Shown here: positions 1-64,000 of the stretch, one piece after another
How positions within the stretch are numbered: position 1 is the stretch's first letter
How the letters are laid out: the number at the start of each line of letters is the position of its first letter
From: a candidate division TM6 bacterium GW2011_GWF2_28_16
GTDB taxonomy: Bacteria; Patescibacteriota; Microgenomatia; UBA1400; PJMF01
Assembly (NCBI GenBank): GCA_001029715.1
Contig: CP011212.1
Coordinates: forward strand, 67,407 to 131,406
DNA: 64,000 bases
Direction of reading: 5' to 3'
Made by a program: the position numbers and the translations under genes
Notes under the pieces: generated by a model
Databases searched by the model: none
Told to the model about the DNA's origin: nothing
Seen by the model: only the letters and a program-made list of their open reading frames with translations

Positions 1-1
1 T

Positions 2-2224
2 GAGCAAAAGCAACCACTTTTTCAAGAATTTAGTTTTGTAAATAACGCTAAGAGCCAAATTGAAAAACTAATTGATCAAAAAATCAGAGGTCTTATTGAT
101 CACGATGAAGAGCTAGATTCAATTGCTCCTACGGAGTTAGAGCTAAAGAAGGCTTTGGAAATAAGTAGATTGCAGAGAATTCGCCAAAATAAGAAAAATA
201 AGGTTCAAAAAAAGCTTCAGAAAGCTGAAGTAGACAATGCTTGGGAATTAATTAAAGAGACCGATAAAGAACCAACAGAAGGGCATGAGAGCCAGGCTTT
301 TGATTCGGAACTTGGCAATAGAATTGAAGAGATCTTCTCTACTCAAAGAGGTTTTGATAAATCTAAGCGCCAAGAAGAAAATATTGTTCAAGGTAAAAAA
401 ATTATTAAAAAAAGCAAAAAAAGAAAATTCCTTTTTTGGCTTGGCAGCATTGGTTTTAGCCTTAGTTTTATTTTTTTACTCCTATTCTCTCTTTTCAATT
501 TAAGTCAAAAAACCTTGCAAAACCAACTCTACAACGTAATTAAAAATGGCGGAAATAATATAGAAAAGATTGATAAATCAGTTATTTATGGTCTTTTTAA
601 GTTTCAGCTTGCTCAATATCAAAAAGTTTCATCTGAAGAAAGCCTTAGTGAGGCATTAGATATAAAAAAACTAGCAGATGTCCTCTCAGCTCTTTCAGAA
701 ACTCAGCTGAAATACGAAGAGTCTAGCTATGATTTATATAAAAAAACTCTTGATGGGGGAGTTAAGTTGGAACAATCTTATGAAGATTTAACCAACTCAA
801 TTGATAAAAAAATTGTCGCTCAAAAAGAATTTAACGCCTATTTAATGGCTCTAAATTTAGATCTATATCAAGGGGAAGAGAAAAAAGTCTGGCAAAATAT
901 TCTTGAGGGAAATAAGGCAGCTTTGAGGGATTCCATTCAGGTTCAGCGATTTTTAACTCCGTTTAAAGAATTCATTCTACAGGAGGGAAGAGTCAACGTA
1001 TTAGTTTTATTCCAGGACAGCAATGAACTAAGATCTACGGGCGGATTTTTAACTGAGCTTGCTATTCTGAGCTTTGAAAATGCTTCTTTAATAGACAAAC
1101 AAATTCTTGATGTAAATGATTTAGATATGAGAACCTACGGACATAAAGATTCGAGTCAGGAAATTAAAGATTTATTGGGAGAAAATATTCTTTATTTGCG
1201 CGACAGCAATTGGCAAGTAGATTTCTCAAAGAGTAGCCAAGAGATTAAGTGGTTTGCTGAGCAAGTTAGTGGTTCACAGGTGGATTTAGTTTTAGCAATA
1301 AACAGCAAAACAATTATTAAATTATTGGATTCTCTAAGTGGAGTAGAGTTGGCAAATAATGTTTCAGTTAATGGGGCTAATTATTTGGAGAATCAGGAAA
1401 AAACTGCTTCTTCAGATTATAAGTCTATTAGTGATAAAAAATTTAATTGGCAATTTGTTAGCGCTTTATTCGAAAAGGTTTTTAGTCTGAATAAAGAACA
1501 ATTAATGCTTTTTGAAAAGGTTGCTATTAGCCAACTAGGTGAGCGAGAAATTTTGATACAAAGCGCTGACCAAAACTTGCAGAAAGCCATTGAAGCCAAC
1601 TCGTGGAGTGGAAAAAAAGTGGAACTTGTTTGCCCAGCAGAGTTTAAACAGGATAATTGTTTATTGGACTTTATTTTTCAGGTGGAAAATAATGTGGGGA
1701 TAAACAAAGTGAATCCATATATTAAGGAAACAATTGAACATAATCTTGGAATCAGTGAGCAATTTATTCGTCATAAACGTAAAATCACTTTCGAAAATTT
1801 AGCCAAAAGTGATACTTGGCCTCTAGGGACTTATCGAGATTACTTAAAGTTTTATCTCAACTCTCAAGCTAGTTTGGAAAAAATTGAAATAAATGGTCAA
1901 AAAATAGATGGGTCACGCATTAAAATAATAGATGGAGAAGATGGTAGAGAAATCGCCATTCTTCTAGAAATTCCCAAAGAAAGCAAGTTGGAGTTCACGA
2001 TTATTTATTTAGTTCCCAATCAAGTAAAGGCTCCTTTTTCTTATGTTTTCTTTGATCAAAAACAAGCCGGACTTTTTGATAAAAAGACTAGCTATAATAT
2101 TGTTTTTGATGAAAAGTTCAAACCTCAATTAATTGCTCCTCAGGCTAGCTATCAAGATAAAGTTATTCATTTCAACAATGCCAACTTAGATCACTTTCTT
2201 TTTGCCATTAATTTTAGTGAGTAA
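2..2224 (+). CDS. hypothetical membrane-anchored protein, 5' end probably outside the window (possibly DUF4012-like)
   Basis: Reading frame is open from the window edge to the stop at 2224. First in-window start-type codon is TTG at 155. One TM segment (FLFWLGSIGFSLSFIFLLLFSLF) followed by a large soluble domain. Motif LVLFQDSNELRSTGGF is reminiscent of DUF4012; no catalytic motif recognised. Confidence 0.5.
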   Translation, partial: EQKQPLFQEFSFVNNAKSQIEKLIDQKIRGLIDHDEELDSIAPTELELKKALEISRLQRIRQNKKNKVQKKLQKAEVDNAWELIKETDKEPTEGHESQAFDSELGNRIEEIFSTQRGFDKSKRQEENIVQGKKIIKKSKKRKFLFWLGSIGFSLSFIFLLLFSLFNLSQKTLQNQLYNVIKNGGNNIEKIDKSVIYGLFKFQLAQYQKVSSEESLSEALDIKKLADVLSALSETQLKYEESSYDLYKKTLDGGVKLEQSYEDLTNSIDKKIVAQKEFNAYLMALNLDLYQGEEKKVWQNILEGNKAALRDSIQVQRFLTPFKEFILQEGRVNVLVLFQDSNELRSTGGFLTELAILSFENASLIDKQILDVNDLDMRTYGHKDSSQEIKDLLGENILYLRDSNWQVDFSKSSQEIKWFAEQVSGSQVDLVLAINSKTIIKLLDSLSGVELANNVSVNGANYLENQEKTASSDYKSISDKKFNWQFVSALFEKVFSLNKEQLMLFEKVAISQLGEREILIQSADQNLQKAIEANSWSGKKVELVCPAEFKQDNCLLDFIFQVENNVGINKVNPYIKETIEHNLGISEQFIRHKRKITFENLAKSDTWPLGTYRDYLKFYLNSQASLEKIEINGQKIDGSRIKIIDGEDGREIAILLEIPKESKLEFTIIYLVPNQVKAPFSYVFFDQKQAGLFDKKTSYNIVFDEKFKPQLIAPQASYQDKVIHFNNANLDHFLFAINFSE

Positions 2225-2410
2225 TTTCCACGTGTTTTATTTGATGCCTAAGATGTTTAGTTTATATCATCGGCATTTTTTATCTTTTCAAGGTTACAAA
2301 AAACTTTTTAGTTTGATACACTTTGTTATTAAAGTTGCCTTAAGCTTTTAAGTCGAGCAAGCGTATGATAGAATGATTGCCTGTAAAGCAGAAAGGCTCC
2401 AGATAAAAAT

Positions 2411-3091
2411 ATGGAAAAAATTAAATTAAACGCCTCAAAAAGGCAAAATAAAAAAACCAATCAATTGCGCAAAGAGGGCATTATCCCAGCTAATATGTAT
2501 CAGGCAGGGAAAGACTCTGTTGCTTTGGAATTAGATAATCTTACTTTTGTAAAATTAAGTCGTCATCTTAATGACAACGCAGTTATTTATTTACAAATTG
2601 CTGATGATAAAAAAGAACTTCCAGTCTTAATAGATGAAGTTCAACATGATGTTTATGGTAAGAATATTCTTCACGTGGTTTTTAGAAAAATTAATCTTGC
2701 CGAAAAAATTAGAGCTGATATTGCTATCGAGCTAGTTGGAGAATTTGATGTTGAAAATGGTGTTTTGGTTTTAGCCAAAGACAGCGTTGAAGTCGAAGCT
2801 CTTCCAACCGATTTGCCAGAGAAATTTGAGGTTGACCAGGGTCAACTCAAAGCTATTGGAGATAAAATTTCTCTAGATTCTTTGGAATTTGATTCAAGCA
2901 AAGTAACCATAATTTTAGGAGAAGACGAAGTAGCTGAAGATATCGCTATTGCCATCGTTCAAGAAAAAGCTGAGGAGATTATAGAAGAAGTGAGTGAAGA
3001 ATTAGTTGAGCCAGAATTAGCTGGTGAGAAGAAAGAGGAGGGAGAAGAGGATAAGGCCGAAACTCCAGCCGAAAAACCTTCAGAAGCTTAA
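2411..3091 (+). CDS. rplY: 50S ribosomal protein L25 / general stress protein Ctc
   Basis: N-terminal L25 fold signature (KLNASKRQNKKTNQLRKEGIIPANMY...) followed by an acidic Ctc-type C-terminal tail. 226 aa. Confidence 0.85.
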   Translation: MEKIKLNASKRQNKKTNQLRKEGIIPANMYQAGKDSVALELDNLTFVKLSRHLNDNAVIYLQIADDKKELPVLIDEVQHDVYGKNILHVVFRKINLAEKIRADIAIELVGEFDVENGVLVLAKDSVEVEALPTDLPEKFEVDQGQLKAIGDKISLDSLEFDSSKVTIILGEDEVAEDIAIAIVQEKAEEIIEEVSEELVEPELAGEKKEEGEEDKAETPAEKPSEA

Positions 3092-3573
3092 TTTTTTTCT
3101 AAGTAATTGATCTGAGGAGCAATTTGTTTAGCTTGCTTAAAATATTCTTTAGTGGGTTGATCTTGATCAAGGGCTTTATTTAATTGACTTAAATTAAGTA
3201 AAAGGCCCAGGCTTTTTATATTTAAGCTTTCCAGTTTTTGCAGTTGTTCTATCTCGATTAGAACTTCATTTTCAGTCATGGTCACAAGCTGGCTTTTTGG
3301 TAGCTCTAGTCCGGTTTTTTCGAAAATTTCTACATGCTGGATCTCAACTTGAGGGGTATTTTTTTGCTTAATTATTAAAAGATTTAAGCCAATGCTAAGA
3401 ATAATGAGAGAGAGCAGACTAATATTTAATAGTTTTTTTGCATTGATTTTTATGAGTAAAAAATTCAGGGCAAAAACAAATAAATTGAAGGCCAGCTTCA
3501 AACAAACCCAAGTCAATTTTAAATAAAATAGAAAGTTATCTAGCACGAGAAAATTATAGCCTATTCTGGCCAA
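3088..3573 (-). CDS. hypothetical small membrane protein
   Basis: 161-aa ORF with two or three hydrophobic helices. Lies between valS and rplY with 4-bp and 13-bp overlaps. No recognisable domain. Confidence 0.35.
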   Translation of the reverse strand: MARIGYNFLVLDNFLFYLKLTWVCLKLAFNLFVFALNFLLIKINAKKLLNISLLSLIILSIGLNLLIIKQKNTPQVEIQHVEIFEKTGLELPKSQLVTMTENEVLIEIEQLQKLESLNIKSLGLLLNLSQLNKALDQDQPTKEYFKQAKQIAPQINYLEKN

Positions 3574-5819
3574 GCACTGCTAGTTAGGATTTTATCTTCA
3601 ACTAAGTTTTCCTTAGCTAGCTCTTGCCAGATAGCTTCAGTAACAAAAGGAATAAATGGGTGAAGGAGTTTCAGGAAAGTTTTTAGTCCATCTAACATTA
3701 AATCTTGATTTATCAATCCTTTTTTTGATTCTTCTATGCATTGATCGCAAAACCAATGCCAAAATTCATTGTAAAGTGTATCAGCAGCTACACCGAGTTG
3801 AAATGATTCTAGATTTTTAGTGACGTCTTTAGTAATTTGTTTTAGTTTTTCTTTAAAAACTTGATCATGGGCACAGTTAATCGGCTGATTTACTTGATTT
3901 TCTTCTCTAGTAATTAGAATAAAGCGACTGGCATTCCAGAGCTTATTACTAAGATTTCTGCCAGCTTTAAAATCTGCATCGCCCACTGATTTGTCTAGTC
4001 CAGCGGAGGAACGAATCACAAGTGCCATTCTGAGCGCGTCAGTGCCATATTTTTCACTGATTTCCATAGGATTGACTACATTGCCCTTACTTTTACTCAT
4101 CTTTAGCCCTTTGGCGTCTCTAATCAGCCCGTGGAGGTAGATGTTTTTAAAAGGAGTTTGACCAGTTTTATAGATACCCATCATGAGCATTCTCATTACC
4201 CAAAACATCAAGATATCATAAGCAGTTTCCATGGTGTTAGTGGGGTAGAATCGTTCGAAATCGCCTGGTTTATTATTTATCAAAGTGACAAAAGGCCACT
4301 GGCTAGAAGAAAACCAAGTGTCAAAAGTGTCGGTTTCTTGAAGGTATCTTTCTCCAGGATTCTCTTGGCTAATCAAATAATTTGCTTCGATTCTGGCGCT
4401 AATGTTTTGCAGTCCAGCTCTAATTTCTTCAATTGAGTTTTCCTTGAGCAAATCTGCTAGTTTTCCAGAAACGCGATTCTTTTCTTGATCAATAAAAGTG
4501 ATTTGAGCATCTAGATTTTTGTCAATTTCATACCAGATGGGTAGGCGAATGCCCCAAACAATTTGTCGGCTAATATTCCAATCTTCGAGGGTTTCTAGCC
4601 AATGACGCAAAATTTTATCATGACCTGCGCCAAAAACTTTGATTTCTCCTTGATCGATTTTCTTAATTACCGAATTGGTTAGACTTTTTACTTTAATATA
4701 AAACTGAGGCAGAGGAAGCGGTTCAATAGGATTACCGCAGCGATAACAAACACTCAGATTATTGTGATAATTTTTATCTATTTTGACGAGTAAGCCTTTT
4801 TCCTCTAGATCTTTGATTACTTGTTCTCTAGCAATAGCAATTTTAAGCCCAGCATATTTGCCAGCGGTAGCCGTTAAGCGACCTTCAAAATCTACAATCT
4901 GTATTGGCTCTGGCAATTCATCTTTATGTCTTTGCCAGGCAGCAAAATCATTAAAGTCGTGATAAGGTGTAATTTTAACTACGCCTGTCCCGAATTTTGG
5001 ATCGACAAAATCGTCAGCGATTACTTTTAATTTGAAATTACCATTTAAGCCTTCAACTTCAATTTCTTGACCAATATATTTTTGGTAGCGCTTGTCGTCT
5101 GGATGAACAGCTAAGCCAGTGTCGCCAAATTTAGTTTCTGGTCTAGTGGTCGCCAAAGTGAAAGGGCCATACTTAATGTAATAAAGCGAAGTGTCTTGTT
5201 CTTTGTGATCAACTTCTAAATTACTAAAAGCAGTGCCACATTTTGGACAAAAATTTACCAAGCGATTGGCTCGATAAACTAAACCGTCTTGATTCATTTT
5301 AATAAAAGTTTCAGTTACAGTTTCGACAATGTCTTTATCGAGGGTAAATTTATAGCGACTCCAGTCAGCGCTGGCGCCTAATTGTTTGATTTGATCAACT
5401 GCAACGGCGGAATTTTCACTCACATAGTCCCAGATCATTTTAAAAAGAGTTTCGCGATCAAAATTAAAGCGACTTTTGCCTTCTTTTTTGAGTTTTTTCT
5501 CGAAAACAAATTGAGTTTCAATGCCTGCATGGTCAGTGCCAGGAATCCAAACAGTGTCCTTACCTTGCATGCGCGCAAAACGAATCATAATGTCCTCAAG
5601 AGTGACGAACATGGCGTGACCGACGTGTAGAGGGTCATTGGCATTAGGAGGAGGCATGATAATTGAAAAACTCTCGTTAGCTTTTTTTGATTTTTTGTTT
5701 AGATTTTGGCTAATTTCGCTGTCGGGGCTGAAGCAATCATGATCGAGCCACATCTTGTAGATTTTGGCTTCATGATCTTTGGCTTGGTATTGTTTATCTA
5801 GCATAGTTCGATCTGGCAA
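3561..5819 (-). CDS. valS: valyl-tRNA synthetase (short form)
   Basis: Class-I aaRS HIGH region PPPNANDPLHVGHA (ValRS-type PPPN..G.LH.GHA). KMSKS motif (LKMSKSKGNVV). TTRPETKFGDTGLAVHPDD editing-domain motif typical of ValRS. 752 aa, lacking the long C-terminal coiled coil. Confidence 0.88.
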   Translation of the reverse strand: MPDRTMLDKQYQAKDHEAKIYKMWLDHDCFSPDSEISQNLNKKSKKANESFSIIMPPPNANDPLHVGHAMFVTLEDIMIRFARMQGKDTVWIPGTDHAGIETQFVFEKKLKKEGKSRFNFDRETLFKMIWDYVSENSAVAVDQIKQLGASADWSRYKFTLDKDIVETVTETFIKMNQDGLVYRANRLVNFCPKCGTAFSNLEVDHKEQDTSLYYIKYGPFTLATTRPETKFGDTGLAVHPDDKRYQKYIGQEIEVEGLNGNFKLKVIADDFVDPKFGTGVVKITPYHDFNDFAAWQRHKDELPEPIQIVDFEGRLTATAGKYAGLKIAIAREQVIKDLEEKGLLVKIDKNYHNNLSVCYRCGNPIEPLPLPQFYIKVKSLTNSVIKKIDQGEIKVFGAGHDKILRHWLETLEDWNISRQIVWGIRLPIWYEIDKNLDAQITFIDQEKNRVSGKLADLLKENSIEEIRAGLQNISARIEANYLISQENPGERYLQETDTFDTWFSSSQWPFVTLINNKPGDFERFYPTNTMETAYDILMFWVMRMLMMGIYKTGQTPFKNIYLHGLIRDAKGLKMSKSKGNVVNPMEISEKYGTDALRMALVIRSSAGLDKSVGDADFKAGRNLSNKLWNASRFILITREENQVNQPINCAHDQVFKEKLKQITKDVTKNLESFQLGVAADTLYNEFWHWFCDQCIEESKKGLINQDLMLDGLKTFLKLLHPFIPFVTEAIWQELAKENLVEDKILTSSAWPE

Positions 5820-5862
5820 TTATAGCATTCCTCATGAGCCTAAGGTAGAATAGCTTCCAAAT

Positions 5863-6435
5863 ATGCGACAGGTTAATTTAGTTAATGATCAAGATGAAAT
5901 AATTGGGCAAACCGATCTCTTGGATGCTCATAGGGGAGAAGGAAAGAAGCATCAGGCTATTTCTTTATTTTTGTTTCATAAAAAAAGAAATGGCGAATTT
6001 GAACTATTAATTCAACAACGTAGCAATGAAAAAATTGTTGGTGCTTTAGAGTGGGCCAATACAATCTGTGCAAATTTATTACCAGGAGAAAATCATTTAA
6101 CTTGTTTGAAAAGAAGGGTTTTTGAAGAGCTTGGAATTAGATGGCAAGAGGAATGGCCACTAGAAAAAACAATGATTTTTGATTATCAAATTCCTTGCGA
6201 AAATGGTTTTTGTGAAAATGAAATTGATCATATTTTCGTTTCAGTTTTAGATGAAAAGCTGATTTCTAATTTGGAAATTTCACTAAATCCAAAAGAAGTG
6301 GTTGCCACTAGTTGGATTGATTGGAATGATCTCAAACTTAAAAAAGTAGGGGAGAAAAAAATAACTCCTTGGCTTAATCTATTTTTAGATAGCTCAGAAA
6401 TTATTAAAAAAATTGATCGGATGCTCATAAAATGA
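5863..6435 (+). CDS. idi: isopentenyl-diphosphate delta-isomerase, type 1 (Nudix family)
   Basis: Pattern HQAISLFLF..GEFELLIQQRS..K...ALEWANTICANLLPGENHLTCLKRRVFEELGI matches type-1 IDI (H.AFS.FLFN..G.LLLQRR...K...PG.WTN..C.HP..GE....A..RR..EELGI). Adjacent to uppS and other isoprenoid genes. Confidence 0.7.
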   Translation: MRQVNLVNDQDEIIGQTDLLDAHRGEGKKHQAISLFLFHKKRNGEFELLIQQRSNEKIVGALEWANTICANLLPGENHLTCLKRRVFEELGIRWQEEWPLEKTMIFDYQIPCENGFCENEIDHIFVSVLDEKLISNLEISLNPKEVVATSWIDWNDLKLKKVGEKKITPWLNLFLDSSEIIKKIDRMLIK

Positions 6436-7109
6436 CAGAAACAAAAAGCTTAGTTCCCAAACATGTAGCTATTATTATGGACGGTAATCGTCGCTGGGCT
6501 CGCCAACAGGGTTTGTCCATAATCAAAGGTCATCGCAAAGTTGCTGAGGAAATGATTGAGCGCCTGGCAGATTTTGCTATTGCCGAGGGAATAGAATATT
6601 TAACTCTTTGGGCTTTTAGTACAGAAAATTGGCAAAGACCAAAAGATGAATTAGATGGAATTATGGCTCTTTTTCGTGAAACCTTCTCTACTAGTGCCAA
6701 AAGACTACATAAAAAAGGAGTTAGAGTGGCTGTAATAGGGGATTTGAATCGTTTTCCAGATGATATTAGAAAAGGCGTGGAATTCTGGGTGGAAGAAACT
6801 AAAGAAAACAATAAGCTAATAGTGACTTTTGCCTTAAATTATGGTGGTAGAGATGATATTAAAAGAGCAGTTAAGCTTGGTGGTGAAGATTTCGAGAATT
6901 TTTTAGATACTAAAAGAGTAATTGATATTCCAGATCCAGATTTTTTGATTCGTCCCGGTGGGGAAAAAAGACTTTCTGGATTTTTAACTTGGCAGACGGT
7001 TTATACAGAATTGTATTTTACTGATGTTCTTATGCCGGACTTTGATGAAAAAGAATTTGCCAAAGCACTAGAAGACTATGCTCAGAGACAAAGAAGATTT
7101 GGGAAATAG
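6432..7109 (+). CDS. uppS: undecaprenyl-diphosphate synthase (cis-isoprenyl transferase)
   Basis: HVAIIMDGNRRWA and WAFSTENWQRP motifs. 225 aa. Confidence 0.92.
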   Translation: MTETKSLVPKHVAIIMDGNRRWARQQGLSIIKGHRKVAEEMIERLADFAIAEGIEYLTLWAFSTENWQRPKDELDGIMALFRETFSTSAKRLHKKGVRVAVIGDLNRFPDDIRKGVEFWVEETKENNKLIVTFALNYGGRDDIKRAVKLGGEDFENFLDTKRVIDIPDPDFLIRPGGEKRLSGFLTWQTVYTELYFTDVLMPDFDEKEFAKALEDYAQRQRRFGK

Positions 7110-7135
7110 TCAAGCAATTTATTCTTCAGAAATTA

Positions 7136-7498
7136 TTACCAGTTTTTAGCTGATCCAGGGATGGTGAAGTTTTTAATAACTTCAAGACCGGTAAAATCGG
7201 AAATCAAATTAACGATAATAAATGAGGACAGAGCTAAAATAATACCAACAACTGCCATGGTAATTGTATTTTTAGATTTTTCTGTAGCCTGACTATTGCC
7301 ACCCATGATCATCATGTTAAAGGCTGCGTAGATAATCATTATGAAGCCAGCAATACCGAGAGCAGTCAGTGCAATTGAAAAAACATTGGCCAACATACAT
7401 CCAATTCCCTGTATGGTTGCTGTGCCATTATTAACACATCCTTCACTAATGTCTGACCAGGCTTGGGTTTGTGCGTAGGCTTGTTTGACGATTTGCAT
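7136..7498 (-). CDS. TrbC/VirB2-like T4SS pilin family protein (paralogue 1 of 7)
   Basis: Small protein with two hydrophobic helices separated by the short loop GGNSQATEKSKNT. Same architecture as the six upstream paralogues. Confidence 0.55.
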   Translation of the reverse strand: MQIVKQAYAQTQAWSDISEGCVNNGTATIQGIGCMLANVFSIALTALGIAGFIMIIYAAFNMMIMGGNSQATEKSKNTITMAVVGIILALSSFIIVNLISDFTGLEVIKNFTIPGSAKNW

Positions 7499-7520
7499 TT
7501 ATTTCTAGATTATATATTTA

Positions 7521-7548
7521 AAAAACCCGCTTTAAAAGCGGGTTTTTT
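7521..7548. terminator. rho-independent terminator (bidirectional palindrome)
   Basis: AAAAA-CCCGCTTT-AA-AAGCGGG-TTTTTT between two minus-strand pilin genes. Confidence 0.7.
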
Positions 7549-7569
7549 ATATTTTCCATAAAATAATGA

Positions 7570-7977
7570 TTATTTATTTGGATTATTGATGTCGCCGACA
7601 TTATTGAAAACGTCATTGAAGTCACCAAATCCTAAGAATTGGACAACTAGAGTAACTATAGCGTAAGAAGCAGCTACAATTACCAAGCCAATTACAGCGG
7701 AAGTGAGTTTGTTTCTAGCGCTTTCTGCTTTGGTTTTATCTCCGCCTGAAGTAATCCATTCGATGCCTCCCCAAATCATGTAGGCGAAAACTAAGAGGGC
7801 TGCAACGAGCATAACTACATTCAAGATAGAACTGAACATAGTACCAAAATTATTTGCATATCCCTTACCAGTGGTAATTGGTTGGATGTCAACTTCAGCC
7901 ATGGCCATAGAGGCTGTACTCAACATGGTACCCATAGCGGCTCCGGTAGCGAGGACGATTTTCTTTAATGATTTCAT
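7570..7977 (-). CDS. TrbC/VirB2-like T4SS pilin family protein (paralogue 2)
   Basis: Signal peptide (…TASMAMA/EV), then helix1, IWGGIEWITSGGDKTKAESARNKLTSAVIGLVIV, helix2. Conserved core shared with paralogues 3-5. Confidence 0.65.
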   Translation of the reverse strand: MKSLKKIVLATGAAMGTMLSTASMAMAEVDIQPITTGKGYANNFGTMFSSILNVVMLVAALLVFAYMIWGGIEWITSGGDKTKAESARNKLTSAVIGLVIVAASYAIVTLVVQFLGFGDFNDVFNNVGDINNPNK

Positions 7978-8044
7978 AATTTTTTCCTTTTTAATTACTA
8001 AATTAATTTATTATAAATACGATTATATCAAGTTTAGTCAACTT

Positions 8045-8383
8045 TTAATTAAAAGTCAAAACATCTATCCCCAAAAATCCTTCTAAGAGTAAGAAAATTG
8101 CAGTCACGGCGGCTAAAATAATTAGGCCAATAACGGCATTGCCAATTCTACTTCTGGCTTTTTCTAACTTGCCTGAATCACCTGCAGAGGTAATCCACTC
8201 AATTGCTCCCCAGATCAAAAAACCAAAAACTAGCACTGCTGCTAAAGTCATTACTGCGCTCATGATATTGCCAAAAAATAATCCAAAGCCACCATCACTG
8301 GAGTTGGCATATTCAGCACCTTGCAAACCTTGGCTTTGAGCTTCTCCAGCAATGTCTAATGTTAGAGCTATTTGTCTTGTCAT
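8045..8383 (-). CDS. TrbC/VirB2-like T4SS pilin family protein (paralogue 3)
   Basis: Core IWGAIEWITSAGDSGKLEKARSRIGNAVIGLIIL with two TM helices. Confidence 0.65.
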   Translation of the reverse strand: MTRQIALTLDIAGEAQSQGLQGAEYANSSDGGFGLFFGNIMSAVMTLAAVLVFGFLIWGAIEWITSAGDSGKLEKARSRIGNAVIGLIILAAVTAIFLLLEGFLGIDVLTFN

Positions 8384-8395
8384 ATTTTTTCGTTT

Positions 8396-8824
8396 TTAGT
8401 TATAAGTAGGCAGAGTTAATTTTAGTAAATCGAAGTTGTCGCCAAAGAAAATCTTACTAATAAAGCTAAGAATAGTGAAGGAGGCAACTAAAATAATTAA
8501 GCCAATCACGGCATTGGTTATTCTTTTTCTAGCATCTTCGGCTTTTTTACTATCAGAACCAGAGCTAATCCACTCAATTGCTCCCCAGATAAAATAGGCA
8601 ATTACAGCTAGTGCTCCCAAGTTAATACTAACCTTCCATAAATAAACTACGTAGTTAATGAATTTGCTGCCATCGGCGGCGCCAGTGTTCGTGCCTAATT
8701 CTCCAACTACAGGGTTTTCTATGGCAGCGTAAGCATTTGTGGCAAAAAATGAGAACATTACCAAAGAAAATAAACTGACAAAGATGGTGTTTTTATTTAG
8801 TTTCATATTTAAATTAAATATCAT
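8396..8824 (-). CDS. TrbC/VirB2-like T4SS pilin family protein (paralogue 4)
   Basis: Signal peptide plus core IWGAIEWISSGSDSKKAEDARKRITNAVIGLIIL. Confidence 0.65.
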   Translation of the reverse strand: MIFNLNMKLNKNTIFVSLFSLVMFSFFATNAYAAIENPVVGELGTNTGAADGSKFINYVVYLWKVSINLGALAVIAYFIWGAIEWISSGSDSKKAEDARKRITNAVIGLIILVASFTILSFISKIFFGDNFDLLKLTLPTYN

Positions 8825-9180
8825 TTAGCTACGCCTGGAATAATATTTTGAATTAAATCTCCAGGATTTAGGATGTCAACTCCGACTAAACTACCGATCA
8901 GGCCAATAATAGCATAGCTAGCTACGATTAAAATTATGCCCAATGTTCCCCAAATAAATCTATTTTTAGCTTTTTCTACCTTACTACTGTCTCCTCCTGC
9001 AGTCGCCCATTCAAAAGCTGCTAAAAATGAGAAAACCACAAAAAATAAAATAGCTAAAACGGTAATCGCTCCAATAATATCGCTAAGATACAATTCCAAA
9101 GAAGAGACAAAACCCTCATTGGTTAAACTTTCTGGAGCTCTTGCTTCGCTAACTGGTTGTATTGATCCAATGTCTGCCAT
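8821..9180 (-). CDS. TrbC/VirB2-like T4SS pilin family protein (paralogue 5)
   Basis: Core AAFEWATAGGDSSKVEKAKNRFIWGTLGIILIV with two TM helices. 4-bp overlap with paralogue 4. Confidence 0.6.
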   Translation of the reverse strand: MADIGSIQPVSEARAPESLTNEGFVSSLELYLSDIIGAITVLAILFFVVFSFLAAFEWATAGGDSSKVEKAKNRFIWGTLGIILIVASYAIIGLIGSLVGVDILNPGDLIQNIIPGVAK

Positions 9181-9181
9181 A

Positions 9182-9649
9182 TTAAGTACCTATCACTGTT
9201 GGTATTTGCGGATTAATAATATACGTTGCATCTCCAAAAACGAGCAAACTAATTACGCCAATAATTGTATATGCTGCAACAATCAGAAGCAGTCCGGTTA
9301 CGCTGAGTGATAATTTTTCGCCAATCTTGGCATAAGCCCCACTATCACCATTGGAAGAAACATAAGTAAAGCCTGCAAAGACAAAATTAAACATCACCCA
9401 AATTCCAGCAATAATCGAGGCAAACTTGATCATGTTAGAGATGAAAATAAGTAGGCCAATGCTGTTTGTTCCGTTAGACGCACTTTCGGCCTGTGTATTT
9501 AATTCTGCAACTCCTGCTGGTGCGTCAATTTTACCAAAGACACCCTCTGTTAGATTAGGAGTAGGAGTTACTGTTTGAGCAACAGCTAATTGATTGCTTG
9601 AAAATAAGAGCGCAAGGGTAAAAAGTAGACTTAAAAGAATTTTTTTCAT
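9182..9649 (-). CDS. TrbC/VirB2-like T4SS pilin family protein (paralogue 6, divergent)
   Basis: Signal peptide (…NQLAVA/QT), two TM helices, loop SSNGDSGAYAKIGEKLSLSVTGLLLIV. Confidence 0.55.
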   Translation of the reverse strand: MKKILLSLLFTLALLFSSNQLAVAQTVTPTPNLTEGVFGKIDAPAGVAELNTQAESASNGTNSIGLLIFISNMIKFASIIAGIWVMFNFVFAGFTYVSSNGDSGAYAKIGEKLSLSVTGLLLIVAAYTIIGVISLLVFGDATYIINPQIPTVIGT

Positions 9650-9679
9650 TTTATATTTTGATTATAAACCATTTATCTA

Positions 9680-10099
9680 TTAAAAACCCATATTAATGCC
9701 GGTTAGAAGTTGAATGATTTGCATAATCCAGTAAGCTGCAAACATAATAATAAAGCCAAGTACAGCAGAAGTCATGGTGGTTTTGGCTTTTTCCGCATCT
9801 TTTCCACCTCCTTGAATCATTGCAAATCCAGCGCCGACAATCATGACAAATAGAACTAAGCCCGCGCCGACAAAGAGTACTTTGACAATTAAATTTAGCA
9901 TGTCATCGGTACTATTAAAAACATCCTTGACTGGCGTGCCGTCTTTGAGAATGAGTTTCTCTCCCAGAGAAATTTCAACTTCTTCTACTTGTGCTGAGCT
10001 AGTAGCCCCAACGGCTAAAGCTAGAGGCGTTTTTATAAAAGAAAAATTAAAGACAAAAGCCGAGAAAAGAAGTAAAAATAATAAAAATTTGTTCTTCAT
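9680..10099 (-). CDS. TrbC/VirB2-like T4SS pilin family protein (paralogue 7, divergent)
   Basis: Signal peptide, two TM helices, loop MIQGGGKDAEKAKTTMTSAVLGFIIMF. Confidence 0.55.
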   Translation of the reverse strand: MKNKFLLFLLLFSAFVFNFSFIKTPLALAVGATSSAQVEEVEISLGEKLILKDGTPVKDVFNSTDDMLNLIVKVLFVGAGLVLFVMIVGAGFAMIQGGGKDAEKAKTTMTSAVLGFIIMFAAYWIMQIIQLLTGINMGF

Positions 10100-10152
10100 T
10101 GAAAATTATTATATTAGCTATATCGATATGTTTCTAGTGTAAAATAGAGCTA
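10100..10152. promoter_or_regulatory. short divergent promoter region between the pilin array (-) and the ECF sigma factor (+)
   Basis: 53-bp AT-rich intergenic spacer between two divergently oriented starts. No specific boxes assigned. Confidence 0.3.
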
Positions 10153-10713
10153 ATGCAAGATTTAACTCGTTTTGTTGGTTTCGACAATGAAGCAATTTTA
10201 GTGGAAGCCTTAAAGAATGGTAATGAATTGGCTGTCGAGTATTGGTTTAAAAAATATCGTCTTAAACTGAAAAAAATTGCTATTTTAAAAGTTCCTAGTC
10301 AAACGCAAGCTGCGGAAATTGTTCAAGAAACTTTCATTAATTGTCTACAAACCCTTAATTTATTTAAAGGTAATTCTTCACTTTTAACTTGGATGCAAAG
10401 CGTTATGCGTCATGAAATTGCTGACTTTTATCGCAAACGTTACGCAAAGAAATTTATTCAAACCATTCCTCTGAGTGATTTTCTTCTTGAACAGAACTAT
10501 AAAGATGCGGCGTCATCTGCAGAATTAGTAAGTCTGGTGCTTAAGAAAATGCTAAAAGAAAATCGAGAATTATTATTAAAAAAATATGTGGATTGTAAAA
10601 AAGTTAAAGATATTGCTTTCGAGATGGGTAATACCAGCAAAGCAGTTGAATCAAATTTGTTTAGAGCAAGACAAGAATTCAAGGCTTTGTGGTTAGAATT
10701 AGAAACAAAATGA
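10153..10713 (+). CDS. RNA polymerase sigma-70 factor, ECF subfamily
   Basis: Region-2-like VQETFINCLQTLNLF....LLTWMQSVMRHEIADFYRKR. Region-4 HTH VKDIAFEMGNTSKAVESNLFRARQEF. 186 aa. Confidence 0.8.
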   Translation: MQDLTRFVGFDNEAILVEALKNGNELAVEYWFKKYRLKLKKIAILKVPSQTQAAEIVQETFINCLQTLNLFKGNSSLLTWMQSVMRHEIADFYRKRYAKKFIQTIPLSDFLLEQNYKDAASSAELVSLVLKKMLKENRELLLKKYVDCKKVKDIAFEMGNTSKAVESNLFRARQEFKALWLELETK

Positions 10714-10904
10714 TAGAAAATAATTTTTTAAAGTTACTTAAAGATACTGCCAAAGAACAGAGTTATTTGGGTCAGGAAAAGCTAATTCCAGATCAACTAA
10801 GTGATCTGGCTAATTTTGTTGCCAATCATTTATGGCAAACGGCTTTGTTTTTAGCCTTTTTATCGACGATTTTATTAAATTTTTTAGCCACAATTAGACC
10901 ATGA
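10689..10904 (+). CDS. putative anti-sigma factor (single-pass membrane protein)
   Basis: 71-aa ORF overlapping the 3' end of the ECF sigma gene. Cytoplasmic N-terminus plus one C-terminal TM helix (WQTALFLAFLSTILLNFLATI). Call rests on position and architecture only. Confidence 0.4.
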   Translation: MVRIRNKMIENNFLKLLKDTAKEQSYLGQEKLIPDQLSDLANFVANHLWQTALFLAFLSTILLNFLATIRP

Positions 10905-11221
10905 AACATAAACAAAATAAATTTCTAATGATTTTTGACTCAATCATTTATTCCAGCGGACAAATGTTCCTTGGTTTGCTTTTGCATCCTTACCGCAGTA
11001 CTCAGCTTTTAGTTAAGAACAAGCTTTTATTACCATTTATTTTTTATCCTTTTTTAATTGCTTCCTTTTTTTATTTATTTATGCGAATTGATTTGATTTT
11101 GGGTTTTTACCAGAGTAACTTTTTCTTTAAATTTGCTTATCAAACGTTTTTATTCTTTTGTTTTTATTGGCAGATAGCTCTTTTTTATCTATGGTTTCGT
11201 TTTAGCAGGGTTTTTAATTAA
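10901..11221 (+). CDS. hypothetical membrane protein
   Basis: 106 aa with 3 predicted TM helices. Translationally coupled to the upstream ORF. Confidence 0.35.
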   Translation: MKHKQNKFLMIFDSIIYSSGQMFLGLLLHPYRSTQLLVKNKLLLPFIFYPFLIASFFYLFMRIDLILGFYQSNFFFKFAYQTFLFFCFYWQIALFYLWFRFSRVFN

Positions 11222-11222
11222 A

Positions 11223-12305
11223 ATGTTAATTAAATCTTTAGCTCTCCAAAATTTTCGCAATTTTTCTTTGATTAATTTCAGTTTTGAAAAAACTAATCTA
11301 ATTTTTGGCGAGAATGGCATTGGCAAGACCTCAATTATCGAAGCAATTTATTTATTGGCGAGTGCCGATAGCTTTAGAGCTGGTAAAGTCGAAGAAATGA
11401 TTCGTTTGGAAGCAGATTTGGGAAGAGTTCAGGGCTTAATTGATTTAGAGGGTCTCGGTGATGAAGAAAGTGAAGAACTAAAATTAGAAGCAATGCTGAC
11501 AAGAGGGATGGTTCAAGGAAAAAAAACTCAATATCGTTTATTTTCTGTTAACGATATTAGGCGTAGAAAAAAAGATTTTTTAGCTTTTTTTAAAGCAGTG
11601 GTTTTTAGACCAGAAGACCTACGCTTAGTAGAAGGTTCACCATCAAGAAGACGTAGTTTTTTAGATACAGCTTTAATAATGATTTCTGATGAATATCGAT
11701 CCGCTTTATCTAGATACGAGCAAACTCTAAAACGTAGAAATAGATTGTTACAAAAAGTTAATGAAGGCAAAGAGGGCCGAGAGACTCTTAATTTTTGGAA
11801 TACAAATTTAGTTAAAAATGGTGAATTTCTCCAAGCTCAGAGATCGAACCTAATTGATTTTATTAGCGAAGTGGTTTTTCCTTTTGAACTCAACATTGAA
11901 TATATTCCCTCTATAATTTCTGAAAAAAAGTTGCTAGAGCACTTAGATAAAGAGATTTTTCTTGGACACACTTTAATCGGGCCACATAAAGATGATTTTT
12001 TACTTAAGTTTTCACAGGAAGAAAAAGGTATTGATGACCTTAGTCTTTTGGCTTATGGCTCTAGAGGACAGCAACGACTGGGTGTTTTATGGCTTAAAAT
12101 AGCTGAATTACAGTTTTTGACTGATAAAATTGGTTACCAACCAGTGCTTTTGCTTGATGATATTTTGTCAGAGCTTGATATACACAGCAAAGATATGGTA
12201 CTCGATTTATTATCAAATTATCAGACTATTTTGACGACAGCAGACGCTGATGTTCTAGCAGACCTGCGTAGTCGAGTAAAAGATTTGAATCTAATTATCT
12301 TGTAA
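11223..12305 (+). CDS. recF: DNA replication and repair protein RecF
   Basis: N-terminus LALQNFRNF...IFGENGIGKTSIIEAIYLLA..SFR (Walker A). Signature/Walker B region LLLDDILSELD. 360 aa. Confidence 0.9.
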   Translation: MLIKSLALQNFRNFSLINFSFEKTNLIFGENGIGKTSIIEAIYLLASADSFRAGKVEEMIRLEADLGRVQGLIDLEGLGDEESEELKLEAMLTRGMVQGKKTQYRLFSVNDIRRRKKDFLAFFKAVVFRPEDLRLVEGSPSRRRSFLDTALIMISDEYRSALSRYEQTLKRRNRLLQKVNEGKEGRETLNFWNTNLVKNGEFLQAQRSNLIDFISEVVFPFELNIEYIPSIISEKKLLEHLDKEIFLGHTLIGPHKDDFLLKFSQEEKGIDDLSLLAYGSRGQQRLGVLWLKIAELQFLTDKIGYQPVLLLDDILSELDIHSKDMVLDLLSNYQTILTTADADVLADLRSRVKDLNLIIL

Positions 12306-13122
12306 TTTGTTTGCGGGTTATTTCTAACTCTTGCCACAAAACTTCTGGAATTATTTCTACTAGATCACTACTATTGAAAAAAGTTCCCTGTTTTTTGTAA
12401 AGTTCTTCAGCTGATTTTTTATTAATGTAGCTGGCGACCAAGCAGCTCTCCAAGGCTTCACTTTTACAATAAAATGCGGCTAAAAGACCAGCTAAAACAT
12501 CCCCCGTGCCACCTTTAGTCATGCCGGCATTGCCACCCTCAACTTCAATTTCCTCTGGATTTTGAGGCTTAAAGATTTTATCAGTTTGTCCTTTGAGTAA
12601 ACAAAAACAATTAGCTTGATAATTTACCTCGTTAAATAAATTGTTTTTTTTTTGCAATAGCACCATCTCCTGATGATGTGGAGTAATGATATGATTTTTG
12701 TTTAGCAATTTTACGTCAAGCATTTGCAATGCTCCGGCGTCAATAACCCATTTTTTATTTGGATATTTTTTTAGCAAATTATTAATCAATCTCTTAGTAT
12801 AAAAAGACCGATCCATGCCTGGGCCAATCAAAACAGCATCAGCCTCGTCAATATAATTTTTGATTTGTTTGCGACTAATAACGATGCCATTCCAGAATTT
12901 TTCTTTTGCCTCATTGATCAATTTATTATTACTTGGAACTGAAGAGTAAAAAACCATGTCAACGATTTTACTTGCAATATCTAAGCTCCACTTACTGGCA
13001 GCATGAAATAATTCACTACCACCGATAATTAGCAATTTACCATTTTGGCCTTTATGAGAATTACTTTTTGGCAAAGAGAGTTGCGCAAGGGCAAGCTCTA
13101 GAGCTTGTATTTTTTTATTCAT
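12295..13122 (-). CDS. nnrD: ADP-dependent (S)-NAD(P)H-hydrate dehydratase (YjeF C-terminal/carbohydrate-kinase-like domain)
   Basis: KGQNGKLLIIGGS, IGPGM and GTGDVLAGLLAAF motifs. 275 aa. Confidence 0.85.
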   Translation of the reverse strand: MNKKIQALELALAQLSLPKSNSHKGQNGKLLIIGGSELFHAASKWSLDIASKIVDMVFYSSVPSNNKLINEAKEKFWNGIVISRKQIKNYIDEADAVLIGPGMDRSFYTKRLINNLLKKYPNKKWVIDAGALQMLDVKLLNKNHIITPHHQEMVLLQKKNNLFNEVNYQANCFCLLKGQTDKIFKPQNPEEIEVEGGNAGMTKGGTGDVLAGLLAAFYCKSEALESCLVASYINKKSAEELYKKQGTFFNSSDLVEIIPEVLWQELEITRKQITR

Positions 13123-13237
13123 CTATTTGATTCTAACTTATTCTTTAGTTTTTGAGGACTTAGCTTTTATTCTGCTTTTATTGTAGATTATGCAAGAATC
13201 TTCCCAAAACCAACAAACTAGTTTAAAATCACACTAA

Positions 13238-14329
13238 ATGTATCAACCGAAGTTTAAGATTACCAATCACTTACTTGCCTACATTTCTTCCATTGAATCC
13301 GCCAAAGCCCTAATCGATCATTCTGCTCTCGTTCCTTCTTGGGAAGCAAAGTTTCGTGATGAAGCAATGATGAGGAGTGTCCATTTTGGTACTCACATCG
13401 AGGGAAATGAACTTAGTGCTGATCAAGCTGGCAAAGTTGTTCAGTTAAAAAATACCAGCAATCCGCAAATAGTGGTTGATCAAACTGGGATTATTGCTAG
13501 AGATAGAGATATTCAAGAAGTAATTAATTATCGCAACGTAATTGCTTGGATTGATCAGCGCCCAATTAAAAAATCTGGCGAAGATCTTAATTTAGAAACT
13601 CTAATGAGTTTACATAAATTAACCATGCAAAAACTCTTACCAGAGGAACAAATTGCTGTTTTTCGTGAAAAACAAGTCATCGTCAGAGGAGCGGCTAGTG
13701 GAAGCGTGGTTTTTCGTCCACCGGTTTCAGTAGAAGTGCCATTCTTAATTGAAGATTTCTTCACTTGGTTAAATAGTCCAGAAGCTTTAGAACTGCATCC
13801 GGTTTTTAGAGCTGCTATTACTCATTACAGCTTGGTTTATATTCATCCTTTTGTTGAAGGCAATGGTCGAGTGGCCAGGGCTTTTGCTACTTTTGTGCTT
13901 TACAGCTCTGGTTACGATTTTAAGCGTTTTTTTTCAATTGAAGAATATTTTGACAGCGATGTTGAAGCTTATTATCAGGCTCTTTTATCAGCTCAACAGA
14001 GCAGTGATAAAGACCTAACATACTTTTTGGAATATTTTGCTTATGGTTTGGCTTTGGAAATCGACAAGGTTAAACAAAAAGTTTTAAAGCTTTCTCAAGA
14101 TCTGAAAATCCAGCGTGAACTTGGTCAACAAGTAGCTTTATCTGAACGTCAGATCATTATTTTAGAAATTCTACAGAATCAGGGGCAGATGACGTCTGAT
14201 GATGCTCAAAAAGCTTTGCCCAATGTTTCTGTCGATACGATTTTGCGCGACTTAAAAGATTTAATCAGTAAAGGTGTGGTACAAAAACGAGGTGTCACTA
14301 AGGGTGTGAGTTACACTTTAATTAACTAA
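13238..14329 (+). CDS. Fic/DOC family protein with C-terminal winged-helix domain
   Basis: Canonical Fic motif HPFVEGNGRVARAF. C-terminal wHTH-like segment. Confidence 0.85.
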   Translation: MYQPKFKITNHLLAYISSIESAKALIDHSALVPSWEAKFRDEAMMRSVHFGTHIEGNELSADQAGKVVQLKNTSNPQIVVDQTGIIARDRDIQEVINYRNVIAWIDQRPIKKSGEDLNLETLMSLHKLTMQKLLPEEQIAVFREKQVIVRGAASGSVVFRPPVSVEVPFLIEDFFTWLNSPEALELHPVFRAAITHYSLVYIHPFVEGNGRVARAFATFVLYSSGYDFKRFFSIEEYFDSDVEAYYQALLSAQQSSDKDLTYFLEYFAYGLALEIDKVKQKVLKLSQDLKIQRELGQQVALSERQIIILEILQNQGQMTSDDAQKALPNVSVDTILRDLKDLISKGVVQKRGVTKGVSYTLIN

Positions 14330-14346
14330 GCTGTTAAAATGGTCTT

Positions 14347-16206
14347 ATGTTTTTCAGAGATTTTTCTATTTATTTGCAGAAAATTGAGGCAGTTTCTGCT
14401 CGTTTGAGCATTACTGCTATTTTAGCTGATCTTTTTAAGGATCTATCAGTTGGCCAGCAAGATCCAGACGAAATTGTTTTAGCCACTTATCTAATGCAGG
14501 GGAGTTTAGTACCCTCTTATTTATCTTTAGAATTTCAAATGTCAGAAAAAATGTTGATTAAAACTTTGGCAAGAGTTCAGGGCAAAGATAATAATTTTAA
14601 ATCAAACAATTCAGATAATCTTTTTGCAGAAGTGGATCAAAATTTATTTGAGGATCATTCTGTTTTAGAGAAAAAGTTGAGTGTCGAATATAAAAAAATA
14701 GGTGACATTGGTGAACTTTTTGAAAAAGTTTTAACCGAATTTTCATCTGATAAAACTTTGAGTGAGCAGCTTTCAATCACTCAAGTCCATCAATTCTTAA
14801 GTGAACTGGCCACTACTTCTGGACTCGGCTCTCAGGACAAAAAAATTGAATTACTTGCCAATTTACTACAAAAATTAGATCCTCTTTCTGCTCGGTACAT
14901 CAGTCGTATTATTTTAAGCAAAATGCGTCTTGGTTTTTCGACTATGACTCTGATAGATTCACTTTCTTTCGTCAAAAATAATGATAAAAGTGATAGCGCC
15001 AACTTAGAAAGAGCTTTTTTTAAAAAAGCAGATTTAGGTAAGTTGGCTAAGGCTTATTTATTAGATCATAGAGACTTAAATAGTGATGAATTATTGAAAA
15101 CTTATCAAGTGGAACTGGGTGTTCCAGTTTTGCCTGTGCTTTGTCAACGTCTCAATAGCGCTCAAGAAATTATTGAAAAAATGGGTGAAGTGCTTGCAGA
15201 GCCAAAATATGATGGTTTGAGAGTGCAGATTCATATCAACAAGGAAAAATTTGCTGACAGTGGTTTGCTTTATAAAGCTTTTACTAGAAATTTAGAAGAT
15301 GTTACTCATATGTTTCCAGAGTTGGCGGAGGTGGCCTCGGCATTAAAGGTCAAAAATTGCATTTTAGACACTGAGGCAATTGGAATAGATAAAAAAACCG
15401 GCAAGTTTTTATCTTTTCAAGAAACAATTCAGCGTAAGCGTAAACACGACATCTCAGCCAAAGCTCTAGAGGTGCCAATTTGTTTTTATGCTTTTGATTT
15501 GCTTTTGTTAGATGATCAGGTTTTGATTGATCGAGATTTGCTGGCTAGAAAAGCCAAATTAAATGAAGTTTTGAAAGATTCGGAATTTATCAAAAAAACT
15601 GAATATTCTCTGATTAGTGATCCGAGTGAATTAAAATCTTTTCATGAGCAACAACTTAATTTGGGTTTAGAGGGTGCCGTCATGAAACAGGGGAGTTCAG
15701 CCTATATTTCTGGTAGAAAATCTTGGCGTTGGGTCAAAATTAAAGAAGAAGAAGGTAGTCAAGGTAAACTCTCTGATACCATTGATTGCTTGATGCTGGG
15801 TTATTACCTTGGCAAAGGTAAAAGACAAGTTTTTGGAATAGGCGCTTTATTAGTGGGAGTTCTGGATAAAGACAAAGATGGCAATTTAGTGGTTAGATCT
15901 CTTTCCAAAATTGGAACTGGTTTGACTGATGAGCAGTTTCGTGAAGTTAAAAACTTAGCGGATAAATATCCAAGTAAAGATAATCAAAAACCAACTTTGT
16001 ATGATGTCGATAAAAATTTATTTCCTGATGTTTGGCTTGAGCCGCGTTTGGTTTTAGAAATTGCTGCTGATGAAATTAGCAAATCGCCAATTCACTCTGC
16101 AGGAGTAGCTTTGCGTTTTCCAAGATTAGTTCAAATTCGTTACGATAAAAGTTTCGAAAATGCTACTACTCTTGAGGAGTTGTCTTCAATTCATATTGCT
16201 GGCTAA
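14347..16206 (+). CDS. lig: ATP-dependent DNA ligase (LigI-like, three-domain)
   Basis: Motif I AEPKYDGLRVQIH (KxDGxR). Downstream adenylation and OB-fold motifs (EGAVMK.., WVKIK). 619 aa with an N-terminal DNA-binding domain. Confidence 0.85.
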   Translation: MFFRDFSIYLQKIEAVSARLSITAILADLFKDLSVGQQDPDEIVLATYLMQGSLVPSYLSLEFQMSEKMLIKTLARVQGKDNNFKSNNSDNLFAEVDQNLFEDHSVLEKKLSVEYKKIGDIGELFEKVLTEFSSDKTLSEQLSITQVHQFLSELATTSGLGSQDKKIELLANLLQKLDPLSARYISRIILSKMRLGFSTMTLIDSLSFVKNNDKSDSANLERAFFKKADLGKLAKAYLLDHRDLNSDELLKTYQVELGVPVLPVLCQRLNSAQEIIEKMGEVLAEPKYDGLRVQIHINKEKFADSGLLYKAFTRNLEDVTHMFPELAEVASALKVKNCILDTEAIGIDKKTGKFLSFQETIQRKRKHDISAKALEVPICFYAFDLLLLDDQVLIDRDLLARKAKLNEVLKDSEFIKKTEYSLISDPSELKSFHEQQLNLGLEGAVMKQGSSAYISGRKSWRWVKIKEEEGSQGKLSDTIDCLMLGYYLGKGKRQVFGIGALLVGVLDKDKDGNLVVRSLSKIGTGLTDEQFREVKNLADKYPSKDNQKPTLYDVDKNLFPDVWLEPRLVLEIAADEISKSPIHSAGVALRFPRLVQIRYDKSFENATTLEELSSIHIAG

Positions 16207-16218
16207 TTCTGCCAACCA

Positions 16219-17325
16219 TTAGTTGAGAAGTCTGTCTATTTCTTTAAGCAAAATATTGATTGAATTTTGATTGTAAGCCTTAAGTTTTTTGATGTTTTTT
16301 GTAAAATCACTGATTTTCTCTGGATTCTCAATCAATTCTGCTAATTCTTTATTGGCTTTTTTGGCATTTTCTTCGACGATACCAATTTTAAAATCTCTAA
16401 TAATATCGAGATTACCATCTTCTTGACCATGGATGTGAGTAATAGCAAAAAACGGTTTTTCACAAGCCACGCTTTCAAATAAAGTATTTGGTCCAGCCTT
16501 ACCAACGATTAGATCGGCTGCCTGCATGTAGAGATGTAGCTCACTTGTATGATAAAGGGGAATAATTTCAGCCTTAGAAGAACTAAATTTGTCAAAACTC
16601 TGTTTGATACCAAGCATATTGTTATAAAGAAATTTATTTTTACCGCAGCTAATAATAAAGTTAACTTTTTGTTCACAGTTAATAATTGTTGGTAAAATTT
16701 TTAGAATAGCATTGGAACCCTCTGATCCAGAAACAATTAAAAAGGTCAAATCATTGCTAATTTTTAATTTTTTTCTAATTGTTTTTCGATCGTAATTATT
16801 TTCAAATTTACTTCTGATAAACCAGCCAGCCTTTTTCATATTTTTGTTTTTGTATTGTTTTACAAGATAATCATCAAAAACAAAATTGGAGTCAGCTTTT
16901 TCTGAAATTGTCAAAGAATGAACCGTTTTTGGATCAGTAACAATATTGATGAAAGGAATACCTTTTTGTTGAAATTTTTCTAGAATGGGATTACATTCAA
17001 AATAAGTACTTATACATAGGTTAATTTTATTTTTTTTGATAAAATCTGTTATTTCTTTATCGTAGTTCATTAAAAAATAAGCATCCGCCAATTTTCTAGC
17101 ACTCTTATCTTTTTGTGTTATTTTGGAGCTCCAATGAAAAGAAGAACCAATTGAAGTGGGGTTTATTTTAAATAAGTAGTCATAAGTTAAGTCCAACGCG
17201 CTTCGTTTGATAAAAAAGATTTTAATTGAATATTTATTTTTAGCATTTTCTTCAATTTTTTCTGCAATTGCCTTGGCTATGCTTTCGTGACCGTAGATGC
17301 TAGTAAAGATTCCAATGGTTTTCAT
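16219..17325 (-). CDS. glycosyltransferase family 28 (MurG/UgtP/MGDG-synthase-like)
   Basis: GT-B fold with C-terminal GKAGPNTLFESVACEKPFF....GQEDGN motif resembling the MurG/UgtP C-domain. No mur/fts neighbours, so the generic call is kept. Confidence 0.55.
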   Translation of the reverse strand: MKTIGIFTSIYGHESIAKAIAEKIEENAKNKYSIKIFFIKRSALDLTYDYLFKINPTSIGSSFHWSSKITQKDKSARKLADAYFLMNYDKEITDFIKKNKINLCISTYFECNPILEKFQQKGIPFINIVTDPKTVHSLTISEKADSNFVFDDYLVKQYKNKNMKKAGWFIRSKFENNYDRKTIRKKLKISNDLTFLIVSGSEGSNAILKILPTIINCEQKVNFIISCGKNKFLYNNMLGIKQSFDKFSSSKAEIIPLYHTSELHLYMQAADLIVGKAGPNTLFESVACEKPFFAITHIHGQEDGNLDIIRDFKIGIVEENAKKANKELAELIENPEKISDFTKNIKKLKAYNQNSINILLKEIDRLLN

Positions 17326-17347
17326 GATCTGGCTATTATATACTTTA

Positions 17348-17509
17348 TTAAAACTTCACGCTTTGACGAGTCACGGCAGACTAAAATTATTGGTGAAACA
17401 AATTAACAATCTTTGTCTGCCTCGGAGAAGTCGCTGTTTATAAACAATTATTTAGAGTTAAGCTGTTTCCCAGCTCCTTCTAGGGACTCTTTAAAGCGTG
17501 AAGTTTTAA
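17348..17509. repeat. ~160-bp intergenic element bounded by ~25-bp inverted repeats (MITE-like or structured RNA)
   Basis: Left arm TTAAAACTTCACGCTTTGACGAGTC (17348-17372). Right arm GACTCTTTAAAGCGTGAAGTTTTAA (17485-17509) is its near-perfect reverse complement. An inner hairpin GGCAGAC…GTCTGCC is present. Confidence 0.45.
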
Positions 17510-17526
17510 AATTTGGATAAATTGAT

Positions 17527-18081
17527 ATGAAAATAATCATGGGTCTTGGTAATCCGGGCAAAGAATATGAGCAGACTAGGCACAATGCTGGTTTTGCCCT
17601 GATTGATTATTTAGTAAAAAAATTCTCCCTCAGTCTTAAATTTGACAAGAAATTTAACGTGGAATACGTCAAAGCCGAAATTATTCAAAATGGAGTGGCT
17701 CAGGATATTTGCTTGATCAAGTCTATGACGTTTATGAATAGATCTGGTATAGCCTTAAGAGCTTTTTTAGATTATTTTTATCCAGAAATGCTTGAGGAAG
17801 ACGAGGGGAATCATTTGATCATTGCTCATGATGATCTCGATTTAGAATTAGGTCAATTTAAGCTTCAAAAAGGCAAGGGCCCAAAAATTCATAATGGCCT
17901 TGCTTCAATTTATGAAAATCTTAGACATAAGAATTTTTGGCATTTACGTCTCGGCGTAGATTCTAGAGCTGGCAATCGCAATATTGATCCGAGTAATTAT
18001 GTTTTGATGAAGCTAAATCAAGAAGAGAAAACCAGTTTAGAAAAGGTTATCATTGAGGTTTCAAGTTTACTTTTTAGTTGA
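17527..18081 (+). CDS. pth: peptidyl-tRNA hydrolase
   Basis: MGLGNPGKEY..TRHNAGF N-terminal signature. 184 aa. Confidence 0.9.
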   Translation: MKIIMGLGNPGKEYEQTRHNAGFALIDYLVKKFSLSLKFDKKFNVEYVKAEIIQNGVAQDICLIKSMTFMNRSGIALRAFLDYFYPEMLEEDEGNHLIIAHDDLDLELGQFKLQKGKGPKIHNGLASIYENLRHKNFWHLRLGVDSRAGNRNIDPSNYVLMKLNQEEKTSLEKVIIEVSSLLFS

Positions 18082-18100
18082 GTTTTTATATTAAAGTCCT

Positions 18101-19303
18101 ATGCCCATCCTTCATTTAAATTTTCAAAAAACCAAAAATCTTAAATATATTTATGCAATTCGTCTTGTTCGTGAATTTGCCAATCAACTAATGGTTTTCT
18201 TTTTACCACTTTATTTTTTTAACATTCGTTTTTCCTTCATGAGCCATTTCGACCTATCTCCCCTGCAAGAAGGAATTTTTAACGTAATGATTGTTTTGTT
18301 GTTAACTCGGTTAGTTGCTTTATTTTCTGCCATTCCAATCGCCAAAATACTTAATAAATACGGTATTCGTCATGGTTTTTTGATGGGACATTTGCTGTAT
18401 TCTTTGTTTGTTCTATGTCTTTATCTTTCCAAAGCCAATCCTTATTTAGTTTTAACGGCTGCGATAATTGATGGTTTCCAAATTAATTTCTTTTGGAACA
18501 GTTATTATTATTCTATTAGTCGTAACAGCGACCAAGCAAAAATGGGTGCAAATCTAGGTGCTGTGAATTTTTTACTTCACTTACTAGCAATGATCGCTCC
18601 TGCTTTAGGTGGTTTAATTATTGTGACCTTAGGATATCAGACTTTGTTTTTACTTGGTTTAGTGATTATTCTTAGTGGAGTAATTTTTTCAATTTTACTC
18701 AACAATGTTAAAGTAAAAGATAAAATCTCCTTCAAAGAATTTTTAACTTGGCTTAAAGAGCCTGGATTTAAACGCCTGGCAGTAAGTTTTGCTGGAAAAT
18801 ATTTTAATGATGCTTCTGTTAGTTTGTGGGCACTTTATATGTTCATTTTGCTTGGTAGTACTGAGGGAGTTGGTTATTTATATAGCTTGTCTTTGCTTTT
18901 AGCTTTGCTTGTGAGCTATACGGCTGGTTCTTTTATAGATAAGCACAAAAATCGCAAACAATTCTTTATTTCTGGTGGATTTTTATCGATTTTTTGGGCT
19001 TTGAGGGGCTTTGTTGTTGGCATTTGGTCAATTACTATTTTAAATGCAGTCGACAGACTAACCTCAAGTTTTCACTGGTTATTTTTTGATCGTAGCTGGA
19101 TTCTGCGAGGCAAAGGTCGTGAAGCCCTTTCCTATTTTGTTTATCGAGAAATGATCTATTCTTTTGCAGCCATAGTTTTTTGGCTTATAGTGGCAATTTT
19201 ATTTTATTTCTTTGTTTTTGCTTGGAAGAGTTTGTTTATTGTTGCCGGAATGGGTGTTCTTTTAACTTTGCTAGTCAAAGAGCATCAAGGAGAAAGCAAT
19301 TAA
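18101..19303 (+). CDS. polytopic membrane transporter (MFS-like)
   Basis: 400 aa with ~10-12 predicted TM helices in two halves. No specific substrate motif. Confidence 0.45.
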   Translation: MPILHLNFQKTKNLKYIYAIRLVREFANQLMVFFLPLYFFNIRFSFMSHFDLSPLQEGIFNVMIVLLLTRLVALFSAIPIAKILNKYGIRHGFLMGHLLYSLFVLCLYLSKANPYLVLTAAIIDGFQINFFWNSYYYSISRNSDQAKMGANLGAVNFLLHLLAMIAPALGGLIIVTLGYQTLFLLGLVIILSGVIFSILLNNVKVKDKISFKEFLTWLKEPGFKRLAVSFAGKYFNDASVSLWALYMFILLGSTEGVGYLYSLSLLLALLVSYTAGSFIDKHKNRKQFFISGGFLSIFWALRGFVVGIWSITILNAVDRLTSSFHWLFFDRSWILRGKGREALSYFVYREMIYSFAAIVFWLIVAILFYFFVFAWKSLFIVAGMGVLLTLLVKEHQGESN

Positions 19304-20337
19304 AATTTCCTGGAAAAATTATATTCAAGAATTTCTTTTAAAAGGAGATTCATCTCTTTAGGCTCTATTTCTGCGATTTCAACTTGAGCTTTTTTCTTAA
19401 ATTGATTAAGTAATTTTTCAATTTTTGTTTGGGCGAATTGTCTAAAAAGATTTTGAATTTTGATGATTTCTTCTTTGCTAAGATTTTTTTGTCCATATTT
19501 TGCCATTAAAAACTCTTTTTCTGATGGAGGAATTTCCTCTAGTAGAGTTAAATAGAAAAGTGTCTTCTTACCCTCTCTAATATCAGAGGCAAAACTTTTG
19601 CCAGAAAGCTCTTCCGGAGTAAAAATGCTGATAGAATCATCCACTATTTGGAAGATTAAGCCGAGCTTTTCACCGATTTTTTCAAGTTGTGTGATTTCCT
19701 CATCTTTTAATTCATTGATTAGTCCAGCTAATTTCAATGGAAGAGAAAAAGTATAGCGAGCTGTTTTGAAAAGATACATTTCTAAGACTTCATCAAAACT
19801 TGGAAGTTCTTTTTGCGAGGTAATTTTGCTATCTAACATTTCTGCAAAATTAGTTTTAATGATTTCTTCTGAAATAGTTGGAAGAATATTTGTTTCTCTT
19901 AATAAAGAAATAGCTAGGAAATTTGCAATGTTGGCAAGGCAAATCGCTTGGTTTTGCCCATATTCTTTAGGATTCTGATAGTTTTCTCTTTCAGCATCCA
20001 ATTCATATTGATACCAAATTGAATTTTGACCACGGCGCTTCTTATCTTGGTCAATAATATCGTCATGGATGAGTAGGCTTGAGTGAATTAATTCTAATGC
20101 GGCGGCAATCTTTAGAAGTTTTTTTTGTTCTGTTTGATATTTTTTTTCATCAAGAGATTTGACGGCAAGTAAAAAAAGTCCGCCGCGCACAGTTTTACCA
20201 CTGATTACAAAATCTTTAATTTTGCTAAAAGCATCTTTCACCAAGCTTTGTTTTTCAAATTTCTTTTCTTCCTCAGAAAGAAAAGAGAGTAGAAAATTAT
20301 CAATGAGTTGTTTTTCTTCTTGTAATTTTTCTATCAT
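19300..20337 (-). CDS. polyprenyl diphosphate synthase (trans-isoprenyl diphosphate synthase, IspA/GGPPS family)
   Basis: First aspartate-rich motif LIHDDIID and second motif FQIVDD. 345 aa. Confidence 0.85.
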   Translation of the reverse strand: MIEKLQEEKQLIDNFLLSFLSEEEKKFEKQSLVKDAFSKIKDFVISGKTVRGGLFLLAVKSLDEKKYQTEQKKLLKIAAALELIHSSLLIHDDIIDQDKKRRGQNSIWYQYELDAERENYQNPKEYGQNQAICLANIANFLAISLLRETNILPTISEEIIKTNFAEMLDSKITSQKELPSFDEVLEMYLFKTARYTFSLPLKLAGLINELKDEEITQLEKIGEKLGLIFQIVDDSISIFTPEELSGKSFASDIREGKKTLFYLTLLEEIPPSEKEFLMAKYGQKNLSKEEIIKIQNLFRQFAQTKIEKLLNQFKKKAQVEIAEIEPKEMNLLLKEILEYNFSRKF

Positions 20338-21011
20338 TTTAAGATTTTTTCTATTGTTGCTTCTGCCAAAATAGCCATGGAATCAAAAATTTCTGTTCCA
20401 GCATATATTGGAGTTAATAGTTGCAGATCAGTGCAAGCTAAAACAACATGTTTAATATCTTTCTTTGCAAATTTCTGAATAATTTTAATTAACTCAGTCT
20501 GATCTTTTTCACTGTATCTACTGCGAACTAAATTGTTAATTAGTTGGCCAATTTTCTCCTGATCTTTTTCTATGGGTAAATGAATTTTAATATCTTTTAA
20601 ATTGTACAAATTTGTCTTGATGGTTGGATTTGTTGCCAATAAAGCGATCTCTTTAATATCTCTTTTTTTAAGAAATTTCTCTGTTTCTTCAACAATGCTT
20701 AAAACTGGGATTTTAACAACTTGACGCACAGCATCAATGGCTAAGTGTACGGAATTGCAGGGAATCACAATAAAGTCTGCGCCGCCATTCTCCAATCTTT
20801 TAGCTGCATCTTGGAGATATGGAATATATTTTTCAAATCCCTGAGCTTTAGTAATAAAATCTTGTTCAAGCTGATATTCTAGAGGAATGCTCCAGATCAG
20901 CACAGGTGGTCTCTTTTTTTTATTTTTTTCAAAACTAGAAAAAATCAGTTTTAAATAAAATTCAGCCGTAGTTTCTGGTCCCAATCCACCAATGATTCCC
21001 GTAGTCTGCAT
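20334..21011 (-). CDS. aspartate/glutamate racemase family protein
   Basis: N-terminus MQTTGIIGGLGPETTAEFY typical of Asp racemase. 225 aa. Confidence 0.7.
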   Translation of the reverse strand: MQTTGIIGGLGPETTAEFYLKLIFSSFEKNKKKRPPVLIWSIPLEYQLEQDFITKAQGFEKYIPYLQDAAKRLENGGADFIVIPCNSVHLAIDAVRQVVKIPVLSIVEETEKFLKKRDIKEIALLATNPTIKTNLYNLKDIKIHLPIEKDQEKIGQLINNLVRSRYSEKDQTELIKIIQKFAKKDIKHVVLACTDLQLLTPIYAGTEIFDSMAILAEATIEKILK

Positions 21012-21099
21012 AGCTTGTCTATTTTATAACTAAAAAATCCAGATTGCCATGTAAATTCTTTGCATGATTTTTTTTGTTTTTTACGACTATTAGAGTGTA

Positions 21100-22278
21100 A
21101 TGTCATTTTTTAAGAAAAATATTCAAATGCAAAATGATGAGCAAGCAATTGCTTCTCGTCAAGAAGACTTGCTAAAGAATTGGAAAAAGGCTGATTTTAA
21201 GCAGCTTTTTTCTATCAACAAAGCACTGAGCAAAGCCAACCAATGCAATTGTGAAAATATGATTGGCGCAGTTACTTTACCGGTTGGTTTGGCTGGTCCA
21301 GTTAAAGTTATTTTAGAAGACAGCGAAACTGAATATTTTGTGCCCCTAGCAACTAGTGAGGGCGCTTTAGTTGCTAGCGTAAATAGGGGTTTAAAAGCAA
21401 TTAATCAAGCTGGCGGAGCTCAAGTTTTTGTCAAAAATGTTGGCATGACTAGAGCTCCAGTTTTTGCTTTTGAAAATGGCAAAGAAGCTTTTGCTTTTGC
21501 TACTTATTTGGAAGAAGCCAAAACTTTGGCGGAAATAAAAAAGATTACTGAACTAAGCAGCGATCACCTCCATTTTAAAAATCTCCAGAGTTTTGTCAGA
21601 GGTCGTAATGTCTATGTACGTTTTAGTTTCTTCACTGATCAAGCCATGGGCATGAACATGGTTACCCTTGCCCTTCAGAAATTGTGGGAAGAATTTTTGA
21701 GTAATTATCAGGGTATAAAAATGTTGGCTTTATCTAGTAATGTTTGTACTGATAAAAAATCTTCATTTATCAATCAATTACTTGGTAGAGGCTATAGTGC
21801 TCAGGCTGAGGTTTTTTTAAGTGAAGCAATTTTGGAAAATATTCTAAAAACTAGTTCTAAGGCTTTGTTTAAAACCCATCAAAGCAAAAATCAAATTGGT
21901 TCAAATCTAGCCGGGACTTTTTCTAACAATATGCAATTTGCCAATGTGGTGGCAGCTTTTTATATGGCTACTGGTCAAGATTTGGCTCATATCACTGAGG
22001 CAAGTCAAGGTAATACAATCGTCGAGGAAACTGAAGAAAAAGGCCTTTATTTTGCAGTTAACTTACCAGATTTGCCGCTTGGCAGTGTTGGTGGTGGAAC
22101 TAACTTGCCCGCTCAAAAAGAGTTGCGCAACTTAATTCATCAAAGTAACGAAGACCTAGGCTCAGTGCAACTAGTTAGTATTTTAGCGACTGGCGTTTTG
22201 GCAGCGGAAATTTCTGGTTTGGCAGCTCTTAGTAGTAATAGCCTAGCCCAGGCCCACCAAAGATTGGCAAGAAAATGA
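21100..22278 (+). CDS. hmgA: hydroxymethylglutaryl-CoA reductase, class I
   Basis: ENMIGAVTLPVGLAGPV, LATSEGALVASVNRG, DQAMGMNMV and GSVGGGT motifs of the class-I catalytic domain. Confidence 0.85.
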   Translation: MSFFKKNIQMQNDEQAIASRQEDLLKNWKKADFKQLFSINKALSKANQCNCENMIGAVTLPVGLAGPVKVILEDSETEYFVPLATSEGALVASVNRGLKAINQAGGAQVFVKNVGMTRAPVFAFENGKEAFAFATYLEEAKTLAEIKKITELSSDHLHFKNLQSFVRGRNVYVRFSFFTDQAMGMNMVTLALQKLWEEFLSNYQGIKMLALSSNVCTDKKSSFINQLLGRGYSAQAEVFLSEAILENILKTSSKALFKTHQSKNQIGSNLAGTFSNNMQFANVVAAFYMATGQDLAHITEASQGNTIVEETEEKGLYFAVNLPDLPLGSVGGGTNLPAQKELRNLIHQSNEDLGSVQLVSILATGVLAAEISGLAALSSNSLAQAHQRLARK

Positions 22279-23345
22279 AAACAAATCAAGTCGGCATAGT
22301 TGCCTATGGTGCAGCTATTCCAAGACACAAGGTTTCCACTAATATTATTGCTCAAAGTCAGGGTAAAAATGCTGATGTGGCTAAATCTTTGGGTGTTTTT
22401 TCAAAAACTATTCCAAGTTTAGATGAAGATACAGTGACTCTTTCTACAGAAGCAGGCAAAATTGCTTTGGATAGATTTTTATTAAATAAGGGCGCAGTCA
22501 AAAATATCGAAACTCTTTTTATTGGTAGCGAAAGTCATCCTTATGCTGTCAAACCATCTGGCACAGTAGTCAAAGAAGCTCTTGGTTTAAGCAACTATTT
22601 AAGTATGGCTGATCTACAATTCGCTTGCAAAGCTGGTTCTCAGTCTCTGCAAATCGCTGCAGCTTATGTTCAGGCAAAAATGGTTAAAAATGCCATGGCA
22701 ATTGGTGCAGATACTGCCCAAGCTCGTCCTGGAGATGCTCTAGAATATACTGCGGCGGCGGGCGCCGCCGCCTTCATCCTTGGTCATGAAGCGAATAGCG
22801 ATCAATTATTAGCTCGCTTATCAGCCACTAAATCAGTAGCAACTGATACGCCAGATTTTTGGCGCAAACCAAAAGAATCTTATCCGCAACATTTTGGCAG
22901 ATTTACTGGCGAGCCGGCTTATTTCAAGCATGTTTTGATGGCCAGTAGTGCGCTTCTTGCAGAAACAAAGTTGAAGCCAGCAGAAATTGATTTCTGCGTT
23001 TTTCATACGCCAAATGCCAAGTTTCCAGAGCAAGCCGCTAAAATACTTGGATTTACCAAAGAGCAATTAGCTCCATCTCTAGTCGTTAAAGAAATTGGTA
23101 ACACTTATGCCGCTGCTTCACTTTTAGCTCTAACTGCAGTTCTTGATGTCGCTCATGCTAGTGCTAAAATTTTGGTTTGTTCTTATGGTTCTGGTTCGGG
23201 GGCTGATGCTTTTTTGTTTGAAACAACTAAGAATTTGGAAACACAGAGAGTAAAGTATAAAAAAACTCTAGCAGCCCAAATTGCTGCTTTGGAAGCAATT
23301 GATGCTGAAACTTATCAAAAAATGAGGACTGACAATGAACATTAA
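22275..23345 (+). CDS. hydroxymethylglutaryl-CoA synthase (archaeal-type)
   Basis: Thiolase-fold condensing enzyme of ~350 aa. N-terminus QVGIVAYGAAIPRHKV. Sits between HMGR and the thiolase/DUF35 pair as in archaea. Confidence 0.8.
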   Translation: MKTNQVGIVAYGAAIPRHKVSTNIIAQSQGKNADVAKSLGVFSKTIPSLDEDTVTLSTEAGKIALDRFLLNKGAVKNIETLFIGSESHPYAVKPSGTVVKEALGLSNYLSMADLQFACKAGSQSLQIAAAYVQAKMVKNAMAIGADTAQARPGDALEYTAAAGAAAFILGHEANSDQLLARLSATKSVATDTPDFWRKPKESYPQHFGRFTGEPAYFKHVLMASSALLAETKLKPAEIDFCVFHTPNAKFPEQAAKILGFTKEQLAPSLVVKEIGNTYAAASLLALTAVLDVAHASAKILVCSYGSGSGADAFLFETTKNLETQRVKYKKTLAAQIAALEAIDAETYQKMRTDNEH

Positions 23346-24444
23346 AGTAATTGGCAATTACATTGGTAAATTTGCTGAGCTTTGGGAACAGAGCTTAACT
23401 GATTTGATTAAAGAAGGAGTAGAGGGCGTTTTAGCTGATGCGCAAATTGATCCAAAATCAATTGATGCGATTTTTGTAGCCAATAAAGCTAGTGGTAGTT
23501 TTAATAATCAACGTCATTTAGGTGCTTTAGTGAGTGAGCAATTTGCTCATTTTCCTCCAGCAATGCGCATTGAGGGCGCTTGTGCTTCGGGTGGTTTAGC
23601 TATGCTAGCTGCGGAGCAAGCCTTACTCAGCGGTGTTTATAAAACAGTTTTAGTGCTCGGAGTAGAGAAAATGACTGATGTCTCTGGTTCGGAAACAGCA
23701 GCTATTTTAGCGACTGCAGCTAGTCGAGAGAAAGAATATGGCTCTACTTTCCCAGCCCTCTATGCGATTTTGGCCAATTATCACATGAATAAATACGGCA
23801 CTACCAGAGAGCAGTTATCTAGTGTAGTGGTTAAGAACCACTTACACGCCTTCGATAATCCTAAAGCCCAGTTTCATAAGAAATTTACTTTAGAAGATGT
23901 TGCCAATTCTGCCATGGTCGCTTCGCCTTTGCGCTTGTTAGATTGTTCACCAATTAGCGATGGAGTAGCTGCCGTCATTCTTAGCAGTAAACCTTCTTCT
24001 CGCAAAGCTAAAATTCTTGGTTTTGGACATGGCCAAGATACTTTGGCACTTGCCGATCGCCAAGATTTAGGCAGATTGGCTGCGACAGAAAAAGCAGCCA
24101 AACAAGCGTTCTTAATGGCCAAATTGAGTCAGACAGACATTCAAGTGGCAGAAGTTCATGATTGTTTCAGTATTGCTGAAATTTTGGCAGTGGAAGACTT
24201 AGGCTTCTTTGCCAAAGGAAAAGCCGCCGCCGCCATTGCTAAAGGCAAAGCTACTTACGGTGGGCAAATAGTTATCAATCCTTCCGGCGGCCTCAAAGCT
24301 TGTGGGCATCCAGTTGGAGCGACCGGAGTGAAGCAAATTGCTTTTTTGGCTAATTTAATTGAAAAAGGAAAATTTGAACGAGTTCTAGCTCATAATGTTG
24401 GCGGCAGTGGAGCAACCGCGGCTGTAAATATTTTAGGAATATAA
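23335..24444 (+). CDS. acetyl-CoA C-acetyltransferase (archaeal-type/SCP-x-like thiolase)
   Basis: Catalytic Cys context EGACASGGLAM. C-terminal GH.VGATG. 369 aa. Confidence 0.8.
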   Translation: MNIKVIGNYIGKFAELWEQSLTDLIKEGVEGVLADAQIDPKSIDAIFVANKASGSFNNQRHLGALVSEQFAHFPPAMRIEGACASGGLAMLAAEQALLSGVYKTVLVLGVEKMTDVSGSETAAILATAASREKEYGSTFPALYAILANYHMNKYGTTREQLSSVVVKNHLHAFDNPKAQFHKKFTLEDVANSAMVASPLRLLDCSPISDGVAAVILSSKPSSRKAKILGFGHGQDTLALADRQDLGRLAATEKAAKQAFLMAKLSQTDIQVAEVHDCFSIAEILAVEDLGFFAKGKAAAAIAKGKATYGGQIVINPSGGLKACGHPVGATGVKQIAFLANLIEKGKFERVLAHNVGGSGATAAVNILGI

Positions 24445-24446
24445 AT

Positions 24447-24740
24447 ATGAATATAACGGAGTATTGGCGCTCAAACAAACAATGGTCTAAATATCTTGGC
24501 AAAAAAGCCAAGGTTTTAGCTGTTTCATTGATGGAAGTGGCGGCTTCAGATCAAACTGCGCTTTTGCCTTATTCTTATTTGCTCCTAGATTTAGAGAAAA
24601 GTAAAATTTCTTTGATGGGTGCTGCTCATCAAGAATTTAAAATTGGTGATGAGGTAGAAATTGTTTTGCGCAAAATTAAAAAAGAGGCTCAGGAAGAGAT
24701 AATCGTTTATGGTCTCAAAGCGGAAAAAATTTATGTCTAG
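24447..24740 (+). CDS. DUF35 OB-fold protein (scaffold of the thiolase/HMG-CoA synthase complex)
   Basis: 97-aa OB-fold-like ORF immediately after the thiolase, as in archaeal mevalonate operons. No Zn-ribbon cysteines. Confidence 0.55.
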   Translation: MNITEYWRSNKQWSKYLGKKAKVLAVSLMEVAASDQTALLPYSYLLLDLEKSKISLMGAAHQEFKIGDEVEIVLRKIKKEAQEEIIVYGLKAEKIYV

Positions 24741-25599
24741 TTTTTACAGTGGCAAAGTTATTTTAAGTGGGGAACATAGCGTGGTTTATGGCTATCAGGC
24801 TGTTCTGGCGAGCTTGGATTTAGGAATTTCTTGTATTGCTAAAGAAGGCTCTTTGAGTCATGAGCAAAAAAGTGATCTATATCTACAGCACATTCTAGAG
24901 ATGTTTTCTAAGCTTGCACAAATTAAAGAAATTCAGTTAGCACTTAAAATTAAATCGAATTTGCCTCAAAAATCAGGTCTTGGTTCTTCAGCGGCTTTTG
25001 CAGCAGCAGTTTTTTCAGAGTTGGCAGATTTTTATAATTATTCACTCAACCAAGATCGCCTCTACAAATTGGTTTTAGAAGCAGAAAATTTTATTCATGG
25101 TCGTTCCAGCGGAGCTGATCCAGCGATTGTTGTTTATGGTGGCTTAATTGCTTTTAGTCAAGGTAAAGTAGAGCATTTGCCAGATTTAGCCTTGGCAAAG
25201 AAAAGTTTTTTCTTAATTGATTCTGGAATTGCTGATGAATCCACTGGTGAAATGGTGGCTAAAGTTGCTGCTAATAAGTCTAGCCGGCCATTTATAGATG
25301 AAATTGGCGGAATTAGTCAAAAAATGATAGTTGATTTAAAGAATAGTTTCTTCAATCCTCAACTTTTGAATGAAAATCAAGCACTTTTAGAAGAAATTGG
25401 CATAATTGCTGATTCAGTGAAAGACACTATTCGCCAATTACAAAAGTTAGGTGCTTTTTGTAAAATTACTGGAGCAGGCGGACTGAAGAGTGGCTCTGGT
25501 TTTATTTTAGCTTTTCACCAAAATGAAGCAAACTTTGAGCAAAATTTAAAAAATATGGGTTTGAGTTTTTTCAAAACCCAACTAGGAAATACGAAATGA
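24709..25599 (+). CDS. mvk: mevalonate kinase-like GHMP kinase (paralogue 1)
   Basis: N-terminus GKVILSGEHSVVYG and ATP-binding SGLGSSAAFAAAV (GHMP motif 2). Confidence 0.75.
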   Translation: MVSKRKKFMSSFYSGKVILSGEHSVVYGYQAVLASLDLGISCIAKEGSLSHEQKSDLYLQHILEMFSKLAQIKEIQLALKIKSNLPQKSGLGSSAAFAAAVFSELADFYNYSLNQDRLYKLVLEAENFIHGRSSGADPAIVVYGGLIAFSQGKVEHLPDLALAKKSFFLIDSGIADESTGEMVAKVAANKSSRPFIDEIGGISQKMIVDLKNSFFNPQLLNENQALLEEIGIIADSVKDTIRQLQKLGAFCKITGAGGLKSGSGFILAFHQNEANFEQNLKNMGLSFFKTQLGNTK

Positions 25600-26585
25600 A
25601 AAAAGTGAAGACTTCTGCCCCAGGAAAATTGATGCTTTTTGGTGAACATAGTGTGGTTTTTGGTCATCCTTGTATTGTGACTGCCGTTGATCGTCGTTTA
25701 TCAATTACTGTTGAGGAAAATGGCGAAGAAGTTTTTATTTTAGATGCGCCAGATTTGGGTTTACGAGCTTATTCTAAGCGAATTTGTGATCTTGGTAATA
25801 AAGATTTGCCAAAAGAAGTTAGCTTTATCGAAACTTGCTATAAGCTATTTTTGGAGAAATACCCACAACAAAAAACTATTCATGTTTATAGCAAGAATGA
25901 ATTCAAATCTTCTTATGGTCTTGGTTCAAGTAGTGCTAGCACAGTGGCTTTTGCTAAAGCTTTAAGTGAGTTTTATGAAGTGCCAATGAATAATGATCAG
26001 TTGTTCGATTTGGCTTATCAGACTGTTTTAGAAGTGCAGGGTGTGGCTTCTGGTTTTGACATTGCAGCTGCAATTTGGGGTGGAACGATTTATTACATCA
26101 CTCCTCATGGCAAACTTAGTAAACATAAAACTGTCGAACCAATCAAAATCAAAAACTTGCCTTTGTTAGTTGCCTATACTGGTATTAAAGCTGATACTGC
26201 CACCTTAATTCGAATGGTGCAAAATTTGCACAGTGAAAACAAAGGAACAGTTAATCACATTTTTACCGATATTACTCTTTTGGTAGAACAGGCTAAAAAG
26301 ACTCTTCAACAGCAAGACTGGCCACATCTTGGCTTATTAATGGATGAGAACCAAGCTTTACTACGTAAATTGCAAATTAGTAGCATTGAGCTAGAGAATC
26401 TCATCGCTGCTGGCAAAAGTGCCGGAGCAATGGGAGCCAAGCTCTCTGGAGCTGGAGGCGGTGATTGTATGTTAGCTTTAGTTGATGAAGCTGAGAAAAA
26501 AGCCGTTGCTCAAGAAATTACCAAGGCTGGTGGTAAAATTATTGAGGTGGAGATGAATGCGGAGGGCGTACGTTTGGAAAACTAA
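25596..26585 (+). CDS. mevalonate kinase-like GHMP kinase (paralogue 2; possible phosphomevalonate kinase substitute)
   Basis: APGKLMLFGEHSVVFG, YGLGSSSASTVAFAKAL and C-terminal KLSGAGGGDCMLAL (GHMP motif 3). Confidence 0.7.
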   Translation: MKKVKTSAPGKLMLFGEHSVVFGHPCIVTAVDRRLSITVEENGEEVFILDAPDLGLRAYSKRICDLGNKDLPKEVSFIETCYKLFLEKYPQQKTIHVYSKNEFKSSYGLGSSSASTVAFAKALSEFYEVPMNNDQLFDLAYQTVLEVQGVASGFDIAAAIWGGTIYYITPHGKLSKHKTVEPIKIKNLPLLVAYTGIKADTATLIRMVQNLHSENKGTVNHIFTDITLLVEQAKKTLQQQDWPHLGLLMDENQALLRKLQISSIELENLIAAGKSAGAMGAKLSGAGGGDCMLALVDEAEKKAVAQEITKAGGKIIEVEMNAEGVRLEN

Positions 26586-26694
26586 GTTTCGAGCCAGAGA
26601 TCGCTTGAATAAATACATTTTTTCACGCGCTCAAATGTCTCTAAACTTAGTTTTCCAAAACGTACTTTATTTAATTAAGCAAATTGAAAAAAAT

Positions 26695-27693
26695 ATGAAA
26701 AAAACAACGGTTCAAGCAGGTAGTGATATCGCTTTTGTTAAGTATTGGGGCAAAAAGGATAAAATCCTACGTTTACCAAGCAATGGTAGTATTTCCATGA
26801 TTTTAGATTCTTTGCAGAGCAAAACTACTGTCGAGTTTTTGCCAAATTTAGCTAAGGATGAGATCATAATAGGTGGCGAAGTTGAAGAGGGAGAGGCTTC
26901 TCGTGCCATTAAACATTTGGACAGAATTAGAACTTTAGCCAAAGAAAAAGGATTGATAGATAAAGATATTTTTGCTAAAGTCGTTTCGGAGAATAATTTT
27001 CCCAAGAGCACTGGTCTTTCTAGCTCTGGTTCTGGTTTTGCTGCTTTGACCATGGCTGCCACTAAGGCTATTGGTTTAGATCTTTCAGAAAAAGAATTGT
27101 CTATTTTAGCCAGGCAAGGATCTGGCTCTGCCTGTCGCTGTGTTTGTGGTGGTTTTGTTGAGTGGTTAGATGGTGAAACTTCTGAAGAATCTTATGCACA
27201 AAGCTTTGCTAAGTCAGAAGATTTTGATATTAGAGATTTAGTGGCGATTGTTTCAGAAGATAAAAAGAATTTAAGCTCAAGTGATGGACATGATTTAGCA
27301 GAAAGCAGTTTGTTTTTTAAGGCTCGTCAAGAAAAAATTGATACCAAGTTAGCAGCTGTCAAAAGAGCAATTTTACAAAAAGACTTTGAAACCCTAGGTG
27401 AAATAGTAGAAGCCGAGGCTTTAGAGTTTCACTCAATTTTATTAACCAGTCAGCCAACTATCTTGTTGTTTTATCCGGGAACGATTGAGGTGATGCAGGC
27501 TGTTCGTCAATTGCGTAAGACTGGTGTGCCAGTTTATTTCACTATTAATACCGGCTTCAATGTCCACATTTTGACTTTACCTCAATATGAGAAACAGGTA
27601 GCTGCTGTTTTGCAAAATTTACCAAGTGTGCAGAAAATTATTATCTCAGGAGCAGGTAATCAGCCAGAATATTTAGAAAAACATTTGTTTTAA
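26695..27693 (+). CDS. mvaD: diphosphomevalonate decarboxylase (or phosphomevalonate decarboxylase)
   Basis: SDIAFVKYWGKKD...LPSNGSISM N-terminal signature and GHMP fold. Start placed at the in-frame ATG 26695 (MKKTTVQAG) rather than the overlapping 26557 of the raw ORF. Confidence 0.8.
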   Translation: MKKTTVQAGSDIAFVKYWGKKDKILRLPSNGSISMILDSLQSKTTVEFLPNLAKDEIIIGGEVEEGEASRAIKHLDRIRTLAKEKGLIDKDIFAKVVSENNFPKSTGLSSSGSGFAALTMAATKAIGLDLSEKELSILARQGSGSACRCVCGGFVEWLDGETSEESYAQSFAKSEDFDIRDLVAIVSEDKKNLSSSDGHDLAESSLFFKARQEKIDTKLAAVKRAILQKDFETLGEIVEAEALEFHSILLTSQPTILLFYPGTIEVMQAVRQLRKTGVPVYFTINTGFNVHILTLPQYEKQVAAVLQNLPSVQKIIISGAGNQPEYLEKHLF

Positions 27694-28109
27694 AAACTTG
27701 GTGTCGAACTGCGACTGGCTTCGTATTGCTTAACTACTTCTTGGCAGTAAATATATTTGCCATATTCAAAAGCTTTTTCAGAAATATTTTGCTCGCCATT
27801 TTCGTCAACTCTGACGGCCTCTTGGACAAATTCTTGAGCAACTCCACCAGCCTCTTTGGCTTTTTCTGTCAAAATCTTAATTTGTGAAACACCATTTTCA
27901 CCTAAATTTTTAAAGTCTTCTTGCTTGAAATCAATTTGATCAAATTCAATTTCTTTATCTTTTTGCCAGGGAAGAGTGATACTTTTTGGGAGGCCTTCTT
28001 CTATTTTGGAAAAAATTTCATTATTAAGCCAACCTTTGTTTTTGGCAAATTTATAGGCAAAAACAACTAGAGCTATGGCGATAATAATGGTAAACAATTT
28101 GCGAAGCAT
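27690..28109 (-). CDS. hypothetical membrane-anchored protein
   Basis: 139 aa with an N-terminal TM helix and an acidic soluble domain. No recognisable domain. Confidence 0.4.
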   Translation of the reverse strand: MLRKLFTIIIAIALVVFAYKFAKNKGWLNNEIFSKIEEGLPKSITLPWQKDKEIEFDQIDFKQEDFKNLGENGVSQIKILTEKAKEAGGVAQEFVQEAVRVDENGEQNISEKAFEYGKYIYCQEVVKQYEASRSSTPSF

Positions 28110-28185
28110 GCTTTTATTTTAGCATGCTTTAAGGAGCGGCTGTGCACCCTGCGGGTACTACCCAGGTTTGCTTTGCAAACTTGGC

Positions 28186-28261
28186 GGTGCGTGTGCTAGG
28201 ACTCGAACCTAGAACCGCCAAGGTATAAGCTTGGAGCTCTAACCAATTGAGCTACACACGC
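28186..28261 (-). tRNA. tRNA-Ile, apparent anticodon UAU
   Basis: Manual cloverleaf from the reverse complement: acceptor GCGTGTG/CACACGC, D-arm GCTC-AATTGGTTA-GAGC, anticodon stem CCAAG/CTTGG with loop CTTATAC (U33-UAU-A37), T-arm CTAGG-TTCGAGT-CCTAG. Discriminator A then CC; terminal A not encoded. Confidence 0.75.
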
Positions 28262-28303
28262 GTTGATTTGTGTCAGGGGTAGATTTTACTAAATTTATTG
28301 ACT

Positions 28304-29287
28304 TTATAGAAGTAGTAGCAAGAGTGCGCCAACGCCTAGGGCTCCAAGGCCAGCTTTAATGTAGTTCATCCAATCAGCTGGGCCACTTTCAGTAGGAACG
28401 TTGATTGGGCGCACGATGGTGGTTTCACCATTTGCTAATTTGCATTGACTATCTGTAGGATTGACGTCGAGGCGACATTGACCGCTGTAACAAATATGAC
28501 TAATGTTGCTACAGTCAGCATTGGCATTACAAGTTTCGTTGCAGCCAACAGTGGTAATAACGGTGGTAACAGATGGAGTTGGAGTGCTGGTAGCGGTCAC
28601 AGTAGTAGTTGGAGTTACGGTTGTAGTTACAGTAGTGGTTGGAGTAACAGTTGTAGTAACGGTTGGAGTAACAGTTACGGTTGCTTCACAACAAGTTGTG
28701 CTACTAGGATCGGCGACACATTCATCGAGATAATCTTCATCTGCACAGTATTTAACAATGTTTCCATCGCCATCAGTATCTGAAGTAGAAATACAAACAT
28801 AACCATCTTCGCAGTCATCGCTGTTGGTACAGTCTTTTTCACCACAAGAAAGCAAGTTTTCTTCTGGAGCGGTGCAACAAGAGTCAGTGTTTGGATCATC
28901 TATACAGGCTGTTTTATAATCTTCATCTGCACAATATTTATTGCCATTGTCGGCCTCAATACAAATTAAATTACTGCTACAGTCATCGTCACTTTCGCAA
29001 CCACTCAAACCACAGGTAATTTTATCTGGTTCTGTAACTGTAAATTCAAGAGTACAAGTTTGAGTTTTTTCAATATAAGCAGCTGGCTGAGATTGAGGGG
29101 CAGTTGGGGCGACTGGAGTAGTGTCTTGTTTTTGCGTAATTAAGAAAACACTAACTGCGCCACCAACAAAAATTAGTAGACCCAGCAACATAGCGATCAC
29201 TTTAAAATCGCCTTTTTTCTTCAGAGCAGTTTGTCCTTGCTTTGATTTTACGTAGGTCGCTGGTGTTTCAATTTGTTCTATGTTCAT
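28304..29287 (-). CDS. Cys-rich, Thr-repeat cell-surface protein with N-terminal signal anchor and C-terminal hydrophobic tail
   Basis: N-terminal TM helix. Two copies of a Cys-rich module (C..SGCESDDDCSSNLICIE...KYCADEDY..C..DP....CC). Thr/Val/Pro repeat TVTPTTTVTTTVTPTTTV. C-terminal GLGALGVGALLLLLL. Confidence 0.6.
   Translation of the reverse strand: MNIEQIETPATYVKSKQGQTALKKKGDFKVIAMLLGLLIFVGGAVSVFLITQKQDTTPVAPTAPQSQPAAYIEKTQTCTLEFTVTEPDKITCGLSGCESDDDCSSNLICIEADNGNKYCADEDYKTACIDDPNTDSCCTAPEENLLSCGEKDCTNSDDCEDGYVCISTSDTDGDGNIVKYCADEDYLDECVADPSSTTCCEATVTVTPTVTTTVTPTTTVTTTVTPTTTVTATSTPTPSVTTVITTVGCNETCNANADCSNISHICYSGQCRLDVNPTDSQCKLANGETTIVRPINVPTESGPADWMNYIKAGLGALGVGALLLLLL
28560..28685. 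repeat. imperfect tandem ~24-30-bp coding repeats (Thr/Val/Pro linker)
   Basis: Direct repeats GTTGGAGTAACAGTTGTAGTAACG / GTTGGAGTTACGGTTGTAGTTACAGTAGTG inside the minus-strand surface-protein gene. Confidence 0.6.
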
Positions 29288-29291
29288 TATT

Positions 29292-30683
29292 TTAATTCAC
29301 ATTATCTATCATTGTGCTTGGTGAATTATCCACCATTTCCCAAACTTGGCATTCCGTTCCCCAGCAAATACGACCCTGGACAACGTAATCTCCAAAGCTT
29401 GAAATGGTGTAGGAATCAGATACATTTTTAGCAATTGCGCCACTAGTGTCAGTTAGATCTATCCAAGAGCTCATGCCTGGAGCCCAGATTCTAAATTCAT
29501 AATTAAAGTCAACTCCTTGGTTGCCGACAGCAGTGCAACGGAAGCGCACCTCATCTCCGTCCTTGAGACTATCATCATCGTTTGCTTCCATAGTATTGTT
29601 ATTAGCATCTAGCATATCTATGCTGGCACAAACTGGCATAGCCTGGCTTTCACAACAATTGGCAGTGCTTGGATCAGCTGCGCAAAACAATTGATTTTCT
29701 CCTTTGGCACAAATACCAGTCGATTGAGAGTCGACTGTTACTGTTTGACAAGTAAGACCATTTTGACAGTCAGAATTTTGAGTACAACCAATCACTCCGC
29801 AGGCTAAAAGTTCTGGAGGTGTAGTAGGAGTTGGAGTAGGTGTTCTATTTGGAGGATTAGTTGGAGTAGGGGTTGGTGTGGCGCAATCTGAACAATCAGC
29901 TCCAGCATCACCGCATAAAGCATCACAACTTGAGGCACTGCCTATCACCCACCAGCCAGCGCTACATTGGCAACGCATTAAGCCAGATTCTTCACAGTTT
30001 TCGATTACTGAAGTATTTGGATTGTCGCACCAATCTCCGCCCATGGATTGTTCTGTGCACGGATCTTGATCGGTAACGTAACCGCACATGGTATCGCCAT
30101 TGGCGATTATTCTACAGGTAGTACTAACACATGGTCCACCAGCTACGAGTCTATGCAGATTTGGACCGCAGGCCGCCACAGTTGTGGTTGGAGTAACGGT
30201 CGAACCACCCGTGGGTGTACAGGCACCATCAATTACACGATAGCCAGTAATACATCTTCCACTAGTACCATTACAATATGGATCTCCTTCCATACACATC
30301 TCACTGGCTTGTTGGCGGTTGTCTTGATTTTGTCTGCTAAGTATATAACTAGAAAAAACCCCAACTACCAAGAAAAAAACTATAAGTAAGCCAGCCAATT
30401 TATTATTTGATTTCTTTTTCACTTGAAAAGATGGTTTTTGATCAGTTGAAAGTGGATTTTGAATAGAAACAGTTTCAGCACCTGACTTAACTGCCTCTTT
30501 GAGAGGTTCATTATCTGTAATTGTATTACCGCGATATTCTGGTATTTCTGGTTCTTTAGCAAGATCATTCCAAGGGGAATCAATTTTTTCTGGTTCTTTA
30601 ACAAAGTTATCGGAAGAATCCTCTGCCTTGTCTATCTGGCTTTTTTTATATTTAGCTGGTATAAAATCTCTAGGATTATTCAT
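29292..30683 (-). CDS. Cys-rich secreted/surface protein with PT-rich linker
   Basis: N-terminal signal anchor (LAGLLIVFFLVVGVFSSYIL), numerous Cys, PTPTPTNPPNRTPTPTPTTP linker. 463 aa. Confidence 0.6.
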   Translation of the reverse strand: MNNPRDFIPAKYKKSQIDKAEDSSDNFVKEPEKIDSPWNDLAKEPEIPEYRGNTITDNEPLKEAVKSGAETVSIQNPLSTDQKPSFQVKKKSNNKLAGLLIVFFLVVGVFSSYILSRQNQDNRQQASEMCMEGDPYCNGTSGRCITGYRVIDGACTPTGGSTVTPTTTVAACGPNLHRLVAGGPCVSTTCRIIANGDTMCGYVTDQDPCTEQSMGGDWCDNPNTSVIENCEESGLMRCQCSAGWWVIGSASSCDALCGDAGADCSDCATPTPTPTNPPNRTPTPTPTTPPELLACGVIGCTQNSDCQNGLTCQTVTVDSQSTGICAKGENQLFCAADPSTANCCESQAMPVCASIDMLDANNNTMEANDDDSLKDGDEVRFRCTAVGNQGVDFNYEFRIWAPGMSSWIDLTDTSGAIAKNVSDSYTISSFGDYVVQGRICWGTECQVWEMVDNSPSTMIDNVN

Positions 30684-30787
30684 TATTAGACAAAGAAAAT
30701 ACTTCTTCTTTTAAGAATAACCTATTTATAATTGTCTTTGCAAGAGGATATTAGTGTGTTATCTTGCGATTTTAGAGATCATCAACA

Positions 30788-31588
30788 ATGAAATTTTTAA
30801 AATTAAATACAAAACAAAGATATTGGCTAGATTTTATTCTTGTGATGACGCAAAAGGAGATAAAGGCAAGGTATAAGAGAACTTTTTTAGGTCTTTTGTG
30901 GGTAATTTTTAATCCATTCTTGCAGATGCTAATAATTGGTTTGATTTTTCAATTTTTTGTTCCTATGCAAATTGAGAATTATTTTCTTTATCTTTTTGCT
31001 GGTCTTTTACCTTGGAATTTCTTTTCAATGGCGCTTTTGCGCGCGACACCTCTTTTAGTGCAGGAAAGATCTTTGATTCAAAAAGCTGCTTTTCCTAGAG
31101 AATTAATGGTTGTGGCAGTGGTCATGGCAAATTTATTTCATACTTTAGTGGCTAGTTCAGTATTTTTGCTATTTTTAGCTTTTCTAAAGACGAGTTTTTT
31201 TGCTGGTGTCCTATTTTTTATATCTAGCTTTTTCTTAATCTTTTTAATACTTATCTTTTTATTATTTTTTACTTTGGCGACTTGTTTAGTTATTTCTGCA
31301 TTATATGTAAAGATAAGAGATTTAATTTTCATTATCCAACTTTCAATTCAATTGCTATTTTATGCTGTGCCAGTTATCTATAGTCTAGAGATGTTACCGG
31401 AATTTTTTAGAAATCTACTTTATCTAAATCCATTGGTTAGCTATATTGAGGTTTTTAGAGCGGCTGCTTTAAATAGTGTTTTCAATTATAAAATGGCAAT
31501 TTATGCCGGTCTTTTTTCCATTTTTTTTCTATTTTTTGCTCTGCAATTTTTTCGAAAAGAAAGCAAAAATTTTGATGATTGGTTTTAA
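30788..31588 (+). CDS. ABC-2 type transporter permease (Wzm/TagG-like)
   Basis: N-terminal KEIKARYKRTFLGLLWVIFNPFLQMLIIGLIF motif and six TM helices. Translationally coupled to the following ATPase. Confidence 0.85.
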   Translation: MKFLKLNTKQRYWLDFILVMTQKEIKARYKRTFLGLLWVIFNPFLQMLIIGLIFQFFVPMQIENYFLYLFAGLLPWNFFSMALLRATPLLVQERSLIQKAAFPRELMVVAVVMANLFHTLVASSVFLLFLAFLKTSFFAGVLFFISSFFLIFLILIFLLFFTLATCLVISALYVKIRDLIFIIQLSIQLLFYAVPVIYSLEMLPEFFRNLLYLNPLVSYIEVFRAAALNSVFNYKMAIYAGLFSIFFLFFALQFFRKESKNFDDWF

Positions 31589-32649
31589 ATTTTAAAATGA
31601 AAAACAGTAAAAATAAAAAAATAGCTATAAATATAGAAAACGCTAGTAAACGCTATTTCTTGCGATCTGCAAAAGCTAAGAAAAAAGAAACTTTTTTTGC
31701 CTTAAAAGATATAAATATAAAAATATTTAAGGGAGAAAAAGTAGCTATTCTTGGTGACAATGGGGCTGGCAAGACTACTTTGCTCAAAGTAATGACTGGA
31801 ATAGCAGAACCAACTTGTGGGAAAGTGAATAGTATTGGTAAGCTTGTTTCCTTAATTGATATCACGGCTGGTTTTCATCCTGAGTTTTCAGGTCGTGAAA
31901 ATATTTATTTCAATGGCATTCTTTTAGGAATGAATCTTTCTTCAATTAAAAAATTAGAGCAAGAAATAATTAATTTTTCAGGTATAGAAAAATTTATAGA
32001 TCAAGCTCTTTATACCTATTCTTCAGGTATGGTTTTGCGGCTTGGTTTTTCTATTGCTATTCACAGCGATCCAGATATTTTAATTTTGGATGAGGAGGTG
32101 GTGGTGGGAGATCAGGATTTTCAGAAAAAGGCCTATGATGAAATTGAGAAGATTTTTGCTGAAGGTAAAACCATTGTTGTTTGTAGTCATGTTTTACCTT
32201 TACTGAGTAGACTTTGTGAGCGCTTCATCTGGCTAGATAAAGGCAAAGTAAAAATGGATGGAGGTAAAGAGGTTGTTATTGAATATAAAAAGAATCGAAG
32301 TAAATTGGATATAGAAAAAATTGGCAAGATTAAAAATGAAAAAAAATTTTTTCAATTTCTGCAATCTTTGCCAATCGGAGAGAGGTTTATTGTAGAAGCA
32401 GTCAGTGGCAGTATGGAGCCACTTATCTTAAAGGGCGATGAGGTAAGAGTTGAAAGGTGTTCACTTAAAAATATAAGAGTTGGCAACATAATTGCTTATT
32501 GGAGCGATGAATTTAAAAATATCATTGTTCATAGAATTTATAAGAAAAGCTCTAAGGGGATTTTCTTGACTAGAGGAGATAGTAACTATATTGTAGATGA
32601 GATGCCAGTCACAGAAGATATTTTTTTAGGTAAAGTTATTAATTTTTAA
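31579..32649 (+). CDS. ABC transporter ATP-binding protein (Wzt/TagH-like) with C-terminal Sec11/SipW-type signal-peptidase-like domain
   Basis: Walker A GDNGAGKTTLLK, signature YSSGMVLRLGF, Walker B ILILDEEVVVGD. C-terminal ~100 aa carry EAVSGSMEPLILKGDEV, IVHRIYK and LTRGDSNYIVDE, the three boxes of Sec11/SPC18/SipW (S26B) peptidases. Confidence 0.8.
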   Translation: MVLNFKMKNSKNKKIAINIENASKRYFLRSAKAKKKETFFALKDINIKIFKGEKVAILGDNGAGKTTLLKVMTGIAEPTCGKVNSIGKLVSLIDITAGFHPEFSGRENIYFNGILLGMNLSSIKKLEQEIINFSGIEKFIDQALYTYSSGMVLRLGFSIAIHSDPDILILDEEVVVGDQDFQKKAYDEIEKIFAEGKTIVVCSHVLPLLSRLCERFIWLDKGKVKMDGGKEVVIEYKKNRSKLDIEKIGKIKNEKKFFQFLQSLPIGERFIVEAVSGSMEPLILKGDEVRVERCSLKNIRVGNIIAYWSDEFKNIIVHRIYKKSSKGIFLTRGDSNYIVDEMPVTEDIFLGKVINF

Positions 32650-32934
32650 ATGAGGATAAATATGAAAATATTATATATTCGAGACAATGATCTTTATTTT
32701 AAGGAGGAAGACGGCAAAATATTGGTTTTAAAAAAGAACAAAAAAGAAATTGTGGAATTAAATGAGGTTGGCTCTTTGATTTGGAAAGCTTTGAAGACGA
32801 AGAAGTCTATTGATGCTTTGGTGAAAAAAATAAATTCAGCTTTTGAGGGGGCAGATTCTAAGGAGGTAAAAAAAGATGTTGAGGAGTTTATTCTCAAGTG
32901 TTTAAAAGATTCAATAATAGAAAAAATAAATTAG
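32650..32934 (+). CDS. PqqD-like protein (RiPP recognition element family)
   Basis: 94 aa. Pattern LYF.EEDGKILVL....EIVELNEVGSLIWKAL.TKKSIDALVKKINSAF....KEVKKDVEEFILKCLKDSII follows the PqqD/PF05402 consensus. Confidence 0.65.
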   Translation: MRINMKILYIRDNDLYFKEEDGKILVLKKNKKEIVELNEVGSLIWKALKTKKSIDALVKKINSAFEGADSKEVKKDVEEFILKCLKDSIIEKIN

Positions 32935-32938
32935 AGTT

Positions 32939-33922
32939 ATGAAAAAAATTAGCAGACAAGAGTTTGATTATTTAATTAAAAAAAGAAAGCTTGAAGATCC
33001 AAAGAAAATTAAAGCTTTTGAAAAAATACTAAAAGATGAGCGCGGTTATGTTTTCAAAATGCCTAAAAGAGGTTCGAATGTTATTTTAATGGCTTCTGGT
33101 GGACTTGATTCAATGGTTGTTTGGGGAATTTTAATGAAAGAATATGGCTTGAATGTTTATCCGATTACTTTTGACAGAGGTGAAAAAAAAAGAAACAGGG
33201 AATTTGCTGCTTTTAAATATTTTGATAAATTTTATCAGAAAAAATTTCCTAAAAATTATAGAAAATTTTTAGATTTAGACGTAGGACAAGATCAGATTTC
33301 AATAAAAATTGAAGACGGTGTCAAAGATCTACGAGAAGAAACATTATTAAATAATTTTAGAGATGACTTAATGTTTTTTAACCCCTCTTTAGGTGTTTTT
33401 ACTATCTTGCCACTTTTTGCACGTAGTTATGCCATGTATCTAAATGCAATTAAAGGTCTAAAAATTAATACTATTTTTTGTGCCGTCACAGCCAATGATG
33501 GGGAATTAATTGCTCATCAAACCTTAACTTCATTGAGGTCTATTATGTGCAACATGTGTGTTTCAATCAAAGATTATTCTTGGCAGTTTTTGTCAATTTG
33601 TTTAGAGCCAGAAATTAATTCTTTTATAAAGAAATCAGATCTTGTTAAGTGGGGAGAAGATAATAGTTTACCACTAGAAAAATCTTGGAGTTGTTACCAT
33701 GCGAAAAAGTATCAATGTGGTGGAGATAACTGTATTGCTTGTGAAGCGAGAAGAAAAGCATATTTAGAGGCAAAAATAGAAGATAGAACTATTTATAAAA
33801 GCCTTGCAGATCAGGAGATCCTAATTAAAAAAGCGAAAAAAACTTTAAGAAAGTATCTTTCTAGAACAAAAAAGAACTTAATAAACACAGTTAAACGTTT
33901 TTTTGAAGATACGATAAGATAG
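32939..33922 (+). CDS. QueC-family PP-loop ATPase (7-cyano-7-deazaguanine synthase-like) with N-terminal extension
   Basis: PP-loop ILMASGGLDSMVV. ITFDRGEKKRNRE (cf. QueC VTFDYGQRHRAE). C-terminal Zn motif SCYHAKKYQCGGDNCIACEARRKAY (QueC SCY..x..CGxCxxCxxR). ~45 extra N-terminal residues. Confidence 0.7.
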   Translation: MKKISRQEFDYLIKKRKLEDPKKIKAFEKILKDERGYVFKMPKRGSNVILMASGGLDSMVVWGILMKEYGLNVYPITFDRGEKKRNREFAAFKYFDKFYQKKFPKNYRKFLDLDVGQDQISIKIEDGVKDLREETLLNNFRDDLMFFNPSLGVFTILPLFARSYAMYLNAIKGLKINTIFCAVTANDGELIAHQTLTSLRSIMCNMCVSIKDYSWQFLSICLEPEINSFIKKSDLVKWGEDNSLPLEKSWSCYHAKKYQCGGDNCIACEARRKAYLEAKIEDRTIYKSLADQEILIKKAKKTLRKYLSRTKKNLINTVKRFFEDTIR

Positions 33923-34067
33923 AACTATCAAGGGGAAATCTAAGAATGCTGTTTAGAACTAAATTTATTCAGCTACTACTAAGATAGCTTTTAGATCAAT
34001 AATTCTAAGTTGAGGTTTTTTATATTTTTGCATTGTAATTTAATGTTAGATAATTTTTAAGTTGTTG

Positions 34068-34784
34068 TCAACGATTAGATTGCTTTTGAATTATGCCCAG
34101 TCCAGAGCCTAAATAATTTACTTCAATCTTATTTTTGTTTGTTTTTTCTTCCCAAAGTTTCCAGACTCCGTATTTTCCTTCTGGCAAAGTTTCTTTTATA
34201 GAAATATCGTGCAGAAGCATAAGACCTCCTTCATGGAGCATCGGCCAGAAGAGTTTAAAATCTGTTTTTATTCCTTCATAGGAATGGTCTCCGTCTATAT
34301 AGATATATTCATAGCTCATGTTTTTATATTTTTTGGCAAATTTTTGCGTAGTTGTTACAAATAGTTGGATATTATTTTCTAAGCCAAAATTTTTGAAATG
34401 ATCTTTGCCTTCTTGAGTTTTCCAAAAACCTTTTCCGGTCCATGAGCTTTTACCTTCTTTTTTTATTTCATCGCCAAATCCCGCATCAACAAAGTCGACT
34501 TTGCCAAAACCATTGTCATGACAAGCTTGAGCTAGAACAGCTGGTATATATCCATATCGGGATCCAATGCAAAGAATTTTCTTTGCTTTTATTTGTCTGA
34601 GTAGGCCATAGTGAATCCAACCATATCCTAGGTCAGCATTTTTGATATTGGATTCGTGTCCAAATTCATCTGCTTCAAAAAAATTCATTAATTCGGTAAT
34701 TCTTAAATCATTGGAGAGCTTTTTACTTTTTTCTTGCTGATGGAATATTAAATATTTTAAGATTTTTGTTTTGATTCCAAACAT
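34068..34784 (-). CDS. class I SAM-dependent O-methyltransferase (TylF/MycF/CmcI-like)
   Basis: YIDGDHSYEGIKTDFKLFWPMLHEGGLMLLHDI motif typical of Methyltransf_24-type sugar/macrolide O-MTs. 238 aa. Confidence 0.6.
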   Translation of the reverse strand: MFGIKTKILKYLIFHQQEKSKKLSNDLRITELMNFFEADEFGHESNIKNADLGYGWIHYGLLRQIKAKKILCIGSRYGYIPAVLAQACHDNGFGKVDFVDAGFGDEIKKEGKSSWTGKGFWKTQEGKDHFKNFGLENNIQLFVTTTQKFAKKYKNMSYEYIYIDGDHSYEGIKTDFKLFWPMLHEGGLMLLHDISIKETLPEGKYGVWKLWEEKTNKNKIEVNYLGSGLGIIQKQSNR

Positions 34785-34789
34785 AGGTT

Positions 34790-35917
34790 TTAATTCTTTA
34801 AAATTTCGCTAATTTTTTTAATTTTATTATACCAACTATTTTCAATGGCTAATTGTCTAGCCTCTTTTCCATTTTTTTCAATCCAGCTATTTTTTTCAAT
34901 TGTTTCTATATGCTTTTTCCATTCTTGAGCATTTTTTCCTATTTTAATGAATTTTTTGAATTTATTATCAGTTAGTTCTTTTATTTCTGTAGAAATTATT
35001 GGTTTTTCAAAATAAAGATACTCAAAAGTTTTCATTGGATAGCAATTAGCATTAAATGGATAACTGACGTCATAGGGTATTATGCAGAGGTCAAATTGAG
35101 ATATTAATTGAGGAATTTTATCTTTTTTTTGAGATTCAATTTTTTTTACATTGGAGAAAGATAAAAATTTTTTAATTCGTTTTCTTTTATTTTCTTTTAT
35201 TTTTAAGTCTCTTTTAATTGGTCCAATAAAAGTGAAATTAGTTTCTGGCATTAACTTGACTAAATTTATCATTAGATCGTAGTCAATGCGGTCGCTTATG
35301 GCTCCAATAAAACCAACGTTTATTTTCTTCTTCTTTGAGAATTTTATGGGCGATTTTTCAAACATTTGCAAATCAAAGCCCTGAGACACTAAATGAAGCT
35401 TTTTTTTATTATATTTTGCCACTTCTTTTTTTAGGGTCTTTGAATTAACAAAAATATAGTTTGCTTTATCTAAATTTGTTTTATATTTTTTGAAATCAAA
35501 CCAATCAACTATATCTAAGATCAGCTCTCTTTTTTTCAAGTTATGCTTTTCTATTTCCACTGTAAGATCAAAGATCCACTCATATGTTTTTTTATTTATC
35601 GATAGAAAGAAAATAATAAACTCAGTAATAAAATAATTAATTTTGTTATTTAGTTTTGAAAATAAATCTTTTGTAAAGAGAAATTTAATTTTCTTTGGAA
35701 AAAAGTAAAAATATTTATAATAAAAAATGTCATTTTTTTTACTTAATAAAAAGAATTCTTGTTGAAAAAGCTTTTTCCAACTCAAGGAGAAATTTTTTTC
35801 AATAACTAAGACTTTATTATTATTTTGTGTTAAGATCCGAATAGTTTGTAATATGAAATCGCAAATTTCTTGAGGATTTTCATGAGTGGGAACAATAATA
35901 AAACTATTTCTAAGCAT
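34790..35917 (-). CDS. putative glycosyltransferase (GT-B, GT4-like C-terminal domain)
   Basis: C-terminal half (INVGFIGAISDRIDYDLMINLV...FIGP..) resembles the Glycos_transf_1 domain. N-terminal half is divergent. Confidence 0.4.
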   Translation of the reverse strand: MLRNSFIIVPTHENPQEICDFILQTIRILTQNNNKVLVIEKNFSLSWKKLFQQEFFLLSKKNDIFYYKYFYFFPKKIKFLFTKDLFSKLNNKINYFITEFIIFFLSINKKTYEWIFDLTVEIEKHNLKKRELILDIVDWFDFKKYKTNLDKANYIFVNSKTLKKEVAKYNKKKLHLVSQGFDLQMFEKSPIKFSKKKKINVGFIGAISDRIDYDLMINLVKLMPETNFTFIGPIKRDLKIKENKRKRIKKFLSFSNVKKIESQKKDKIPQLISQFDLCIIPYDVSYPFNANCYPMKTFEYLYFEKPIISTEIKELTDNKFKKFIKIGKNAQEWKKHIETIEKNSWIEKNGKEARQLAIENSWYNKIKKISEILKN

Positions 35918-37435
35918 CGACTATATATTAGCAAAGTTTTTGATTTATTTTTTATCAAAAAAAATGCTTTTTCTAAACAAGAAAAAATTTCTATACTTAT
36001 ATCTATTTTGTTTTTAGTTTCAGTTTTCTTCATTCCAAACAATAAATTTTTATTCATGGTTACTGCAACTTACATACTTTCTTTATTTATCGTGAACAAG
36101 TCAATTTATGAAACCGTCTTTTATGCTTTTTTACCACTGAGTTTAGTTTTAGTTGGTCAAGGTTATTCTTATATTGCTATTCCTGGTGAAGCAATAAAAT
36201 CAGAGGGCTATGAAGAGGGAAAAATTTTAAATTATTTTTTTTCTCCATTTATTGTTTTGTTGATTTTAATTAGTTTTTTATTTTTTGTTAATTTAACTCA
36301 AAAACTTTTTAGAAAAAAATCTTTTATTAAATTTAAGCCATTTATTATTTCTTTTTTATTCTTTTTTCTTTTTTCTTTTTTTTCTGCAATTAGCAATGAT
36401 TCTTTTCCAAAATTGTCCTTTCTTTACTTTTTAAATGATTTTCTATTTTTTATTTCTTGTTTTTTTATTGCGCTGTTTATTTCAGATAGCAAGGAAAAAA
36501 CAAATAAAATGAATTTGATTCTATTAAATTTGATAATTTTATCTGTTTTTTTAGGGATGGTTGTGATTTTTCAATTTATAAACAAATCACCCTTAGGAAT
36601 AATAGCTGAAATGAGCCACGAAGTCCCATTTTTTGGAGGTGGAGCAGATGAAGACAGTTCTTTATTTAGACCGATAGGAATTTTTACTCACGCTAATATT
36701 CTGGCTAACTATTTAAGCAATTTATTTTTTTCTATATTTTTATTGAAAGCTTATTTAATAGAAAAAAAAGAATTACTCATTAATAAAAAGTTTATCAATA
36801 TTGGATTGCTTCTCATTTTTATTTCTATATTCTCAACTCTCTCAAGAGCAGTTTATTTAGCTTTGTTTTTATCAGCATTGATTTATGTGTTTATTTTTAG
36901 AAAAGAAATATCCGCAAGCGGTAAGAAAATAGTTAAAAAAATATTGAAAGTTAAATATTTAATTTTTCTTTTACCTTTGATGTGGAATGTAGCTGTAAGA
37001 ATAATTTACAGTTTCAATAGCTTTTATCAAGAGGGAGGGGTTGGAGTTCGGGAAAAACTAACTATAGAGAGCTTAGCTCTTTTAAGAAGAAATTTTTTTT
37101 ATGGAGTGGGAACTGGCATGTTTATCCCATCTTTGTTTAGGGAAAATCCCATTGGAATCATAAGCGAATTTCCGGAGTCAGTTCATAATGGTATTTTATT
37201 AAATTTAATTGAAAATGGGTTTCTTTCTTTTTTCTTCTTTTTGATGGTTTATTTTTTATTTTTCAAAGCTTTAATAGCTTTAAAAGCTAATAAGAAAATC
37301 ATCGTAATTTCTTTTCTAGCAATTTTTTCCCAATTAGTAATAAGTTTCTTTCATCCATTCACAAACACCGTTACTCTATATACTTTTATTATGATTTTGA
37401 TAATATATGATCTATATGCAATTGAAAAAAAATAA
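35870..37435 (+). CDS. O-antigen polymerase/ligase family membrane protein (Wzy_C-like)
   Basis: ~12 TM helices and a periplasmic loop with HNGILLNLIENGFLSFFFF (Wzy_C H....E.G motif). The true start may be an internal Met. Confidence 0.55.
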   Translation: MRIFMSGNNNKTISKHRLYISKVFDLFFIKKNAFSKQEKISILISILFLVSVFFIPNNKFLFMVTATYILSLFIVNKSIYETVFYAFLPLSLVLVGQGYSYIAIPGEAIKSEGYEEGKILNYFFSPFIVLLILISFLFFVNLTQKLFRKKSFIKFKPFIISFLFFFLFSFFSAISNDSFPKLSFLYFLNDFLFFISCFFIALFISDSKEKTNKMNLILLNLIILSVFLGMVVIFQFINKSPLGIIAEMSHEVPFFGGGADEDSSLFRPIGIFTHANILANYLSNLFFSIFLLKAYLIEKKELLINKKFINIGLLLIFISIFSTLSRAVYLALFLSALIYVFIFRKEISASGKKIVKKILKVKYLIFLLPLMWNVAVRIIYSFNSFYQEGGVGVREKLTIESLALLRRNFFYGVGTGMFIPSLFRENPIGIISEFPESVHNGILLNLIENGFLSFFFFLMVYFLFFKALIALKANKKIIVISFLAIFSQLVISFFHPFTNTVTLYTFIMILIIYDLYAIEKK

Positions 37436-38294
37436 AATTTTAAAGTGGCTAAAGTCTTTTGACAAGATAGATATTATTGGCATTGTTTTCTTTTTTTTGA
37501 TTCTATTTAGTTCTGCATTATTTCTTTTAAGAAGGTCTGAATATGTGTACATTACCATAAGAGTTACCAAAGAAGACAGCCTTCATAATCAATGGTGGGT
37601 TCAGCCGTCTAATTGGTATTTGAAAAATTTAACTGATGGCCTGGAAGATAAAGACCTAATGGGGAAAGTTAATGCGAGATTAGAAAATATGTATTTTTAT
37701 CCAAGAAATGAATCGGTTCAAGATATATTTATAGTTTTAAAATTAGAGGCAACATACAATAAGAGATCAAATCAATATTCATATAAGGGCTTACCTCTTT
37801 TAATGGGCAGCTATCAAAAAATTGAACTAGGAGGAAATTCAATAAGAGGAATGGTTCAAGATCTTAGCTTAGACCCTCCGGTTAGAAAGATGAAATCTTT
37901 TAGGGTTAAAGTCGAGTTAGAGGCTGAAAATAATAGATCTGCTTTTACCAATGCAAATATCGAATATCGTGGAATTGATAATTTTTTGGCAGATCCGATC
38001 AAAGTAGGACTAGTTTCTTATGACAGCGAAAAAGAAGAAATTGTTAAAGTAATTGATGTAAAAAAATCTCCTTCTTATAAAATTTTTATTTCTCCTTTGA
38101 CCAATAAATTAGTCAGTGCCTATGATCCAGATAGACAAAAAGTAGAAATGGAGATGATAGTTAAGCAAGCTGAGGTTTTTGATGGCACTTATTTATACAG
38201 AGAAGATTTGGTAATTGCTTTGGGAGAGGTAATTCCTCTTTATTTTGATTCTCTAACCTTAAACGCAACTGTCACAGGTATAGAGGAGCTCTAG
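37407..38294 (+). CDS. hypothetical membrane-anchored protein
   Basis: N-terminal TM helix plus a ~250-aa soluble domain of unknown function. Confidence 0.35.
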   Translation: MIYMQLKKNKILKWLKSFDKIDIIGIVFFFLILFSSALFLLRRSEYVYITIRVTKEDSLHNQWWVQPSNWYLKNLTDGLEDKDLMGKVNARLENMYFYPRNESVQDIFIVLKLEATYNKRSNQYSYKGLPLLMGSYQKIELGGNSIRGMVQDLSLDPPVRKMKSFRVKVELEAENNRSAFTNANIEYRGIDNFLADPIKVGLVSYDSEKEEIVKVIDVKKSPSYKIFISPLTNKLVSAYDPDRQKVEMEMIVKQAEVFDGTYLYREDLVIALGEVIPLYFDSLTLNATVTGIEEL

Positions 38295-38301
38295 AGTTTT
38301 T

Positions 38302-39828
38302 TTATTGGCAATTCCATTTTTCTATTGTTTGTAGCTCGTGCTCCAAAAAACAATTTTCATTTAAAATTTTTCGAACTTCTTCTTTGTTTTTTAAATTATC
38401 TTGATATTCTTTTTCTAGATAAAGTTTTTTTGATTTCAATAGGCTCTCTAAACTACTGAGATTGTTGAGATAAATTCTATTGGTAACTTCGCTATTTTTA
38501 TTTTCATTAGACTTAATATATGTTGAATCATTTTCCATAGTATTAATGCTTAGAGTGTCTAGAAGAATACTTTCTGGAAAATATAAACTTAGCTCATTTC
38601 TTTCTTTGGTGAGATATTCAATTTTTTCTAATCTTTGTTTTGAATAAATACTTTTTAAGTTTGATAAGTTTTGAGGAATCCAAATAATAAACATCAGGAG
38701 AATTATCAAAAAAATATTGTTTTTTTTGATAAATATTTTTTTCACATAAAAAACAAAAAATATGATGTAAAGAATATGCGCTCTTGGAATCAAAACTGAT
38801 ACGTTTGGAAAAATTGTTCCAATTTTATAAATAGATGACAATATTGGAGATAGCAATGAGTAGCTCAAGGTAATTATAAATGGAGTGCTTACTAGCAACG
38901 CTATTTCTTTATTTTTTTTGAGGGTTTTGCTTTTTATGATTTTGGAAGTTATAAAAATTGTTATTAATATGAATATTAAAATTGTTAAAAATTTATTTTT
39001 AAAAATATTAATTCCAATGTTTTCTAAATAAAAACTGCTCAAATTTAAAAGAGTGGGCTTTTTTATCCAATCAATATTATTAAACTGCTGATAATTTTTA
39101 TAAGCACTGATAAGTAAAAATTCAAAAAAATAAATAAGTAGAAAACTTAGATATTGGATTATCTTTTTATTTTTATATAGTAGATAAGAAATTAATGTGA
39201 CCGCTAATACTATAAAACTATAGTCAACATAAATTCCCAGAACTGTTGATAAAATTAGCAAGAATAATGTTTTTTTATTTTTATTATTTAGATAGAGGTC
39301 AAATAAGATAATACTGGTACTACCAATAAAAATTAATAAGCTATACATTCTCAGTTGCCATGATTGTTGAATTATAAGAGGATGAAAACTTATTAAAGTC
39401 GCAAGCAAAACAGCAGAAAAAAAGTCTTTTCTAGTTTTTAATTTATAAAAAGATAAAAATATTATTGCTAGAACTTGAAAAACTAGAGAAGATAAAATTC
39501 TTAAAAATGTTAAATCTCTAGTAAAGAAAAGCAAAAATTTTAGATACAAATAATATCCCCCAGGATGTACATCCTGATTGAAATTAATAGCCATTTCTTT
39601 GAAATTGTATCTTTGAGTAAAAAACAAGGAATATTTTTCATCCAGCCACAGCGGTTGTGTTTTGATCGTGTATAATTTGATTATTATTCCAGACAGAATT
39701 ATAAGAAAAAGAATTATCTTTTCCTTTTTCTGAGGAATGCTATTTATATAAGTTTTAATAGATTTAAGTTTCATGGATAAAAAAGTTTCAGTAGTCATTG
39801 TAACAAAAAATAGACAGAATGATCTCAC
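38302..39828 (-). CDS. putative GT-C type membrane glycosyltransferase (ArnT/PMT-like)
   Basis: ~11 TM helices. First extracytoplasmic loop has QPLWLDEKYSLFF (DE motif). C-terminal coiled-coil soluble domain. Confidence 0.4.
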   Translation of the reverse strand: MRSFCLFFVTMTTETFLSMKLKSIKTYINSIPQKKEKIILFLIILSGIIIKLYTIKTQPLWLDEKYSLFFTQRYNFKEMAINFNQDVHPGGYYLYLKFLLFFTRDLTFLRILSSLVFQVLAIIFLSFYKLKTRKDFFSAVLLATLISFHPLIIQQSWQLRMYSLLIFIGSTSIILFDLYLNNKNKKTLFLLILSTVLGIYVDYSFIVLAVTLISYLLYKNKKIIQYLSFLLIYFFEFLLISAYKNYQQFNNIDWIKKPTLLNLSSFYLENIGINIFKNKFLTILIFILITIFITSKIIKSKTLKKNKEIALLVSTPFIITLSYSLLSPILSSIYKIGTIFPNVSVLIPRAHILYIIFFVFYVKKIFIKKNNIFLIILLMFIIWIPQNLSNLKSIYSKQRLEKIEYLTKERNELSLYFPESILLDTLSINTMENDSTYIKSNENKNSEVTNRIYLNNLSSLESLLKSKKLYLEKEYQDNLKNKEEVRKILNENCFLEHELQTIEKWNCQ

Positions 39829-40678
39829 TCATTGCCTCGGTTCACTCCTATCTCAATCCATTGTTTTAGACCAGTTGATTTTAATCGATAATAACTCAAC
39901 TGATAAAACAAAAGAAATTTTCTCTAACTTTGCTAAGAATAGCCAGATACCATGTAAATATGTTTTAGAAAAAAGAAAAGGATATCCTACCGTCTACAAT
40001 CGAGGTTTAAAAGAAGCTAAAAACACTTGGGTGGCATTTATTGATGATGATTGCGTAGCAGATGTTGATTGGTACATGAATATTAAAAAAAGAGTAAATA
40101 AAGAACGCGATGTTAATTTAGCTGCTATTCTTGGTTTTTCAGACACTTATTATCAAACAGATATTTTTTCTTTAGCCACCAATTTCTTTGATTTAATCTG
40201 GAAAAAATCAGGAAGCATTGGAGGAAAAGTAAGAGATTTCGAAATCCTTGATAACAAAAACATTGTTTACAATAAAAACTTTTTAATTAAAAACAAGTTA
40301 AGCTTTGATGAATCTAGAGTAAGGTTTTTCAATGGAGCTAGTGAAGATTGTGATTTAGGTAGACAAATATTTGAAACTAAAAAAGCTGTGGCTATTTATG
40401 ATAGATCAATCAAAATTTGGCATAAAGATCCGGTGAATTTTTCTTGGTTTGTAAAAAAATATTTATCTTCCATTAGTGCTTACTCTTATTATCTAAGTAA
40501 GTGGGGAAATGAATCCCACAATTTAGTTAAAAATAAAATTAACTTTAAAAAAGAACTCATTCTTTTTATTAAGCACCACAGAATTAAATCTTTTAAAAAA
40601 ATAGCTTTATATATTTTGATATATTTTCATGTGGTGCTAGATTATTTCTTTCTCTTGTTTTATAAATCTAAACACTGA
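39773..40678 (+). CDS. glycosyltransferase family 2 (copy A)
   Basis: VSVVIVTKNRQNDL..., IDNNSTDKT and FIDDDCV (DxD) motifs. N-terminal ~95 aa and a central 42-aa block are identical to copy B at 41844. Confidence 0.8.
   Translation: MDKKVSVVIVTKNRQNDLTHCLGSLLSQSIVLDQLILIDNNSTDKTKEIFSNFAKNSQIPCKYVLEKRKGYPTVYNRGLKEAKNTWVAFIDDDCVADVDWYMNIKKRVNKERDVNLAAILGFSDTYYQTDIFSLATNFFDLIWKKSGSIGGKVRDFEILDNKNIVYNKNFLIKNKLSFDESRVRFFNGASEDCDLGRQIFETKKAVAIYDRSIKIWHKDPVNFSWFVKKYLSSISAYSYYLSKWGNESHNLVKNKINFKKELILFIKHHRIKSFKKIALYILIYFHVVLDYFFLLFYKSKH
39818..40361. repeat. segmental duplication copy A (two identical blocks, ~257 bp and ~127 bp) shared with 41883-42429
   Basis: Blocks 39818-40074 and 40235-40361 are nucleotide-identical to 41883-42139 and 42303-42429 respectively. 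Confidence 0.8.
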
Positions 40679-40680
40679 TT

Positions 40681-41841
40681 ATGAAAAAATTTCTATTTAT
40701 TTCAGAAACATATCCGTCTGGATTGACTGGCACCAGTGTTAAGACGAGAAACACTATCCAGCATTTGCTGAAATTAGGTCATAAGGTTGATGTAGCCTGT
40801 ATAAGTTTTGACACCTTGGTTAAAAAAGAACTCAAGCATAAAAATTTTAGAGCATTTGCTATCCGTGAAAAAGGAATAAGACGTTTTCGTATAGGTTGGT
40901 TTTGGCGTGTTTTTGAAATTATTTTTACCTATAAACCCTTTATTGTGAGTTCTATTTTTAATAAAAAAGTGCAAATGGTTTTTGATGCGCTCGGAGAAGA
41001 GTACGACAGAGTCTTTTTTGATGGTTTTGCTACTCTTCAATATGCTAGAAAGAAAGATGCTAGATATATTTACATAGATGATGAAGATATAACCTACTTG
41101 ATGAAAAGAAGAGTTGATCAGGAATCAAATATTTTTCTAAAAATATTTTTATATACAGAGTTCCTGAGATCCTTGTTTTTTGAAAAAATAAAGCTCTCTT
41201 ATATGGATCAGGTTTGGGCGATCGCTAAAGAAGATCAGAAACGTTTAAAAACTCTTAGTCCTTCAAAAACTTTATTGATGCCAACTTTAATTGAAGAACA
41301 AAAAAACTGTTTTTCTAAAAAATCTAAAGACTTTATTTTTGTGGGAACTTTAAGTTGGAGGGAAAATTATTTGGGTTTAAGGTGGTTTATTAAAAACTGT
41401 TGGTCTGAAATTTCAAATGATTTTCCAGATTCAAAATTATTAATAGTTGGTCAACAAGGAGATGATAGCTGGGAAAAACTGATTAAAAATTATAAAAACA
41501 TCAAGTTGCTTGGGTTCGTAGACGAGCTAGATTCTGTTTTCAAAAAATCCGCCATCGCTATTTCACCTGTTTTTGTAAATGTTGGGATTAAAATTAAGGT
41601 TTTAACTTATTTGTCTTATGGAATTCCAACAATCTCTACAAAGATATCAACCGGAGGAATGGCAAGTACAAACGGTATTTATTTAGCAAATAAAAATAAT
41701 TTTGCTAAAAAAACTAAAGAACTTTTTAAAAAATCAGATCTGAGATTAAAACTATCCAAAGAAGGTTGGGAAAATATCAAAAAGAACCATTCAAACTCTG
41801 CTTTAGATTTGTTTTTTTCAAAAAGTAAGATTTTTGATTAA
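40681..41841 (+). CDS. glycosyltransferase family 4 (GT-B, Glycos_transf_1)
   Basis: C-terminal domain with FIFVGTLSWREN....LLIVGQQGD and conserved E..K region. 386 aa. Confidence 0.7.
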   Translation: MKKFLFISETYPSGLTGTSVKTRNTIQHLLKLGHKVDVACISFDTLVKKELKHKNFRAFAIREKGIRRFRIGWFWRVFEIIFTYKPFIVSSIFNKKVQMVFDALGEEYDRVFFDGFATLQYARKKDARYIYIDDEDITYLMKRRVDQESNIFLKIFLYTEFLRSLFFEKIKLSYMDQVWAIAKEDQKRLKTLSPSKTLLMPTLIEEQKNCFSKKSKDFIFVGTLSWRENYLGLRWFIKNCWSEISNDFPDSKLLIVGQQGDDSWEKLIKNYKNIKLLGFVDELDSVFKKSAIAISPVFVNVGIKIKVLTYLSYGIPTISTKISTGGMASTNGIYLANKNNFAKKTKELFKKSDLRLKLSKEGWENIKKNHSNSALDLFFSKSKIFD

Positions 41842-41843
41842 TT

Positions 41844-42746
41844 ATGAAAATTTCTGTTGTTATAGTTAGTAAAAATAGGAGTAATGATCTCACTCATTGC
41901 CTCGGTTCACTCCTATCTCAATCCATTGTTTTAGACCAGTTGATTTTAATCGATAATAACTCAACTGATAAAACAAAAGAAATTTTCTCTAACTTTGCTA
42001 AGAATAGCCAGATACCATGTAAATATGTTTTAGAAAAAAGAAAAGGATATCCTACCGTCTACAATCGAGGTTTAAAAGAAGCTAAAAACACTTGGGTGGC
42101 ATTTATTGATGATGATTGCGTAGCAGATGTTGATTGGTATGAGAGTATTAAAAAAGAACTTTTATCTCTAGATATAAATACTGAAATAGTAGCAATTTTA
42201 GGAAATTCTCAAACTTATTATAAAAATAATCTCTTTTCTCTTTTAACCCTCTTCAAAGATAAAATTTGGAAAGGATCTAAAATTAAGAAAAATAAGGTTT
42301 TAGATTTCGAAATCCTTGATAACAAAAACATTGTTTACAATAAAAACTTTTTAATTAAAAACAAGTTAAGCTTTGATGAATCTAGAGTAAGGTTTTTCAA
42401 TGGAGCTAGTGAAGATTGTGATTTAGGTATGCAAATATTTGAGAAAAAAGGCAAAGCAAAATATTTACCGGAAATGTTAGTTTTTCATAAGGATCCTCAT
42501 AGCTCTTTTCAGTTTTATAGAAAAATATATTTTTCAACTCTTGGTCATATCAAATATGAGGAAAAGTGGAGCAATTTTAGAAAAAACAACTTAGCAATTA
42601 ATCATGATTTTAATTTTTTTCGCTTCACAATGAGTTTTATGAATGAAAATAAGCTTTCATTTTTACAGAAAGTACTTTTTGCTGTTAACTTATTATTGAT
42701 GGCTTTTTTATTAAAAGGAATTAAATTTTATGTCAAAAGTTTTTAA
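41844..42746 (+). CDS. glycosyltransferase family 2 (copy B)
   Basis: Same GT2 motifs as copy A. The C-terminal third differs. Confidence 0.8.
   Translation: MKISVVIVSKNRSNDLTHCLGSLLSQSIVLDQLILIDNNSTDKTKEIFSNFAKNSQIPCKYVLEKRKGYPTVYNRGLKEAKNTWVAFIDDDCVADVDWYESIKKELLSLDINTEIVAILGNSQTYYKNNLFSLLTLFKDKIWKGSKIKKNKVLDFEILDNKNIVYNKNFLIKNKLSFDESRVRFFNGASEDCDLGMQIFEKKGKAKYLPEMLVFHKDPHSSFQFYRKIYFSTLGHIKYEEKWSNFRKNNLAINHDFNFFRFTMSFMNENKLSFLQKVLFAVNLLLMAFLLKGIKFYVKSF
41883..42429. repeat. segmental duplication copy B
   Basis: See copy A (39818-40361). Confidence 0.8.
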
Positions 42747-43713
42747 TAAAATTTTAGTAACAGGAGGAGCTGGTTTTATAGGTTCTCATCTTGTTACTCG
42801 TTTATTAAAAGATGGATATGAAGTTACATTAATAGATGACCTATCTAGGGGTAATATTAAATTTTTAGATTTTTTAAAAGAAAAACCAAAATTTTTAAAA
42901 ATGGATTTAAGCAAAGAGGAGGGTTTACTTAAAGTTTTTGAAGGGCATGATCTAGTTTTTAACTTAGCAGCTCTTAATACTGGGGTAGATTATGATGAAG
43001 GTAGAACTCAGCTCATGTTTGAAAATAATATGCTTTTACAAATGATTCCTCTTCGTGTGGCTGCCAAAACTAAATCAATAAAAAAGTTTATTCAAATTAG
43101 CTCAGCCTCAGTTTATTCTAGAGAAGTTATGAACAAGGTTCCATGTATCAAAGAAGAGTCAGACACTAATAATCCAGAGCCTTCAAAGCTGGGTTATGCC
43201 CTCGCCAAAAAAATGGGAGAAAATTTGGCTTCTTGGTATGCGTCTAACAGTAAGCTAGAAACAATTTCTGCAAGATTTATTAATGTTTTTGGAGAGAATG
43301 ACCACTATGATCAACTTGGGCATTTCATTCCTATGATGATTAGAAAAATTATTGAAGCAGAAAAAAAAGTTGAGGTTTTTGGTAGTGGTAATCAAAGCAG
43401 ATCTTTTGTTTACGTAGAAGACGTAGCTGATGCTCTTTTATTGCTTGCAAAAAAGGGCAAGAACGGAGAAATCTATAACGTAGATGCCAACCAGGAGAAA
43501 ACAGTTAAAGAAGTTGTTTCGATGATCAAAAAATATCTAAAAAAAGATTTACAAGTAAATTTTGATCTTAGCAAGCCAGAGGGTTCAAAAAGAAGAATGC
43601 TGGATAGTAGTAAGCTGAGAAGCTTGGGTTGGAAACCAAAGACATCTTTTGCTCTGGCTCTTAAAAAAACAATTAAAGATATTAATGAAAGAATAAAAAG
43701 TGAAAACTCTTAA
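42730..43713 (+). CDS. NAD-dependent sugar epimerase/dehydratase (SDR family)
   Basis: Rossmann motif VTGGAGFIGSHL and catalytic YxxxK (YALAKK). 327 aa. Confidence 0.85.
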   Translation: MSKVFNKILVTGGAGFIGSHLVTRLLKDGYEVTLIDDLSRGNIKFLDFLKEKPKFLKMDLSKEEGLLKVFEGHDLVFNLAALNTGVDYDEGRTQLMFENNMLLQMIPLRVAAKTKSIKKFIQISSASVYSREVMNKVPCIKEESDTNNPEPSKLGYALAKKMGENLASWYASNSKLETISARFINVFGENDHYDQLGHFIPMMIRKIIEAEKKVEVFGSGNQSRSFVYVEDVADALLLLAKKGKNGEIYNVDANQEKTVKEVVSMIKKYLKKDLQVNFDLSKPEGSKRRMLDSSKLRSLGWKPKTSFALALKKTIKDINERIKSENS

Positions 43714-44422
43714 AATCTTTGACCAGAGAGTTGATTCTTTGTCTTTTAAAGAATGTTTTAAGCTAACTAAACTAGCGGTTTCTTCTAAAGAGAAGAAGCT
43801 GTTTTTTGCATTGAACATTCATATCTTAAATTTGCTTTCAAAAGACAAAACTTTTAAAAACAAACATAAAAAAATAGCAAGCGTTATATTTTCAGATGGT
43901 TTGCCACTCGTCATTTTGTCGAGATTAAAATCTGTCAGTAAGGAAAAAATTATAGAAAGAATTAGTGGAACAGATCTTGTTGAAAAAATTTTAGAGGATA
44001 AGTCATTAAAAGTTTTTATTTTGGGAAGTGATGAAAAAACCTTGGAAGTTTTACAGAAAAAGTATAAGAATATAACTGGTTTTTATTCTCCGCCTTACAG
44101 TAATAATTGGTCTAATAAAGAAAATTTAAAAATTATTGAAAAAATAAAAACTTCTAAAGCCAATGTTTTATTAATTGGAGTTGGCCCATTAAAACAAGAG
44201 AAATGGCTGTTAAAATATTTTGATCAAATAGAAAATTTATATGTTGGAATAGGTGTAGGGTCAGCTTTTGATATTCTTTCTGGAAAAACACCTCGAGCTC
44301 CAAAATTGTTTAGAAATTTTTCTTTAGAATGGTTGTGGAGATTGATTCTTGAACCAAGGCGCTTATTTAGACGTTATTTTGATGATTCTAAATTTTTATT
44401 CAAGCTTTTTTTCCATTATTAA
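43700..44422 (+). CDS. WecB/TagA/CpsF family glycosyltransferase (GT26)
   Basis: Central SDGLPLV...LGS.E and C-terminal EWLWRL motifs. 240 aa. Confidence 0.8.
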   Translation: MKTLKIFDQRVDSLSFKECFKLTKLAVSSKEKKLFFALNIHILNLLSKDKTFKNKHKKIASVIFSDGLPLVILSRLKSVSKEKIIERISGTDLVEKILEDKSLKVFILGSDEKTLEVLQKKYKNITGFYSPPYSNNWSNKENLKIIEKIKTSKANVLLIGVGPLKQEKWLLKYFDQIENLYVGIGVGSAFDILSGKTPRAPKLFRNFSLEWLWRLILEPRRLFRRYFDDSKFLFKLFFHY

Positions 44423-45868
44423 AAAGTTATCGTTTTCATATAAAAAATTAAAATTATTCTCTAGATCCAAATAGAAATCATCTTTGCTCTTTTGCCAAAC
44501 GATAATTCCAAACTGAAGATTGGGATTTAAAGCAACTTTTTCATAGTAATGATGAGAGCTTGTTTTTTCATCAGAAAAATTATTGTCTGTAAAATAAAAA
44601 AATGGTTGATCGAGCCAGAGATTATTTTTAGATGAATAAAAATATGAGGTTTTCTTATCAACTTTGTTTTGTTTGATTTTATTGAAATGATCAAGCAAGT
44701 CATACAAATCTTTTTTATTTAAGACAACATCTCTATTCATGTCTTTATAAATGATGGACATTTGTTGAAAGTTGAAAATAAAAATTGACCCTAAAGAAAA
44801 TAAAATAAAAATTAGGTAAATTCTTATCTTATATTCATTTTTCAACCAAGAAAAAATTGAGATGATGGAAGAAGAAACAAGTGGAAGAGAGAGAGCTATT
44901 GGAAGCAGTAAGTATCGATTTGCTTCCCACTCCATAGTTCCAAAATACACTTGTGCAACTAAAATAATGAAAAAATAGATTGCCAATCCCCAGGCTATTA
45001 TTTGGTTTTTTTTGTTTTGTTTTTTGCTTATGAGTAAATTAATAAGAAGGCTAACTATAAAAACATTGTTAACGTTTTGTTTTAGTTTTCTCCACCAAGC
45101 CATAAAGCTACTTGAGATATTGTAATAATTTCTGTTTGCGTATTTTTGTGCGGTGTCATTTTTTTCATTAAAGAAAAAGAGACTTTCTCCATAAATTAAA
45201 TAATTATTTATCATCCAGTAAATTGGAAAAGAAGTACTTAGTAGCAAATAAATAATTTTTTCTACAGAACTTATTTTTTTGTCCAGAACAATAAGAAGAT
45301 AAATAAATGGTAATACAAGCCAAGCTTCAAATCTGATTCCTTGAGAAATGTTTAGAAATAAAATCCCCAGTAGATAATTTGGCTTTTTTTTCAAAAAAAA
45401 GCAGAGAGCAGTGATAAAGAAAAAAATAAAAACAGGCTCTGAAAGAGTTTGAGCCGCCATGATAATTCTCATTGGCAACAATAAATAGAGAAGACTAGCT
45501 AAAATTGCAGTTTTTTTATCTTTATTGATTAAATAACTGTAGATAAATATAACTACGATACTGAGTAAATTTATTATAAGAGTAATTACTCTAGGAGAGA
45601 TATATGCTGTTTTTAAGTAAAAAGAACTGCTTAGAATGACGAAGTGTAGTGGCAACCATGTTCCAATGTATTTTTGATAAAGAACACCATCTTTATAGTT
45701 TGCAAAAGCAATGTTAAATCTTGCGTATGCATCTGGTTCAGCAATCATTGGATTTCTTAGATCTTCTAGTGATATAAAGAAAGCAATAATTATCAAAATA
45801 ACTAATGCAAAATAATATTTATCAGTCTTGTTTAGAACTTGTTTAATTTTTATGAAAAATTTACTCAT
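44396..45868 (-). CDS. putative GT-C-like polytopic membrane protein (possible glycosyltransferase)
   Basis: ~12 TM helices, first loop EDLRNPMIAEPDAYARF, C-terminal ~110-aa soluble domain. No firm family assignment. Confidence 0.35.
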   Translation of the reverse strand: MSKFFIKIKQVLNKTDKYYFALVILIIIAFFISLEDLRNPMIAEPDAYARFNIAFANYKDGVLYQKYIGTWLPLHFVILSSSFYLKTAYISPRVITLIINLLSIVVIFIYSYLINKDKKTAILASLLYLLLPMRIIMAAQTLSEPVFIFFFITALCFFLKKKPNYLLGILFLNISQGIRFEAWLVLPFIYLLIVLDKKISSVEKIIYLLLSTSFPIYWMINNYLIYGESLFFFNEKNDTAQKYANRNYYNISSSFMAWWRKLKQNVNNVFIVSLLINLLISKKQNKKNQIIAWGLAIYFFIILVAQVYFGTMEWEANRYLLLPIALSLPLVSSSIISIFSWLKNEYKIRIYLIFILFSLGSIFIFNFQQMSIIYKDMNRDVVLNKKDLYDLLDHFNKIKQNKVDKKTSYFYSSKNNLWLDQPFFYFTDNNFSDEKTSSHHYYEKVALNPNLQFGIIVWQKSKDDFYLDLENNFNFLYENDNFLIMEKKLE

Positions 45869-46730
45869 AGGATATGGATATTGGGGTAAAAAGATTGAAT
45901 CAGTGTTACTTAATTATGGTGAATTATGCATCTTTGACAAGAATAACAAAATTTCTCCATGCCTGTCTACAGCACTAGAAGACTTACTAGATGACAAACT
46001 AATTGAAAATTGTTTCATTGCTACTCCTGAAGATACCCATTTTGAATTAGTGAAAGAATGTCTTTTGAAAAATAAAAATGTTTTTGTAGAAAAACCATTA
46101 ACTTTAAAAGAATCTGAAGCTAAAAAATTGATTGATTTGGCAAAGAAAAAAAAGAAACTTCTTTTTATAGATTCTATTTTTTTATATGATCCATTTTTCA
46201 ATGAATTGAAAAAAATGGTACAGCTAGGAAAAATTGGAAATATAAATAAAATAGAATCAATTAGATTTAGTGTTGGATTTGATAAAAAAAATATCTCAGT
46301 CACCGATGACCTAGCAACGCATGATTTTTACATTTTTGAAAAACTTTTATCTCAAAAAATAAATCTGAAATCAATTAAAACAGATCTAAAAAATAATTTT
46401 CAGGAGGCTTTTGCTAATTATGAATCCGAAAATGGAGTTCAAATGGAATCCATTTATAGTTGGATCAGAAAAAATCCGCAAAGAAAAATGACTGTTTACG
46501 GAACAGAAGGAAAAATTATTTGGGACAAGAACTTTGATTATTTAAAAATAGAAAAAGCAACAGGTCTAGAAAAAAAATATATTAAGGAAGAGCTCAAGTC
46601 TCCTTTGGAAAAAATGATTGATGATTATTTTTCTTTACGCAGTAGCAAAGAAAAATTTCCAGATCTTCTTAGTCACCAAAGGTATGTTTGCATGCTAGAA
46701 TGTTTAAGAAATGAATGTACCCCTTTTTGA
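45828..46730 (+). CDS. Gfo/Idh/MocA family NAD(P)-dependent oxidoreductase (WbpB-like)
   Basis: N-terminal Rossmann LLIGYGYWGKK. EKPL motif (FVEKPLTLKESEAKKL). Paired with the DegT aminotransferase. Confidence 0.6.
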   Translation: MFRTCLIFMKNLLIGYGYWGKKIESVLLNYGELCIFDKNNKISPCLSTALEDLLDDKLIENCFIATPEDTHFELVKECLLKNKNVFVEKPLTLKESEAKKLIDLAKKKKKLLFIDSIFLYDPFFNELKKMVQLGKIGNINKIESIRFSVGFDKKNISVTDDLATHDFYIFEKLLSQKINLKSIKTDLKNNFQEAFANYESENGVQMESIYSWIRKNPQRKMTVYGTEGKIIWDKNFDYLKIEKATGLEKKYIKEELKSPLEKMIDDYFSLRSSKEKFPDLLSHQRYVCMLECLRNECTPF

Positions 46731-47835
46731 TCTTAAAAGACAAAACCAAAAATTAAAAAAAGAATTTCTCAAATCAATATCCATAGCAATTGATGAGAGT
46801 GAATTTGTCCACGGTGAAGCTATAAAAGAATTTGAAAAAAATTTTGCAAATTATTGCAATAGTAAATATTGTTTGGCTGTAAATTCTGGAACGACGGCTT
46901 TAATTCTCGCTCTTAAAGCAATAGGGGTTAGCAGTGGTGATGAGATTATTACCACTCCATGTACCTTTTCAGCAACATCAGATGCGGTCGTTTGGCTTAA
47001 TGCCAAACCAGTTTTTGTGGATGTTGATGAAAAAACAGGCAATATAGATCCCTCAAAAATAGAAGCTAGAGTTAACAAGAAAACAAAAGCAATCTTAGTT
47101 GTTCATTTGTATGGCATTCCTTGTGAGATGGATGAAATAAATAGAATAGCAAAAAAACATAAACTTAAAGTGGTAGAAGATGCTTCTCATGCTCATGGAT
47201 CTGAATATAAAGGTAGGAAGGTGGGAGGCTTAGCGGATATTTCTTGTTTTTCTGCTTATCCATCAAAAACATTAGGTTCTTTTGGTAATGCAGGGATGAT
47301 TGTTTCCAATAATAAAAAATTTATGGAAAAAGCTAGAGAGTTTGCTGACAATGGTGTTTTTGATCCGAAGAAAAAATATTTTCACAACCTTTGTGGAATT
47401 AATGGCTTAATCAATAATTTTCAGGCCATTTCATTGATATTAAAGTTAAAAGAAATTGATTCAGTTATAAATAAAAGGTTAAAAATAGCAAAAACTTATA
47501 ATCAGCAATTACAAGAGTTAGGTCTTAAGGGAATGTTCTGGGACGATAAAAAGATTAAGCCGTCTTTGTATGTTTATAGTTTTCAATATAAAGATAGAGA
47601 TAAATTAAGAGAATTTTTAACGAGCAGGGGTGTAGGCAACTCAGTTTACTATCCAATTCCTTTACATTTACAAAAATCGTTTTTACCTTTGTCTTATAAA
47701 AAAGGCGATTTTCCGATAGCAGAAAGATTTTTTAAACAAACAATTAGCCTGCCTTTGTATTCTGGTTTGTCAAAGAAAGAGGTAGACTATGTTCTCAGCT
47801 CTCTTGTAACTTTTTTTAAAAAACAATATCATTAA
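46711..47835 (+). CDS. DegT/DnrJ/EryC1/StrS family PLP-dependent sugar aminotransferase (WbpE-like)
   Basis: Fold-type-I aminotransferase with Lys-containing SAYPSKTLGSFGNAGM region and typical N-terminus (PLFDLKRQNQKLKKEF). 374 aa. Confidence 0.85.
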   Translation: MNVPLFDLKRQNQKLKKEFLKSISIAIDESEFVHGEAIKEFEKNFANYCNSKYCLAVNSGTTALILALKAIGVSSGDEIITTPCTFSATSDAVVWLNAKPVFVDVDEKTGNIDPSKIEARVNKKTKAILVVHLYGIPCEMDEINRIAKKHKLKVVEDASHAHGSEYKGRKVGGLADISCFSAYPSKTLGSFGNAGMIVSNNKKFMEKAREFADNGVFDPKKKYFHNLCGINGLINNFQAISLILKLKEIDSVINKRLKIAKTYNQQLQELGLKGMFWDDKKIKPSLYVYSFQYKDRDKLREFLTSRGVGNSVYYPIPLHLQKSFLPLSYKKGDFPIAERFFKQTISLPLYSGLSKKEVDYVLSSLVTFFKKQYH

Positions 47836-47838
47836 CTT

Positions 47839-50139
47839 ATGATATTGGCTCTCGTTATTAGCCTGCTTTTCTTATTTTTAATTTTGCTTGGTGATAACCA
47901 ATTTGGAGCTTATGTTATTTTTATTGCATCTGGATTGTTGTTATTTCTCTCTCCAAAGCTCTTATCTAGGAAAAAAATAAGTATTTTTTTCTCTAGAAAA
48001 GATCTTGTATTTTTATTTTTATTAATTCTTATATTTTTAACGATTTCCAGCCTTAGCTTGATTTATACGATTAGTTTGCCACATTCAATCAATCGTTTAA
48101 TAACTTTAATTTTTTCATTTTTAATTTTCTTCTTCTTTCTATTTATAAAAGATAAGTATATTGAAAAAGAAAATCTTCTTTTAATGTTTAATTTGTTAAT
48201 TGTTTCACTTGGTTTGCTAGTTCTAATATTAACTATTTTCCCTGGAATTGGTGAATTTTTACCAGGGATGAATTTAATCTTTCTCAGTTATGGGCATAAT
48301 CATTTTGCAGCATTTTTATTATTGATTTTACCGCTATTTTATTGGCAATTATTAAGTCGCAAGAGCGGGTTTCATCTTTTTATTTTTATTTTTTCTTATT
48401 TTTTAATACTTATCAGTTTCGCTAGAGTAGTTATTCTATTAGCAGTAGTGGAATTTCTTCTTCTTTTGTTTGTTTCTAAAGATTCATTTATATCTTTAAA
48501 AGCTAGCTTTAAGAAAATAATTACTATTACAATTACTTTTCTTTCTTTCTTTCTATTATTAATGGCTATTTTTAGTTTTTCTAATTTGTTTAAGTTGAAT
48601 TCCGTGTGCAACTCCGATTTAAAAGTAATTTGTAAAGATATTTCTAACGAAGGTAGAAAAACATATTGGACGAATTCTATTCTTATATTTAAAGAAAACA
48701 TTATAAATGGAACTGGATTGAATACTTACTCTTTAGAAAATCAGAAATATATACACTATGGAGATACTGCGACGAGTTATCCTCATAATGAGTTTTTACA
48801 AATGTTTTCAGATCTTGGAATTGTAGGCGGGTTTTCTTTTTTGATCCTAATGTATTATCTTTTATATTTATCTTTTAAGATTATTAAAAAAACAGAAAAA
48901 AAATCAATAAATAGATTTTTATTTGTAGGATTAATTTTTACTTATCTAAATTCTTTTTTTGATTTCGATTGGCAATTTGTTTCAATATATTCATTAACAC
49001 TAATCTTTTTTTCTCTTATTTTAAGACAAGCTTTAAAAGATGATCTTTTGAGTAAAGAGAAGGTTAGCTTCAGTTACCTTTTTTCTAGTTTTTACTATTT
49101 TTTAAATATACCTTTATTTTTAGTTACTTTGCTTATAGTGAGCAGTAATCTTTTGGGTTTTTTTGGAAAAGATGATTTAGCTTTTAGAGTTTATCCTTAT
49201 TCTTTTTATCAAAAATTTGTGTTTTTAAAGAGTGAGCTTTTGTCTGGTAACGACAGAAAAAAACTGGAGAATCTTTACAGAAATGATCCATTTTTTTTGA
49301 TTCAAAGTTCTAGGTCGAAAACTTTTGAAGAAAAATTAAATTCTTATACAAAAGCATTTGAGAAATATCCTTTGTCTATTTCCACTAAAGATTTTTCATT
49401 ATTTATTGAAAACGAATGTTTGAATGAAGATAATTACATAAAATCAAAAGAACTTTTGTTTAGAATGGTTAATTTTATTGTTGAAGAACAGAATAAAGGA
49501 TTTCCAGTGTCCGACGATATAAAAAATGATGTGGGAAATTATTTAGTATCTTTAGGCAACATTGCTTATAAAGAAAGGAACTTGATTTATTTAGGAGAAA
49601 TATATCATGAATATTCTAGGATTTTTATCCAGTTCCCAAAAGGATATAATCCTTCGTTTTTATCCGATGAAGTTGAGTTGACACATGCATCTTTTTTATT
49701 TTCTATGGGAGAATTCAATCCTTTTTTGTTTAGAGATCAAACTGAGAAATTCATTGAATTTTACAGAAATACTGCGGAAGAACTTTTAGTTTATGGAAGG
49801 TCTGAAGAAGCATATGAACTATATTCAAGAATGTTGCCGATTTTTAGGAGAGAAGGTACCTGGTTTGGAGATATTTCAGATTTTGTCTTAAAAGAGACTT
49901 CATCAAAAGTAAAAAAGAAAAATGCTGATTTAGATCTCTATTTATCTAATTTTATGAATTTTTATTTTCAAAATGAAGATCTTTATTGGAATTATTTTTT
50001 TAAAAAAGAATTGTCTTTTGATCTTGTAAATTTAGCTAATGATGTTTATTTAGAAAATGAACCTTTAGCTCTTAAATATTATTCTTTTGCCCATACTTTA
50101 GATGAGTGGAGCCTTTTAGATAATGGAATCAACATTTAA
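47839..50139 (+). CDS. O-antigen ligase/polymerase family protein with large C-terminal extracytoplasmic domain
   Basis: ~12 TM helices. Wzy_C motif YPHNEFLQMFSDLGIVGG. ~350-aa C-terminal soluble domain. 766 aa. Confidence 0.65.
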   Translation: MILALVISLLFLFLILLGDNQFGAYVIFIASGLLLFLSPKLLSRKKISIFFSRKDLVFLFLLILIFLTISSLSLIYTISLPHSINRLITLIFSFLIFFFFLFIKDKYIEKENLLLMFNLLIVSLGLLVLILTIFPGIGEFLPGMNLIFLSYGHNHFAAFLLLILPLFYWQLLSRKSGFHLFIFIFSYFLILISFARVVILLAVVEFLLLLFVSKDSFISLKASFKKIITITITFLSFFLLLMAIFSFSNLFKLNSVCNSDLKVICKDISNEGRKTYWTNSILIFKENIINGTGLNTYSLENQKYIHYGDTATSYPHNEFLQMFSDLGIVGGFSFLILMYYLLYLSFKIIKKTEKKSINRFLFVGLIFTYLNSFFDFDWQFVSIYSLTLIFFSLILRQALKDDLLSKEKVSFSYLFSSFYYFLNIPLFLVTLLIVSSNLLGFFGKDDLAFRVYPYSFYQKFVFLKSELLSGNDRKKLENLYRNDPFFLIQSSRSKTFEEKLNSYTKAFEKYPLSISTKDFSLFIENECLNEDNYIKSKELLFRMVNFIVEEQNKGFPVSDDIKNDVGNYLVSLGNIAYKERNLIYLGEIYHEYSRIFIQFPKGYNPSFLSDEVELTHASFLFSMGEFNPFLFRDQTEKFIEFYRNTAEELLVYGRSEEAYELYSRMLPIFRREGTWFGDISDFVLKETSSKVKKKNADLDLYLSNFMNFYFQNEDLYWNYFFKKELSFDLVNLANDVYLENEPLALKYYSFAHTLDEWSLLDNGINI

Positions 50140-51446
50140 TTTTTTAATACCTCCACCCCAGGTAACTTCTCTCCACCCAAGAACTCCAAAGCAGCTCCTC
50201 CAGCAGTTGAGACATGGGTAAAACGGTCTCTCAGCCCACAAGCATTAATTAGAGCATTGGTTTCACCTCCACCGCAAACTGTGGTAGCTGGTGAGTCAGT
50301 AGTATTGTTAGCGATATTTTTAGCAAGAGCGCGACTGCCTTTGGCAAAAAGAGGATTTTCAAAAACACCCATTGGGCCATTAAAGAAAATCGTTCTAGCC
50401 TTAGAAAGTAAAAGTTTATATAAATCGGTAGTTTTTCTACCGATGTCTAAGTATTGCAAGTCTAAGTCATTTTCAGTGTCGGCGACATCTTTTAATAATT
50501 CCAGGTTTACAACTTCTTTTTCATTGCTGATATCTTGATTTTTAGCAGCCAGCACATCGATTGGCATAATCACTTTTGGTAGTGGCAAATTTTTACCATT
50601 TTCTTCGACGTTGATCATGGTTCTTTCTGTCTTGTGTTCATCAAGAATTTCTTTGGCAATTCTGACGTTTGCCTCAGCATTTTTACCCATAAAAGATTTG
50701 TGAACCTCAATACCATTAGCTTTTAAGAAAGCGTTGGCGATGCCACCACCTACCAAAACTAGGTCTGCCAGAGCAGAAAGATTTTTTACAGCTGAGACTT
50801 TATCATCAATTTTGGCTCCACCGAGTACAACGATGAAAGGGCGCTGAGCTTTTTCTAGAATTTTACTTAGGATTTTTATTTCTGCAGAAAGATCAAAGCC
50901 GGCAAAACTAGGTAATAACTTAGCCAAGCCAACTACAGAAGCATGGGCTCTGTGCGAAGCAGAAAAAGCTTCATTAATGAAAACTTCAGCACCAGTGTCT
51001 TTGATAATATTTTTAGCAAAATCAGGCTCATTGGCTTCTTCTTCTGGATGGAAACGTAAGTTTTCGAGTAGCAAGACTTCGCCTTTTTGTAATGAGAGAG
51101 TTTTTTGAGCAACTTCTTCACCAATGCAGTCATGGGCAAAAGTTGTATTCAAGCCTAAATTTTTATTTAAATAGCTAGCTACTGGACTAAGACTAAATTC
51201 TTTGCTTACTTTTCCATCTGGTCGGCCTAAGTGAGAAATTAAGATAATTTTGGCGCCATGCTCCTTCAAAAAAAGAATTGTCTCTAAAGCACTTCTAATG
51301 CGTTGATCGTCAGAGACTAGATACTTAAAATCTTCACCCTGAGCGACTTTTTTAAGAGGAACATTAAAGTCCACTCTAACTAATACTGTTTTGTCTTGGA
51401 TGTCTGAGACTTTAGGAGTGTGAATGATCATATTGTTATGATACAA
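50136..51446 (-). CDS. pgk: phosphoglycerate kinase
   Basis: VLVRVDFNVPL N-terminal motif, GGGA and full-length PGK fold. 436 aa. Confidence 0.92.
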   Translation of the reverse strand: MYHNNMIIHTPKVSDIQDKTVLVRVDFNVPLKKVAQGEDFKYLVSDDQRIRSALETILFLKEHGAKIILISHLGRPDGKVSKEFSLSPVASYLNKNLGLNTTFAHDCIGEEVAQKTLSLQKGEVLLLENLRFHPEEEANEPDFAKNIIKDTGAEVFINEAFSASHRAHASVVGLAKLLPSFAGFDLSAEIKILSKILEKAQRPFIVVLGGAKIDDKVSAVKNLSALADLVLVGGGIANAFLKANGIEVHKSFMGKNAEANVRIAKEILDEHKTERTMINVEENGKNLPLPKVIMPIDVLAAKNQDISNEKEVVNLELLKDVADTENDLDLQYLDIGRKTTDLYKLLLSKARTIFFNGPMGVFENPLFAKGSRALAKNIANNTTDSPATTVCGGGETNALINACGLRDRFTHVSTAGGAALEFLGGEKLPGVEVLKN

Positions 51447-51481
51447 TCTCGCAATCCAAAAAGAAAGGAAATATTTTTGCT

Positions 51482-52594
51482 ATGACTGATAAAACGGTCA
51501 AGAAATTACAAACTATGGAGGAACTCTTAACTGCTAACGCAGGTAAGCTAGTGATCCCAAAAAAAGGTGACACCATTTCTGGAGTCATTGTTGAAAAAAA
51601 TAAAAAGAGTTTAATCATTGATTTAGGCTCTAAAACTGAAGGCATTGTTGCCGAAAAAGAATTCGAATTTGCCGTCGATTTTGTCAAAGAACTCAAAGAA
51701 GGTGACGAGGTTAAAGCAATTGTTATCTCAACTGATAATGATAAGGGTCAAGTCGTTCTATCTCTCAAAGGCGCTGCTTCGGATGCCAAATGGGAATATT
51801 TCGAAGAGGCTATGGAGAAGGATCAAGAAATTAAGGCTACCGGTATCGAAATGAATCGTGGTGGCTTAATTATCTTAGTCAATGGCATTCGTGCTTTTGT
51901 ACCTTCCAGCCAATTTAGTCGTAAATACATGGGTAAAATCCAAAATCTTAAAGGTGTTGATTTTCCAGTCAAAGCTATCGAAGTCGATCGCGAGAAAAAT
52001 CGTTTGATTTTCTCAGAGAGACACGTTAGTGAAGCTAAAGAATTAGCCCAAAAAGATTTGGCAGTTGCTAGTGTTGAAGAAGGCAAAATCTACGATGGCG
52101 TCGTTTCCGGAGTAATGCATTTTGGTTTATTTGTCACTGTTGAAGTTCCTGTCAAAGATTCAGAAAAAAAAGATAGTATTGGCTATGTTGAAGGTTTGAT
52201 TCATATCTCAGAAATTTCTTGGGAAAAAGTCAATCATCCAAAGGATTATCACAAAGTTGGTGATCGCATTAAGGTTAAAGTTTTGGGGATTGATGAAAAA
52301 ACCAATAAACTTAATCTTTCTATCAAGCAATTAGATGCTGATCCATGGGAGAGTATTGAAGAGCGCTATGGTGTTGGCACCACCTTTACTGGTGAAGTCA
52401 CTCGTGTAGAAGCTTTCGGTGCTTTTATCAATGTTGAAAAAGGTGTCGATGCTTTAATCCATGCCTCCAAACTTGAGGGACATGATCTCCAAGTTGGTGA
52501 AAAAGTTACGGTTAACGTTGAAAACGTTGTGCCAGAACAGCGTCGTATGAGTTTATCTATTATTGATACTTCTACACCAATTGCTTACAAGTAA
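51482..52594 (+). CDS. rpsA: 30S ribosomal protein S1 (four S1 domains)
   Basis: Repeated S1 OB-fold modules (G..V.G.V......G.FV....). 370 aa. Confidence 0.85.
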   Translation: MTDKTVKKLQTMEELLTANAGKLVIPKKGDTISGVIVEKNKKSLIIDLGSKTEGIVAEKEFEFAVDFVKELKEGDEVKAIVISTDNDKGQVVLSLKGAASDAKWEYFEEAMEKDQEIKATGIEMNRGGLIILVNGIRAFVPSSQFSRKYMGKIQNLKGVDFPVKAIEVDREKNRLIFSERHVSEAKELAQKDLAVASVEEGKIYDGVVSGVMHFGLFVTVEVPVKDSEKKDSIGYVEGLIHISEISWEKVNHPKDYHKVGDRIKVKVLGIDEKTNKLNLSIKQLDADPWESIEERYGVGTTFTGEVTRVEAFGAFINVEKGVDALIHASKLEGHDLQVGEKVTVNVENVVPEQRRMSLSIIDTSTPIAYK

Positions 52595-52612
52595 AATCTT
52601 TTAAGAAATAAT

Positions 52613-52647
52613 GAAGAGCGCCTTTTTAAGGCGCTCTTTTATTTTTG
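52613..52647. terminator. rho-independent terminator shared by convergent rpsA (+) and sugar transferase (-)
   Basis: GAAGAGCGCC-TTTTTAA-GGCGCTCTT hairpin followed by TTATTTTT. Confidence 0.75.
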
Positions 52648-53310
52648 TTAACTAAATAAATTATTAATCTGTTTCAAGATTATTTTAAGAATGATCAAAG
52701 CTTGATCTTTAGTGTTCATTCTTAAACTTTCTTTTTCAAGTTTCTTCCAATAAGCAAAAGATCTATTGTGTGCTGAATCAGCTGCCCAAAGCGAAAAGAC
52801 TCCTGGTTTGACGCTATGTCTCCATTCGTACCAATTAGGATCAATTTTTTTAAGCGCCGTAGCCTCTATAGTGGGGAGAGGTCTTGGTCCAATGAGGCTC
52901 ATCTCACCTTTTAGAATATTAAGCAGTTGAGGAATTTCATCTAGACCAGAGCGAGATAAGAACTTTCCAACTTTGACTATAAGCGGCTTTTTAAAGCCGA
53001 ATATTCTGATTTCTTTTTTAAGAAAACGGGGGTCTTCTGCAATTTTAAACATTGGATTTGGAGCCTCATTTTTGCTTAGATATTTTTTTCTATTTGATTG
53101 AGCGTTTTTTTTCATGCTACGCAATTTATATAAGATAAATTTTTGTCCGTTTTTGCCGATTCTTTCTTGCTTGAAGATAATAGGCTGGCCAATAAAAAAC
53201 ATTAAAAAAGGATAAGCTAAAATTGTGAATGGAACAGCTACAAGCAGTGCTAAAACAGCAGTAATAAGGTCAAAAGCTCTTTTTTTATTAAACATAAAAG
53301 TGTCTCCCAT
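52648..53310 (-). CDS. polyprenyl-phosphate hexose-1-phosphate transferase (bacterial sugar transferase, WbaP/CpsE C-domain type)
   Basis: KRAFDLITAVLALL...P, IIFKQERIGKNGQ.F..YKLRSM and P.PGVFSLW motifs. 220 aa (small PGT). Confidence 0.85.
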   Translation of the reverse strand: MGDTFMFNKKRAFDLITAVLALLVAVPFTILAYPFLMFFIGQPIIFKQERIGKNGQKFILYKLRSMKKNAQSNRKKYLSKNEAPNPMFKIAEDPRFLKKEIRIFGFKKPLIVKVGKFLSRSGLDEIPQLLNILKGEMSLIGPRPLPTIEATALKKIDPNWYEWRHSVKPGVFSLWAADSAHNRSFAYWKKLEKESLRMNTKDQALIILKIILKQINNLFS

Positions 53311-53361
53311 TCTAACCGCAAAAAACTAAAAAACCAGACGTTAAACTGTCTTTTTTCTATA

Positions 53362-53522
53362 GCCTTTTCGAGTGGTAAAAATCACAATTTCTTCACATCT
53401 ATTTATTCATTTTTGTATGTTAGAGCTTCACTCAAGTAGGCAAAGCTACTATCGTAAATCTCTGCCTTCAAAAATAAATAAATATATGCGAAGTTATCAG
53501 TAATTTTTACCACCCGAAAAGG
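53362..53522. repeat. ~160-bp intergenic element bounded by ~21-bp inverted repeats (MITE-like or structured RNA)
   Basis: GCCTTTTCGAGTGGTAAAAAT (53362-53382) versus ATTTTTACCACCCGAAAAGGC (53502-53522). Confidence 0.4.
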
Positions 53523-53528
53523 CTACTG

Positions 53529-53539
53529 CAAGTGATATA
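53529..53539 (+). promoter_or_regulatory. extended -10 promoter element (TGATATAAT)
   Basis: TG-n-TATAAT 9 bp upstream of the ATG of the small ORF at 53548. Confidence 0.35.
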
Positions 53540-53547
53540 ATACGCCT

Positions 53548-53715
53548 ATGGCAAAACAAAGAATGATTGTTACAGACGACCAACTATTAATCGACATGGA
53601 TCTATTATTTAATGCGATTCGCGAAGCCAAAGGTAATTGGCAGCAAGTCGAACAAGAAATGAAGCAATATTTAGCTGCTGTTCAAGGCATGACCAACGAA
53701 GCTAACGAAGAATAA
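53548..53715 (+). CDS. small hypothetical protein (55 aa, not in ORF track)
   Basis: ATG…TAA ORF encoding MAKQRMIVTDDQLLIDMDLLFNAIREAKGNWQQVEQEMKQYLAAVQGMTNEANEE. Preceded by an extended -10. Helical, soluble. Confidence 0.3.
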   Translation: MAKQRMIVTDDQLLIDMDLLFNAIREAKGNWQQVEQEMKQYLAAVQGMTNEANEE

Positions 53716-53768
53716 GCTCGCCTCATTTTTTATAATCTGTTTTCTGCCCTAAACAAGAAGGTAGTTTA

Positions 53769-54452
53769 ATGTCAGACAAAAATAATCAAGAAAATCTCAC
53801 TCCAGAAGTTGTCAAAGTTCCTTTGGTAATTGCCTGCGGTGATGAGGGTGTACAAATCAACGTCGGTCGTCGCTTGGCTTTTTTAGGCGCAGGCTTGAAA
53901 TTAGAGGGTTTTGATAAGGTTTTAGTAGCTGTGCGTAAAATGCTTGAATCCTACAGCGATCAATCAGATCGTCAATTGCGTTTAGTTGCCAGTGAAGAAA
54001 ATTCTTATGTCAAGGAAGTTTTAGGTCTCAATGATTTTGATGAAGCTAATGCTAGCATGCAACAGCATTTACAGGCTTTATCAGATAAAGAAAACTTGCT
54101 TTATGTCGGAATTTTGCCTTTTGCCGATCCTTTAGAACTAAAACATGGGATCAAAGGTCACATGGTTCGTCCTCGCAATATTCATATTGCTAATAAAATT
54201 TGCTTTACCTTGTCAGGTGGTGAAACTACTTACAACCTTGGTCAATATTTGATCTCAGCTGATTGGTTGGCTTTTGCCGATAAAGATTTAGTCAAGTCAG
54301 TCATAGATACTCAGGTTAAATTTTACGAAAAATTAGCCAAGAGACCTTTGAAGTTTGTGATTGAAGAAGCAGGAGATCTGCCAAGCGAGATAGTTGCGAA
54401 GAATAAAACCATTCTATTTAGCTTAGGTTATAATTTCTCTTTAGATGTCTAA
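53769..54452 (+). CDS. hypothetical protein
   Basis: 227-aa soluble ORF with no recognised motif. Confidence 0.4.
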   Translation: MSDKNNQENLTPEVVKVPLVIACGDEGVQINVGRRLAFLGAGLKLEGFDKVLVAVRKMLESYSDQSDRQLRLVASEENSYVKEVLGLNDFDEANASMQQHLQALSDKENLLYVGILPFADPLELKHGIKGHMVRPRNIHIANKICFTLSGGETTYNLGQYLISADWLAFADKDLVKSVIDTQVKFYEKLAKRPLKFVIEEAGDLPSEIVAKNKTILFSLGYNFSLDV

Positions 54453-54807
54453 ATCTAAATCATCAAATCAAGCCATTTCTTTATTTAGTGAATTTGAAGA
54501 TGCTAAACCAGCCCAGGAGAGAAAACGTCAACAAACAGAATTTACCTCGACTAAAGATTTGCTTGTTAAATATCAAGTCAATGAAACAAATAAGCATATT
54601 TCTCACGAATTTCAAAGCTTTGGTTGCCATTTGGCAGAAGCCTTAGCAGACAAGCGTCACACCTCGTTGTATATTAAGTTAGCCAAAACAGTTTCGCGTG
54701 GTCTTTTAGAACGAGCTTTAAGTTTTGTAACTGATTCAACTGCAGATAATAAAGCCAAGCTTTTCATGTGGAAGTTGGAGCAATTAAAAAAAGCTAAATC
54801 GACTTAA
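54445..54807 (+). CDS. hypothetical protein
   Basis: 120-aa ORF overlapping the upstream ORF by 8 bp. Basic and helical. Confidence 0.35.
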   Translation: MSKSKSSNQAISLFSEFEDAKPAQERKRQQTEFTSTKDLLVKYQVNETNKHISHEFQSFGCHLAEALADKRHTSLYIKLAKTVSRGLLERALSFVTDSTADNKAKLFMWKLEQLKKAKST

Positions 54808-54809
54808 TT

Positions 54810-55970
54810 ATGAAACACTGGACAACTAAATTACTAATTTTTTTCCTTTTTCTTCTAGTTTTAGTTTCTGCTTATAATTATTTTAAGAAACCTTTCTTTA
54901 AAAGTTCAGATGTTGTTTCTGAAGATTTGAGTCCTACTCCGACACCAACTCCGAGTAAAGCTCCTAAGAAAGAATTAAATAGTAAAGAGAAAGTTTCTCA
55001 ACTATTAGCAATTCCAGTCGACATTAATGAACTAGATGAAGATAGTAGTGCTAGTGCCAAAATCTTGCGTTTTATTGAGGACAATGATCCTGGCTTTGTC
55101 TTATATTTTGGTGAAAAAATTTCTACAGAGTCAGCTGCTTTAGCCACGATTAAGATTAATGGTCTTTTTACTGAAAAAGATTATTTGCCACTTATTGCAG
55201 TTGACCACGAAGGTGGTCTAGTCCAGCGTTTAAGTGGAGAAGGTTTCACCAAGCTAGATTCTTGGCAAAAAATAGTTAGTACTTACTCAGTAACTCAGCA
55301 AAAAGCTATTTTTAATCAATCAGCTCGAGAACTGGAGTCAGCTGGAATCAACATTGTTTTTGCTCCGGTAGTTGACTTAGCTTCAAACAGTGCAGTTCTT
55401 AAAACAAGAGCTGCCAGCGATTCTGAAGAGACTTACTTTGCTACCAGTAATTTTATTTATGCTTTTTCTCAAAATGGAGTTATGCCAGTCATTAAACACT
55501 TTCCTGGTATAGGTTCTATAAGCAAAGATCCTCACAATGCAGTCTCCACAATTAGTTTGAGTAAAGACGATACGGCAATTTTTAGTAAGATTTTAGATAA
55601 ATTCAACAACATCGGAGTAATGACCACTCACGTGCGTTTGGAAAATAAATTGTCTGGAGAGATTTGTAGTTTAAGTGAAGAGTGCTTGGCTCAGTTTAAG
55701 CAGTCTTATCCAAAAGTTTTGCTTTTCACTGACGATCTAACAATGAAAGCAGCCAGAGCTCAAGAATCTGGAGAAGGAGAAAGGGATATTTCTGAAGTAG
55801 CAATTGAAGCAGTCAAAGCAGGGAATAATGTTTTAGTTTTTGGCAGAGGAATTGATTCCTCCGTACTTGAAAAAATTATTTATGCTTTACAACAAGAATA
55901 TGATGACTCAGAAAGCTTTAGAGCAAAGGTAGATAATTCAGTAGAGAAGATTTTAAGCCTAAAGAAATGA
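54810..55970 (+). CDS. glycoside hydrolase family 3 beta-N-acetylhexosaminidase (NagZ-like), membrane-anchored
   Basis: GH3 N-domain motifs IAVDHEGG.V.R and KHFPGIGS...DPH (cf. KHFPGHG..DSH). N-terminal TM helix plus PTPTPT linker. Confidence 0.75.
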   Translation: MKHWTTKLLIFFLFLLVLVSAYNYFKKPFFKSSDVVSEDLSPTPTPTPSKAPKKELNSKEKVSQLLAIPVDINELDEDSSASAKILRFIEDNDPGFVLYFGEKISTESAALATIKINGLFTEKDYLPLIAVDHEGGLVQRLSGEGFTKLDSWQKIVSTYSVTQQKAIFNQSARELESAGINIVFAPVVDLASNSAVLKTRAASDSEETYFATSNFIYAFSQNGVMPVIKHFPGIGSISKDPHNAVSTISLSKDDTAIFSKILDKFNNIGVMTTHVRLENKLSGEICSLSEECLAQFKQSYPKVLLFTDDLTMKAARAQESGEGERDISEVAIEAVKAGNNVLVFGRGIDSSVLEKIIYALQQEYDDSESFRAKVDNSVEKILSLKK

Positions 55971-56473
55971 AGCAAATTTTTACCAAGAAACAAATCGTTT
56001 TTAAACTCATTTTTTCTTTTTTATTTTTGATTTCTTTAGTAATTTTTTATAAAGCTTGGCAAAATGTTAGTACCTTAATTGCTTTTGTTCTAGCTTATTC
56101 AGTTGCTGTTTTTTTACTCTATTTAGATGAACAATTTTTGTATAAGTTTTATGTAGAAAAGATTGATAATGGAGAGGAAAGATCTTCGCATTTTCCAGCA
56201 CTCGCTAGCCGAAACTTCTTCTTTATTTTAATGTTACCTTTTCTAAGTATTTTTGTTTTAACTTCATCAGGAAGTGTTTTAGGGATTGCTTTGATTTTGG
56301 CAATTAACTTTTATTTATTAATTGAAGTGTGGCAATTACGTGATGAATTTTTACTTTTCAAAGATCGTTTTCTAGCACTTTCAAAAATAAAAACTAACAG
56401 CAGAATGGTTCGTAAAATTTCTTGGATTGCTTTATTTTACTTTGTTTTTTTGCTAATCATTTTATATTTTTAA
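55967..56473 (+). CDS. hypothetical polytopic membrane protein
   Basis: 168 aa with 4-5 TM helices. Confidence 0.4.
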   Translation: MKQIFTKKQIVFKLIFSFLFLISLVIFYKAWQNVSTLIAFVLAYSVAVFLLYLDEQFLYKFYVEKIDNGEERSSHFPALASRNFFFILMLPFLSIFVLTSSGSVLGIALILAINFYLLIEVWQLRDEFLLFKDRFLALSKIKTNSRMVRKISWIALFYFVFLLIILYF

Positions 56474-56474
56474 T

Positions 56475-56972
56475 ATGAAAAAGGTTTTTTTTATTTTTGC
56501 TCTATTTAGTCTTTTTATTTTTTCCATTTATTTTTTCTATCGAAGCTATGCTTTTATTTTTTTTGTAAAAGATAGACAAGTAATTAAGCTAGTTTTAAAA
56601 GAGAATTTTTTTGCTAGTAAAGAAAAGGAACTTTTAGTTGAAGTAGTTAGAACCAAACAGAGTACCACGGAGGGTCTTTCTAATCGTAAAAGTTTAGAAA
56701 GTGTAAACGGTCAAAAGATCGACGGTCTTCTTTTTATTTTTCCAGAGAAAACAGTTCGTCGATTTTGGATGAAAGAAATGCTATTTAATATTGACATCTG
56801 TTGGCTAAACAACTTGGATTTTCTTTCCTGTCAGAGATCAGCTCAGCTTCCTTCACCAGGTGAAGACTTAAAAATTTATAGCTCCAATTCAGACTCTAAT
56901 GTAGTTCTAGAAACCAACCCAAATCGATTGAGCGATGATGATCTCAAACTAAAGCTCTTCTTCCAGTGGTAA
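56475..56972 (+). CDS. DUF192 family protein
   Basis: N-terminal signal/TM, then LLVEVVRT..STTEGLSNRKSL...GLLFIFPEKTVRRFWMKEMLFNIDICWL......VLE pattern typical of DUF192 (COG1430). Confidence 0.5.
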   Translation: MKKVFFIFALFSLFIFSIYFFYRSYAFIFFVKDRQVIKLVLKENFFASKEKELLVEVVRTKQSTTEGLSNRKSLESVNGQKIDGLLFIFPEKTVRRFWMKEMLFNIDICWLNNLDFLSCQRSAQLPSPGEDLKIYSSNSDSNVVLETNPNRLSDDDLKLKLFFQW

Positions 56973-57685
56973 AGAAAAAACGTTATGATAAATGCGTGAC
57001 AAATAATCACTCCTTACAGAGGATGTTTTCTAGTTCTGATCCAGGCAAATATCCAACTATTGGTAGGTTTTTGCCGTCGGCCACCAAGCAACAGGCTGTT
57101 TTTCCTGCAGCAAGCAAGAAGGCAGATGATCAAAAGGAAGATAAAAATGATTTAGATTTACTTGATCAATTAGTAAGTCAGACTATTTTAAGTCGTGTTG
57201 ATACTTCGTCAGTTGCTCAAGCTCCTCAGGTTTCAAGCCAGACAACTGCTCGCGCCAAAGAGTTTTTAGCTAATCAGGTAGTTACAGAGTCGCCTATTGT
57301 AAACGCAGAAATTAATACCGAGGCAACTGCTGAATCTACTTCTGAGTCCGCTATCGAGTCTGCTCCTGAAGTTACAGTGACTCCAGAAATGGCAGAACTT
57401 TCCAAAGAATTAAAAGAAGTTTCTAGTGAAACTAAAGAGCAACGTGAGCAAGCGGCGATTAAAGAAAAACAACAAGAGATCAATAATTTAGCTGCAACAG
57501 TCACTACTCCCGTGGCAGTTTCAGATAAACCAGTGGTGGTTTTGCCAATTACAGCAAAAAGTAAAGAAGAGGCAAAATTTAAGAGTACTAAATATAGTGT
57601 AAAGTGGTTGGTGGAATGGTGTGTAAAAGTTGCTAAAATGTTTTCTGGAGCAGTAATTTATAAAGAAGAAATAGCAGATGAATGA
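56966..57685 (+). CDS. hypothetical low-complexity (Ser/Thr/Glu/Ala-rich) protein
   Basis: 239-aa ORF, largely disordered-looking. 3' end overlaps the start of the ATPase gene. Confidence 0.35.
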   Translation: MVKKKRYDKCVTNNHSLQRMFSSSDPGKYPTIGRFLPSATKQQAVFPAASKKADDQKEDKNDLDLLDQLVSQTILSRVDTSSVAQAPQVSSQTTARAKEFLANQVVTESPIVNAEINTEATAESTSESAIESAPEVTVTPEMAELSKELKEVSSETKEQREQAAIKEKQQEINNLAATVTTPVAVSDKPVVVLPITAKSKEEAKFKSTKYSVKWLVEWCVKVAKMFSGAVIYKEEIADE

Positions 57686-60020
57686 ACAAAGCCAAAATCT
57701 ACTATCAAATTTAAATAGTTTTTTTATTACCTTTTTTTTATGGATTGGTTTGCTGGTTTTAATAGTTCTAATAGTTTTATTAATTGCTTCTTTGATTAAG
57801 AACCAGCGTCGAGAAAATTACGTACTGAATTTCGTTACTCTCCTTGTAAAGTTGCCAAAGGGTAATGAGATTAAAATTGATGCTGCAGAGCAAATGTTTG
57901 CCGGACTTTATTCGCTTAAGAAAGAAGGTTTTTTCTCTTTTCTTAAACCAGAAGACACCATCAGTTTTGAAATAGTAGGTATGAAAGAAGATATTGCTTT
58001 TTATGTGACTTGTCACAAAGCAATTCGCGATTTTGTAGAAAAACAAGTTAATGGTGCTTATCCATTGGCTGAAATTAGTGAAATGGATGAGGTCAATATT
58101 TTTAATGAAAAAGGTCGAGTAGCTTTTGCCCCGATTAAACTAGAAAAAGCTAATTTTTATCCAATTAAAACTTACAAAGATCTCCCAACTGATGGCTTAT
58201 CTTTGATTACTTCTGCTATGTCAAAAATGAGTGATGGTGAGGGCGCAACCTTGCAAATTTTAATGAGACCAGAGGGGAAACGTTGGCAAACGAGCGGTCA
58301 GAAATACAATCAAAAAGAAAAAAAGCGCGAATCAGATCCAGATAAAGCTAACTACACTCACGATCCAAAAGAAGTTGAAGCAGTTAATAACAAAGTTGGT
58401 AAATCAGGTTTTAGAGTTTCAATTCGAGCGGTAGTGTCAGCACAAAATGCAACTACAGCGCAATCCAATCTCAATAATATCGTTGGTGCTTTTTCGCAGT
58501 TCAGTTCTACTTATAACAAATTCAAAAAACCTAATTTTTTACTTTTCAAACATTTATTCATGATTGATTTTATTTATCGCTACATGCCGATTTTTAATGC
58601 CAATACAATGATTCTGAATACTGAGGAATTAGCCACAGTCATGCATTTTCCAAATAAAACTGTCGAGACGCATCACATTCGCAAGTTGACTGCTAAAAAT
58701 GCTCCAGCTCCAAACAAGATTCCTACTTCTGGCTTGTTTATGGGTAAATCGATCTATCGTGGCGAAGAAAGAGATATTTATGCAGGTCTCAATGATCGCC
58801 GTCGTCACACCTACATCATTGGTAAAACTGGTACTGGTAAGTCAGAATTTCTTAAGGACATGGTTTTACAAGATATAGAGGCTGGGCATGGTGTAGCAGT
58901 CATCGATCCTCACGGTGATTTAGTTGATGATGTTTTGCAATTAATGCCTCCAGAAAGAGCTGAGGATGTGATCTATTTCAATCCTTCTGATTTGACTAGA
59001 CCGCTTGGACTCAACATTATGGAAGCCGAGACAGAAGAGCAAATGCACTTTGTAGCGAGTTCCATTATTGGCTTAATGTATAAGCTCTATGATCCTCACC
59101 ACACTGGTATCGTCGGTCCTCGTTTTGAGCACGCTATTCGTAATGCCATGTTAACCATTATGTGCAAGCCTGGTAGTACCTTTATTGAAATGGTGCGTGT
59201 TTTAACCGATGCAAAATTTGTTGAAGAATATTTGCCATTAATTAAAGATGGTATGGTTAAGCGTTATTGGACCGATCAGATTGCCAATACCAGTGATTTC
59301 CATAAGTCAGAGGTAATGGATTACATTGTTTCTAAGTTTGGCAAATTCGTGACCAATAAAACCATGCGCAATATCATTGGTCAGCCTGTTAGTTCTTTTG
59401 ATTTTCGCAAAGCCATGGATGAAAAGAAAATTGTGCTTTGTAATTTATCTAAAGGTATTTTAGGCGAAGAAGATGCTAAATTTCTTGGTTTGATTTTGGT
59501 ACCAAAAATTCTGGCTGCCGCCATGAGTCGTCAGAATGTTCCCATGGAGCAACGTCCTGACTTCTTTCTCTATGTTGATGAGTTTCAGAACTTTGCTACT
59601 GAAGATTTTGCAGCTATTCTTTCTGAGGCTCGTAAATATCGCTTAAATTTAATTGTTGCTAACCAGTTTATTGGTCAGATTGATGAAGAAATCAAAAATG
59701 CTGTTTTTGGTAACGTTGGCACAATGGTTTCTTTCCGCGTTGGTGTAACTGACGCTAACTTCTTACAACATGAGTTTGCCCCAACTTTCTCTGAAAATGA
59801 TTTAACCAACGTAGAAAAATACCATGCTTATATTAAGACAATCGTTGATAATGAGCCAGTTTCAGCTTTCAGCATGTCTCTCTATAAGGATATTAAAGCT
59901 CAGGAAGCCAGAATGAATCCTAAATTAGCTGAAATGATTAAGCAGCTTTCACGTCTTAAATATGGCAAAGATAAAGAATTGGTGGAGGCAGAAATTAATC
60001 AAAGAGCGAGGTTACTCTGA
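57678..60020 (+). CDS. membrane-anchored T4SS-type P-loop ATPase (TrwB/TraD/VirD4 coupling-protein-like or VirB4-like, AAA_10/TraG-D_C type)
   Basis: N-terminal TM helix. Walker A HTYIIGKTGTGKSEFL....GHGVAVIDPHGDL (cf. TrwB H.LV.GATGTGKS…VIVDPNGD). Walker B FLYVDEFQNF. ARKYRLNLIVANQ. 780 aa. Confidence 0.6.
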   Translation: MNEQSQNLLSNLNSFFITFFLWIGLLVLIVLIVLLIASLIKNQRRENYVLNFVTLLVKLPKGNEIKIDAAEQMFAGLYSLKKEGFFSFLKPEDTISFEIVGMKEDIAFYVTCHKAIRDFVEKQVNGAYPLAEISEMDEVNIFNEKGRVAFAPIKLEKANFYPIKTYKDLPTDGLSLITSAMSKMSDGEGATLQILMRPEGKRWQTSGQKYNQKEKKRESDPDKANYTHDPKEVEAVNNKVGKSGFRVSIRAVVSAQNATTAQSNLNNIVGAFSQFSSTYNKFKKPNFLLFKHLFMIDFIYRYMPIFNANTMILNTEELATVMHFPNKTVETHHIRKLTAKNAPAPNKIPTSGLFMGKSIYRGEERDIYAGLNDRRRHTYIIGKTGTGKSEFLKDMVLQDIEAGHGVAVIDPHGDLVDDVLQLMPPERAEDVIYFNPSDLTRPLGLNIMEAETEEQMHFVASSIIGLMYKLYDPHHTGIVGPRFEHAIRNAMLTIMCKPGSTFIEMVRVLTDAKFVEEYLPLIKDGMVKRYWTDQIANTSDFHKSEVMDYIVSKFGKFVTNKTMRNIIGQPVSSFDFRKAMDEKKIVLCNLSKGILGEEDAKFLGLILVPKILAAAMSRQNVPMEQRPDFFLYVDEFQNFATEDFAAILSEARKYRLNLIVANQFIGQIDEEIKNAVFGNVGTMVSFRVGVTDANFLQHEFAPTFSENDLTNVEKYHAYIKTIVDNEPVSAFSMSLYKDIKAQEARMNPKLAEMIKQLSRLKYGKDKELVEAEINQRARLL

Positions 60021-60023
60021 GGT

Positions 60024-61094
60024 ATGGAATTTCCAGAAGAAATTACTAAAGAAAAATTATCAATTGGGTGTGGGAAAAAATACTTCAACCTATTATTAAT
60101 ATTTGTATCTTTGTTATTTTCTTTAATTTTATTTGAGTTTTACTTAAGAATAATAAAATATCCATATCAGGGTTGTGAAGAAGTTCAGTTAGCCAGCGAG
60201 TCTTGGTTGGGAGAATTTAATAAAGCAACTGGCTGGTCTTACAAGAAATCATTTTCTTATTATGAGGATAATGGTAAGTTTGAATATCATTTTGATAAAA
60301 ATGGCATTAGGGTTGAGAGTGAGAACTATGAAATAAATCATGATAAAAAAATAATAGCTTTCATTGGAGATTCTGTTACTTTTGGAGAAGAGTTGTCTTT
60401 TAAAGATACTTTTCCTGCCAAAATAGGAGAATTACTTGGTGAAGAATTTGAAATTGTAAATTTAGGAGTTCAGGGTTTTGGAACAAGCCAGTCAATGATT
60501 CATTTGAAAAATTTAATCTCTGAAATCAGGCCTGATTTCGTTGTTTATACTTTTATTCCAGATCATATTAATAGAGATATTAATTATGATAGGAGAATTC
60601 ACGTTAAATGTCTTGATTTTAATGGTACTAAGCCTGTTTTTAGAATTGTTGATGGGCAATTAAAGCAAATTAGAAAACCAAAGCTATATAAAACAGTTGA
60701 TAGATTTAAACTTGCTCTATTTTTAGATGATATTTATCAAATTAGTAAAGAAAGAGAACAAATTGAGAGTGGAGATGCAGAAAAAATAACAAAAGAGATT
60801 ATTAATCAGATATCTGAGCTTGTAAGAAATAATGGTGCACAAGATTATTACATATACTACGACAATGTATATGACACCAGCATTTATAGTTATAATGATT
60901 ATCTTGTTAAATATATTTTTGATGGTGATAAAGAAGATAAAGTTTTTAATTTTACTAATTGGGCAATAGATTCTCAAACAAAGGGAAAAAAATATTATGT
61001 TAACGATGAGGATGACTACCATCCTAATGCAAGTTTGTCAGCAGAAATAGCTAAGGGCTTTTTTAATAAATTTAAAGATCATTTTCTTGATTAA
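60024..61094 (+). CDS. SGNH/GDSL-like hydrolase family protein, membrane-anchored
   Basis: N-terminal TM helix. Block I IIAFIGDSVTFGEE (GDS motif). 356 aa. Confidence 0.5.
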   Translation: MEFPEEITKEKLSIGCGKKYFNLLLIFVSLLFSLILFEFYLRIIKYPYQGCEEVQLASESWLGEFNKATGWSYKKSFSYYEDNGKFEYHFDKNGIRVESENYEINHDKKIIAFIGDSVTFGEELSFKDTFPAKIGELLGEEFEIVNLGVQGFGTSQSMIHLKNLISEIRPDFVVYTFIPDHINRDINYDRRIHVKCLDFNGTKPVFRIVDGQLKQIRKPKLYKTVDRFKLALFLDDIYQISKEREQIESGDAEKITKEIINQISELVRNNGAQDYYIYYDNVYDTSIYSYNDYLVKYIFDGDKEDKVFNFTNWAIDSQTKGKKYYVNDEDDYHPNASLSAEIAKGFFNKFKDHFLD

Positions 61095-62637
61095 TGTTAA
61101 GTTTTTGAGTTAAGAAATCAAATATGTATTCTGCAAGCAATTGTTGTCCATAATTACTTAAATGAACAAAGTCCCACCAAAGTAATCCCGTAGAATCCTT
61201 TTCTTTTAGAAATTCGTTAGTATCTATAAGATAGACATCATTTTCTTTAGAAATTTTCTTCATTATTGAGTGAAATTGATTTTCAATTCCTTTTTCGTAT
61301 GAATTCGCCTCTAGCATTAAAATTGTTTTAATATTGTTTTTTTTATTTATTTCAATGAACTTTTCAATATTTTTTTTGAAAATTGCTTTGTCTATTTCAT
61401 ATGAAAAATCATTGCTAGATAGATTTATGAATACTATTTTAGGATTTAATTGAATCCACTTTTCTTGATAAAGATCAATTAGTTCTACACTGGTTAAACC
61501 AGATATCCCAGTGTTAACAATATTGATCTTTTTTTTAAAATTAATAATCATTGGTTCTGATTCGGTAGCTTCTTTGGGAGTTTCGATTAGGTTTTTATTA
61601 AGTCTTTCTTCTAGAATAGCCGTAAATGTTTTTTTATATTCAGAGGCACCAGTTCCCTCTGTTTGAGAAGAGCCAATAAACATGATCTTTTGTTCTTCAT
61701 CATGTACGTAAGCATTCATTATTTCGTTTGATATTTTTTCAGTGATATTTTCTATATATTCTTCTTCCTTATTTTTTAAATTATTCAAACCAAAATTTAT
61801 ACTTGGATAATTTCCAACAAAAAAGAAGACAAGATAAAAGTAGTAAATTATTAAGGATATATTAATAGAGATTAAAATTAAAATTAATTTGTCAAAATAA
61901 CTAATTAATATTATAGAGATTATAATTAATGAGAATAAGGATACGAAGAATGGCCAGCTCAGGTGATTTTTGTTTGAAAAATTTTCTTTAAAGATGATTT
62001 TGTTTCCTGTCCTCAATGAAACATTGTCTACTAAACTTTTATGATACGAACCTTTAAAGCCGATTTTAGAAGATTCTTTATCAACGGATACTTCACAGGT
62101 AAACAATTTTTTATTTATTTCTAAGTTTATAAAATTTTCCTTAAAAGTAATTTTGGCATGATTCCACTTACCTACATTTATTCTTAAATTTTCAATTGAA
62201 TTATTAGACAAAAATTTGCCATTTTCGTCAATTTTTAAACAAGAATTTTGTTTAGGATCATCAGCAATTTTTATACTATGCTTATAATTGTCTTTTATAA
62301 ATAAATGGACTATTAGATAGGCCTCTTTTTCAATAAAAAAATCAAACTCCATCTGCTCATAGTTATATTCTGTTTTTGTAATTACCTCTTGAAATCCGTG
62401 CCAAGCTGATAAATCTAAACGCTCAAAGTTAAGTGTTTGCGTTTGAGTGAGAAACTGTTCTGCACCCATTATATCTAACTCTAGTTTTGATTTTTCACTG
62501 TCCCAAGTGTTGCCTTTTTCTAGGGTATTATTGCTGAGTAGATGTATTTTATTAATAATTCCTGATATTAGAATAATTAAAATCAAAGTTGCCAATTTCC
62601 TCTTTATTTTCATTTTTTTTAAATAGTGCTCAAACAA
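61072..62637 (-). CDS. two-domain membrane protein with C-terminal SGNH hydrolase-like domain
   Basis: Signal/TM at N-terminus, central TM pair, C-terminal MFIGSSQTEG (block I-like) and DFVHLSNYG (block V DxxH). Confidence 0.45.
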   Translation of the reverse strand: MFEHYLKKMKIKRKLATLILIILISGIINKIHLLSNNTLEKGNTWDSEKSKLELDIMGAEQFLTQTQTLNFERLDLSAWHGFQEVITKTEYNYEQMEFDFFIEKEAYLIVHLFIKDNYKHSIKIADDPKQNSCLKIDENGKFLSNNSIENLRINVGKWNHAKITFKENFINLEINKKLFTCEVSVDKESSKIGFKGSYHKSLVDNVSLRTGNKIIFKENFSNKNHLSWPFFVSLFSLIIISIILISYFDKLILILISINISLIIYYFYLVFFFVGNYPSINFGLNNLKNKEEEYIENITEKISNEIMNAYVHDEEQKIMFIGSSQTEGTGASEYKKTFTAILEERLNKNLIETPKEATESEPMIINFKKKINIVNTGISGLTSVELIDLYQEKWIQLNPKIVFINLSSNDFSYEIDKAIFKKNIEKFIEINKKNNIKTILMLEANSYEKGIENQFHSIMKKISKENDVYLIDTNEFLKEKDSTGLLWWDFVHLSNYGQQLLAEYIFDFLTQKLNINQENDL

Positions 62638-62773
62638 GCATGTAAATAAATGGACTTATTGGAGAAGTTGTTGAAAAAGCAATTAATAGGGCAAAGATAA
62701 TAAATAAGATTATTGGAGGAATTAACCACCATTTTTTATTTTTCATCAAGTACTCTGCGATTTCTTTAAACAT
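62630..62773 (-). CDS. small membrane protein (47 aa, not in ORF track) between carbamoyltransferase and SGNH protein
   Basis: MFKEIAEYLMKNKKWWLIPPIILFIIFALLIAFSTTSPISPFIYMLV. Starts 5 bp after the carbamoyltransferase stop and overlaps the next gene start. Confidence 0.4.
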   Translation of the reverse strand: MFKEIAEYLMKNKKWWLIPPIILFIIFALLIAFSTTSPISPFIYMLV

Positions 62774-62777
62774 ATTT

Positions 62778-64000
62778 TTATTTTCCTTTTTTAACCATAT
62801 AGTTGTCTATAACTAGATAGTCAATATCTGTTGTTAAAAAGCAATTAATAGCATCTTTAGGAGTACAAACTATCGGTTCACCTTTTACATTGAAAGAGGT
62901 ATTAATAATAATTGGTATTTTAGTTTTTTTCTTGTAACTTTTAACTAAGTCATAGTATTTTGGATTATCTTCTCTAATTAGTGTTTCTAGTCTTCCACTA
63001 TTATCGACATGGACAACGGCTGGAACTTCTTTAATTCCTTTTTCTTTAAATGGATAAACCATAAGCATCCATCTTGCTGACGGTGATATGTATTCATCTG
63101 TTTTGAAATATTTTTTTGTTTCTTCTTCTAGAATCACTGGGGCAAAAGGTCTAAACATTTCTCTTTTTTTAACTTTTTCATTAATAATATCTCTCATTTT
63201 TGTAGTGGTAGCAGATGCAAGAATGCTTCTATTGCCTAAAGCTCTTGGGCCCCATTCCATTCTTCCTTGAAACCATCCAATTACTTTTTTATTTTTTATT
63301 AAAGCAGCTGTTTTATCGATCAACTCTTGATCATTTTCTATAAATTTATATTTTAATTTATATTTTTTAAGTTCTTTTTCAACTTGATACCACTTGTATT
63401 CTGGACCAAGATAAGGGTGAAATTTTTCTTTATTTGTGAGTTTGCCTGTTAATCTAGTGTAGCTGTAAAGAGCAGCCCCCATTGCTGCTCCAGCATCACT
63501 TGGATCTGGAGGAATGAATATTTTTTTAAAAGGAGTATTGCTTAATATCTTTCCATTTAAAACAGAATTAAGAGCAACGCCACCAGCTAAGCATAGATTT
63601 TTATTTTTATGATTTTTGTAAGTTTGATTTAAAATATTAAAGACTACCTCTTCTAGTTTTAATTGTAGAGCGGCAGCAATATCTTCGTGGTATTTTTTAA
63701 CAATTTCGTCTTTTTTTCTAGCTGGATGACCCAGGAGTTTAGACATTTTTTTAGAAGGCATTTCTTTTGACCAGTCAAAGTCAAAATAATCCATATTTAA
63801 CTGAAAACTACCGTCTGAAAAAACTTCAACAATTTGATCAAATTTTTCTTTATATATATCAGGGTTTCCGTAAGCAGCTAAACCCATAACCTTATATTCG
63901 CTATCATTAGCGCTAAAACCAAGATAAGTCGTAAGAGTACTATAGAGTAGTCCAAGGGAATGCGGAAAATTAATTTGTTTCTCTATTTTTATTTTTTTAC
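62778..64000 (-). CDS. carbamoyltransferase (NodU/CmcH family), 5' end outside the window
   Basis: Minus-strand frame stays open upstream of the listed Met to the window edge. …FPHSLGLLYSTLTTYLGF..NDSEYKVMGLAAYG and downstream motifs match NodU/CmcH O-carbamoyltransferases. Confidence 0.8.
   Translation of the reverse strand, partial: KKIKIEKQINFPHSLGLLYSTLTTYLGFSANDSEYKVMGLAAYGNPDIYKEKFDQIVEVFSDGSFQLNMDYFDFDWSKEMPSKKMSKLLGHPARKKDEIVKKYHEDIAAALQLKLEEVVFNILNQTYKNHKNKNLCLAGGVALNSVLNGKILSNTPFKKIFIPPDPSDAGAAMGAALYSYTRLTGKLTNKEKFHPYLGPEYKWYQVEKELKKYKLKYKFIENDQELIDKTAALIKNKKVIGWFQGRMEWGPRALGNRSILASATTTKMRDIINEKVKKREMFRPFAPVILEEETKKYFKTDEYISPSARWMLMVYPFKEKGIKEVPAVVHVDNSGRLETLIREDNPKYYDLVKSYKKKTKIPIIINTSFNVKGEPIVCTPKDAINCFLTTDIDYLVIDNYMVKKGK

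What the first reader, a model, noticed from the sequence alone, without database searches (positions are those of the whole stretch)
32341..32649. Sec11/SipW-type signal-peptidase catalytic domain fused to the cytoplasmic ATPase of a Wzm/Wzt ABC exporter
Residues ~255-356 of the ATPase align motif-for-motif with eukaryotic/archaeal-type signal peptidase I (S26B). EAVSGSMEPLILKGDEV matches Sec11 VLSGSMEPAFQRGDIL (catalytic Ser). NIRVGNIIAYW…IVHRIYK matches QVGDVVVY…IVHRV (catalytic His). IFLTRGDSNYIVDE matches LLTKGDNNAGND. There is no TM anchor; the domain is appended to a soluble NBD, so it would act on the cytoplasmic face. That topology is the opposite of a signal peptidase and is analogous to the C39 peptidase domains of bacteriocin exporters. 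Wzt proteins normally carry a glycan-binding C-terminal domain here.
Basis: seen in the sequence. Interest (0 to 1): 0.8.

Follow-up and report, generated by a model that had tools for sequence, protein, structure and literature searches.

The report
Peptide-cutting domain built into an exporter
A membrane-anchor-free relative of signal peptidase is fused to the ATPase of an export pump in a candidate-phyla-radiation bacterium, next to a peptide-binding chaperone, a QueC-like enzyme and a previously unannotated 22-residue peptide gene, so it most likely trims a small modified peptide as it is exported.

Summary
Residues 248-350 of the ABC ATPase (31597..32649, +) match archaeal/eukaryotic-type signal peptidase I above the curated cut-off. 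They have the S24/S26 fold, no membrane anchor, and Ser/His/Asp invariant in 28 orthologues. The fusion is in frame in independent assemblies, so it is not an artefact.

The next genes encode a PqqD-family peptide-recognition protein (RRE) and a QueC-like PP-loop ATPase. An unannotated 22-codon gene (33965..34033, -) encodes MQKYKKPQLRIIDLKAILVVAE, which carries the YxxPxL motif that RREs bind. The peptide, the RRE, the QueC-like enzyme and an ABC-2 pump recur in every sufficiently long locus that carries the peptidase, whether it is fused or free-standing.

A 2026 paper showed that an anchor-free SipW-like peptidase (LppS) is an RRE-dependent leader peptidase in Bacillota. This is therefore a new variant of a known kind: the same peptidase type, built into a Wzt/TagH-type exporter, in an undescribed RiPP-like cluster of Patescibacteria. 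Cleavage site, product chemistry and transported substrate are inferred, not shown.

The parts
30788..31588 (+). ABC-2 type permease (Wzm-like), partner of the fused ATPase
   Evidence: PF01061 ABC2_membrane 57.8 bits. The best NCBIfam hit is Wzm/RfbD at 66 bits, far below its 380-bit cut-off. It lies adjacent to the ATPase in all related loci.
31597..32649 (+). ABC ATPase fused to a SipW/Sec11-like peptidase domain (350 aa; alternative TTG start at 31579 gives 356 aa)
   Evidence: 28 full-length orthologues at 45-71% identity, all 336-357 aa. Full-length AF2 model pLDDT 85.5, with a disordered linker at residues 236-241.
31597..32292 (+). Nucleotide-binding domain, Wzt/TagH type
   Evidence: Walker A GDNGAGKTT, signature YSSGM, Walker B LDE and H-loop His are all invariant. 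Foldseek top hits are TagH, WzmWzt and TarGH.
32338..32646 (+). Anchor-free S26B-like peptidase domain: N-terminal helix (FFQFLQSL) followed by a beta-barrel core
32410..32412 (+). Codon of the predicted nucleophile Ser272 (SGSMEP)
   Evidence: Invariant in 28 orthologues. Aligns with the SEC11 SGSMEP serine.
32530..32532 (+). Codon of the predicted general base His312 (VHRI)
   Evidence: Invariant His-Arg. The S24 enzymes have Lys at this position (L012 repressor).
32578..32598 (+). Asp328 (GDSN box) to Asp334, the two conserved Asp residues
   Evidence: D328 is invariant and D334 is conserved in at least 90% of sequences. The His-to-D334 spacing is 22 residues. That is comparable with LppS H68-D93 (PMC13381572) and SEC11A H96-D122 (own knowledge).
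32650..32934 (+). PqqD-family protein, a discrete RiPP recognition element; its ATG directly abuts the TAA stop of the fusion gene (TAAATG)
   Evidence: PF05402 45.2 bits (cut-off 23.4). The best NCBIfam hit is the lasso-peptide PqqD chaperone. It is present in every locus that carries the peptidase.
32939..33922 (+). QueC-like PP-loop ATPase (SGGLDS; C-terminal Cys cluster), candidate peptide-modifying enzyme
   Evidence: PF06508 53.6 bits, but only 35 bits against the QueC equivalog (cut-off 150). Found next to PqqD in all loci long enough to show it. In L017 the homologue P0298 carries its own C-terminal PqqD domain, 27.1 bits.
33965..34033 (-). Unannotated 22-codon gene: MQKYKKPQLRIIDLKAILVVAE, candidate precursor peptide with a YxxPxL leader motif
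   Evidence: Found. There is one homologue per locus in 18 distinct loci. The family HMM gives E 1e-8 to 6e-14 for members, with the next best hit at 0.5, among 14,106 ORF segments. There are 6 synonymous and 3 non-synonymous codon differences against L021.
34043..34071 (-). Promoter-like element TTGACA-17-TAACAT, 9 nt upstream of the peptide ATG
   Evidence: It is the best consensus match in 30500..36100, at 10 of 12 positions. The same element is conserved upstream of the peptide gene in L021, L001 and L006. A consensus match is not proof of function.
34068..34784 (-). Methyltransf_24 family SAM-dependent methyltransferase, recurrent cluster member
   Evidence: PF13578 66.3 bits. One or two copies occur in every related locus that extends far enough.

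Best explanation
The C-terminal domain is an active, cytoplasmic, SipW/Sec11-like serine peptidase (Ser272-His312-Asp334). I propose it serves as the processing peptidase of a ribosomal-peptide (RiPP-like) pathway and is physically built into the pathway's exporter.

Proposed sequence of events:
1. The 22-residue precursor (33965..34033, -) is bound through its YKKPQL motif by the PqqD-family RRE (32650..32934).
2. The RRE presents the precursor to the QueC-like PP-loop enzyme and the methyltransferase for modification.
3. The RRE also presents it to the peptidase domain, whose N-terminal helix docks on the RRE-leader sheet, as shown for LppS.
4. Cleavage near the small-residue stretch 14-18 residues after the Tyr releases a very short C-terminal product.
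5. Because the peptidase hangs under the NBD dimer of the ABC-2 pump, cleavage is coupled in space to export.

This is the logic of peptidase-containing bacteriocin exporters, built from unrelated parts.

Shown: domain identity, missing anchor, conservation of catalytic residues, a conserved fusion, conserved gene partnership, and existence and conservation of the peptide gene.

Inferred: that the peptide is the substrate, RRE dependence, the cut site, the chemistry of the QueC-like step, and that the pump carries the peptide product.
For: Catalytic Ser, His and two Asp, together with all ATPase motifs, are invariant or nearly so across 28 orthologues.

The fusion is conserved in independent assemblies. 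It also appears in 15 clusters at 50% identity among the top 151 representatives. Another 85 are free-standing anchor-free forms, and 65 of those keep the N-terminal helix. 43 are classical TM-anchored forms, of which only 1 matches the helix.

Rosetta-stone evidence:
- In L015/L016 a 152-aa free-standing homologue (P0127) sits beside PqqD, the QueC-like gene and the peptide. An unfused ABC ATPase and ABC-2 permease lie in the same cluster.
- In L029 the peptidase is free-standing next to PqqD.
- L014 and L027/L028 are divergent fused forms with the same neighbours.
- Every locus with the peptidase has PqqD, and has the QueC-like gene wherever the contig is long enough.

RRE fusions tie the partners to peptide chemistry. 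In L017 the QueC-like enzyme carries a PqqD domain, and the peptidase-like domain is fused to NTP_transf_5.

The peptide gene occurs once per locus. It has an invariant Y-x-x-P, a hydrophobic residue at position 11, and an SD-like sequence or conserved promoter-like element upstream. Synonymous substitutions exceed non-synonymous in three of the four closest pairs compared; L003/L010 is the exception at 4:6.

Experimental precedent comes from PMC13381572:
- LppS is a TM-less SipW homologue with catalytic S29/H68/D93.
- It cleaves a YxxP-leader precursor only when the discrete RRE LppB is present.
- It contacts the RRE-leader sheet through its N-terminal helix.
- Those clusters also lie in capsule loci.
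Against: - No biochemical data exist for this family.
- I could not compare the domain directly with the LppS sequence, because it was not available to the tools.
- The NBD and permease are of the glycan/teichoic-acid exporter type, and the cluster is embedded among glycosyltransferases and a Wzy_C protein. The pump's cargo could therefore be a glycopolymer rather than the peptide.
- L019/L020 carry the QueC-like gene, a PLP decarboxylase, the methyltransferase and the ABC pair without peptidase, RRE or peptide. Those enzymes can therefore work outside a peptide pathway, or those loci are incomplete.
- The residues at the inferred -1 position are often Val, Ile or Leu rather than the Ala, Gly or Ser typical of signal peptidases.
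- The implied product of 1-7 residues is unusually small.
- The NJ tree of domains is poorly resolved, so how many times fusion occurred is unknown.
Confidence: 0.65

Rival explanations
1. The pump exports a cell-surface glycopolymer, as Wzm/Wzt and TagGH do. The peptidase domain, RRE and small peptide regulate or prime that export. For example, the peptide could be a carrier or cap for the glycan, or peptide cleavage could gate the transporter. In this reading the peptide is not the cargo.
For: The NBD is closest to Wzt, TagH and TarH in both sequence and structure. The cluster lies in a glycan locus with GT1, GT2, Wzy_C and an epimerase. No other ABC-2 pair exists in the 64-kb window. Wzt proteins normally carry a substrate-recognising C-terminal domain at this position (own knowledge). 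LPP and paeninodin clusters also sit in capsule loci, and LPPs are predicted to be glycosylated (PMC13381572).
Against: The ABC pair travels with the peptide, RRE and QueC-like genes in loci whose wider neighbourhood differs (L014, L015, L027). ABC-2 pumps do export RiPPs elsewhere, for example McbEF and AlbCD (own knowledge). Nothing in the data links the peptide to a sugar.
Confidence: 0.17
2. The peptidase domain processes the cytoplasmic N-terminal tails of the two cysteine-rich membrane proteins encoded just upstream (28304..29287 and 29292..30683, - strand), rather than the 22-mer.
For: Both proteins are syntenic with the cluster in the Pacebacteria-type loci. They have a cytoplasmic N-terminal segment before a single TM helix. 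They share a motif PA(T/K)Y(V/K)K(S/K) that loosely resembles the YxKP leader.
Against: The motif lacks the Pro of YxxP. No such genes were called next to the cluster in the divergent loci that keep the peptidase, RRE, QueC-like gene and peptide (L014, L015, L027); I did not run a homology search for them there. The synteny is seen only among close relatives, where it carries little weight.
Confidence: 0.07
3. The domain is not a working protease on a separate substrate. It is either a peptide-binding pseudo-enzyme, like Streptococcus pyogenes SipA, or a LexA/UmuD-like self-cleaving switch that detaches from the NBD.
Against: Ser, His and both Asp are invariant or nearly invariant over 28 orthologues, whereas SipA lacks the catalytic residues (own knowledge). 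His replaces the Lys of the S24 Ser-Lys dyad. The linker (alignment columns 245-262) is variable and holds no conserved Ala-Gly or Cys-Gly self-cleavage site. The S26B profile scores three times higher than S24.
Confidence: 0.05
4. The fusion is an assembly or frameshift artefact that joins a separate peptidase gene to the ATPase gene.
For: None, beyond the fact that free-standing homologues exist.
Against: The same in-frame architecture appears in at least 28 proteins from different samples and sources (NCBI, JGI, ENA, Logan) at 45-100% identity. It also appears in 13 further divergent cluster representatives. The linker has conserved residues (EYKKxR), and the reading frame holds no stop.
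Confidence: 0.01

Closest known systems
LppS, the SipW-like (archaeal-type signal peptidase I) leader peptidase of linear polyphosphorylated peptides in Bacillota (Popov et al., Nat Commun 2026, PMC13381572)
   Same: Both are anchor-free S26B-like domains with an N-terminal helix just before the catalytic Ser. Free-standing homologues here have the Ser at residues 26-31, against Ser29 in LppS. Both have a Ser/His/Asp triad with similar spacing and an adjacent discrete PqqD-type RRE. Both have a precursor with a [Y/W]xxPx[L/V/I/F/A] motif. Both clusters are embedded in a polysaccharide locus.
   Different: Here the peptidase is fused to the C-terminus of an ABC NBD. The partners are a QueC-like PP-loop enzyme and Methyltransf_24, not an HprK-like kinase and an NTP transferase. 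The pump is ABC-2/Wzt type rather than MsbA-like. Precursors are 22-42 residues rather than 35-200. The hosts are Patescibacteria rather than Bacillota. No experiment has been done on this family.
Peptidase-containing ABC transporters (PCATs: ComA, LagD, PCAT1) with an N-terminal C39 cysteine peptidase domain
   Same: A cytoplasmic leader peptidase is part of the exporter polypeptide, so cleavage and export of a ribosomal peptide are spatially coupled.
   Different: The protease fold and catalytic type are unrelated: a papain-like Cys protease against an S26 Ser/His protease. The position differs: N-terminal to the TMD against C-terminal to a separate NBD subunit. The transporter class differs: type IV half-transporter against ABC-2 with a separate permease. 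The peptides here have no double-glycine site. An RRE is involved here.
Wzm/Wzt O-antigen and TagGH/TarGH teichoic-acid exporters
   Same: The NBD shares up to 40% identity and 2.4 A rmsd with A. aeolicus Wzt. The YSSGM signature, a separate ABC-2 permease and the glycan-locus context also match.
   Different: The C-terminal carbohydrate-binding domain of Wzt is replaced by a peptidase domain. Scores are well below the equivalog cut-offs (172 against 400; 169 against 538). The conserved partners are peptide-pathway genes.
Lasso-peptide B1/B2 system (PqqD-type RRE plus transglutaminase-like Cys protease) with an Asn-synthetase-like cyclase and ABC exporter
   Same: A discrete RRE binds a YxxP leader and presents it to a leader peptidase. 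An ATP-dependent PP-loop enzyme acts on a carboxylate. An ABC exporter is part of the cluster.
   Different: The protease is Ser/His S26-like rather than a Cys protease. The PP-loop enzyme is QueC-like rather than AsnB-like. The predicted cores are too short for a lasso fold.
Cap9 and QatC, QueC-family enzymes repurposed for protein modification in anti-phage defence (10.1101/2025.04.06.647259; PMC13329287)
   Same: These show that the QueC fold can ligate a carboxylate to a protein amine, which gives a chemical precedent for a QueC-like enzyme acting on a peptide.
   Different: Those enzymes work with TGT-like or Qat partners in defence systems, not with an RRE, a peptidase and a pump. The 2026 family survey does not mention PqqD, RiPPs or peptidases at all.

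Membership tests
Peptidase family S26B (Sec11 / SipW / archaeal signal peptidase I) | Significant match to the family profile above the curated threshold | tested here: met
   TIGR02228 scores 72.6 bits against a cut-off of 51.85, E 3e-20. SEC11A/C are the best PDB sequence hits, E about 1e-10.
Peptidase family S26B (Sec11 / SipW / archaeal signal peptidase I) | Ser nucleophile in SxSMxP, His (not Lys) as general base, and conserved Asp residues in and after the GDxN box | tested here: met
   S272, H312 and D328 are invariant, and D334 is conserved in at least 90% of 28 orthologues.
Peptidase family S26B (Sec11 / SipW / archaeal signal peptidase I) | S24/S26 beta-barrel fold | tested here: met
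Peptidase family S26B (Sec11 / SipW / archaeal signal peptidase I) | N-terminal transmembrane anchor placing the active site on the outer (trans) face of the membrane | tested here: not met
   No hydrophobic segment is present (max KD19 1.35). The domain follows a soluble NBD. It is therefore a homologue of the family, not a signal peptidase in the functional sense.
LppS-type RRE-dependent SpI-like RiPP leader peptidases (PMC13381572) | Anchor-free SpI-like domain with an N-terminal helix preceding the catalytic Ser | tested here: met
   The model has a helix at residues 2-8 of the domain. The helix is conserved (F4, G13, F16). 65 of 85 free-standing and 13 of 15 fused representatives match it, against 1 of 43 TM-anchored forms.
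LppS-type RRE-dependent SpI-like RiPP leader peptidases (PMC13381572) | Co-localised discrete RRE (PqqD family) | tested here: met
   It is the next gene in the window and is present in all peptidase-bearing loci.
LppS-type RRE-dependent SpI-like RiPP leader peptidases (PMC13381572) | Precursor peptide with a [Y/W]xxPx[L/V/I/F/A] leader motif | tested here: met
   The motif YKKPQL occurs in the window peptide. 18 distinct loci carry one such gene each, and most show a [L/V/I/F] residue two after the Pro; L014, L027 and L017 do not.
LppS-type RRE-dependent SpI-like RiPP leader peptidases (PMC13381572) | Core partners: HprK-like kinase, NTP transferase, MsbA-like transporter | tested here: not met
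   The window and its relatives have a QueC-like enzyme, Methyltransf_24 and an ABC-2 pump instead. NTP_transf_5 appears only in L017, fused to the peptidase-like domain.
LppS-type RRE-dependent SpI-like RiPP leader peptidases (PMC13381572) | Direct sequence relationship to LppS (WP_029196374.1) and RRE-dependent cleavage | not tested
   I did not obtain the LppS sequence, and I did not open the paper's supplementary files. A cleavage assay is experimental.
Wzm/Wzt and TagGH glycopolymer ABC exporters | NBD of the Wzt/TagH subfamily with a separate ABC-2 permease | tested here: met
   The best sequence and structure matches are Wzt, TagH and TarH. The permease gene is adjacent. Scores fall below the equivalog cut-offs, so this is subfamily-level membership only.
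Wzm/Wzt and TagGH glycopolymer ABC exporters | C-terminal carbohydrate-binding domain on Wzt, and a glycopolymer as cargo | tested here: not met
   The C-terminal domain is a peptidase homologue. The cargo cannot be tested with these tools.
Peptidase-containing ABC transporters (PCAT, C39) | N-terminal C39 cysteine peptidase on a TMD-NBD half-transporter, and a double-glycine leader | tested here: not met
   No C39 match was found. The peptidase is C-terminal to a stand-alone NBD. None of the 18 peptides has a GG, GA or GS processing motif. The resemblance is functional only.
Peptidase family S24 (LexA / UmuD / CI) | Ser-Lys dyad and a self-cleavage site in the linker | tested here: not met
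   His312 occupies the Lys position. The linker is variable, without a conserved Ala-Gly. PF00717 scores 21.4 bits in the full protein, below the 23.3 cut-off, and 23.7 for the domain alone.

The most novel reading that the evidence does not exclude
The locus defines an undescribed RiPP class of candidate-phyla-radiation bacteria with three unusual features.
1. The precursors are minimal, at 22-30 residues. The part downstream of the RRE-bound leader is only about 3-7 residues, often x-x-Glu, with Glu/Asp fixed 19 residues after the Tyr.
2. An RRE-guided QueC-like PP-loop enzyme installs a new carboxylate-directed modification. This could be amidation, nitrile formation, or conjugation of an amine. 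The amine could be supplied by the PLP decarboxylases and aminopropyltransferase-like proteins that recur in the clusters.
3. The product is released and expelled in one step by a glycan-type ABC-2 exporter that has acquired its own Ser/His leader peptidase. That makes it a convergent counterpart of PCAT exporters.
Probability: 0.35. Interest if true: 0.85.

Novelty: new variant of a known kind. Interest (0 to 1): 0.7.

Why it matters
- It would be a second, independent way in which bacteria have welded a leader peptidase to an ABC exporter. It uses a Ser/His signal-peptidase fold on a Wzt-type ATPase instead of a Cys protease on a half-transporter.
- It extends the anchor-free SipW-like RiPP peptidase, reported in 2026 for Bacillota only, to Patescibacteria and to a different biosynthetic cluster. 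In the literature I searched I found no description of RiPP pathways of this kind in Patescibacteria.
- It points to QueC-like enzymes as RRE-guided peptide-modifying enzymes. The 2026 survey of the QueC family contains no occurrence of 'PqqD', 'RiPP' or 'peptidase'.
- It supplies a concrete, very small substrate (a 22-mer), which makes the proposed activities directly testable in vitro.
- For annotation, these proteins are currently labelled only as polysaccharide or teichoic-acid transporter ATPases. The QueC-like partner is labelled 7-cyano-7-deazaguanine synthase, which is probably wrong.

Tried and rejected
- **Word-indexed homologue search:** searching with the C-terminal 121 residues alone found only one protein. 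The exhaustive profile search was needed.
- **Collection scans:** scans of genome and metagenome collections with the domain alignment used the single pattern SMEP[LFC][IL][LI]KG and returned only 8 and 6 loci. Two of these were unrelated S24/S26 proteins, L012 and L013.
- **AFDB fold search:** the library was not available.
- **Literature searches:** combining PqqD, QueC and signal peptidase, or CPR and RiPP terms, gave nothing relevant. The RRE-Finder and structure-based RRE papers mention neither S24/S26 nor QueC. A search for a described Wzt-peptidase fusion found nothing.
- **Self-cleaving LexA-like switch:** considered and rejected, because there is no conserved cleavage site and no Lys.
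- **Frameshift artefact:** considered and rejected.
- **The 75-aa ORF called in L004:** rejected as the true gene. Only its last 30 codons are conserved with the other loci.
- **The 42-43-aa ORF beside the permease in L019/L020:** it is unrelated to the peptide family.
- **Timing of the fusion:** an NJ tree of 86 domains scattered the fused forms among free-standing ones. Its branches are too long to say whether fusion happened once or several times.
Full report
**1. The observation**

The likelier start is ATG 31597, which gives a 350-residue protein identical to database protein P0001. Numbering below follows that start.

- Residues 1-232 are an ABC nucleotide-binding domain. Pfam ABC_tran scores 72 bits. 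The best NCBIfam matches are the galactan exporter Wzt (172 bits) and the teichoic-acid exporter TagH (169 and 168 bits), all below the equivalog cut-offs.
- A full-length AlphaFold2 model (pLDDT 85.5) has TagH, Aquifex WzmWzt, S. aureus TarGH and M. abscessus Wzm-Wzt as nearest solved structures. Identity reaches 40% with rmsd 2.4 A over the NBD.
- The last 102 residues alone score 72.6 bits (E 3e-20) against TIGR02228, archaeal-type signal peptidase I, whose curated cut-off is 51.85. They score 32.8 bits against SipW, 20.4 against bacterial signal peptidase I and 23.7 against Pfam S24.
- A profile of 19 orthologous domains finds human SEC11C and SEC11A as the best solved relatives (E 7e-11 and 2e-10). 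The SGSMEP, VHR and KGDxN blocks align.
- The fold is therefore that of clan S24/S26. The S26B assignment rests on the profile scores and on His312 standing where S24 enzymes have Lys.
- The protein has no hydrophobic segment (maximum 19-residue hydropathy 1.35).

**2. The fusion is not an artefact, and the active site is conserved**

Twenty-seven further proteins of 336-357 residues from NCBI, JGI, ENA and Logan assemblies cover at least 89% of the query (26 of them at least 95%) at 44-71% identity. The following are invariant in their alignment:
- Walker A (GDNGAGKTT), the YSSGM signature, Walker B plus the catalytic Glu, and the H-loop His.
- S270, S272, M273, E274 and P275.
- H312 and R313.
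- G327 and D328.

D334 is conserved in at least 90% of sequences. The linker between the two domains is variable and has no conserved Ala-Gly, which argues against LexA-type self-cleavage.

An exhaustive profile search of 1.84 billion cluster representatives gave 753 hits at E <= 1e-10. I classified the top 151:

| Form | Count | Match the short N-terminal helix |
|---|---|---|
| Fused to an ABC NBD | 15 | 13 |
| Free-standing, no hydrophobic segment (105-190 aa) | 85 | 65 |
| Classical N-terminal membrane anchor | 43 | 1 |
| Other C-terminal domains attached | 7 | not counted |
| N-terminally truncated fragment of a fused form (P0138) | 1 | not counted |

Anchor-free SipW-like peptidases are thus a large group of their own, and the window protein is one fused member.

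**3. The surroundings**

The window is from Candidatus Pacebacteria bacterium GW2011_GWF2_38_9 (Patescibacteria). The neighbouring QueC-like protein is 100% identical to UT13_C0001G0077 on an 853-kb contig. Related loci come from Pacebacteria and Microgenomatus MAGs.

The gene order in the window is:
1. ABC-2 permease (30788..31588).
2. The fused ATPase.
3. A PqqD-family protein, whose ATG abuts the TAA of the ATPase gene (32650..32934; PF05402 45 bits; the best NCBIfam hit is the lasso-peptide PqqD chaperone).
4. A QueC-like PP-loop ATPase (32939..33922). It has an SGGLDS motif and a C-terminal Cys cluster, but scores only 35 bits against the true QueC model, whose cut-off is 150.
5. On the opposite strand, a Methyltransf_24 methyltransferase and a GT1-like protein, followed by Wzy_C, GT2, GT1 and epimerase genes.

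The set of ABC-2 permease, ABC ATPase, peptidase, PqqD, QueC-like enzyme and Methyltransf_24 recurs in every related locus long enough to show it. A PLP-dependent decarboxylase (PF00282 or PF02784) often accompanies it. In L015/L016 and L029 the peptidase is a free-standing protein of 152-164 residues. In L015 it sits beside PqqD and the QueC-like gene, while an unfused 245-residue ABC ATPase and its permease lie in the same cluster. That is a Rosetta-stone relationship between peptidase and pump.

In L017 the QueC-like enzyme itself ends in a PqqD domain (27.1 bits, above the cut-off). There the peptidase-like domain is fused to an NTP_transf_5 nucleotidyltransferase. Another representative fuses it to an aminopropyltransferase-like domain.

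**4. A missed gene**

I searched six-frame translations for a PqqA/lasso-like leader motif. This revealed one tiny ORF per locus, always beside PqqD or the QueC-like gene.

In the window it is 33965..34033 on the - strand, inside the 146-bp gap between the QueC-like and methyltransferase genes. It encodes MQKYKKPQLRIIDLKAILVVAE. Eighteen distinct loci carry a homologue of 22-42 residues. Examples are MKKYTKPSLKVKDIKVSLIYVE, MKKYNKPVLKKAKIKISLAVAEAI, MQEYIKPEDKVVTIKVTAAVIE, MKKQLKKYVKPELKKNKVKINFAFAASK and MKKHYTAPRFIVKKVNASLIMIEQ.

Evidence that this is a real gene:
- An HMM of the family scores its members at E 1e-8 to 6e-14 among 14,106 ORF segments. The next best segment scores 0.5. This is partly circular, but it shows one clean hit per locus.
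- Window versus L021 differs at 6 synonymous and 3 non-synonymous codons.
- Upstream there is either an SD-like GGA(A/G) stretch or, in the window's clade, a conserved TTGACA-17-TAACAT element 9 nt before the ATG.

Counting the Tyr as position 1:
- Y1 and P4 are invariant.
- Position 6 is mostly L, V, I or F.
- Positions 11, 13 and 15 are hydrophobic, which fits a strand.
- Position 16 is Ala in half of the peptides.
- Position 19 is Glu or Asp in 9 of 18, and is often the last residue.

**5. Comparison with what is known**

Popov et al. (Nat Commun, May 2026, PMC13381572) reported the following:
- Homologues of SipW occur in RiPP clusters of Bacillota.
- About 75% of the homologues they collected sit next to a discrete RRE.
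- One of them, LppS, has catalytic S29, H68 and D93, and therefore no anchor.
- LppS removes the leader of 'linear polyphosphorylated peptides' only when the RRE LppB is present.
- Their precursors carry YxxPxVLxHQxIxFET, with cleavage 16 residues after the Tyr.
- The N-terminal helix of LppS contacts the RRE-leader sheet.
- The clusters often lie in capsule loci.
- They state that such peptidases had not been described in RiPP pathways before.

The window domain shares the missing anchor, the pre-catalytic helix, the triad spacing, the RRE neighbour, the YxxPx[L] motif and even the glycan-locus setting. In the free-standing P0127 the residues are S31, H71 and D95. In the window they are S272, H312 and D334.

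It differs in four ways:
- It is fused to an NBD.
- Its partners are QueC-like and Methyltransf_24 enzymes, not an HprK-like kinase and an NTP transferase.
- The pump is Wzt/ABC-2 type, not MsbA-like.
- The precursors are much shorter, and the hosts are Patescibacteria.

I could not align it with LppS itself.

QueC-family enzymes were recently shown to ligate a carboxylate to a protein amine in type IV CBASS (10.1101/2025.04.06.647259). A 2026 survey of the family mentions neither PqqD nor RiPPs.

**6. Most likely mechanism**

*Shown:* an apparently active Ser/His/Asp peptidase domain on the cytoplasmic ATPase of an ABC-2 pump. It is in a conserved partnership with an RRE, a PP-loop enzyme, a methyltransferase and a mini-gene that encodes an RRE-type leader.

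*Inferred:*
- The RRE binds YKKPQL and presents the peptide first to the QueC-like enzyme and methyltransferase, then to the peptidase domain.
- If the LppS 'ruler' holds, the cut falls after position 16, for example ...KAILV|VAE or ...KISLA|VAEAI.
- If the classical small -3/-1 rule holds, it falls after position 18, for example VVA|E, AVA|EAI or AFA|VAK.
- Either way the released C-terminal piece is only 1-7 residues (15 in L017). This is reminiscent of small-molecule RiPPs.
- The conserved Glu19 or the C-terminal carboxylate is an obvious target for a carboxylate-activating PP-loop enzyme.
- The recurrent PLP decarboxylases and aminopropyltransferase-like proteins could supply an amine.
- Placing the peptidase under the NBD dimer would couple cleavage to export, as the C39 domain does in PCAT exporters.

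I give this overall reading 0.65. The exact cut site and chemistry are much less certain.

**7. Rivals**

- The pump may still carry a glycopolymer, with the peptide system as an accessory (0.17). The NBD type and the locus favour this. The co-travel of the pump with the peptide genes in otherwise different neighbourhoods argues against it.
- The two upstream cysteine-rich membrane proteins share an N-terminal PA(T/K)Y(V/K)K motif and could be substrates (0.07). They lack the Pro, and no such genes were called in the divergent loci.
- A pseudo-enzyme or self-cleaving switch is unlikely, given the conserved triad and the variable linker (0.05).
- An artefact is excluded.
- One caveat for the modification model: L019/L020 keep the QueC-like gene, decarboxylase, methyltransferase and pump without peptidase, RRE or peptide.

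**8. Verdict**

The peptidase type has a fresh experimental precedent, so this is a new variant of a known kind rather than a new category.

In the literature I searched, the following do not appear to be described:
- The fusion to a Wzt-type ATPase.
- The RRE-linked QueC-like enzyme.
- The minimal precursors.
- The occurrence in candidate-phyla-radiation bacteria.

They are directly testable with a 22-residue substrate. Interest 0.7.

Noticed in passing
window 33965..34033 (-): An unannotated 22-codon gene (MQKYKKPQLRIIDLKAILVVAE) lies in the gap between the QueC-like and methyltransferase genes. It is conserved as one copy per locus in 18 related loci, and a conserved promoter-like element sits 9 nt upstream, suggesting a leaderless or near-leaderless mRNA.
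   Followed up: yes
window 28304..29287 (-) and 29292..30683 (-): Two cysteine-rich proteins with no Pfam match. Each has a cytoplasmic N-terminal tail, one TM helix and Thr/Pro-rich linkers. The 327-aa protein ends in a hydrophobic GLGALGVGALLLLLL tail that resembles a C-terminal sorting signal. Both share an N-terminal PA(T/K)Y(V/K)K motif and are syntenic with the cluster in Pacebacteria-type loci.
   Followed up: partly
window 28186..28261 (-): A tRNA-Ile with anticodon TAT (UAU), an uncommon bacterial way of reading AUA, lies between the cysteine-rich protein genes and a conserved 139-aa membrane protein (27690..28109).
   Followed up: no
L017 687..1952 and 3773..4981: In a divergent locus the QueC-like enzyme (P0298, 421 aa) carries its own C-terminal PqqD domain, and the SipW-like domain is fused N-terminally to an NTP_transf_5 nucleotidyltransferase. 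A radical SAM gene and an Asn-synthase fragment lie nearby. The candidate precursor is MKKGAKVLKKTYVKPARREISVNLYKIKAVEFEDIILAVEAT (510..638, -).
   Followed up: partly
P0157 (402 aa): The same anchor-free SipW-like domain is fused to a spermidine-synthase/aminopropyltransferase-like domain. The 296-aa protein next to the free-standing peptidase in L015 (440..1330, -) also looked like this methyltransferase fold by eye; it has no Pfam hit on record and was not scanned. Together with the recurrent Orn/Arg or group II PLP decarboxylases, this hints at amine or polyamine chemistry.
   Followed up: partly
L019/L020 5041..10569: The QueC-like gene, a PLP decarboxylase, Methyltransf_24 and an unfused ABC ATPase with its ABC-2 permease occur together without any peptidase, PqqD or YxxP mini-gene. 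They lie beside DAHP-synthase-like, DHQ-synthase, DHQase and AMP-binding genes that also flank the cluster in L003.
   Followed up: partly
L012 5506..6273: A prophage CI-like repressor (HTH plus S24 domain) in Ruoffia tabacinasalis carries the near-identical motif GDSMEPLILKGDEV but has Lys (CKKF) where the window protein has His. The motif alone therefore does not distinguish S24 from S26B.
   Followed up: yes
window 26557..27693 (+) and upstream: Mevalonate-pathway genes sit immediately upstream of the cluster, as judged from the Pfam hits in the syntenic loci L001, L003 and L004. These include a diphosphomevalonate-decarboxylase-like protein, GHMP kinases and a thiolase. The arrangement is conserved in the Pacebacteria-type loci.
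   Followed up: no
L027 5314..5849 and 9318..10820; L028 4337..5839: In one divergent locus a YafQ/ParE-like toxin pair is inserted between the permease and the fused ATPase gene, and a DDE transposase is inserted beside the methyltransferase. This shows the cluster tolerates insertions without losing the core genes.
   Followed up: no
window 32939..33922 (+): Public records name this protein and its relatives '7-cyano-7-deazaguanine synthase'. It scores only 35 bits against the QueC equivalog (cut-off 150) and always sits next to an RRE, so that name is probably a mis-annotation.
   Followed up: partly

Follow-up and report, generated by a model that had tools for sequence, protein, structure and literature searches.

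On the forward strand of the window, by which we mean the whole 64-kb stretch of DNA that was analysed, four tightly packed genes form an operon. The first gene encodes an ABC-2 type permease resembling Wzm and TagG (30788..31588; PF01061, E 1.5e-15), and the second encodes an ABC ATPase of the Wzt/TagH type with a C-terminal S26B-like domain (31579..32649; PF00005, 7.6e-20). They are followed by a 94-aa RiPP recognition element (RRE) of the PqqD family (32650..32934) and a 327-aa PP-loop ATP-pyrophosphatase with the QueC fold (32939..33922). The successive junctions are a 10-nt overlap, a direct abutment and a 4-nt gap, and the boundaries of the last two genes are exactly those given in a preliminary description of this DNA. 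Within the 145-nt gap that follows the QueC-like gene, we found on the reverse strand a 22-codon gene for a putative precursor or scaffold peptide, MQKYKKPQLRIIDLKAILVVAE (33965..34033), a conserved mini-ORF of the form M-K-K-Y-x-x-P that the preliminary description had overlooked. Next to it, also on the reverse strand, lie a promoter-like site (34043..34071) and a gene for a SAM-dependent methyltransferase of the Methyltransf_24 family (34068..34784; PF13578, E 5e-18). This methyltransferase is a conserved member of the cassette, and its gene adjoins the QueC-like gene in most loci with enough flanking sequence.

The preliminary description had coupled the PqqD-like and QueC-like genes to a peptidase-ABC exporter. 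The link to a peptidase-bearing exporter stands, but this is not a C39-type or classical bacteriocin exporter. In place of a C39-type peptidase-containing bacteriocin transporter (PCAT), we identify an ABC-2 glycopolymer exporter of the Wzt/TagH type, with an S26-type domain at the C-terminus of its ATPase. Among the NCBIfam models, the ATPase matched Wzt/RfbE (1.1e-50) and TagH (3e-49), and the best matches of the permease were Wzm/RfbD and KpsM, all of them under the equivalog cutoffs. As in the Wzm/Wzt and TagG/TagH systems, to whose group the permease and the nucleotide-binding domain belong (E about 1e-50), the ATPase has an extra C-terminal domain. Unlike in those systems, the extra domain (ATPase residues ~258-356; 32350..32649, forward strand) is not carbohydrate- or wall-binding but an S26B-type peptidase with intact catalytic motifs. 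It matched PF00717 (E 2e-4) and the archaeal-type signal peptidase I model TIGR02228, the latter with 69.3 bits against a cutoff of 51.85. The motifs SxSMxP (Ser278), (V/I)HR (His318) and GD(N/S)...D are kept in all ABC-fused and stand-alone copies, and judging from these conserved Ser/His/Asp motifs the domain looks catalytically active. In the AlphaFold model, which contains no membrane helix, the ATPase domain is followed by a linker helix and an all-beta C-terminal domain. Only about 30 clusters have this fusion, and the nearest other relatives of the ATPase are TagH-like or short polysaccharide/polyol-phosphate ATPases. In two related loci, L045 and L048, a stand-alone S26 gene adjoins that of a short ABC ATPase; the domain has therefore been both fused and split. 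The ATPase gene also has an alternative start, the ATG at 31597, which a 100% identical protein of 350 aa (P0177) suggests as the start.

The QueC-like protein matched PF06508 with 53.6 bits (cutoff 22) in two separate stretches, and its score for TIGR00364 in NCBIfam was 35.3 bits against an equivalog cutoff of 150.3. The QueC hallmarks named in the preliminary description, SGGLDS, ITFDRGEKKRNRE and WSCYHAKKYQCGGDNCIACEARR, are present. S53, G54, G55 and D57 of the PP-loop (S53-G-G-L-D-S58) are invariant among 23 family members, the zinc cysteines C252, C260, C265 and C268 are invariant in the family alignment, and K232 is retained. These cysteines are spaced C-x7-C-x4-C-x2-C in the window as against C-x7-C-x2-C-x2-C in most relatives, and the zinc motif of canonical QueC, which is cluster 1 of PF06508 in PMC13329287, is a C-terminal C(x)8CxxCxxC. 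The enzyme shares with QueC and ToyM the fold, the SGGxDS PP-loop, the C-terminal zinc Cys4 knuckle and the conserved lysine, and it would be expected to turn a carboxylate into an amide or nitrile at the expense of ATP. It differs from them in lacking YxQxHxxE, VPxRN and YPDC, three motifs that were defined and mutationally validated in canonical QueC and that contain the essential residues Y35, R99 and Y131 of the E. coli enzyme, respectively (PMC13329287). The segment aligned to YxQxHxxE is FDRGEKKRNRE in the window and is unconserved across the family. VPxRN has no equivalent, its region being a longer, variable insertion of low model confidence, and YPDC is replaced by a new motif, D187-G188-x5-Q194-T-L-T-S-L-R200.

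Further differences from QueC and ToyM are an internal insertion, a long C-terminal helix and an N-terminal extension of ~45 residues modelled as two helices. The extension, recorded already in the preliminary description, is real and a hallmark of the family, with E19, R35, G36 and P42 invariant or nearly so in 23 diverse members. Its AlphaFold pLDDT exceeded 90, and that of the whole enzyme was 87. A sequence search of the PDB with the enzyme gave no match; in the fold search the best matches were QueC (2pg3 and 3bl5), Cap9 (9nto) and the nitrile synthetase ArtA, with YcfA also matched. An Asn-synthetase-like fold was not found in this search, and Pfam gave QueC only. The family comprises at least 251 representative clusters at E<=1e-30, and public records annotate the relatives as 7-cyano-7-deazaguanine synthase.

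The assignment of the partner protein as PqqD-like was borne out by PF05402 (E 1.2e-11, 45.2 bits against a cutoff of 23.4), and the protein weakly matched the lasso and PQQ PqqD models of NCBIfam. A PqqD domain, discrete or fused, is carried by 25 of the 33 loci with a family member, several of the other 8 being short fragments, and the pairing is therefore not a chance adjacency. In a sister subfamily (L016, L018, L019, L050, L051 and P0029), the QueC-like and PqqD proteins are a single chain. PqqD varies together with both the mini-peptide and the QueC-like clade, and L001 contains two QueC-like/PqqD/peptide triads, of two matching types. The permease co-occurs with the cassette in most loci. 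The loci of the fusion subfamily have no ABC-2 exporter and resemble peptide gene clusters; they alone carry PF14907 (NTP_transf_5) and a weakly HprK/ScmC-like P-loop protein, and nucleotidyltransferase and discrete RRE pairs are present in them. In three or four loci (L003/L004, L005 and L047), the QueC-like gene is present but PqqD, S26 and peptide are all missing, the S26 domain being absent from the same four loci that lack PqqD, and L003-L005 retain the methyltransferase, decarboxylase and ABC-2 genes despite these losses. Therefore, the enzyme may have a peptide-independent substrate.

Clustering of small ORFs of at least 30 aa across the loci gave only PqqD and shadow ORFs and missed the mini-peptides of 20-28 aa, which surfaced only on direct reading of the intergenic gaps. 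KYxxP mini-ORFs adjoin the gene for the enzyme or PqqD in all 25 PqqD-bearing loci and in none of the 4 PqqD-less loci. The Tyr and Pro of YxxP do not vary among the 20 main-subfamily peptides and also occur in the 5 longer ones, and conservation is high for the lysines at Y+6, Y+7 and Y+11. Over the 25 mini-ORFs, the peptides are conserved from Y-3 to Y+15 and variable in their last 1-5 residues. Inside a clade, conservation is higher at the last position than at those just before it, with E in the peptides of the window, L039, L010, L001a and L043, S or T in those of L008, L012 and L040-42, and K in those of L001b and L006. The peptides have no universally conserved acidic residue, and Asp and Glu are wholly absent from several (L008, L012 and L045). 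Between the window and L039, 6 of the 11 differences in the peptide gene fall on third codon positions. Strong Shine-Dalgarno sites lie upstream of the mini-ORFs of L002, L007, L008, L012, L042 and L045. The promoter-like site in the window, ~9 nt upstream of the ATG, consists of TTGACA, a 17-nt spacer and TAACAT, a match to 10 of 12 consensus positions. The window, L039, L010, L001 and L009 share TTGACA and TA(A/G)CAT in the same register, and in L011, L007, L016, L018, L019, L048 and L050 a TTGAC hexamer precedes the ATG by 33-57 nt. We infer that the site serves as the promoter of the peptide gene. The peptides have no NCBIfam model, and the pattern of the longer fusion-subfamily precursors, Y..P...[KR][RE][IM]xL[FY], does not occur in the window.

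Several other small ORFs and proteins were considered and set aside. The small upstream ORFs of L003 were judged to be shadow ORFs, the near-identical L004 having a GH39 gene there on the opposite strand, and the small ORF after the QueC-like gene of L004 is a radical-SAM fragment. A 43-aa ORF in L005 is without YxxP. Two Cys-rich membrane proteins encoded upstream in the window (28304-30683) were considered as substrates, their N-terminal PAKYKK resembling the KYKKP of the peptide. They were ruled out as the primary substrate by the missing Pro of YxxP, and by their being kept in the PqqD-less L005 and absent from many cassette loci.

In the window and the related loci, the cassette is always embedded in cell-surface glycan loci with glycosyltransferase, Wzy_C, Bac_transf, WecG and sugar aminotransferase genes. 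This conserved family context is unrelated to queuosine. As the preliminary description had stated, the window holds no queuosine genes: no match to queD, queE, folE, tgt or queF was obtained among 59 ORFs with Pfam, and eight related neighbourhoods with Pfam tables contained no que genes either. QatA, QatB, QatD, CD-NTase and Cap10 partner genes are also absent from the window, and a PADLOC scan returned no defence-system signature. Unlike many related loci, the 64-kb window has no decarboxylase gene.

The [Y/W]xxP motif is the leader motif read by discrete RREs, and experiments have shown that LppS, an archaeal-type signal peptidase, removes leaders in an RRE-dependent manner, with its cut 16 residues past the Tyr of YxxP (PMC13381572). 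From the Tyr onward, the conserved block of the mini-peptides runs exactly from Y to Y+15, which matches the LppS ruler. We propose that the S26B domain is an RRE-dependent leader peptidase as well. Nothing but this borrowed ruler argument underlies the predicted cleavage site, which has V-L-A or I-L-V at positions -3 to -1.

On the strength of what is shown, namely which domains are present, that the peptide gene is conserved and that the parts co-occur and in some cases are fused, we think it probable, with moderate confidence, that the locus is a ribosomal-peptide maturation cassette of candidate-phyla-radiation (CPR) bacteria in which the QueC-like enzyme modifies the C-terminal carboxylate of the peptide, the chemistry itself being inferred. 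The idea of the preliminary description that a QueC paralogue had left queuosine synthesis and been re-targeted through an RRE is supported by the motif loss, the low score, the conserved context, the fusions and the YxxP mini-gene. In the order of steps that we infer, the 22-residue peptide would be made from its own promoter, and PqqD would bind its N-terminal KYxxP block and present it to the QueC-like enzyme. With its rebuilt substrate site, the enzyme would then activate a peptide carboxylate as the acyl-adenylate and convert it to an amide with ammonia or another amine; a nitrile product is also possible. In many related loci, the amine would probably be the product of the adjoining PLP-dependent decarboxylase. 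Both the binding of the peptide by PqqD and its enzymatic modification are inferences without biochemical data. The modified carboxylate would most probably be the C-terminal one, a site that we favour because no acidic residue is universal, only the last 1-5 residues vary and the final residue is conserved within clades. The adjoining methyltransferase would tailor the product, and the S26B domain would remove the conserved 19-residue leader, probably after Y+15, leaving a core of three residues (VAE) in the window and of one to five in relatives. Finally, the ABC-2 transporter would export the product. Single-residue cores are unusual for a peptide natural product, which counts against the model.

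The proposed cassette has close counterparts among known systems. Two of them, FzmA and PesC, are Asn-synthetase-like. FzmA converts the C-terminal carboxylate of a 21/22-residue YxxP peptide to a hydrazide or amide, carries a fused C-terminal RRE and is followed by a methyltransferase (PMC13622209), and PesC of the PesC/PesA system (nitrilobacillins) converts the C-terminal carboxylate of a short ribosomal peptide to a nitrile (PMC13060819). Like our cassette, FzmA/FzmZ (fosfazinomycin) and PesC/PesA combine an enzyme of the PP-loop ATP-pyrophosphatase superfamily with an RRE, discrete or C-terminally fused, and leader removal leaves a very small product. FzmA further resembles it in the ~22-residue YxxP precursor, which standard gene callers missed, and in the methyltransferase that adjoins the enzyme. 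The nucleotidyltransferase and discrete RRE pairs of the fusion-subfamily loci are a further likeness to these systems. In contrast to both, the cassette enzyme has the QueC fold (PF06508) in place of the Asn-synthetase fold, with a zinc Cys4 site and no glutaminase domain. The cassette also differs in its CPR hosts, its glycan locus, its S26-type leader peptidase fused to an ABC-2 exporter and its frequent PLP-dependent decarboxylase. The gene clusters for linear polyphosphorylated peptides (LPP), with LppS and LppB (PMC13381572), share with it the YxxP leader start, the 16-residue conserved block, the setting in polysaccharide loci, the archaeal-type signal peptidase I (Ser/His/Asp) and the discrete RRE, and the fusion-subfamily loci add the LPP-like NTP_transf_5 and weakly HprK-like P-loop proteins. 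However, the window has no HprK-like kinase, NTP transferase (PF14907) or MsbA-type transporter, the peptidase of the cassette is built as a domain into a Wzt/TagH-type ATPase, the leader differs beyond YxxP, and no QueC-like enzyme is mentioned in PMC13381572.

The glycan-locus setting and the glycopolymer-type exporter would fit a sugar-directed role equally well. Like the PP-loop sugar amidotransferases WbpG/WbuX, the enzyme could tailor glycans as an amidoligase or amidotransferase, and it would transfer ammonia or a decarboxylase-derived amine onto a carboxylate of a sugar or lipid-linked glycan. The product would leave through the Wzt/TagH-type transporter, with the triad of peptide, PqqD and peptidase added on either as something separate or for regulation. 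Along with the constant glycan genes and the closeness of the ATPase to Wzt/TagH, this is favoured by L003-L005, which keep the QueC-like, Methyltransf_24, decarboxylase and ABC-2 genes without PqqD, S26 and peptide, and sugar amidotransferases of the PF06508 superfamily are known (PMC13329287, cluster 5). Yet the single-chain QueC-like/PqqD fusions, the 25/25 co-occurrence of YxxP peptides of matched subtypes and the exporter-less fusion-subfamily loci that look like peptide gene clusters all speak against this explanation, and the Cys motif stands at the C-terminus like that of QueC, not in the WbpG arrangement. We regard the explanation as unlikely.

Peptide and glycan could also be joined. 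The mini-peptide may be an aminoacyl or peptidyl donor and export tag, whose C-terminus the QueC-like enzyme would ligate to an amine on a lipid-linked glycan or terminal cap; this amine could belong to an amino sugar or come from a decarboxylase. The tagged polymer would be handed by PqqD to the Wzt/TagH-type exporter, where the S26 domain would occupy the place of the cap-recognising domain of Wzt. The 19-residue leader would be trimmed by S26 during export, and one to five ribosomally encoded residues would stay on the glycan. We consider this alternative rather improbable, though conceivable.

The polarity of the reaction could be reversed, in the manner of QatC/Cap9: a small-molecule carboxylate (7-carboxy-7-deazaguanine or another) would be adenylated and moved to a peptide amine, which would be the new N-terminus formed by S26 cleavage or a conserved lysine. 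Acylation of protein N-termini by the QueC family is established (PMC13329287; 10.1101/2025.04.06.647259). With QatC/Cap9, the enzyme has in common a QueC fold redirected from a small molecule to a polypeptide, and with QatC a remodelled active site and terminal extensions; Cap9 is among its best fold matches, its QatC matches are weak (PADLOC QatC, E 0.0098), and the lysines at Y+6, Y+7 and Y+11 could be acceptors. Nevertheless, the QatC motifs are not shared, NF041925 scored 19 bits against a cutoff of 280, and neither the QatA/QatB/QatD, CD-NTase or Cap10 partners, nor a defence-island context, nor deazaguanine pathway genes are found in the window. The lysines stand in the leader block probably read by PqqD and the peptidase, and the variable, clade-conserved parts of the peptides are at the C-terminus. 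We doubt this reading; in the one that we prefer, the polarity is opposite, with the RRE-presented 22-mer supplying the carboxylate.

The enzyme could also be a macrolactam cyclase, lasso-like or other, linking an Asp/Glu side chain with a lysine or with the new N-terminus that leader removal exposes. The parts do match lasso B1/B2/C logic, namely an RRE, a leader protease and an ATP-dependent PP-loop adenylating enzyme, and the longer fusion-subfamily peptides have a conserved Lys at the predicted +1 with an acidic residue 4-7 positions later. In PQQ synthesis too, the short peptide PqqA, of about 23 residues, has close to its N-terminus a YxxP-like motif that is read by a PqqD-type RRE. However, the window has no B2 cysteine protease, Asn-synthetase-like cyclase or radical SAM PqqE, and the enzyme is not of the Asn-synthetase type. 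The predicted cores of the window subfamily, only 1-5 residues long and in several cases without an acidic residue, are too short for a lasso fold, and we give cyclization very little credence.

An ordinary QueC making preQ0 for queuosine or archaeosine has next to nothing left in its favour: it would account for the Pfam QueC match and for the public label of the relatives, but it is contradicted by the three lost catalytic motifs (PMC13329287), the score far under the TIGR00364 cutoff, the lack of que genes in the window and in the related neighbourhoods examined, the conserved extra N-terminal domain and the peptide partners. As far as motifs, score and the unrelated context tell, the QueC-like enzyme is not a queuosine enzyme. 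It is very unlikely to be the only queC of a genome with a full preQ0 pathway because its catalytic motifs are lost, a judgement made from 64 kb only.

QueC chemistry leads from a carboxylate through an amide to a nitrile. If our proposal is true, the enzyme would found a fourth functional branch of the QueC fold beside preQ0 synthesis, protein deazaguanylation and cofactor/sugar chemistry, and it would be the first QueC-family enzyme in ribosomal-peptide maturation. The family does not appear in the 2026 survey of the QueC family (PMC13329287), and a QueC-RRE link was not found in the searchable literature. It would also follow that two different PP-loop folds each gave rise to a chemistry acting at the C-terminus of tiny YxxP scaffold peptides; the Asn-synthetase-like version was recognised only in 2026. 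The small genomes of CPR bacteria are thought to hold little secondary metabolism, and in them the cassette is joined to a cell-envelope glycan exporter by a peptidase fusion that had not been described. Genes of 20-28 codons escape ordinary annotation, and the enzyme family beside them, with its 251 or more clusters, carries a mistaken label.

The exporter genes, permease (30788-31588) followed by ATPase (31579-32649), open a tightly packed operon in which PqqD (32650-32934, 94 aa; PF05402, E 1.2e-11) and the QueC-family protein (32939-33922, 327 aa; PF06508, 53.6 bits) come last, with successive junctions of a 10-nt overlap, a direct abutment and a 4-nt gap. The preliminary description had placed the last two ORFs exactly, and its remark that the window lacks queuosine genes holds: none of the queuosine-pathway families gave a Pfam match among the 59 window ORFs searched. 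Against the QueC equivalog model, the QueC-like protein scored 35.3 bits, compared with a cutoff of 150.3. The canonical QueC signature, mutationally validated in 2026, consists of SGGxDS, YxQxHxxE, VPxRN, YPDC and C(x)8CxxCxxC (PMC13329287). By aligning the QueC-like family with six canonical QueC sequences, we found that the PP-loop, the zinc cysteines C252, C260, C265 and C268 and the conserved lysine K232 are kept, and that the substrate motifs YxQxHxxE, VPxRN and YPDC are all lost from the family; at the place of YPDC stands the family's own conserved motif, D187-G188-x5-Q-T-L-T-S-L-R200. Judged by its sequence, the protein is not a queuosine enzyme. The N-terminal extension of about 45 residues noted earlier is present and conserved (E19, R35, G36, P42); the AlphaFold model, a confident one (pLDDT 87), shows it as a pair of helices packed against the core. 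The closest solved folds are QueC (2pg3, 3bl5), Cap9, YcfA and the nitrile synthetase ArtA, at 14-23% identity. A profile search at E <= 1e-30 recovered 251 representative sequence clusters of the family, in two length classes of about 290-340 and 400-450 aa.

We examined 33 loci with family members, drawn from exact-protein look-ups, genome scans and metagenome scans. Wherever the flank suffices, the QueC-like gene is accompanied by PqqD, an ABC-2 permease, an ABC ATPase of about 340 aa and a Methyltransf_24 methyltransferase. A PLP-dependent decarboxylase of group II or Orn/Arg/DAP type is found in about half of the loci, with none in the window. By sequence the ATPase belongs to the Wzt/TagH type (1e-50) and is closest in the database to teichoic-acid and polysaccharide/polyol-phosphate export ATPases; its C-terminal ~100 residues match archaeal-type signal peptidase I (TIGR02228, 69.3 bits vs a cutoff of 51.85). 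The fused copies all retain the peptidase motifs SxSMxP (Ser278), (V/I)HR (His318) and GD(N/S)...D, and so do the stand-alone ones. In the AlphaFold model of the ATPase, a linker helix connects the nucleotide-binding domain with an all-beta domain, and as the model contains no membrane segment, the peptidase domain is predicted to face the cytoplasm. At two loci (L045, L048), the peptidase is a gene of its own adjoining the peptide and PqqD genes, and the ABC ATPase is short there. Across the loci, PqqD, peptide and peptidase are jointly present or jointly absent.

The peptide gene had escaped the preliminary description, and small-ORF clustering across loci with a 30-aa floor recovered only PqqD. 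When the intergenic gaps were read directly, an ORF of 20-28 codons was found adjoining the QueC-like or PqqD gene in every locus of the main subfamily, in which PqqD is separate, always starting M-K-K-Y-x-x-P. In the window this gene lies at 33965-34033 (-) and has 22 codons (MQKYKKPQLRIIDLKAILVVAE). Such a gene is present in 25/25 PqqD-bearing loci and in 0/4 loci without PqqD (L003, L004, L005, L047). Aligned on the tyrosine, the block from Y-3 to Y+15 is conserved (Y and P each 20/20, K at Y-1 19/20, K at Y+11 and L at Y+14 each 17/20), with variation confined to the final 1-5 residues. Four features support its expression. A strong Shine-Dalgarno sequence precedes the ATG in six loci (L002, L007, L008, L012, L042, L045); a promoter-like site, TTGACA-17-TAACAT at 34071-34043, is conserved in register within the window's clade; 6/11 nucleotide differences between the window and locus L039 fall at third codon positions; and locus L001 has two QueC-like/PqqD pairs, each with its own peptide, such that each triad matches the subtype of triads elsewhere. 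The promoter-like site lies about 9 nt upstream of the ATG, which suggests a nearly leaderless transcript. The two full triads of L001 (7703-12487), which differ in subtype, flank one ABC-2 exporter, to which a single peptidase domain is fused. In L040 (6992-7056), and likewise in L041 and L042, a stretch just upstream of the peptide gene could code for ...ALKVVLVET and a stop; no start codon was found, and the stretch may be what is left of a precursor gene or a duplicate of it.

In a second subfamily, the PqqD domain is joined to the C-terminus of the QueC-like enzyme (L016, L018, L019, L050, L051 and the protein P0029), and Pfam confirmed both domains in a single chain for L018. The precursors here are longer (41-54 aa), share the KYxxP start and directly adjoin the enzyme gene. 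Other genes of these loci encode radical SAM-SPASM proteins, a discrete PqqD in addition to the fused one, an S26 peptidase that stands alone, an NTP_transf_5 protein joined to a second domain of S26-like type and a P-loop protein weakly resembling HprK/ScmC; some of the loci also have YcaO and a dehydrogenase. No ABC-2 exporter lies near the enzyme, and the loci are plainly peptide-maturation gene clusters. Extra YxxP-leader peptides with Gly/Ser/Cys-rich cores were seen in L018 (6478-7059, -), L051 (2935-3042, -) and L046 (336-533, -). The one in L018, 193 aa long, runs on into a Hint-like domain (PF13403, a weak match); its neighbours are genes for a nitroreductase-type dehydrogenase and a YcaO cyclodehydratase, and L019 has a comparable pair.

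The logic of such a pathway is known. In the LPP clusters of Bacillota, which sit within capsule loci, the archaeal-type signal peptidase LppS (Ser29, His68, Asp93) cuts the leader YxxPxVLxHQxIxFET only if it is presented by the RRE LppB, 16 residues past the tyrosine (PMC13381572). The conserved block of the cassette peptides is equally long, Y to Y+15. Applying this ruler to the main-subfamily peptides leaves cores of 1-5 residues: VAE in the window, a lone S or T at five loci. In the three fusion-subfamily peptides that were found first, a lysine lies at the cut; it is the first residue of the predicted core in L018 and L019, and in L016 the core begins one position after it. FzmA is a PP-loop enzyme of the Asn-synthetase-like kind and has an RRE fused at its C-terminus; its substrate is a 22-residue YxxP peptide, whose C-terminal carboxylate it turns into a hydrazide or amide, after which a methyltransferase acts and leader removal releases a small molecule (PMC13622209). 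The Asn-synthetase-like PesC turns a peptide C-terminus into a nitrile, chemistry that its authors liken to QueC/ToyM (PMC13060819). A QueC-family enzyme in such a peptide role is unmentioned in the LPP, FzmA and PesC papers, the QueC family survey and the RRE-Finder papers. What is new is the enzyme fold in that role, the peptidase-exporter fusion and the link to glycan export.

The earlier proposal of a QueC paralogue re-targeted by an RRE outside queuosine synthesis thus gains support from the lost substrate motifs, the low equivalog score, the peptide/PqqD co-occurrence and the fusions. This is a previously undescribed QueC-fold family, centred on the candidate phyla radiation, within an RRE-dependent peptide pathway whose precursor gene, of 22 codons, was hidden and whose fusion of peptidase and exporter is unusual; the chemistry is inferred. 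Computation established the identities of the domains, the conservation of the YxxP-leader peptide gene and of the catalytic residues, and the patterns in which the genes co-occur and fuse. As to mechanism, we infer that PqqD would bind the KYxxP block, the QueC-like enzyme would adenylate a carboxylate of the bound peptide to yield an amide, substituted amide or nitrile, the methyltransferase would tailor the product, the exporter's peptidase domain would cut the leader off after about Y+15, and the ABC-2 system would export the product. We favour, by inference, the C-terminal alpha-carboxylate as the modified site, because it is the sole carboxylate common to every peptide (L008, L012 and L045 have no Asp/Glu), because variability lies at the extreme C-terminus, and because the last residue is more conserved within clades than the preceding ones (E in the window, L039, L010, L001a and L043; S/T in L008, L012 and L040-42; K in L001b and L006, L001a and L001b being the two L001 peptides). 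A fourth reason, by analogy, is that the functionally similar Asn-synthetase-like enzymes act at that site. That a decarboxylase so often accompanies the enzyme suggests a biogenic amine as the nucleophile in many cases, and, as speculation, the fact that two decarboxylase families stand in for each other would be consistent with a diamine precursor.

The main rival holds that the enzyme is a glycan-directed amidoligase. The cassette always sits among glycosyltransferase, Wzy_C, Bac_transf and WecG genes, its exporter is of glycopolymer type, and in L003-L005 enzyme, methyltransferase, decarboxylase and exporter are retained although the peptide triad is missing. The fusions of enzyme and RRE speak against this rival, as does the unbroken peptide co-occurrence (25/25). 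Nor is a combination excluded, in which the peptide C-terminus is ligated to a glycan amine and the leader serves as an export tag cut by the peptidase, which would occupy the place of Wzt's cap-binding domain; this would account for both the peptide and the glycan contexts. Reversed polarity as in QatC/Cap9, a lasso-like lactam and canonical QueC function are, in that order, progressively less likely.

The glycan locus itself spans about 30.8 to 50.1 kb of the window. G+C is 26-30% over 34000-50000 vs 33-42% in the flanks, as is typical of variable, possibly exchanged surface-polysaccharide regions. Two family-2 glycosyltransferase genes within it (39773-40678 and 41844-42746) share 300 nt at 95% identity (39782-40081/41847-42146) and 148 nt at 97% identity (40234-40381/42302-42449), indicating recent duplication or gene conversion within the locus. 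Elsewhere, genes for DAHP-synthase-like, dehydroquinate-synthase-like, dehydroquinase and AMP-binding enzymes recur beside the cassette (L005 1-3663, L006 8529-12260, L001 16679-16969) and are absent from the window; they hint that an acid derived from shikimate is produced within the locus.

Directly upstream of the cassette, 28304-29287 (-) and 29292-30683 (-) encode Cys-rich, Thr/Pro-rich membrane-anchored proteins without a Pfam match. Their conserved N-terminal motifs (MNNPRDFIPAKYKK; TPATYVKSKQ) resemble the peptide's KYKKP without the Pro, and the 327-aa member of the pair ends in a conserved hydrophobic tail, SGPADWMNYIKAGLGALGVGALLLLLL, resembling a sorting signal. The pair is syntenic with the cassette in L001, L005, L006, L010, L014 and L015. 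Each of seven tandem paralogous genes of 112-155 aa at 7136-10099 (-) matches PF18895, a pilin family of type IV secretion systems, and undecaprenyl-diphosphate synthase is encoded at 6432-7109. A complete mevalonate pathway block occupies 19300-27693 (HMG-CoA reductase, HMG-CoA synthase-like, thiolase-like, two GHMP kinases and diphosphomevalonate decarboxylase), with a polyprenyl synthase adjoining, and is syntenic with the cassette in L001.
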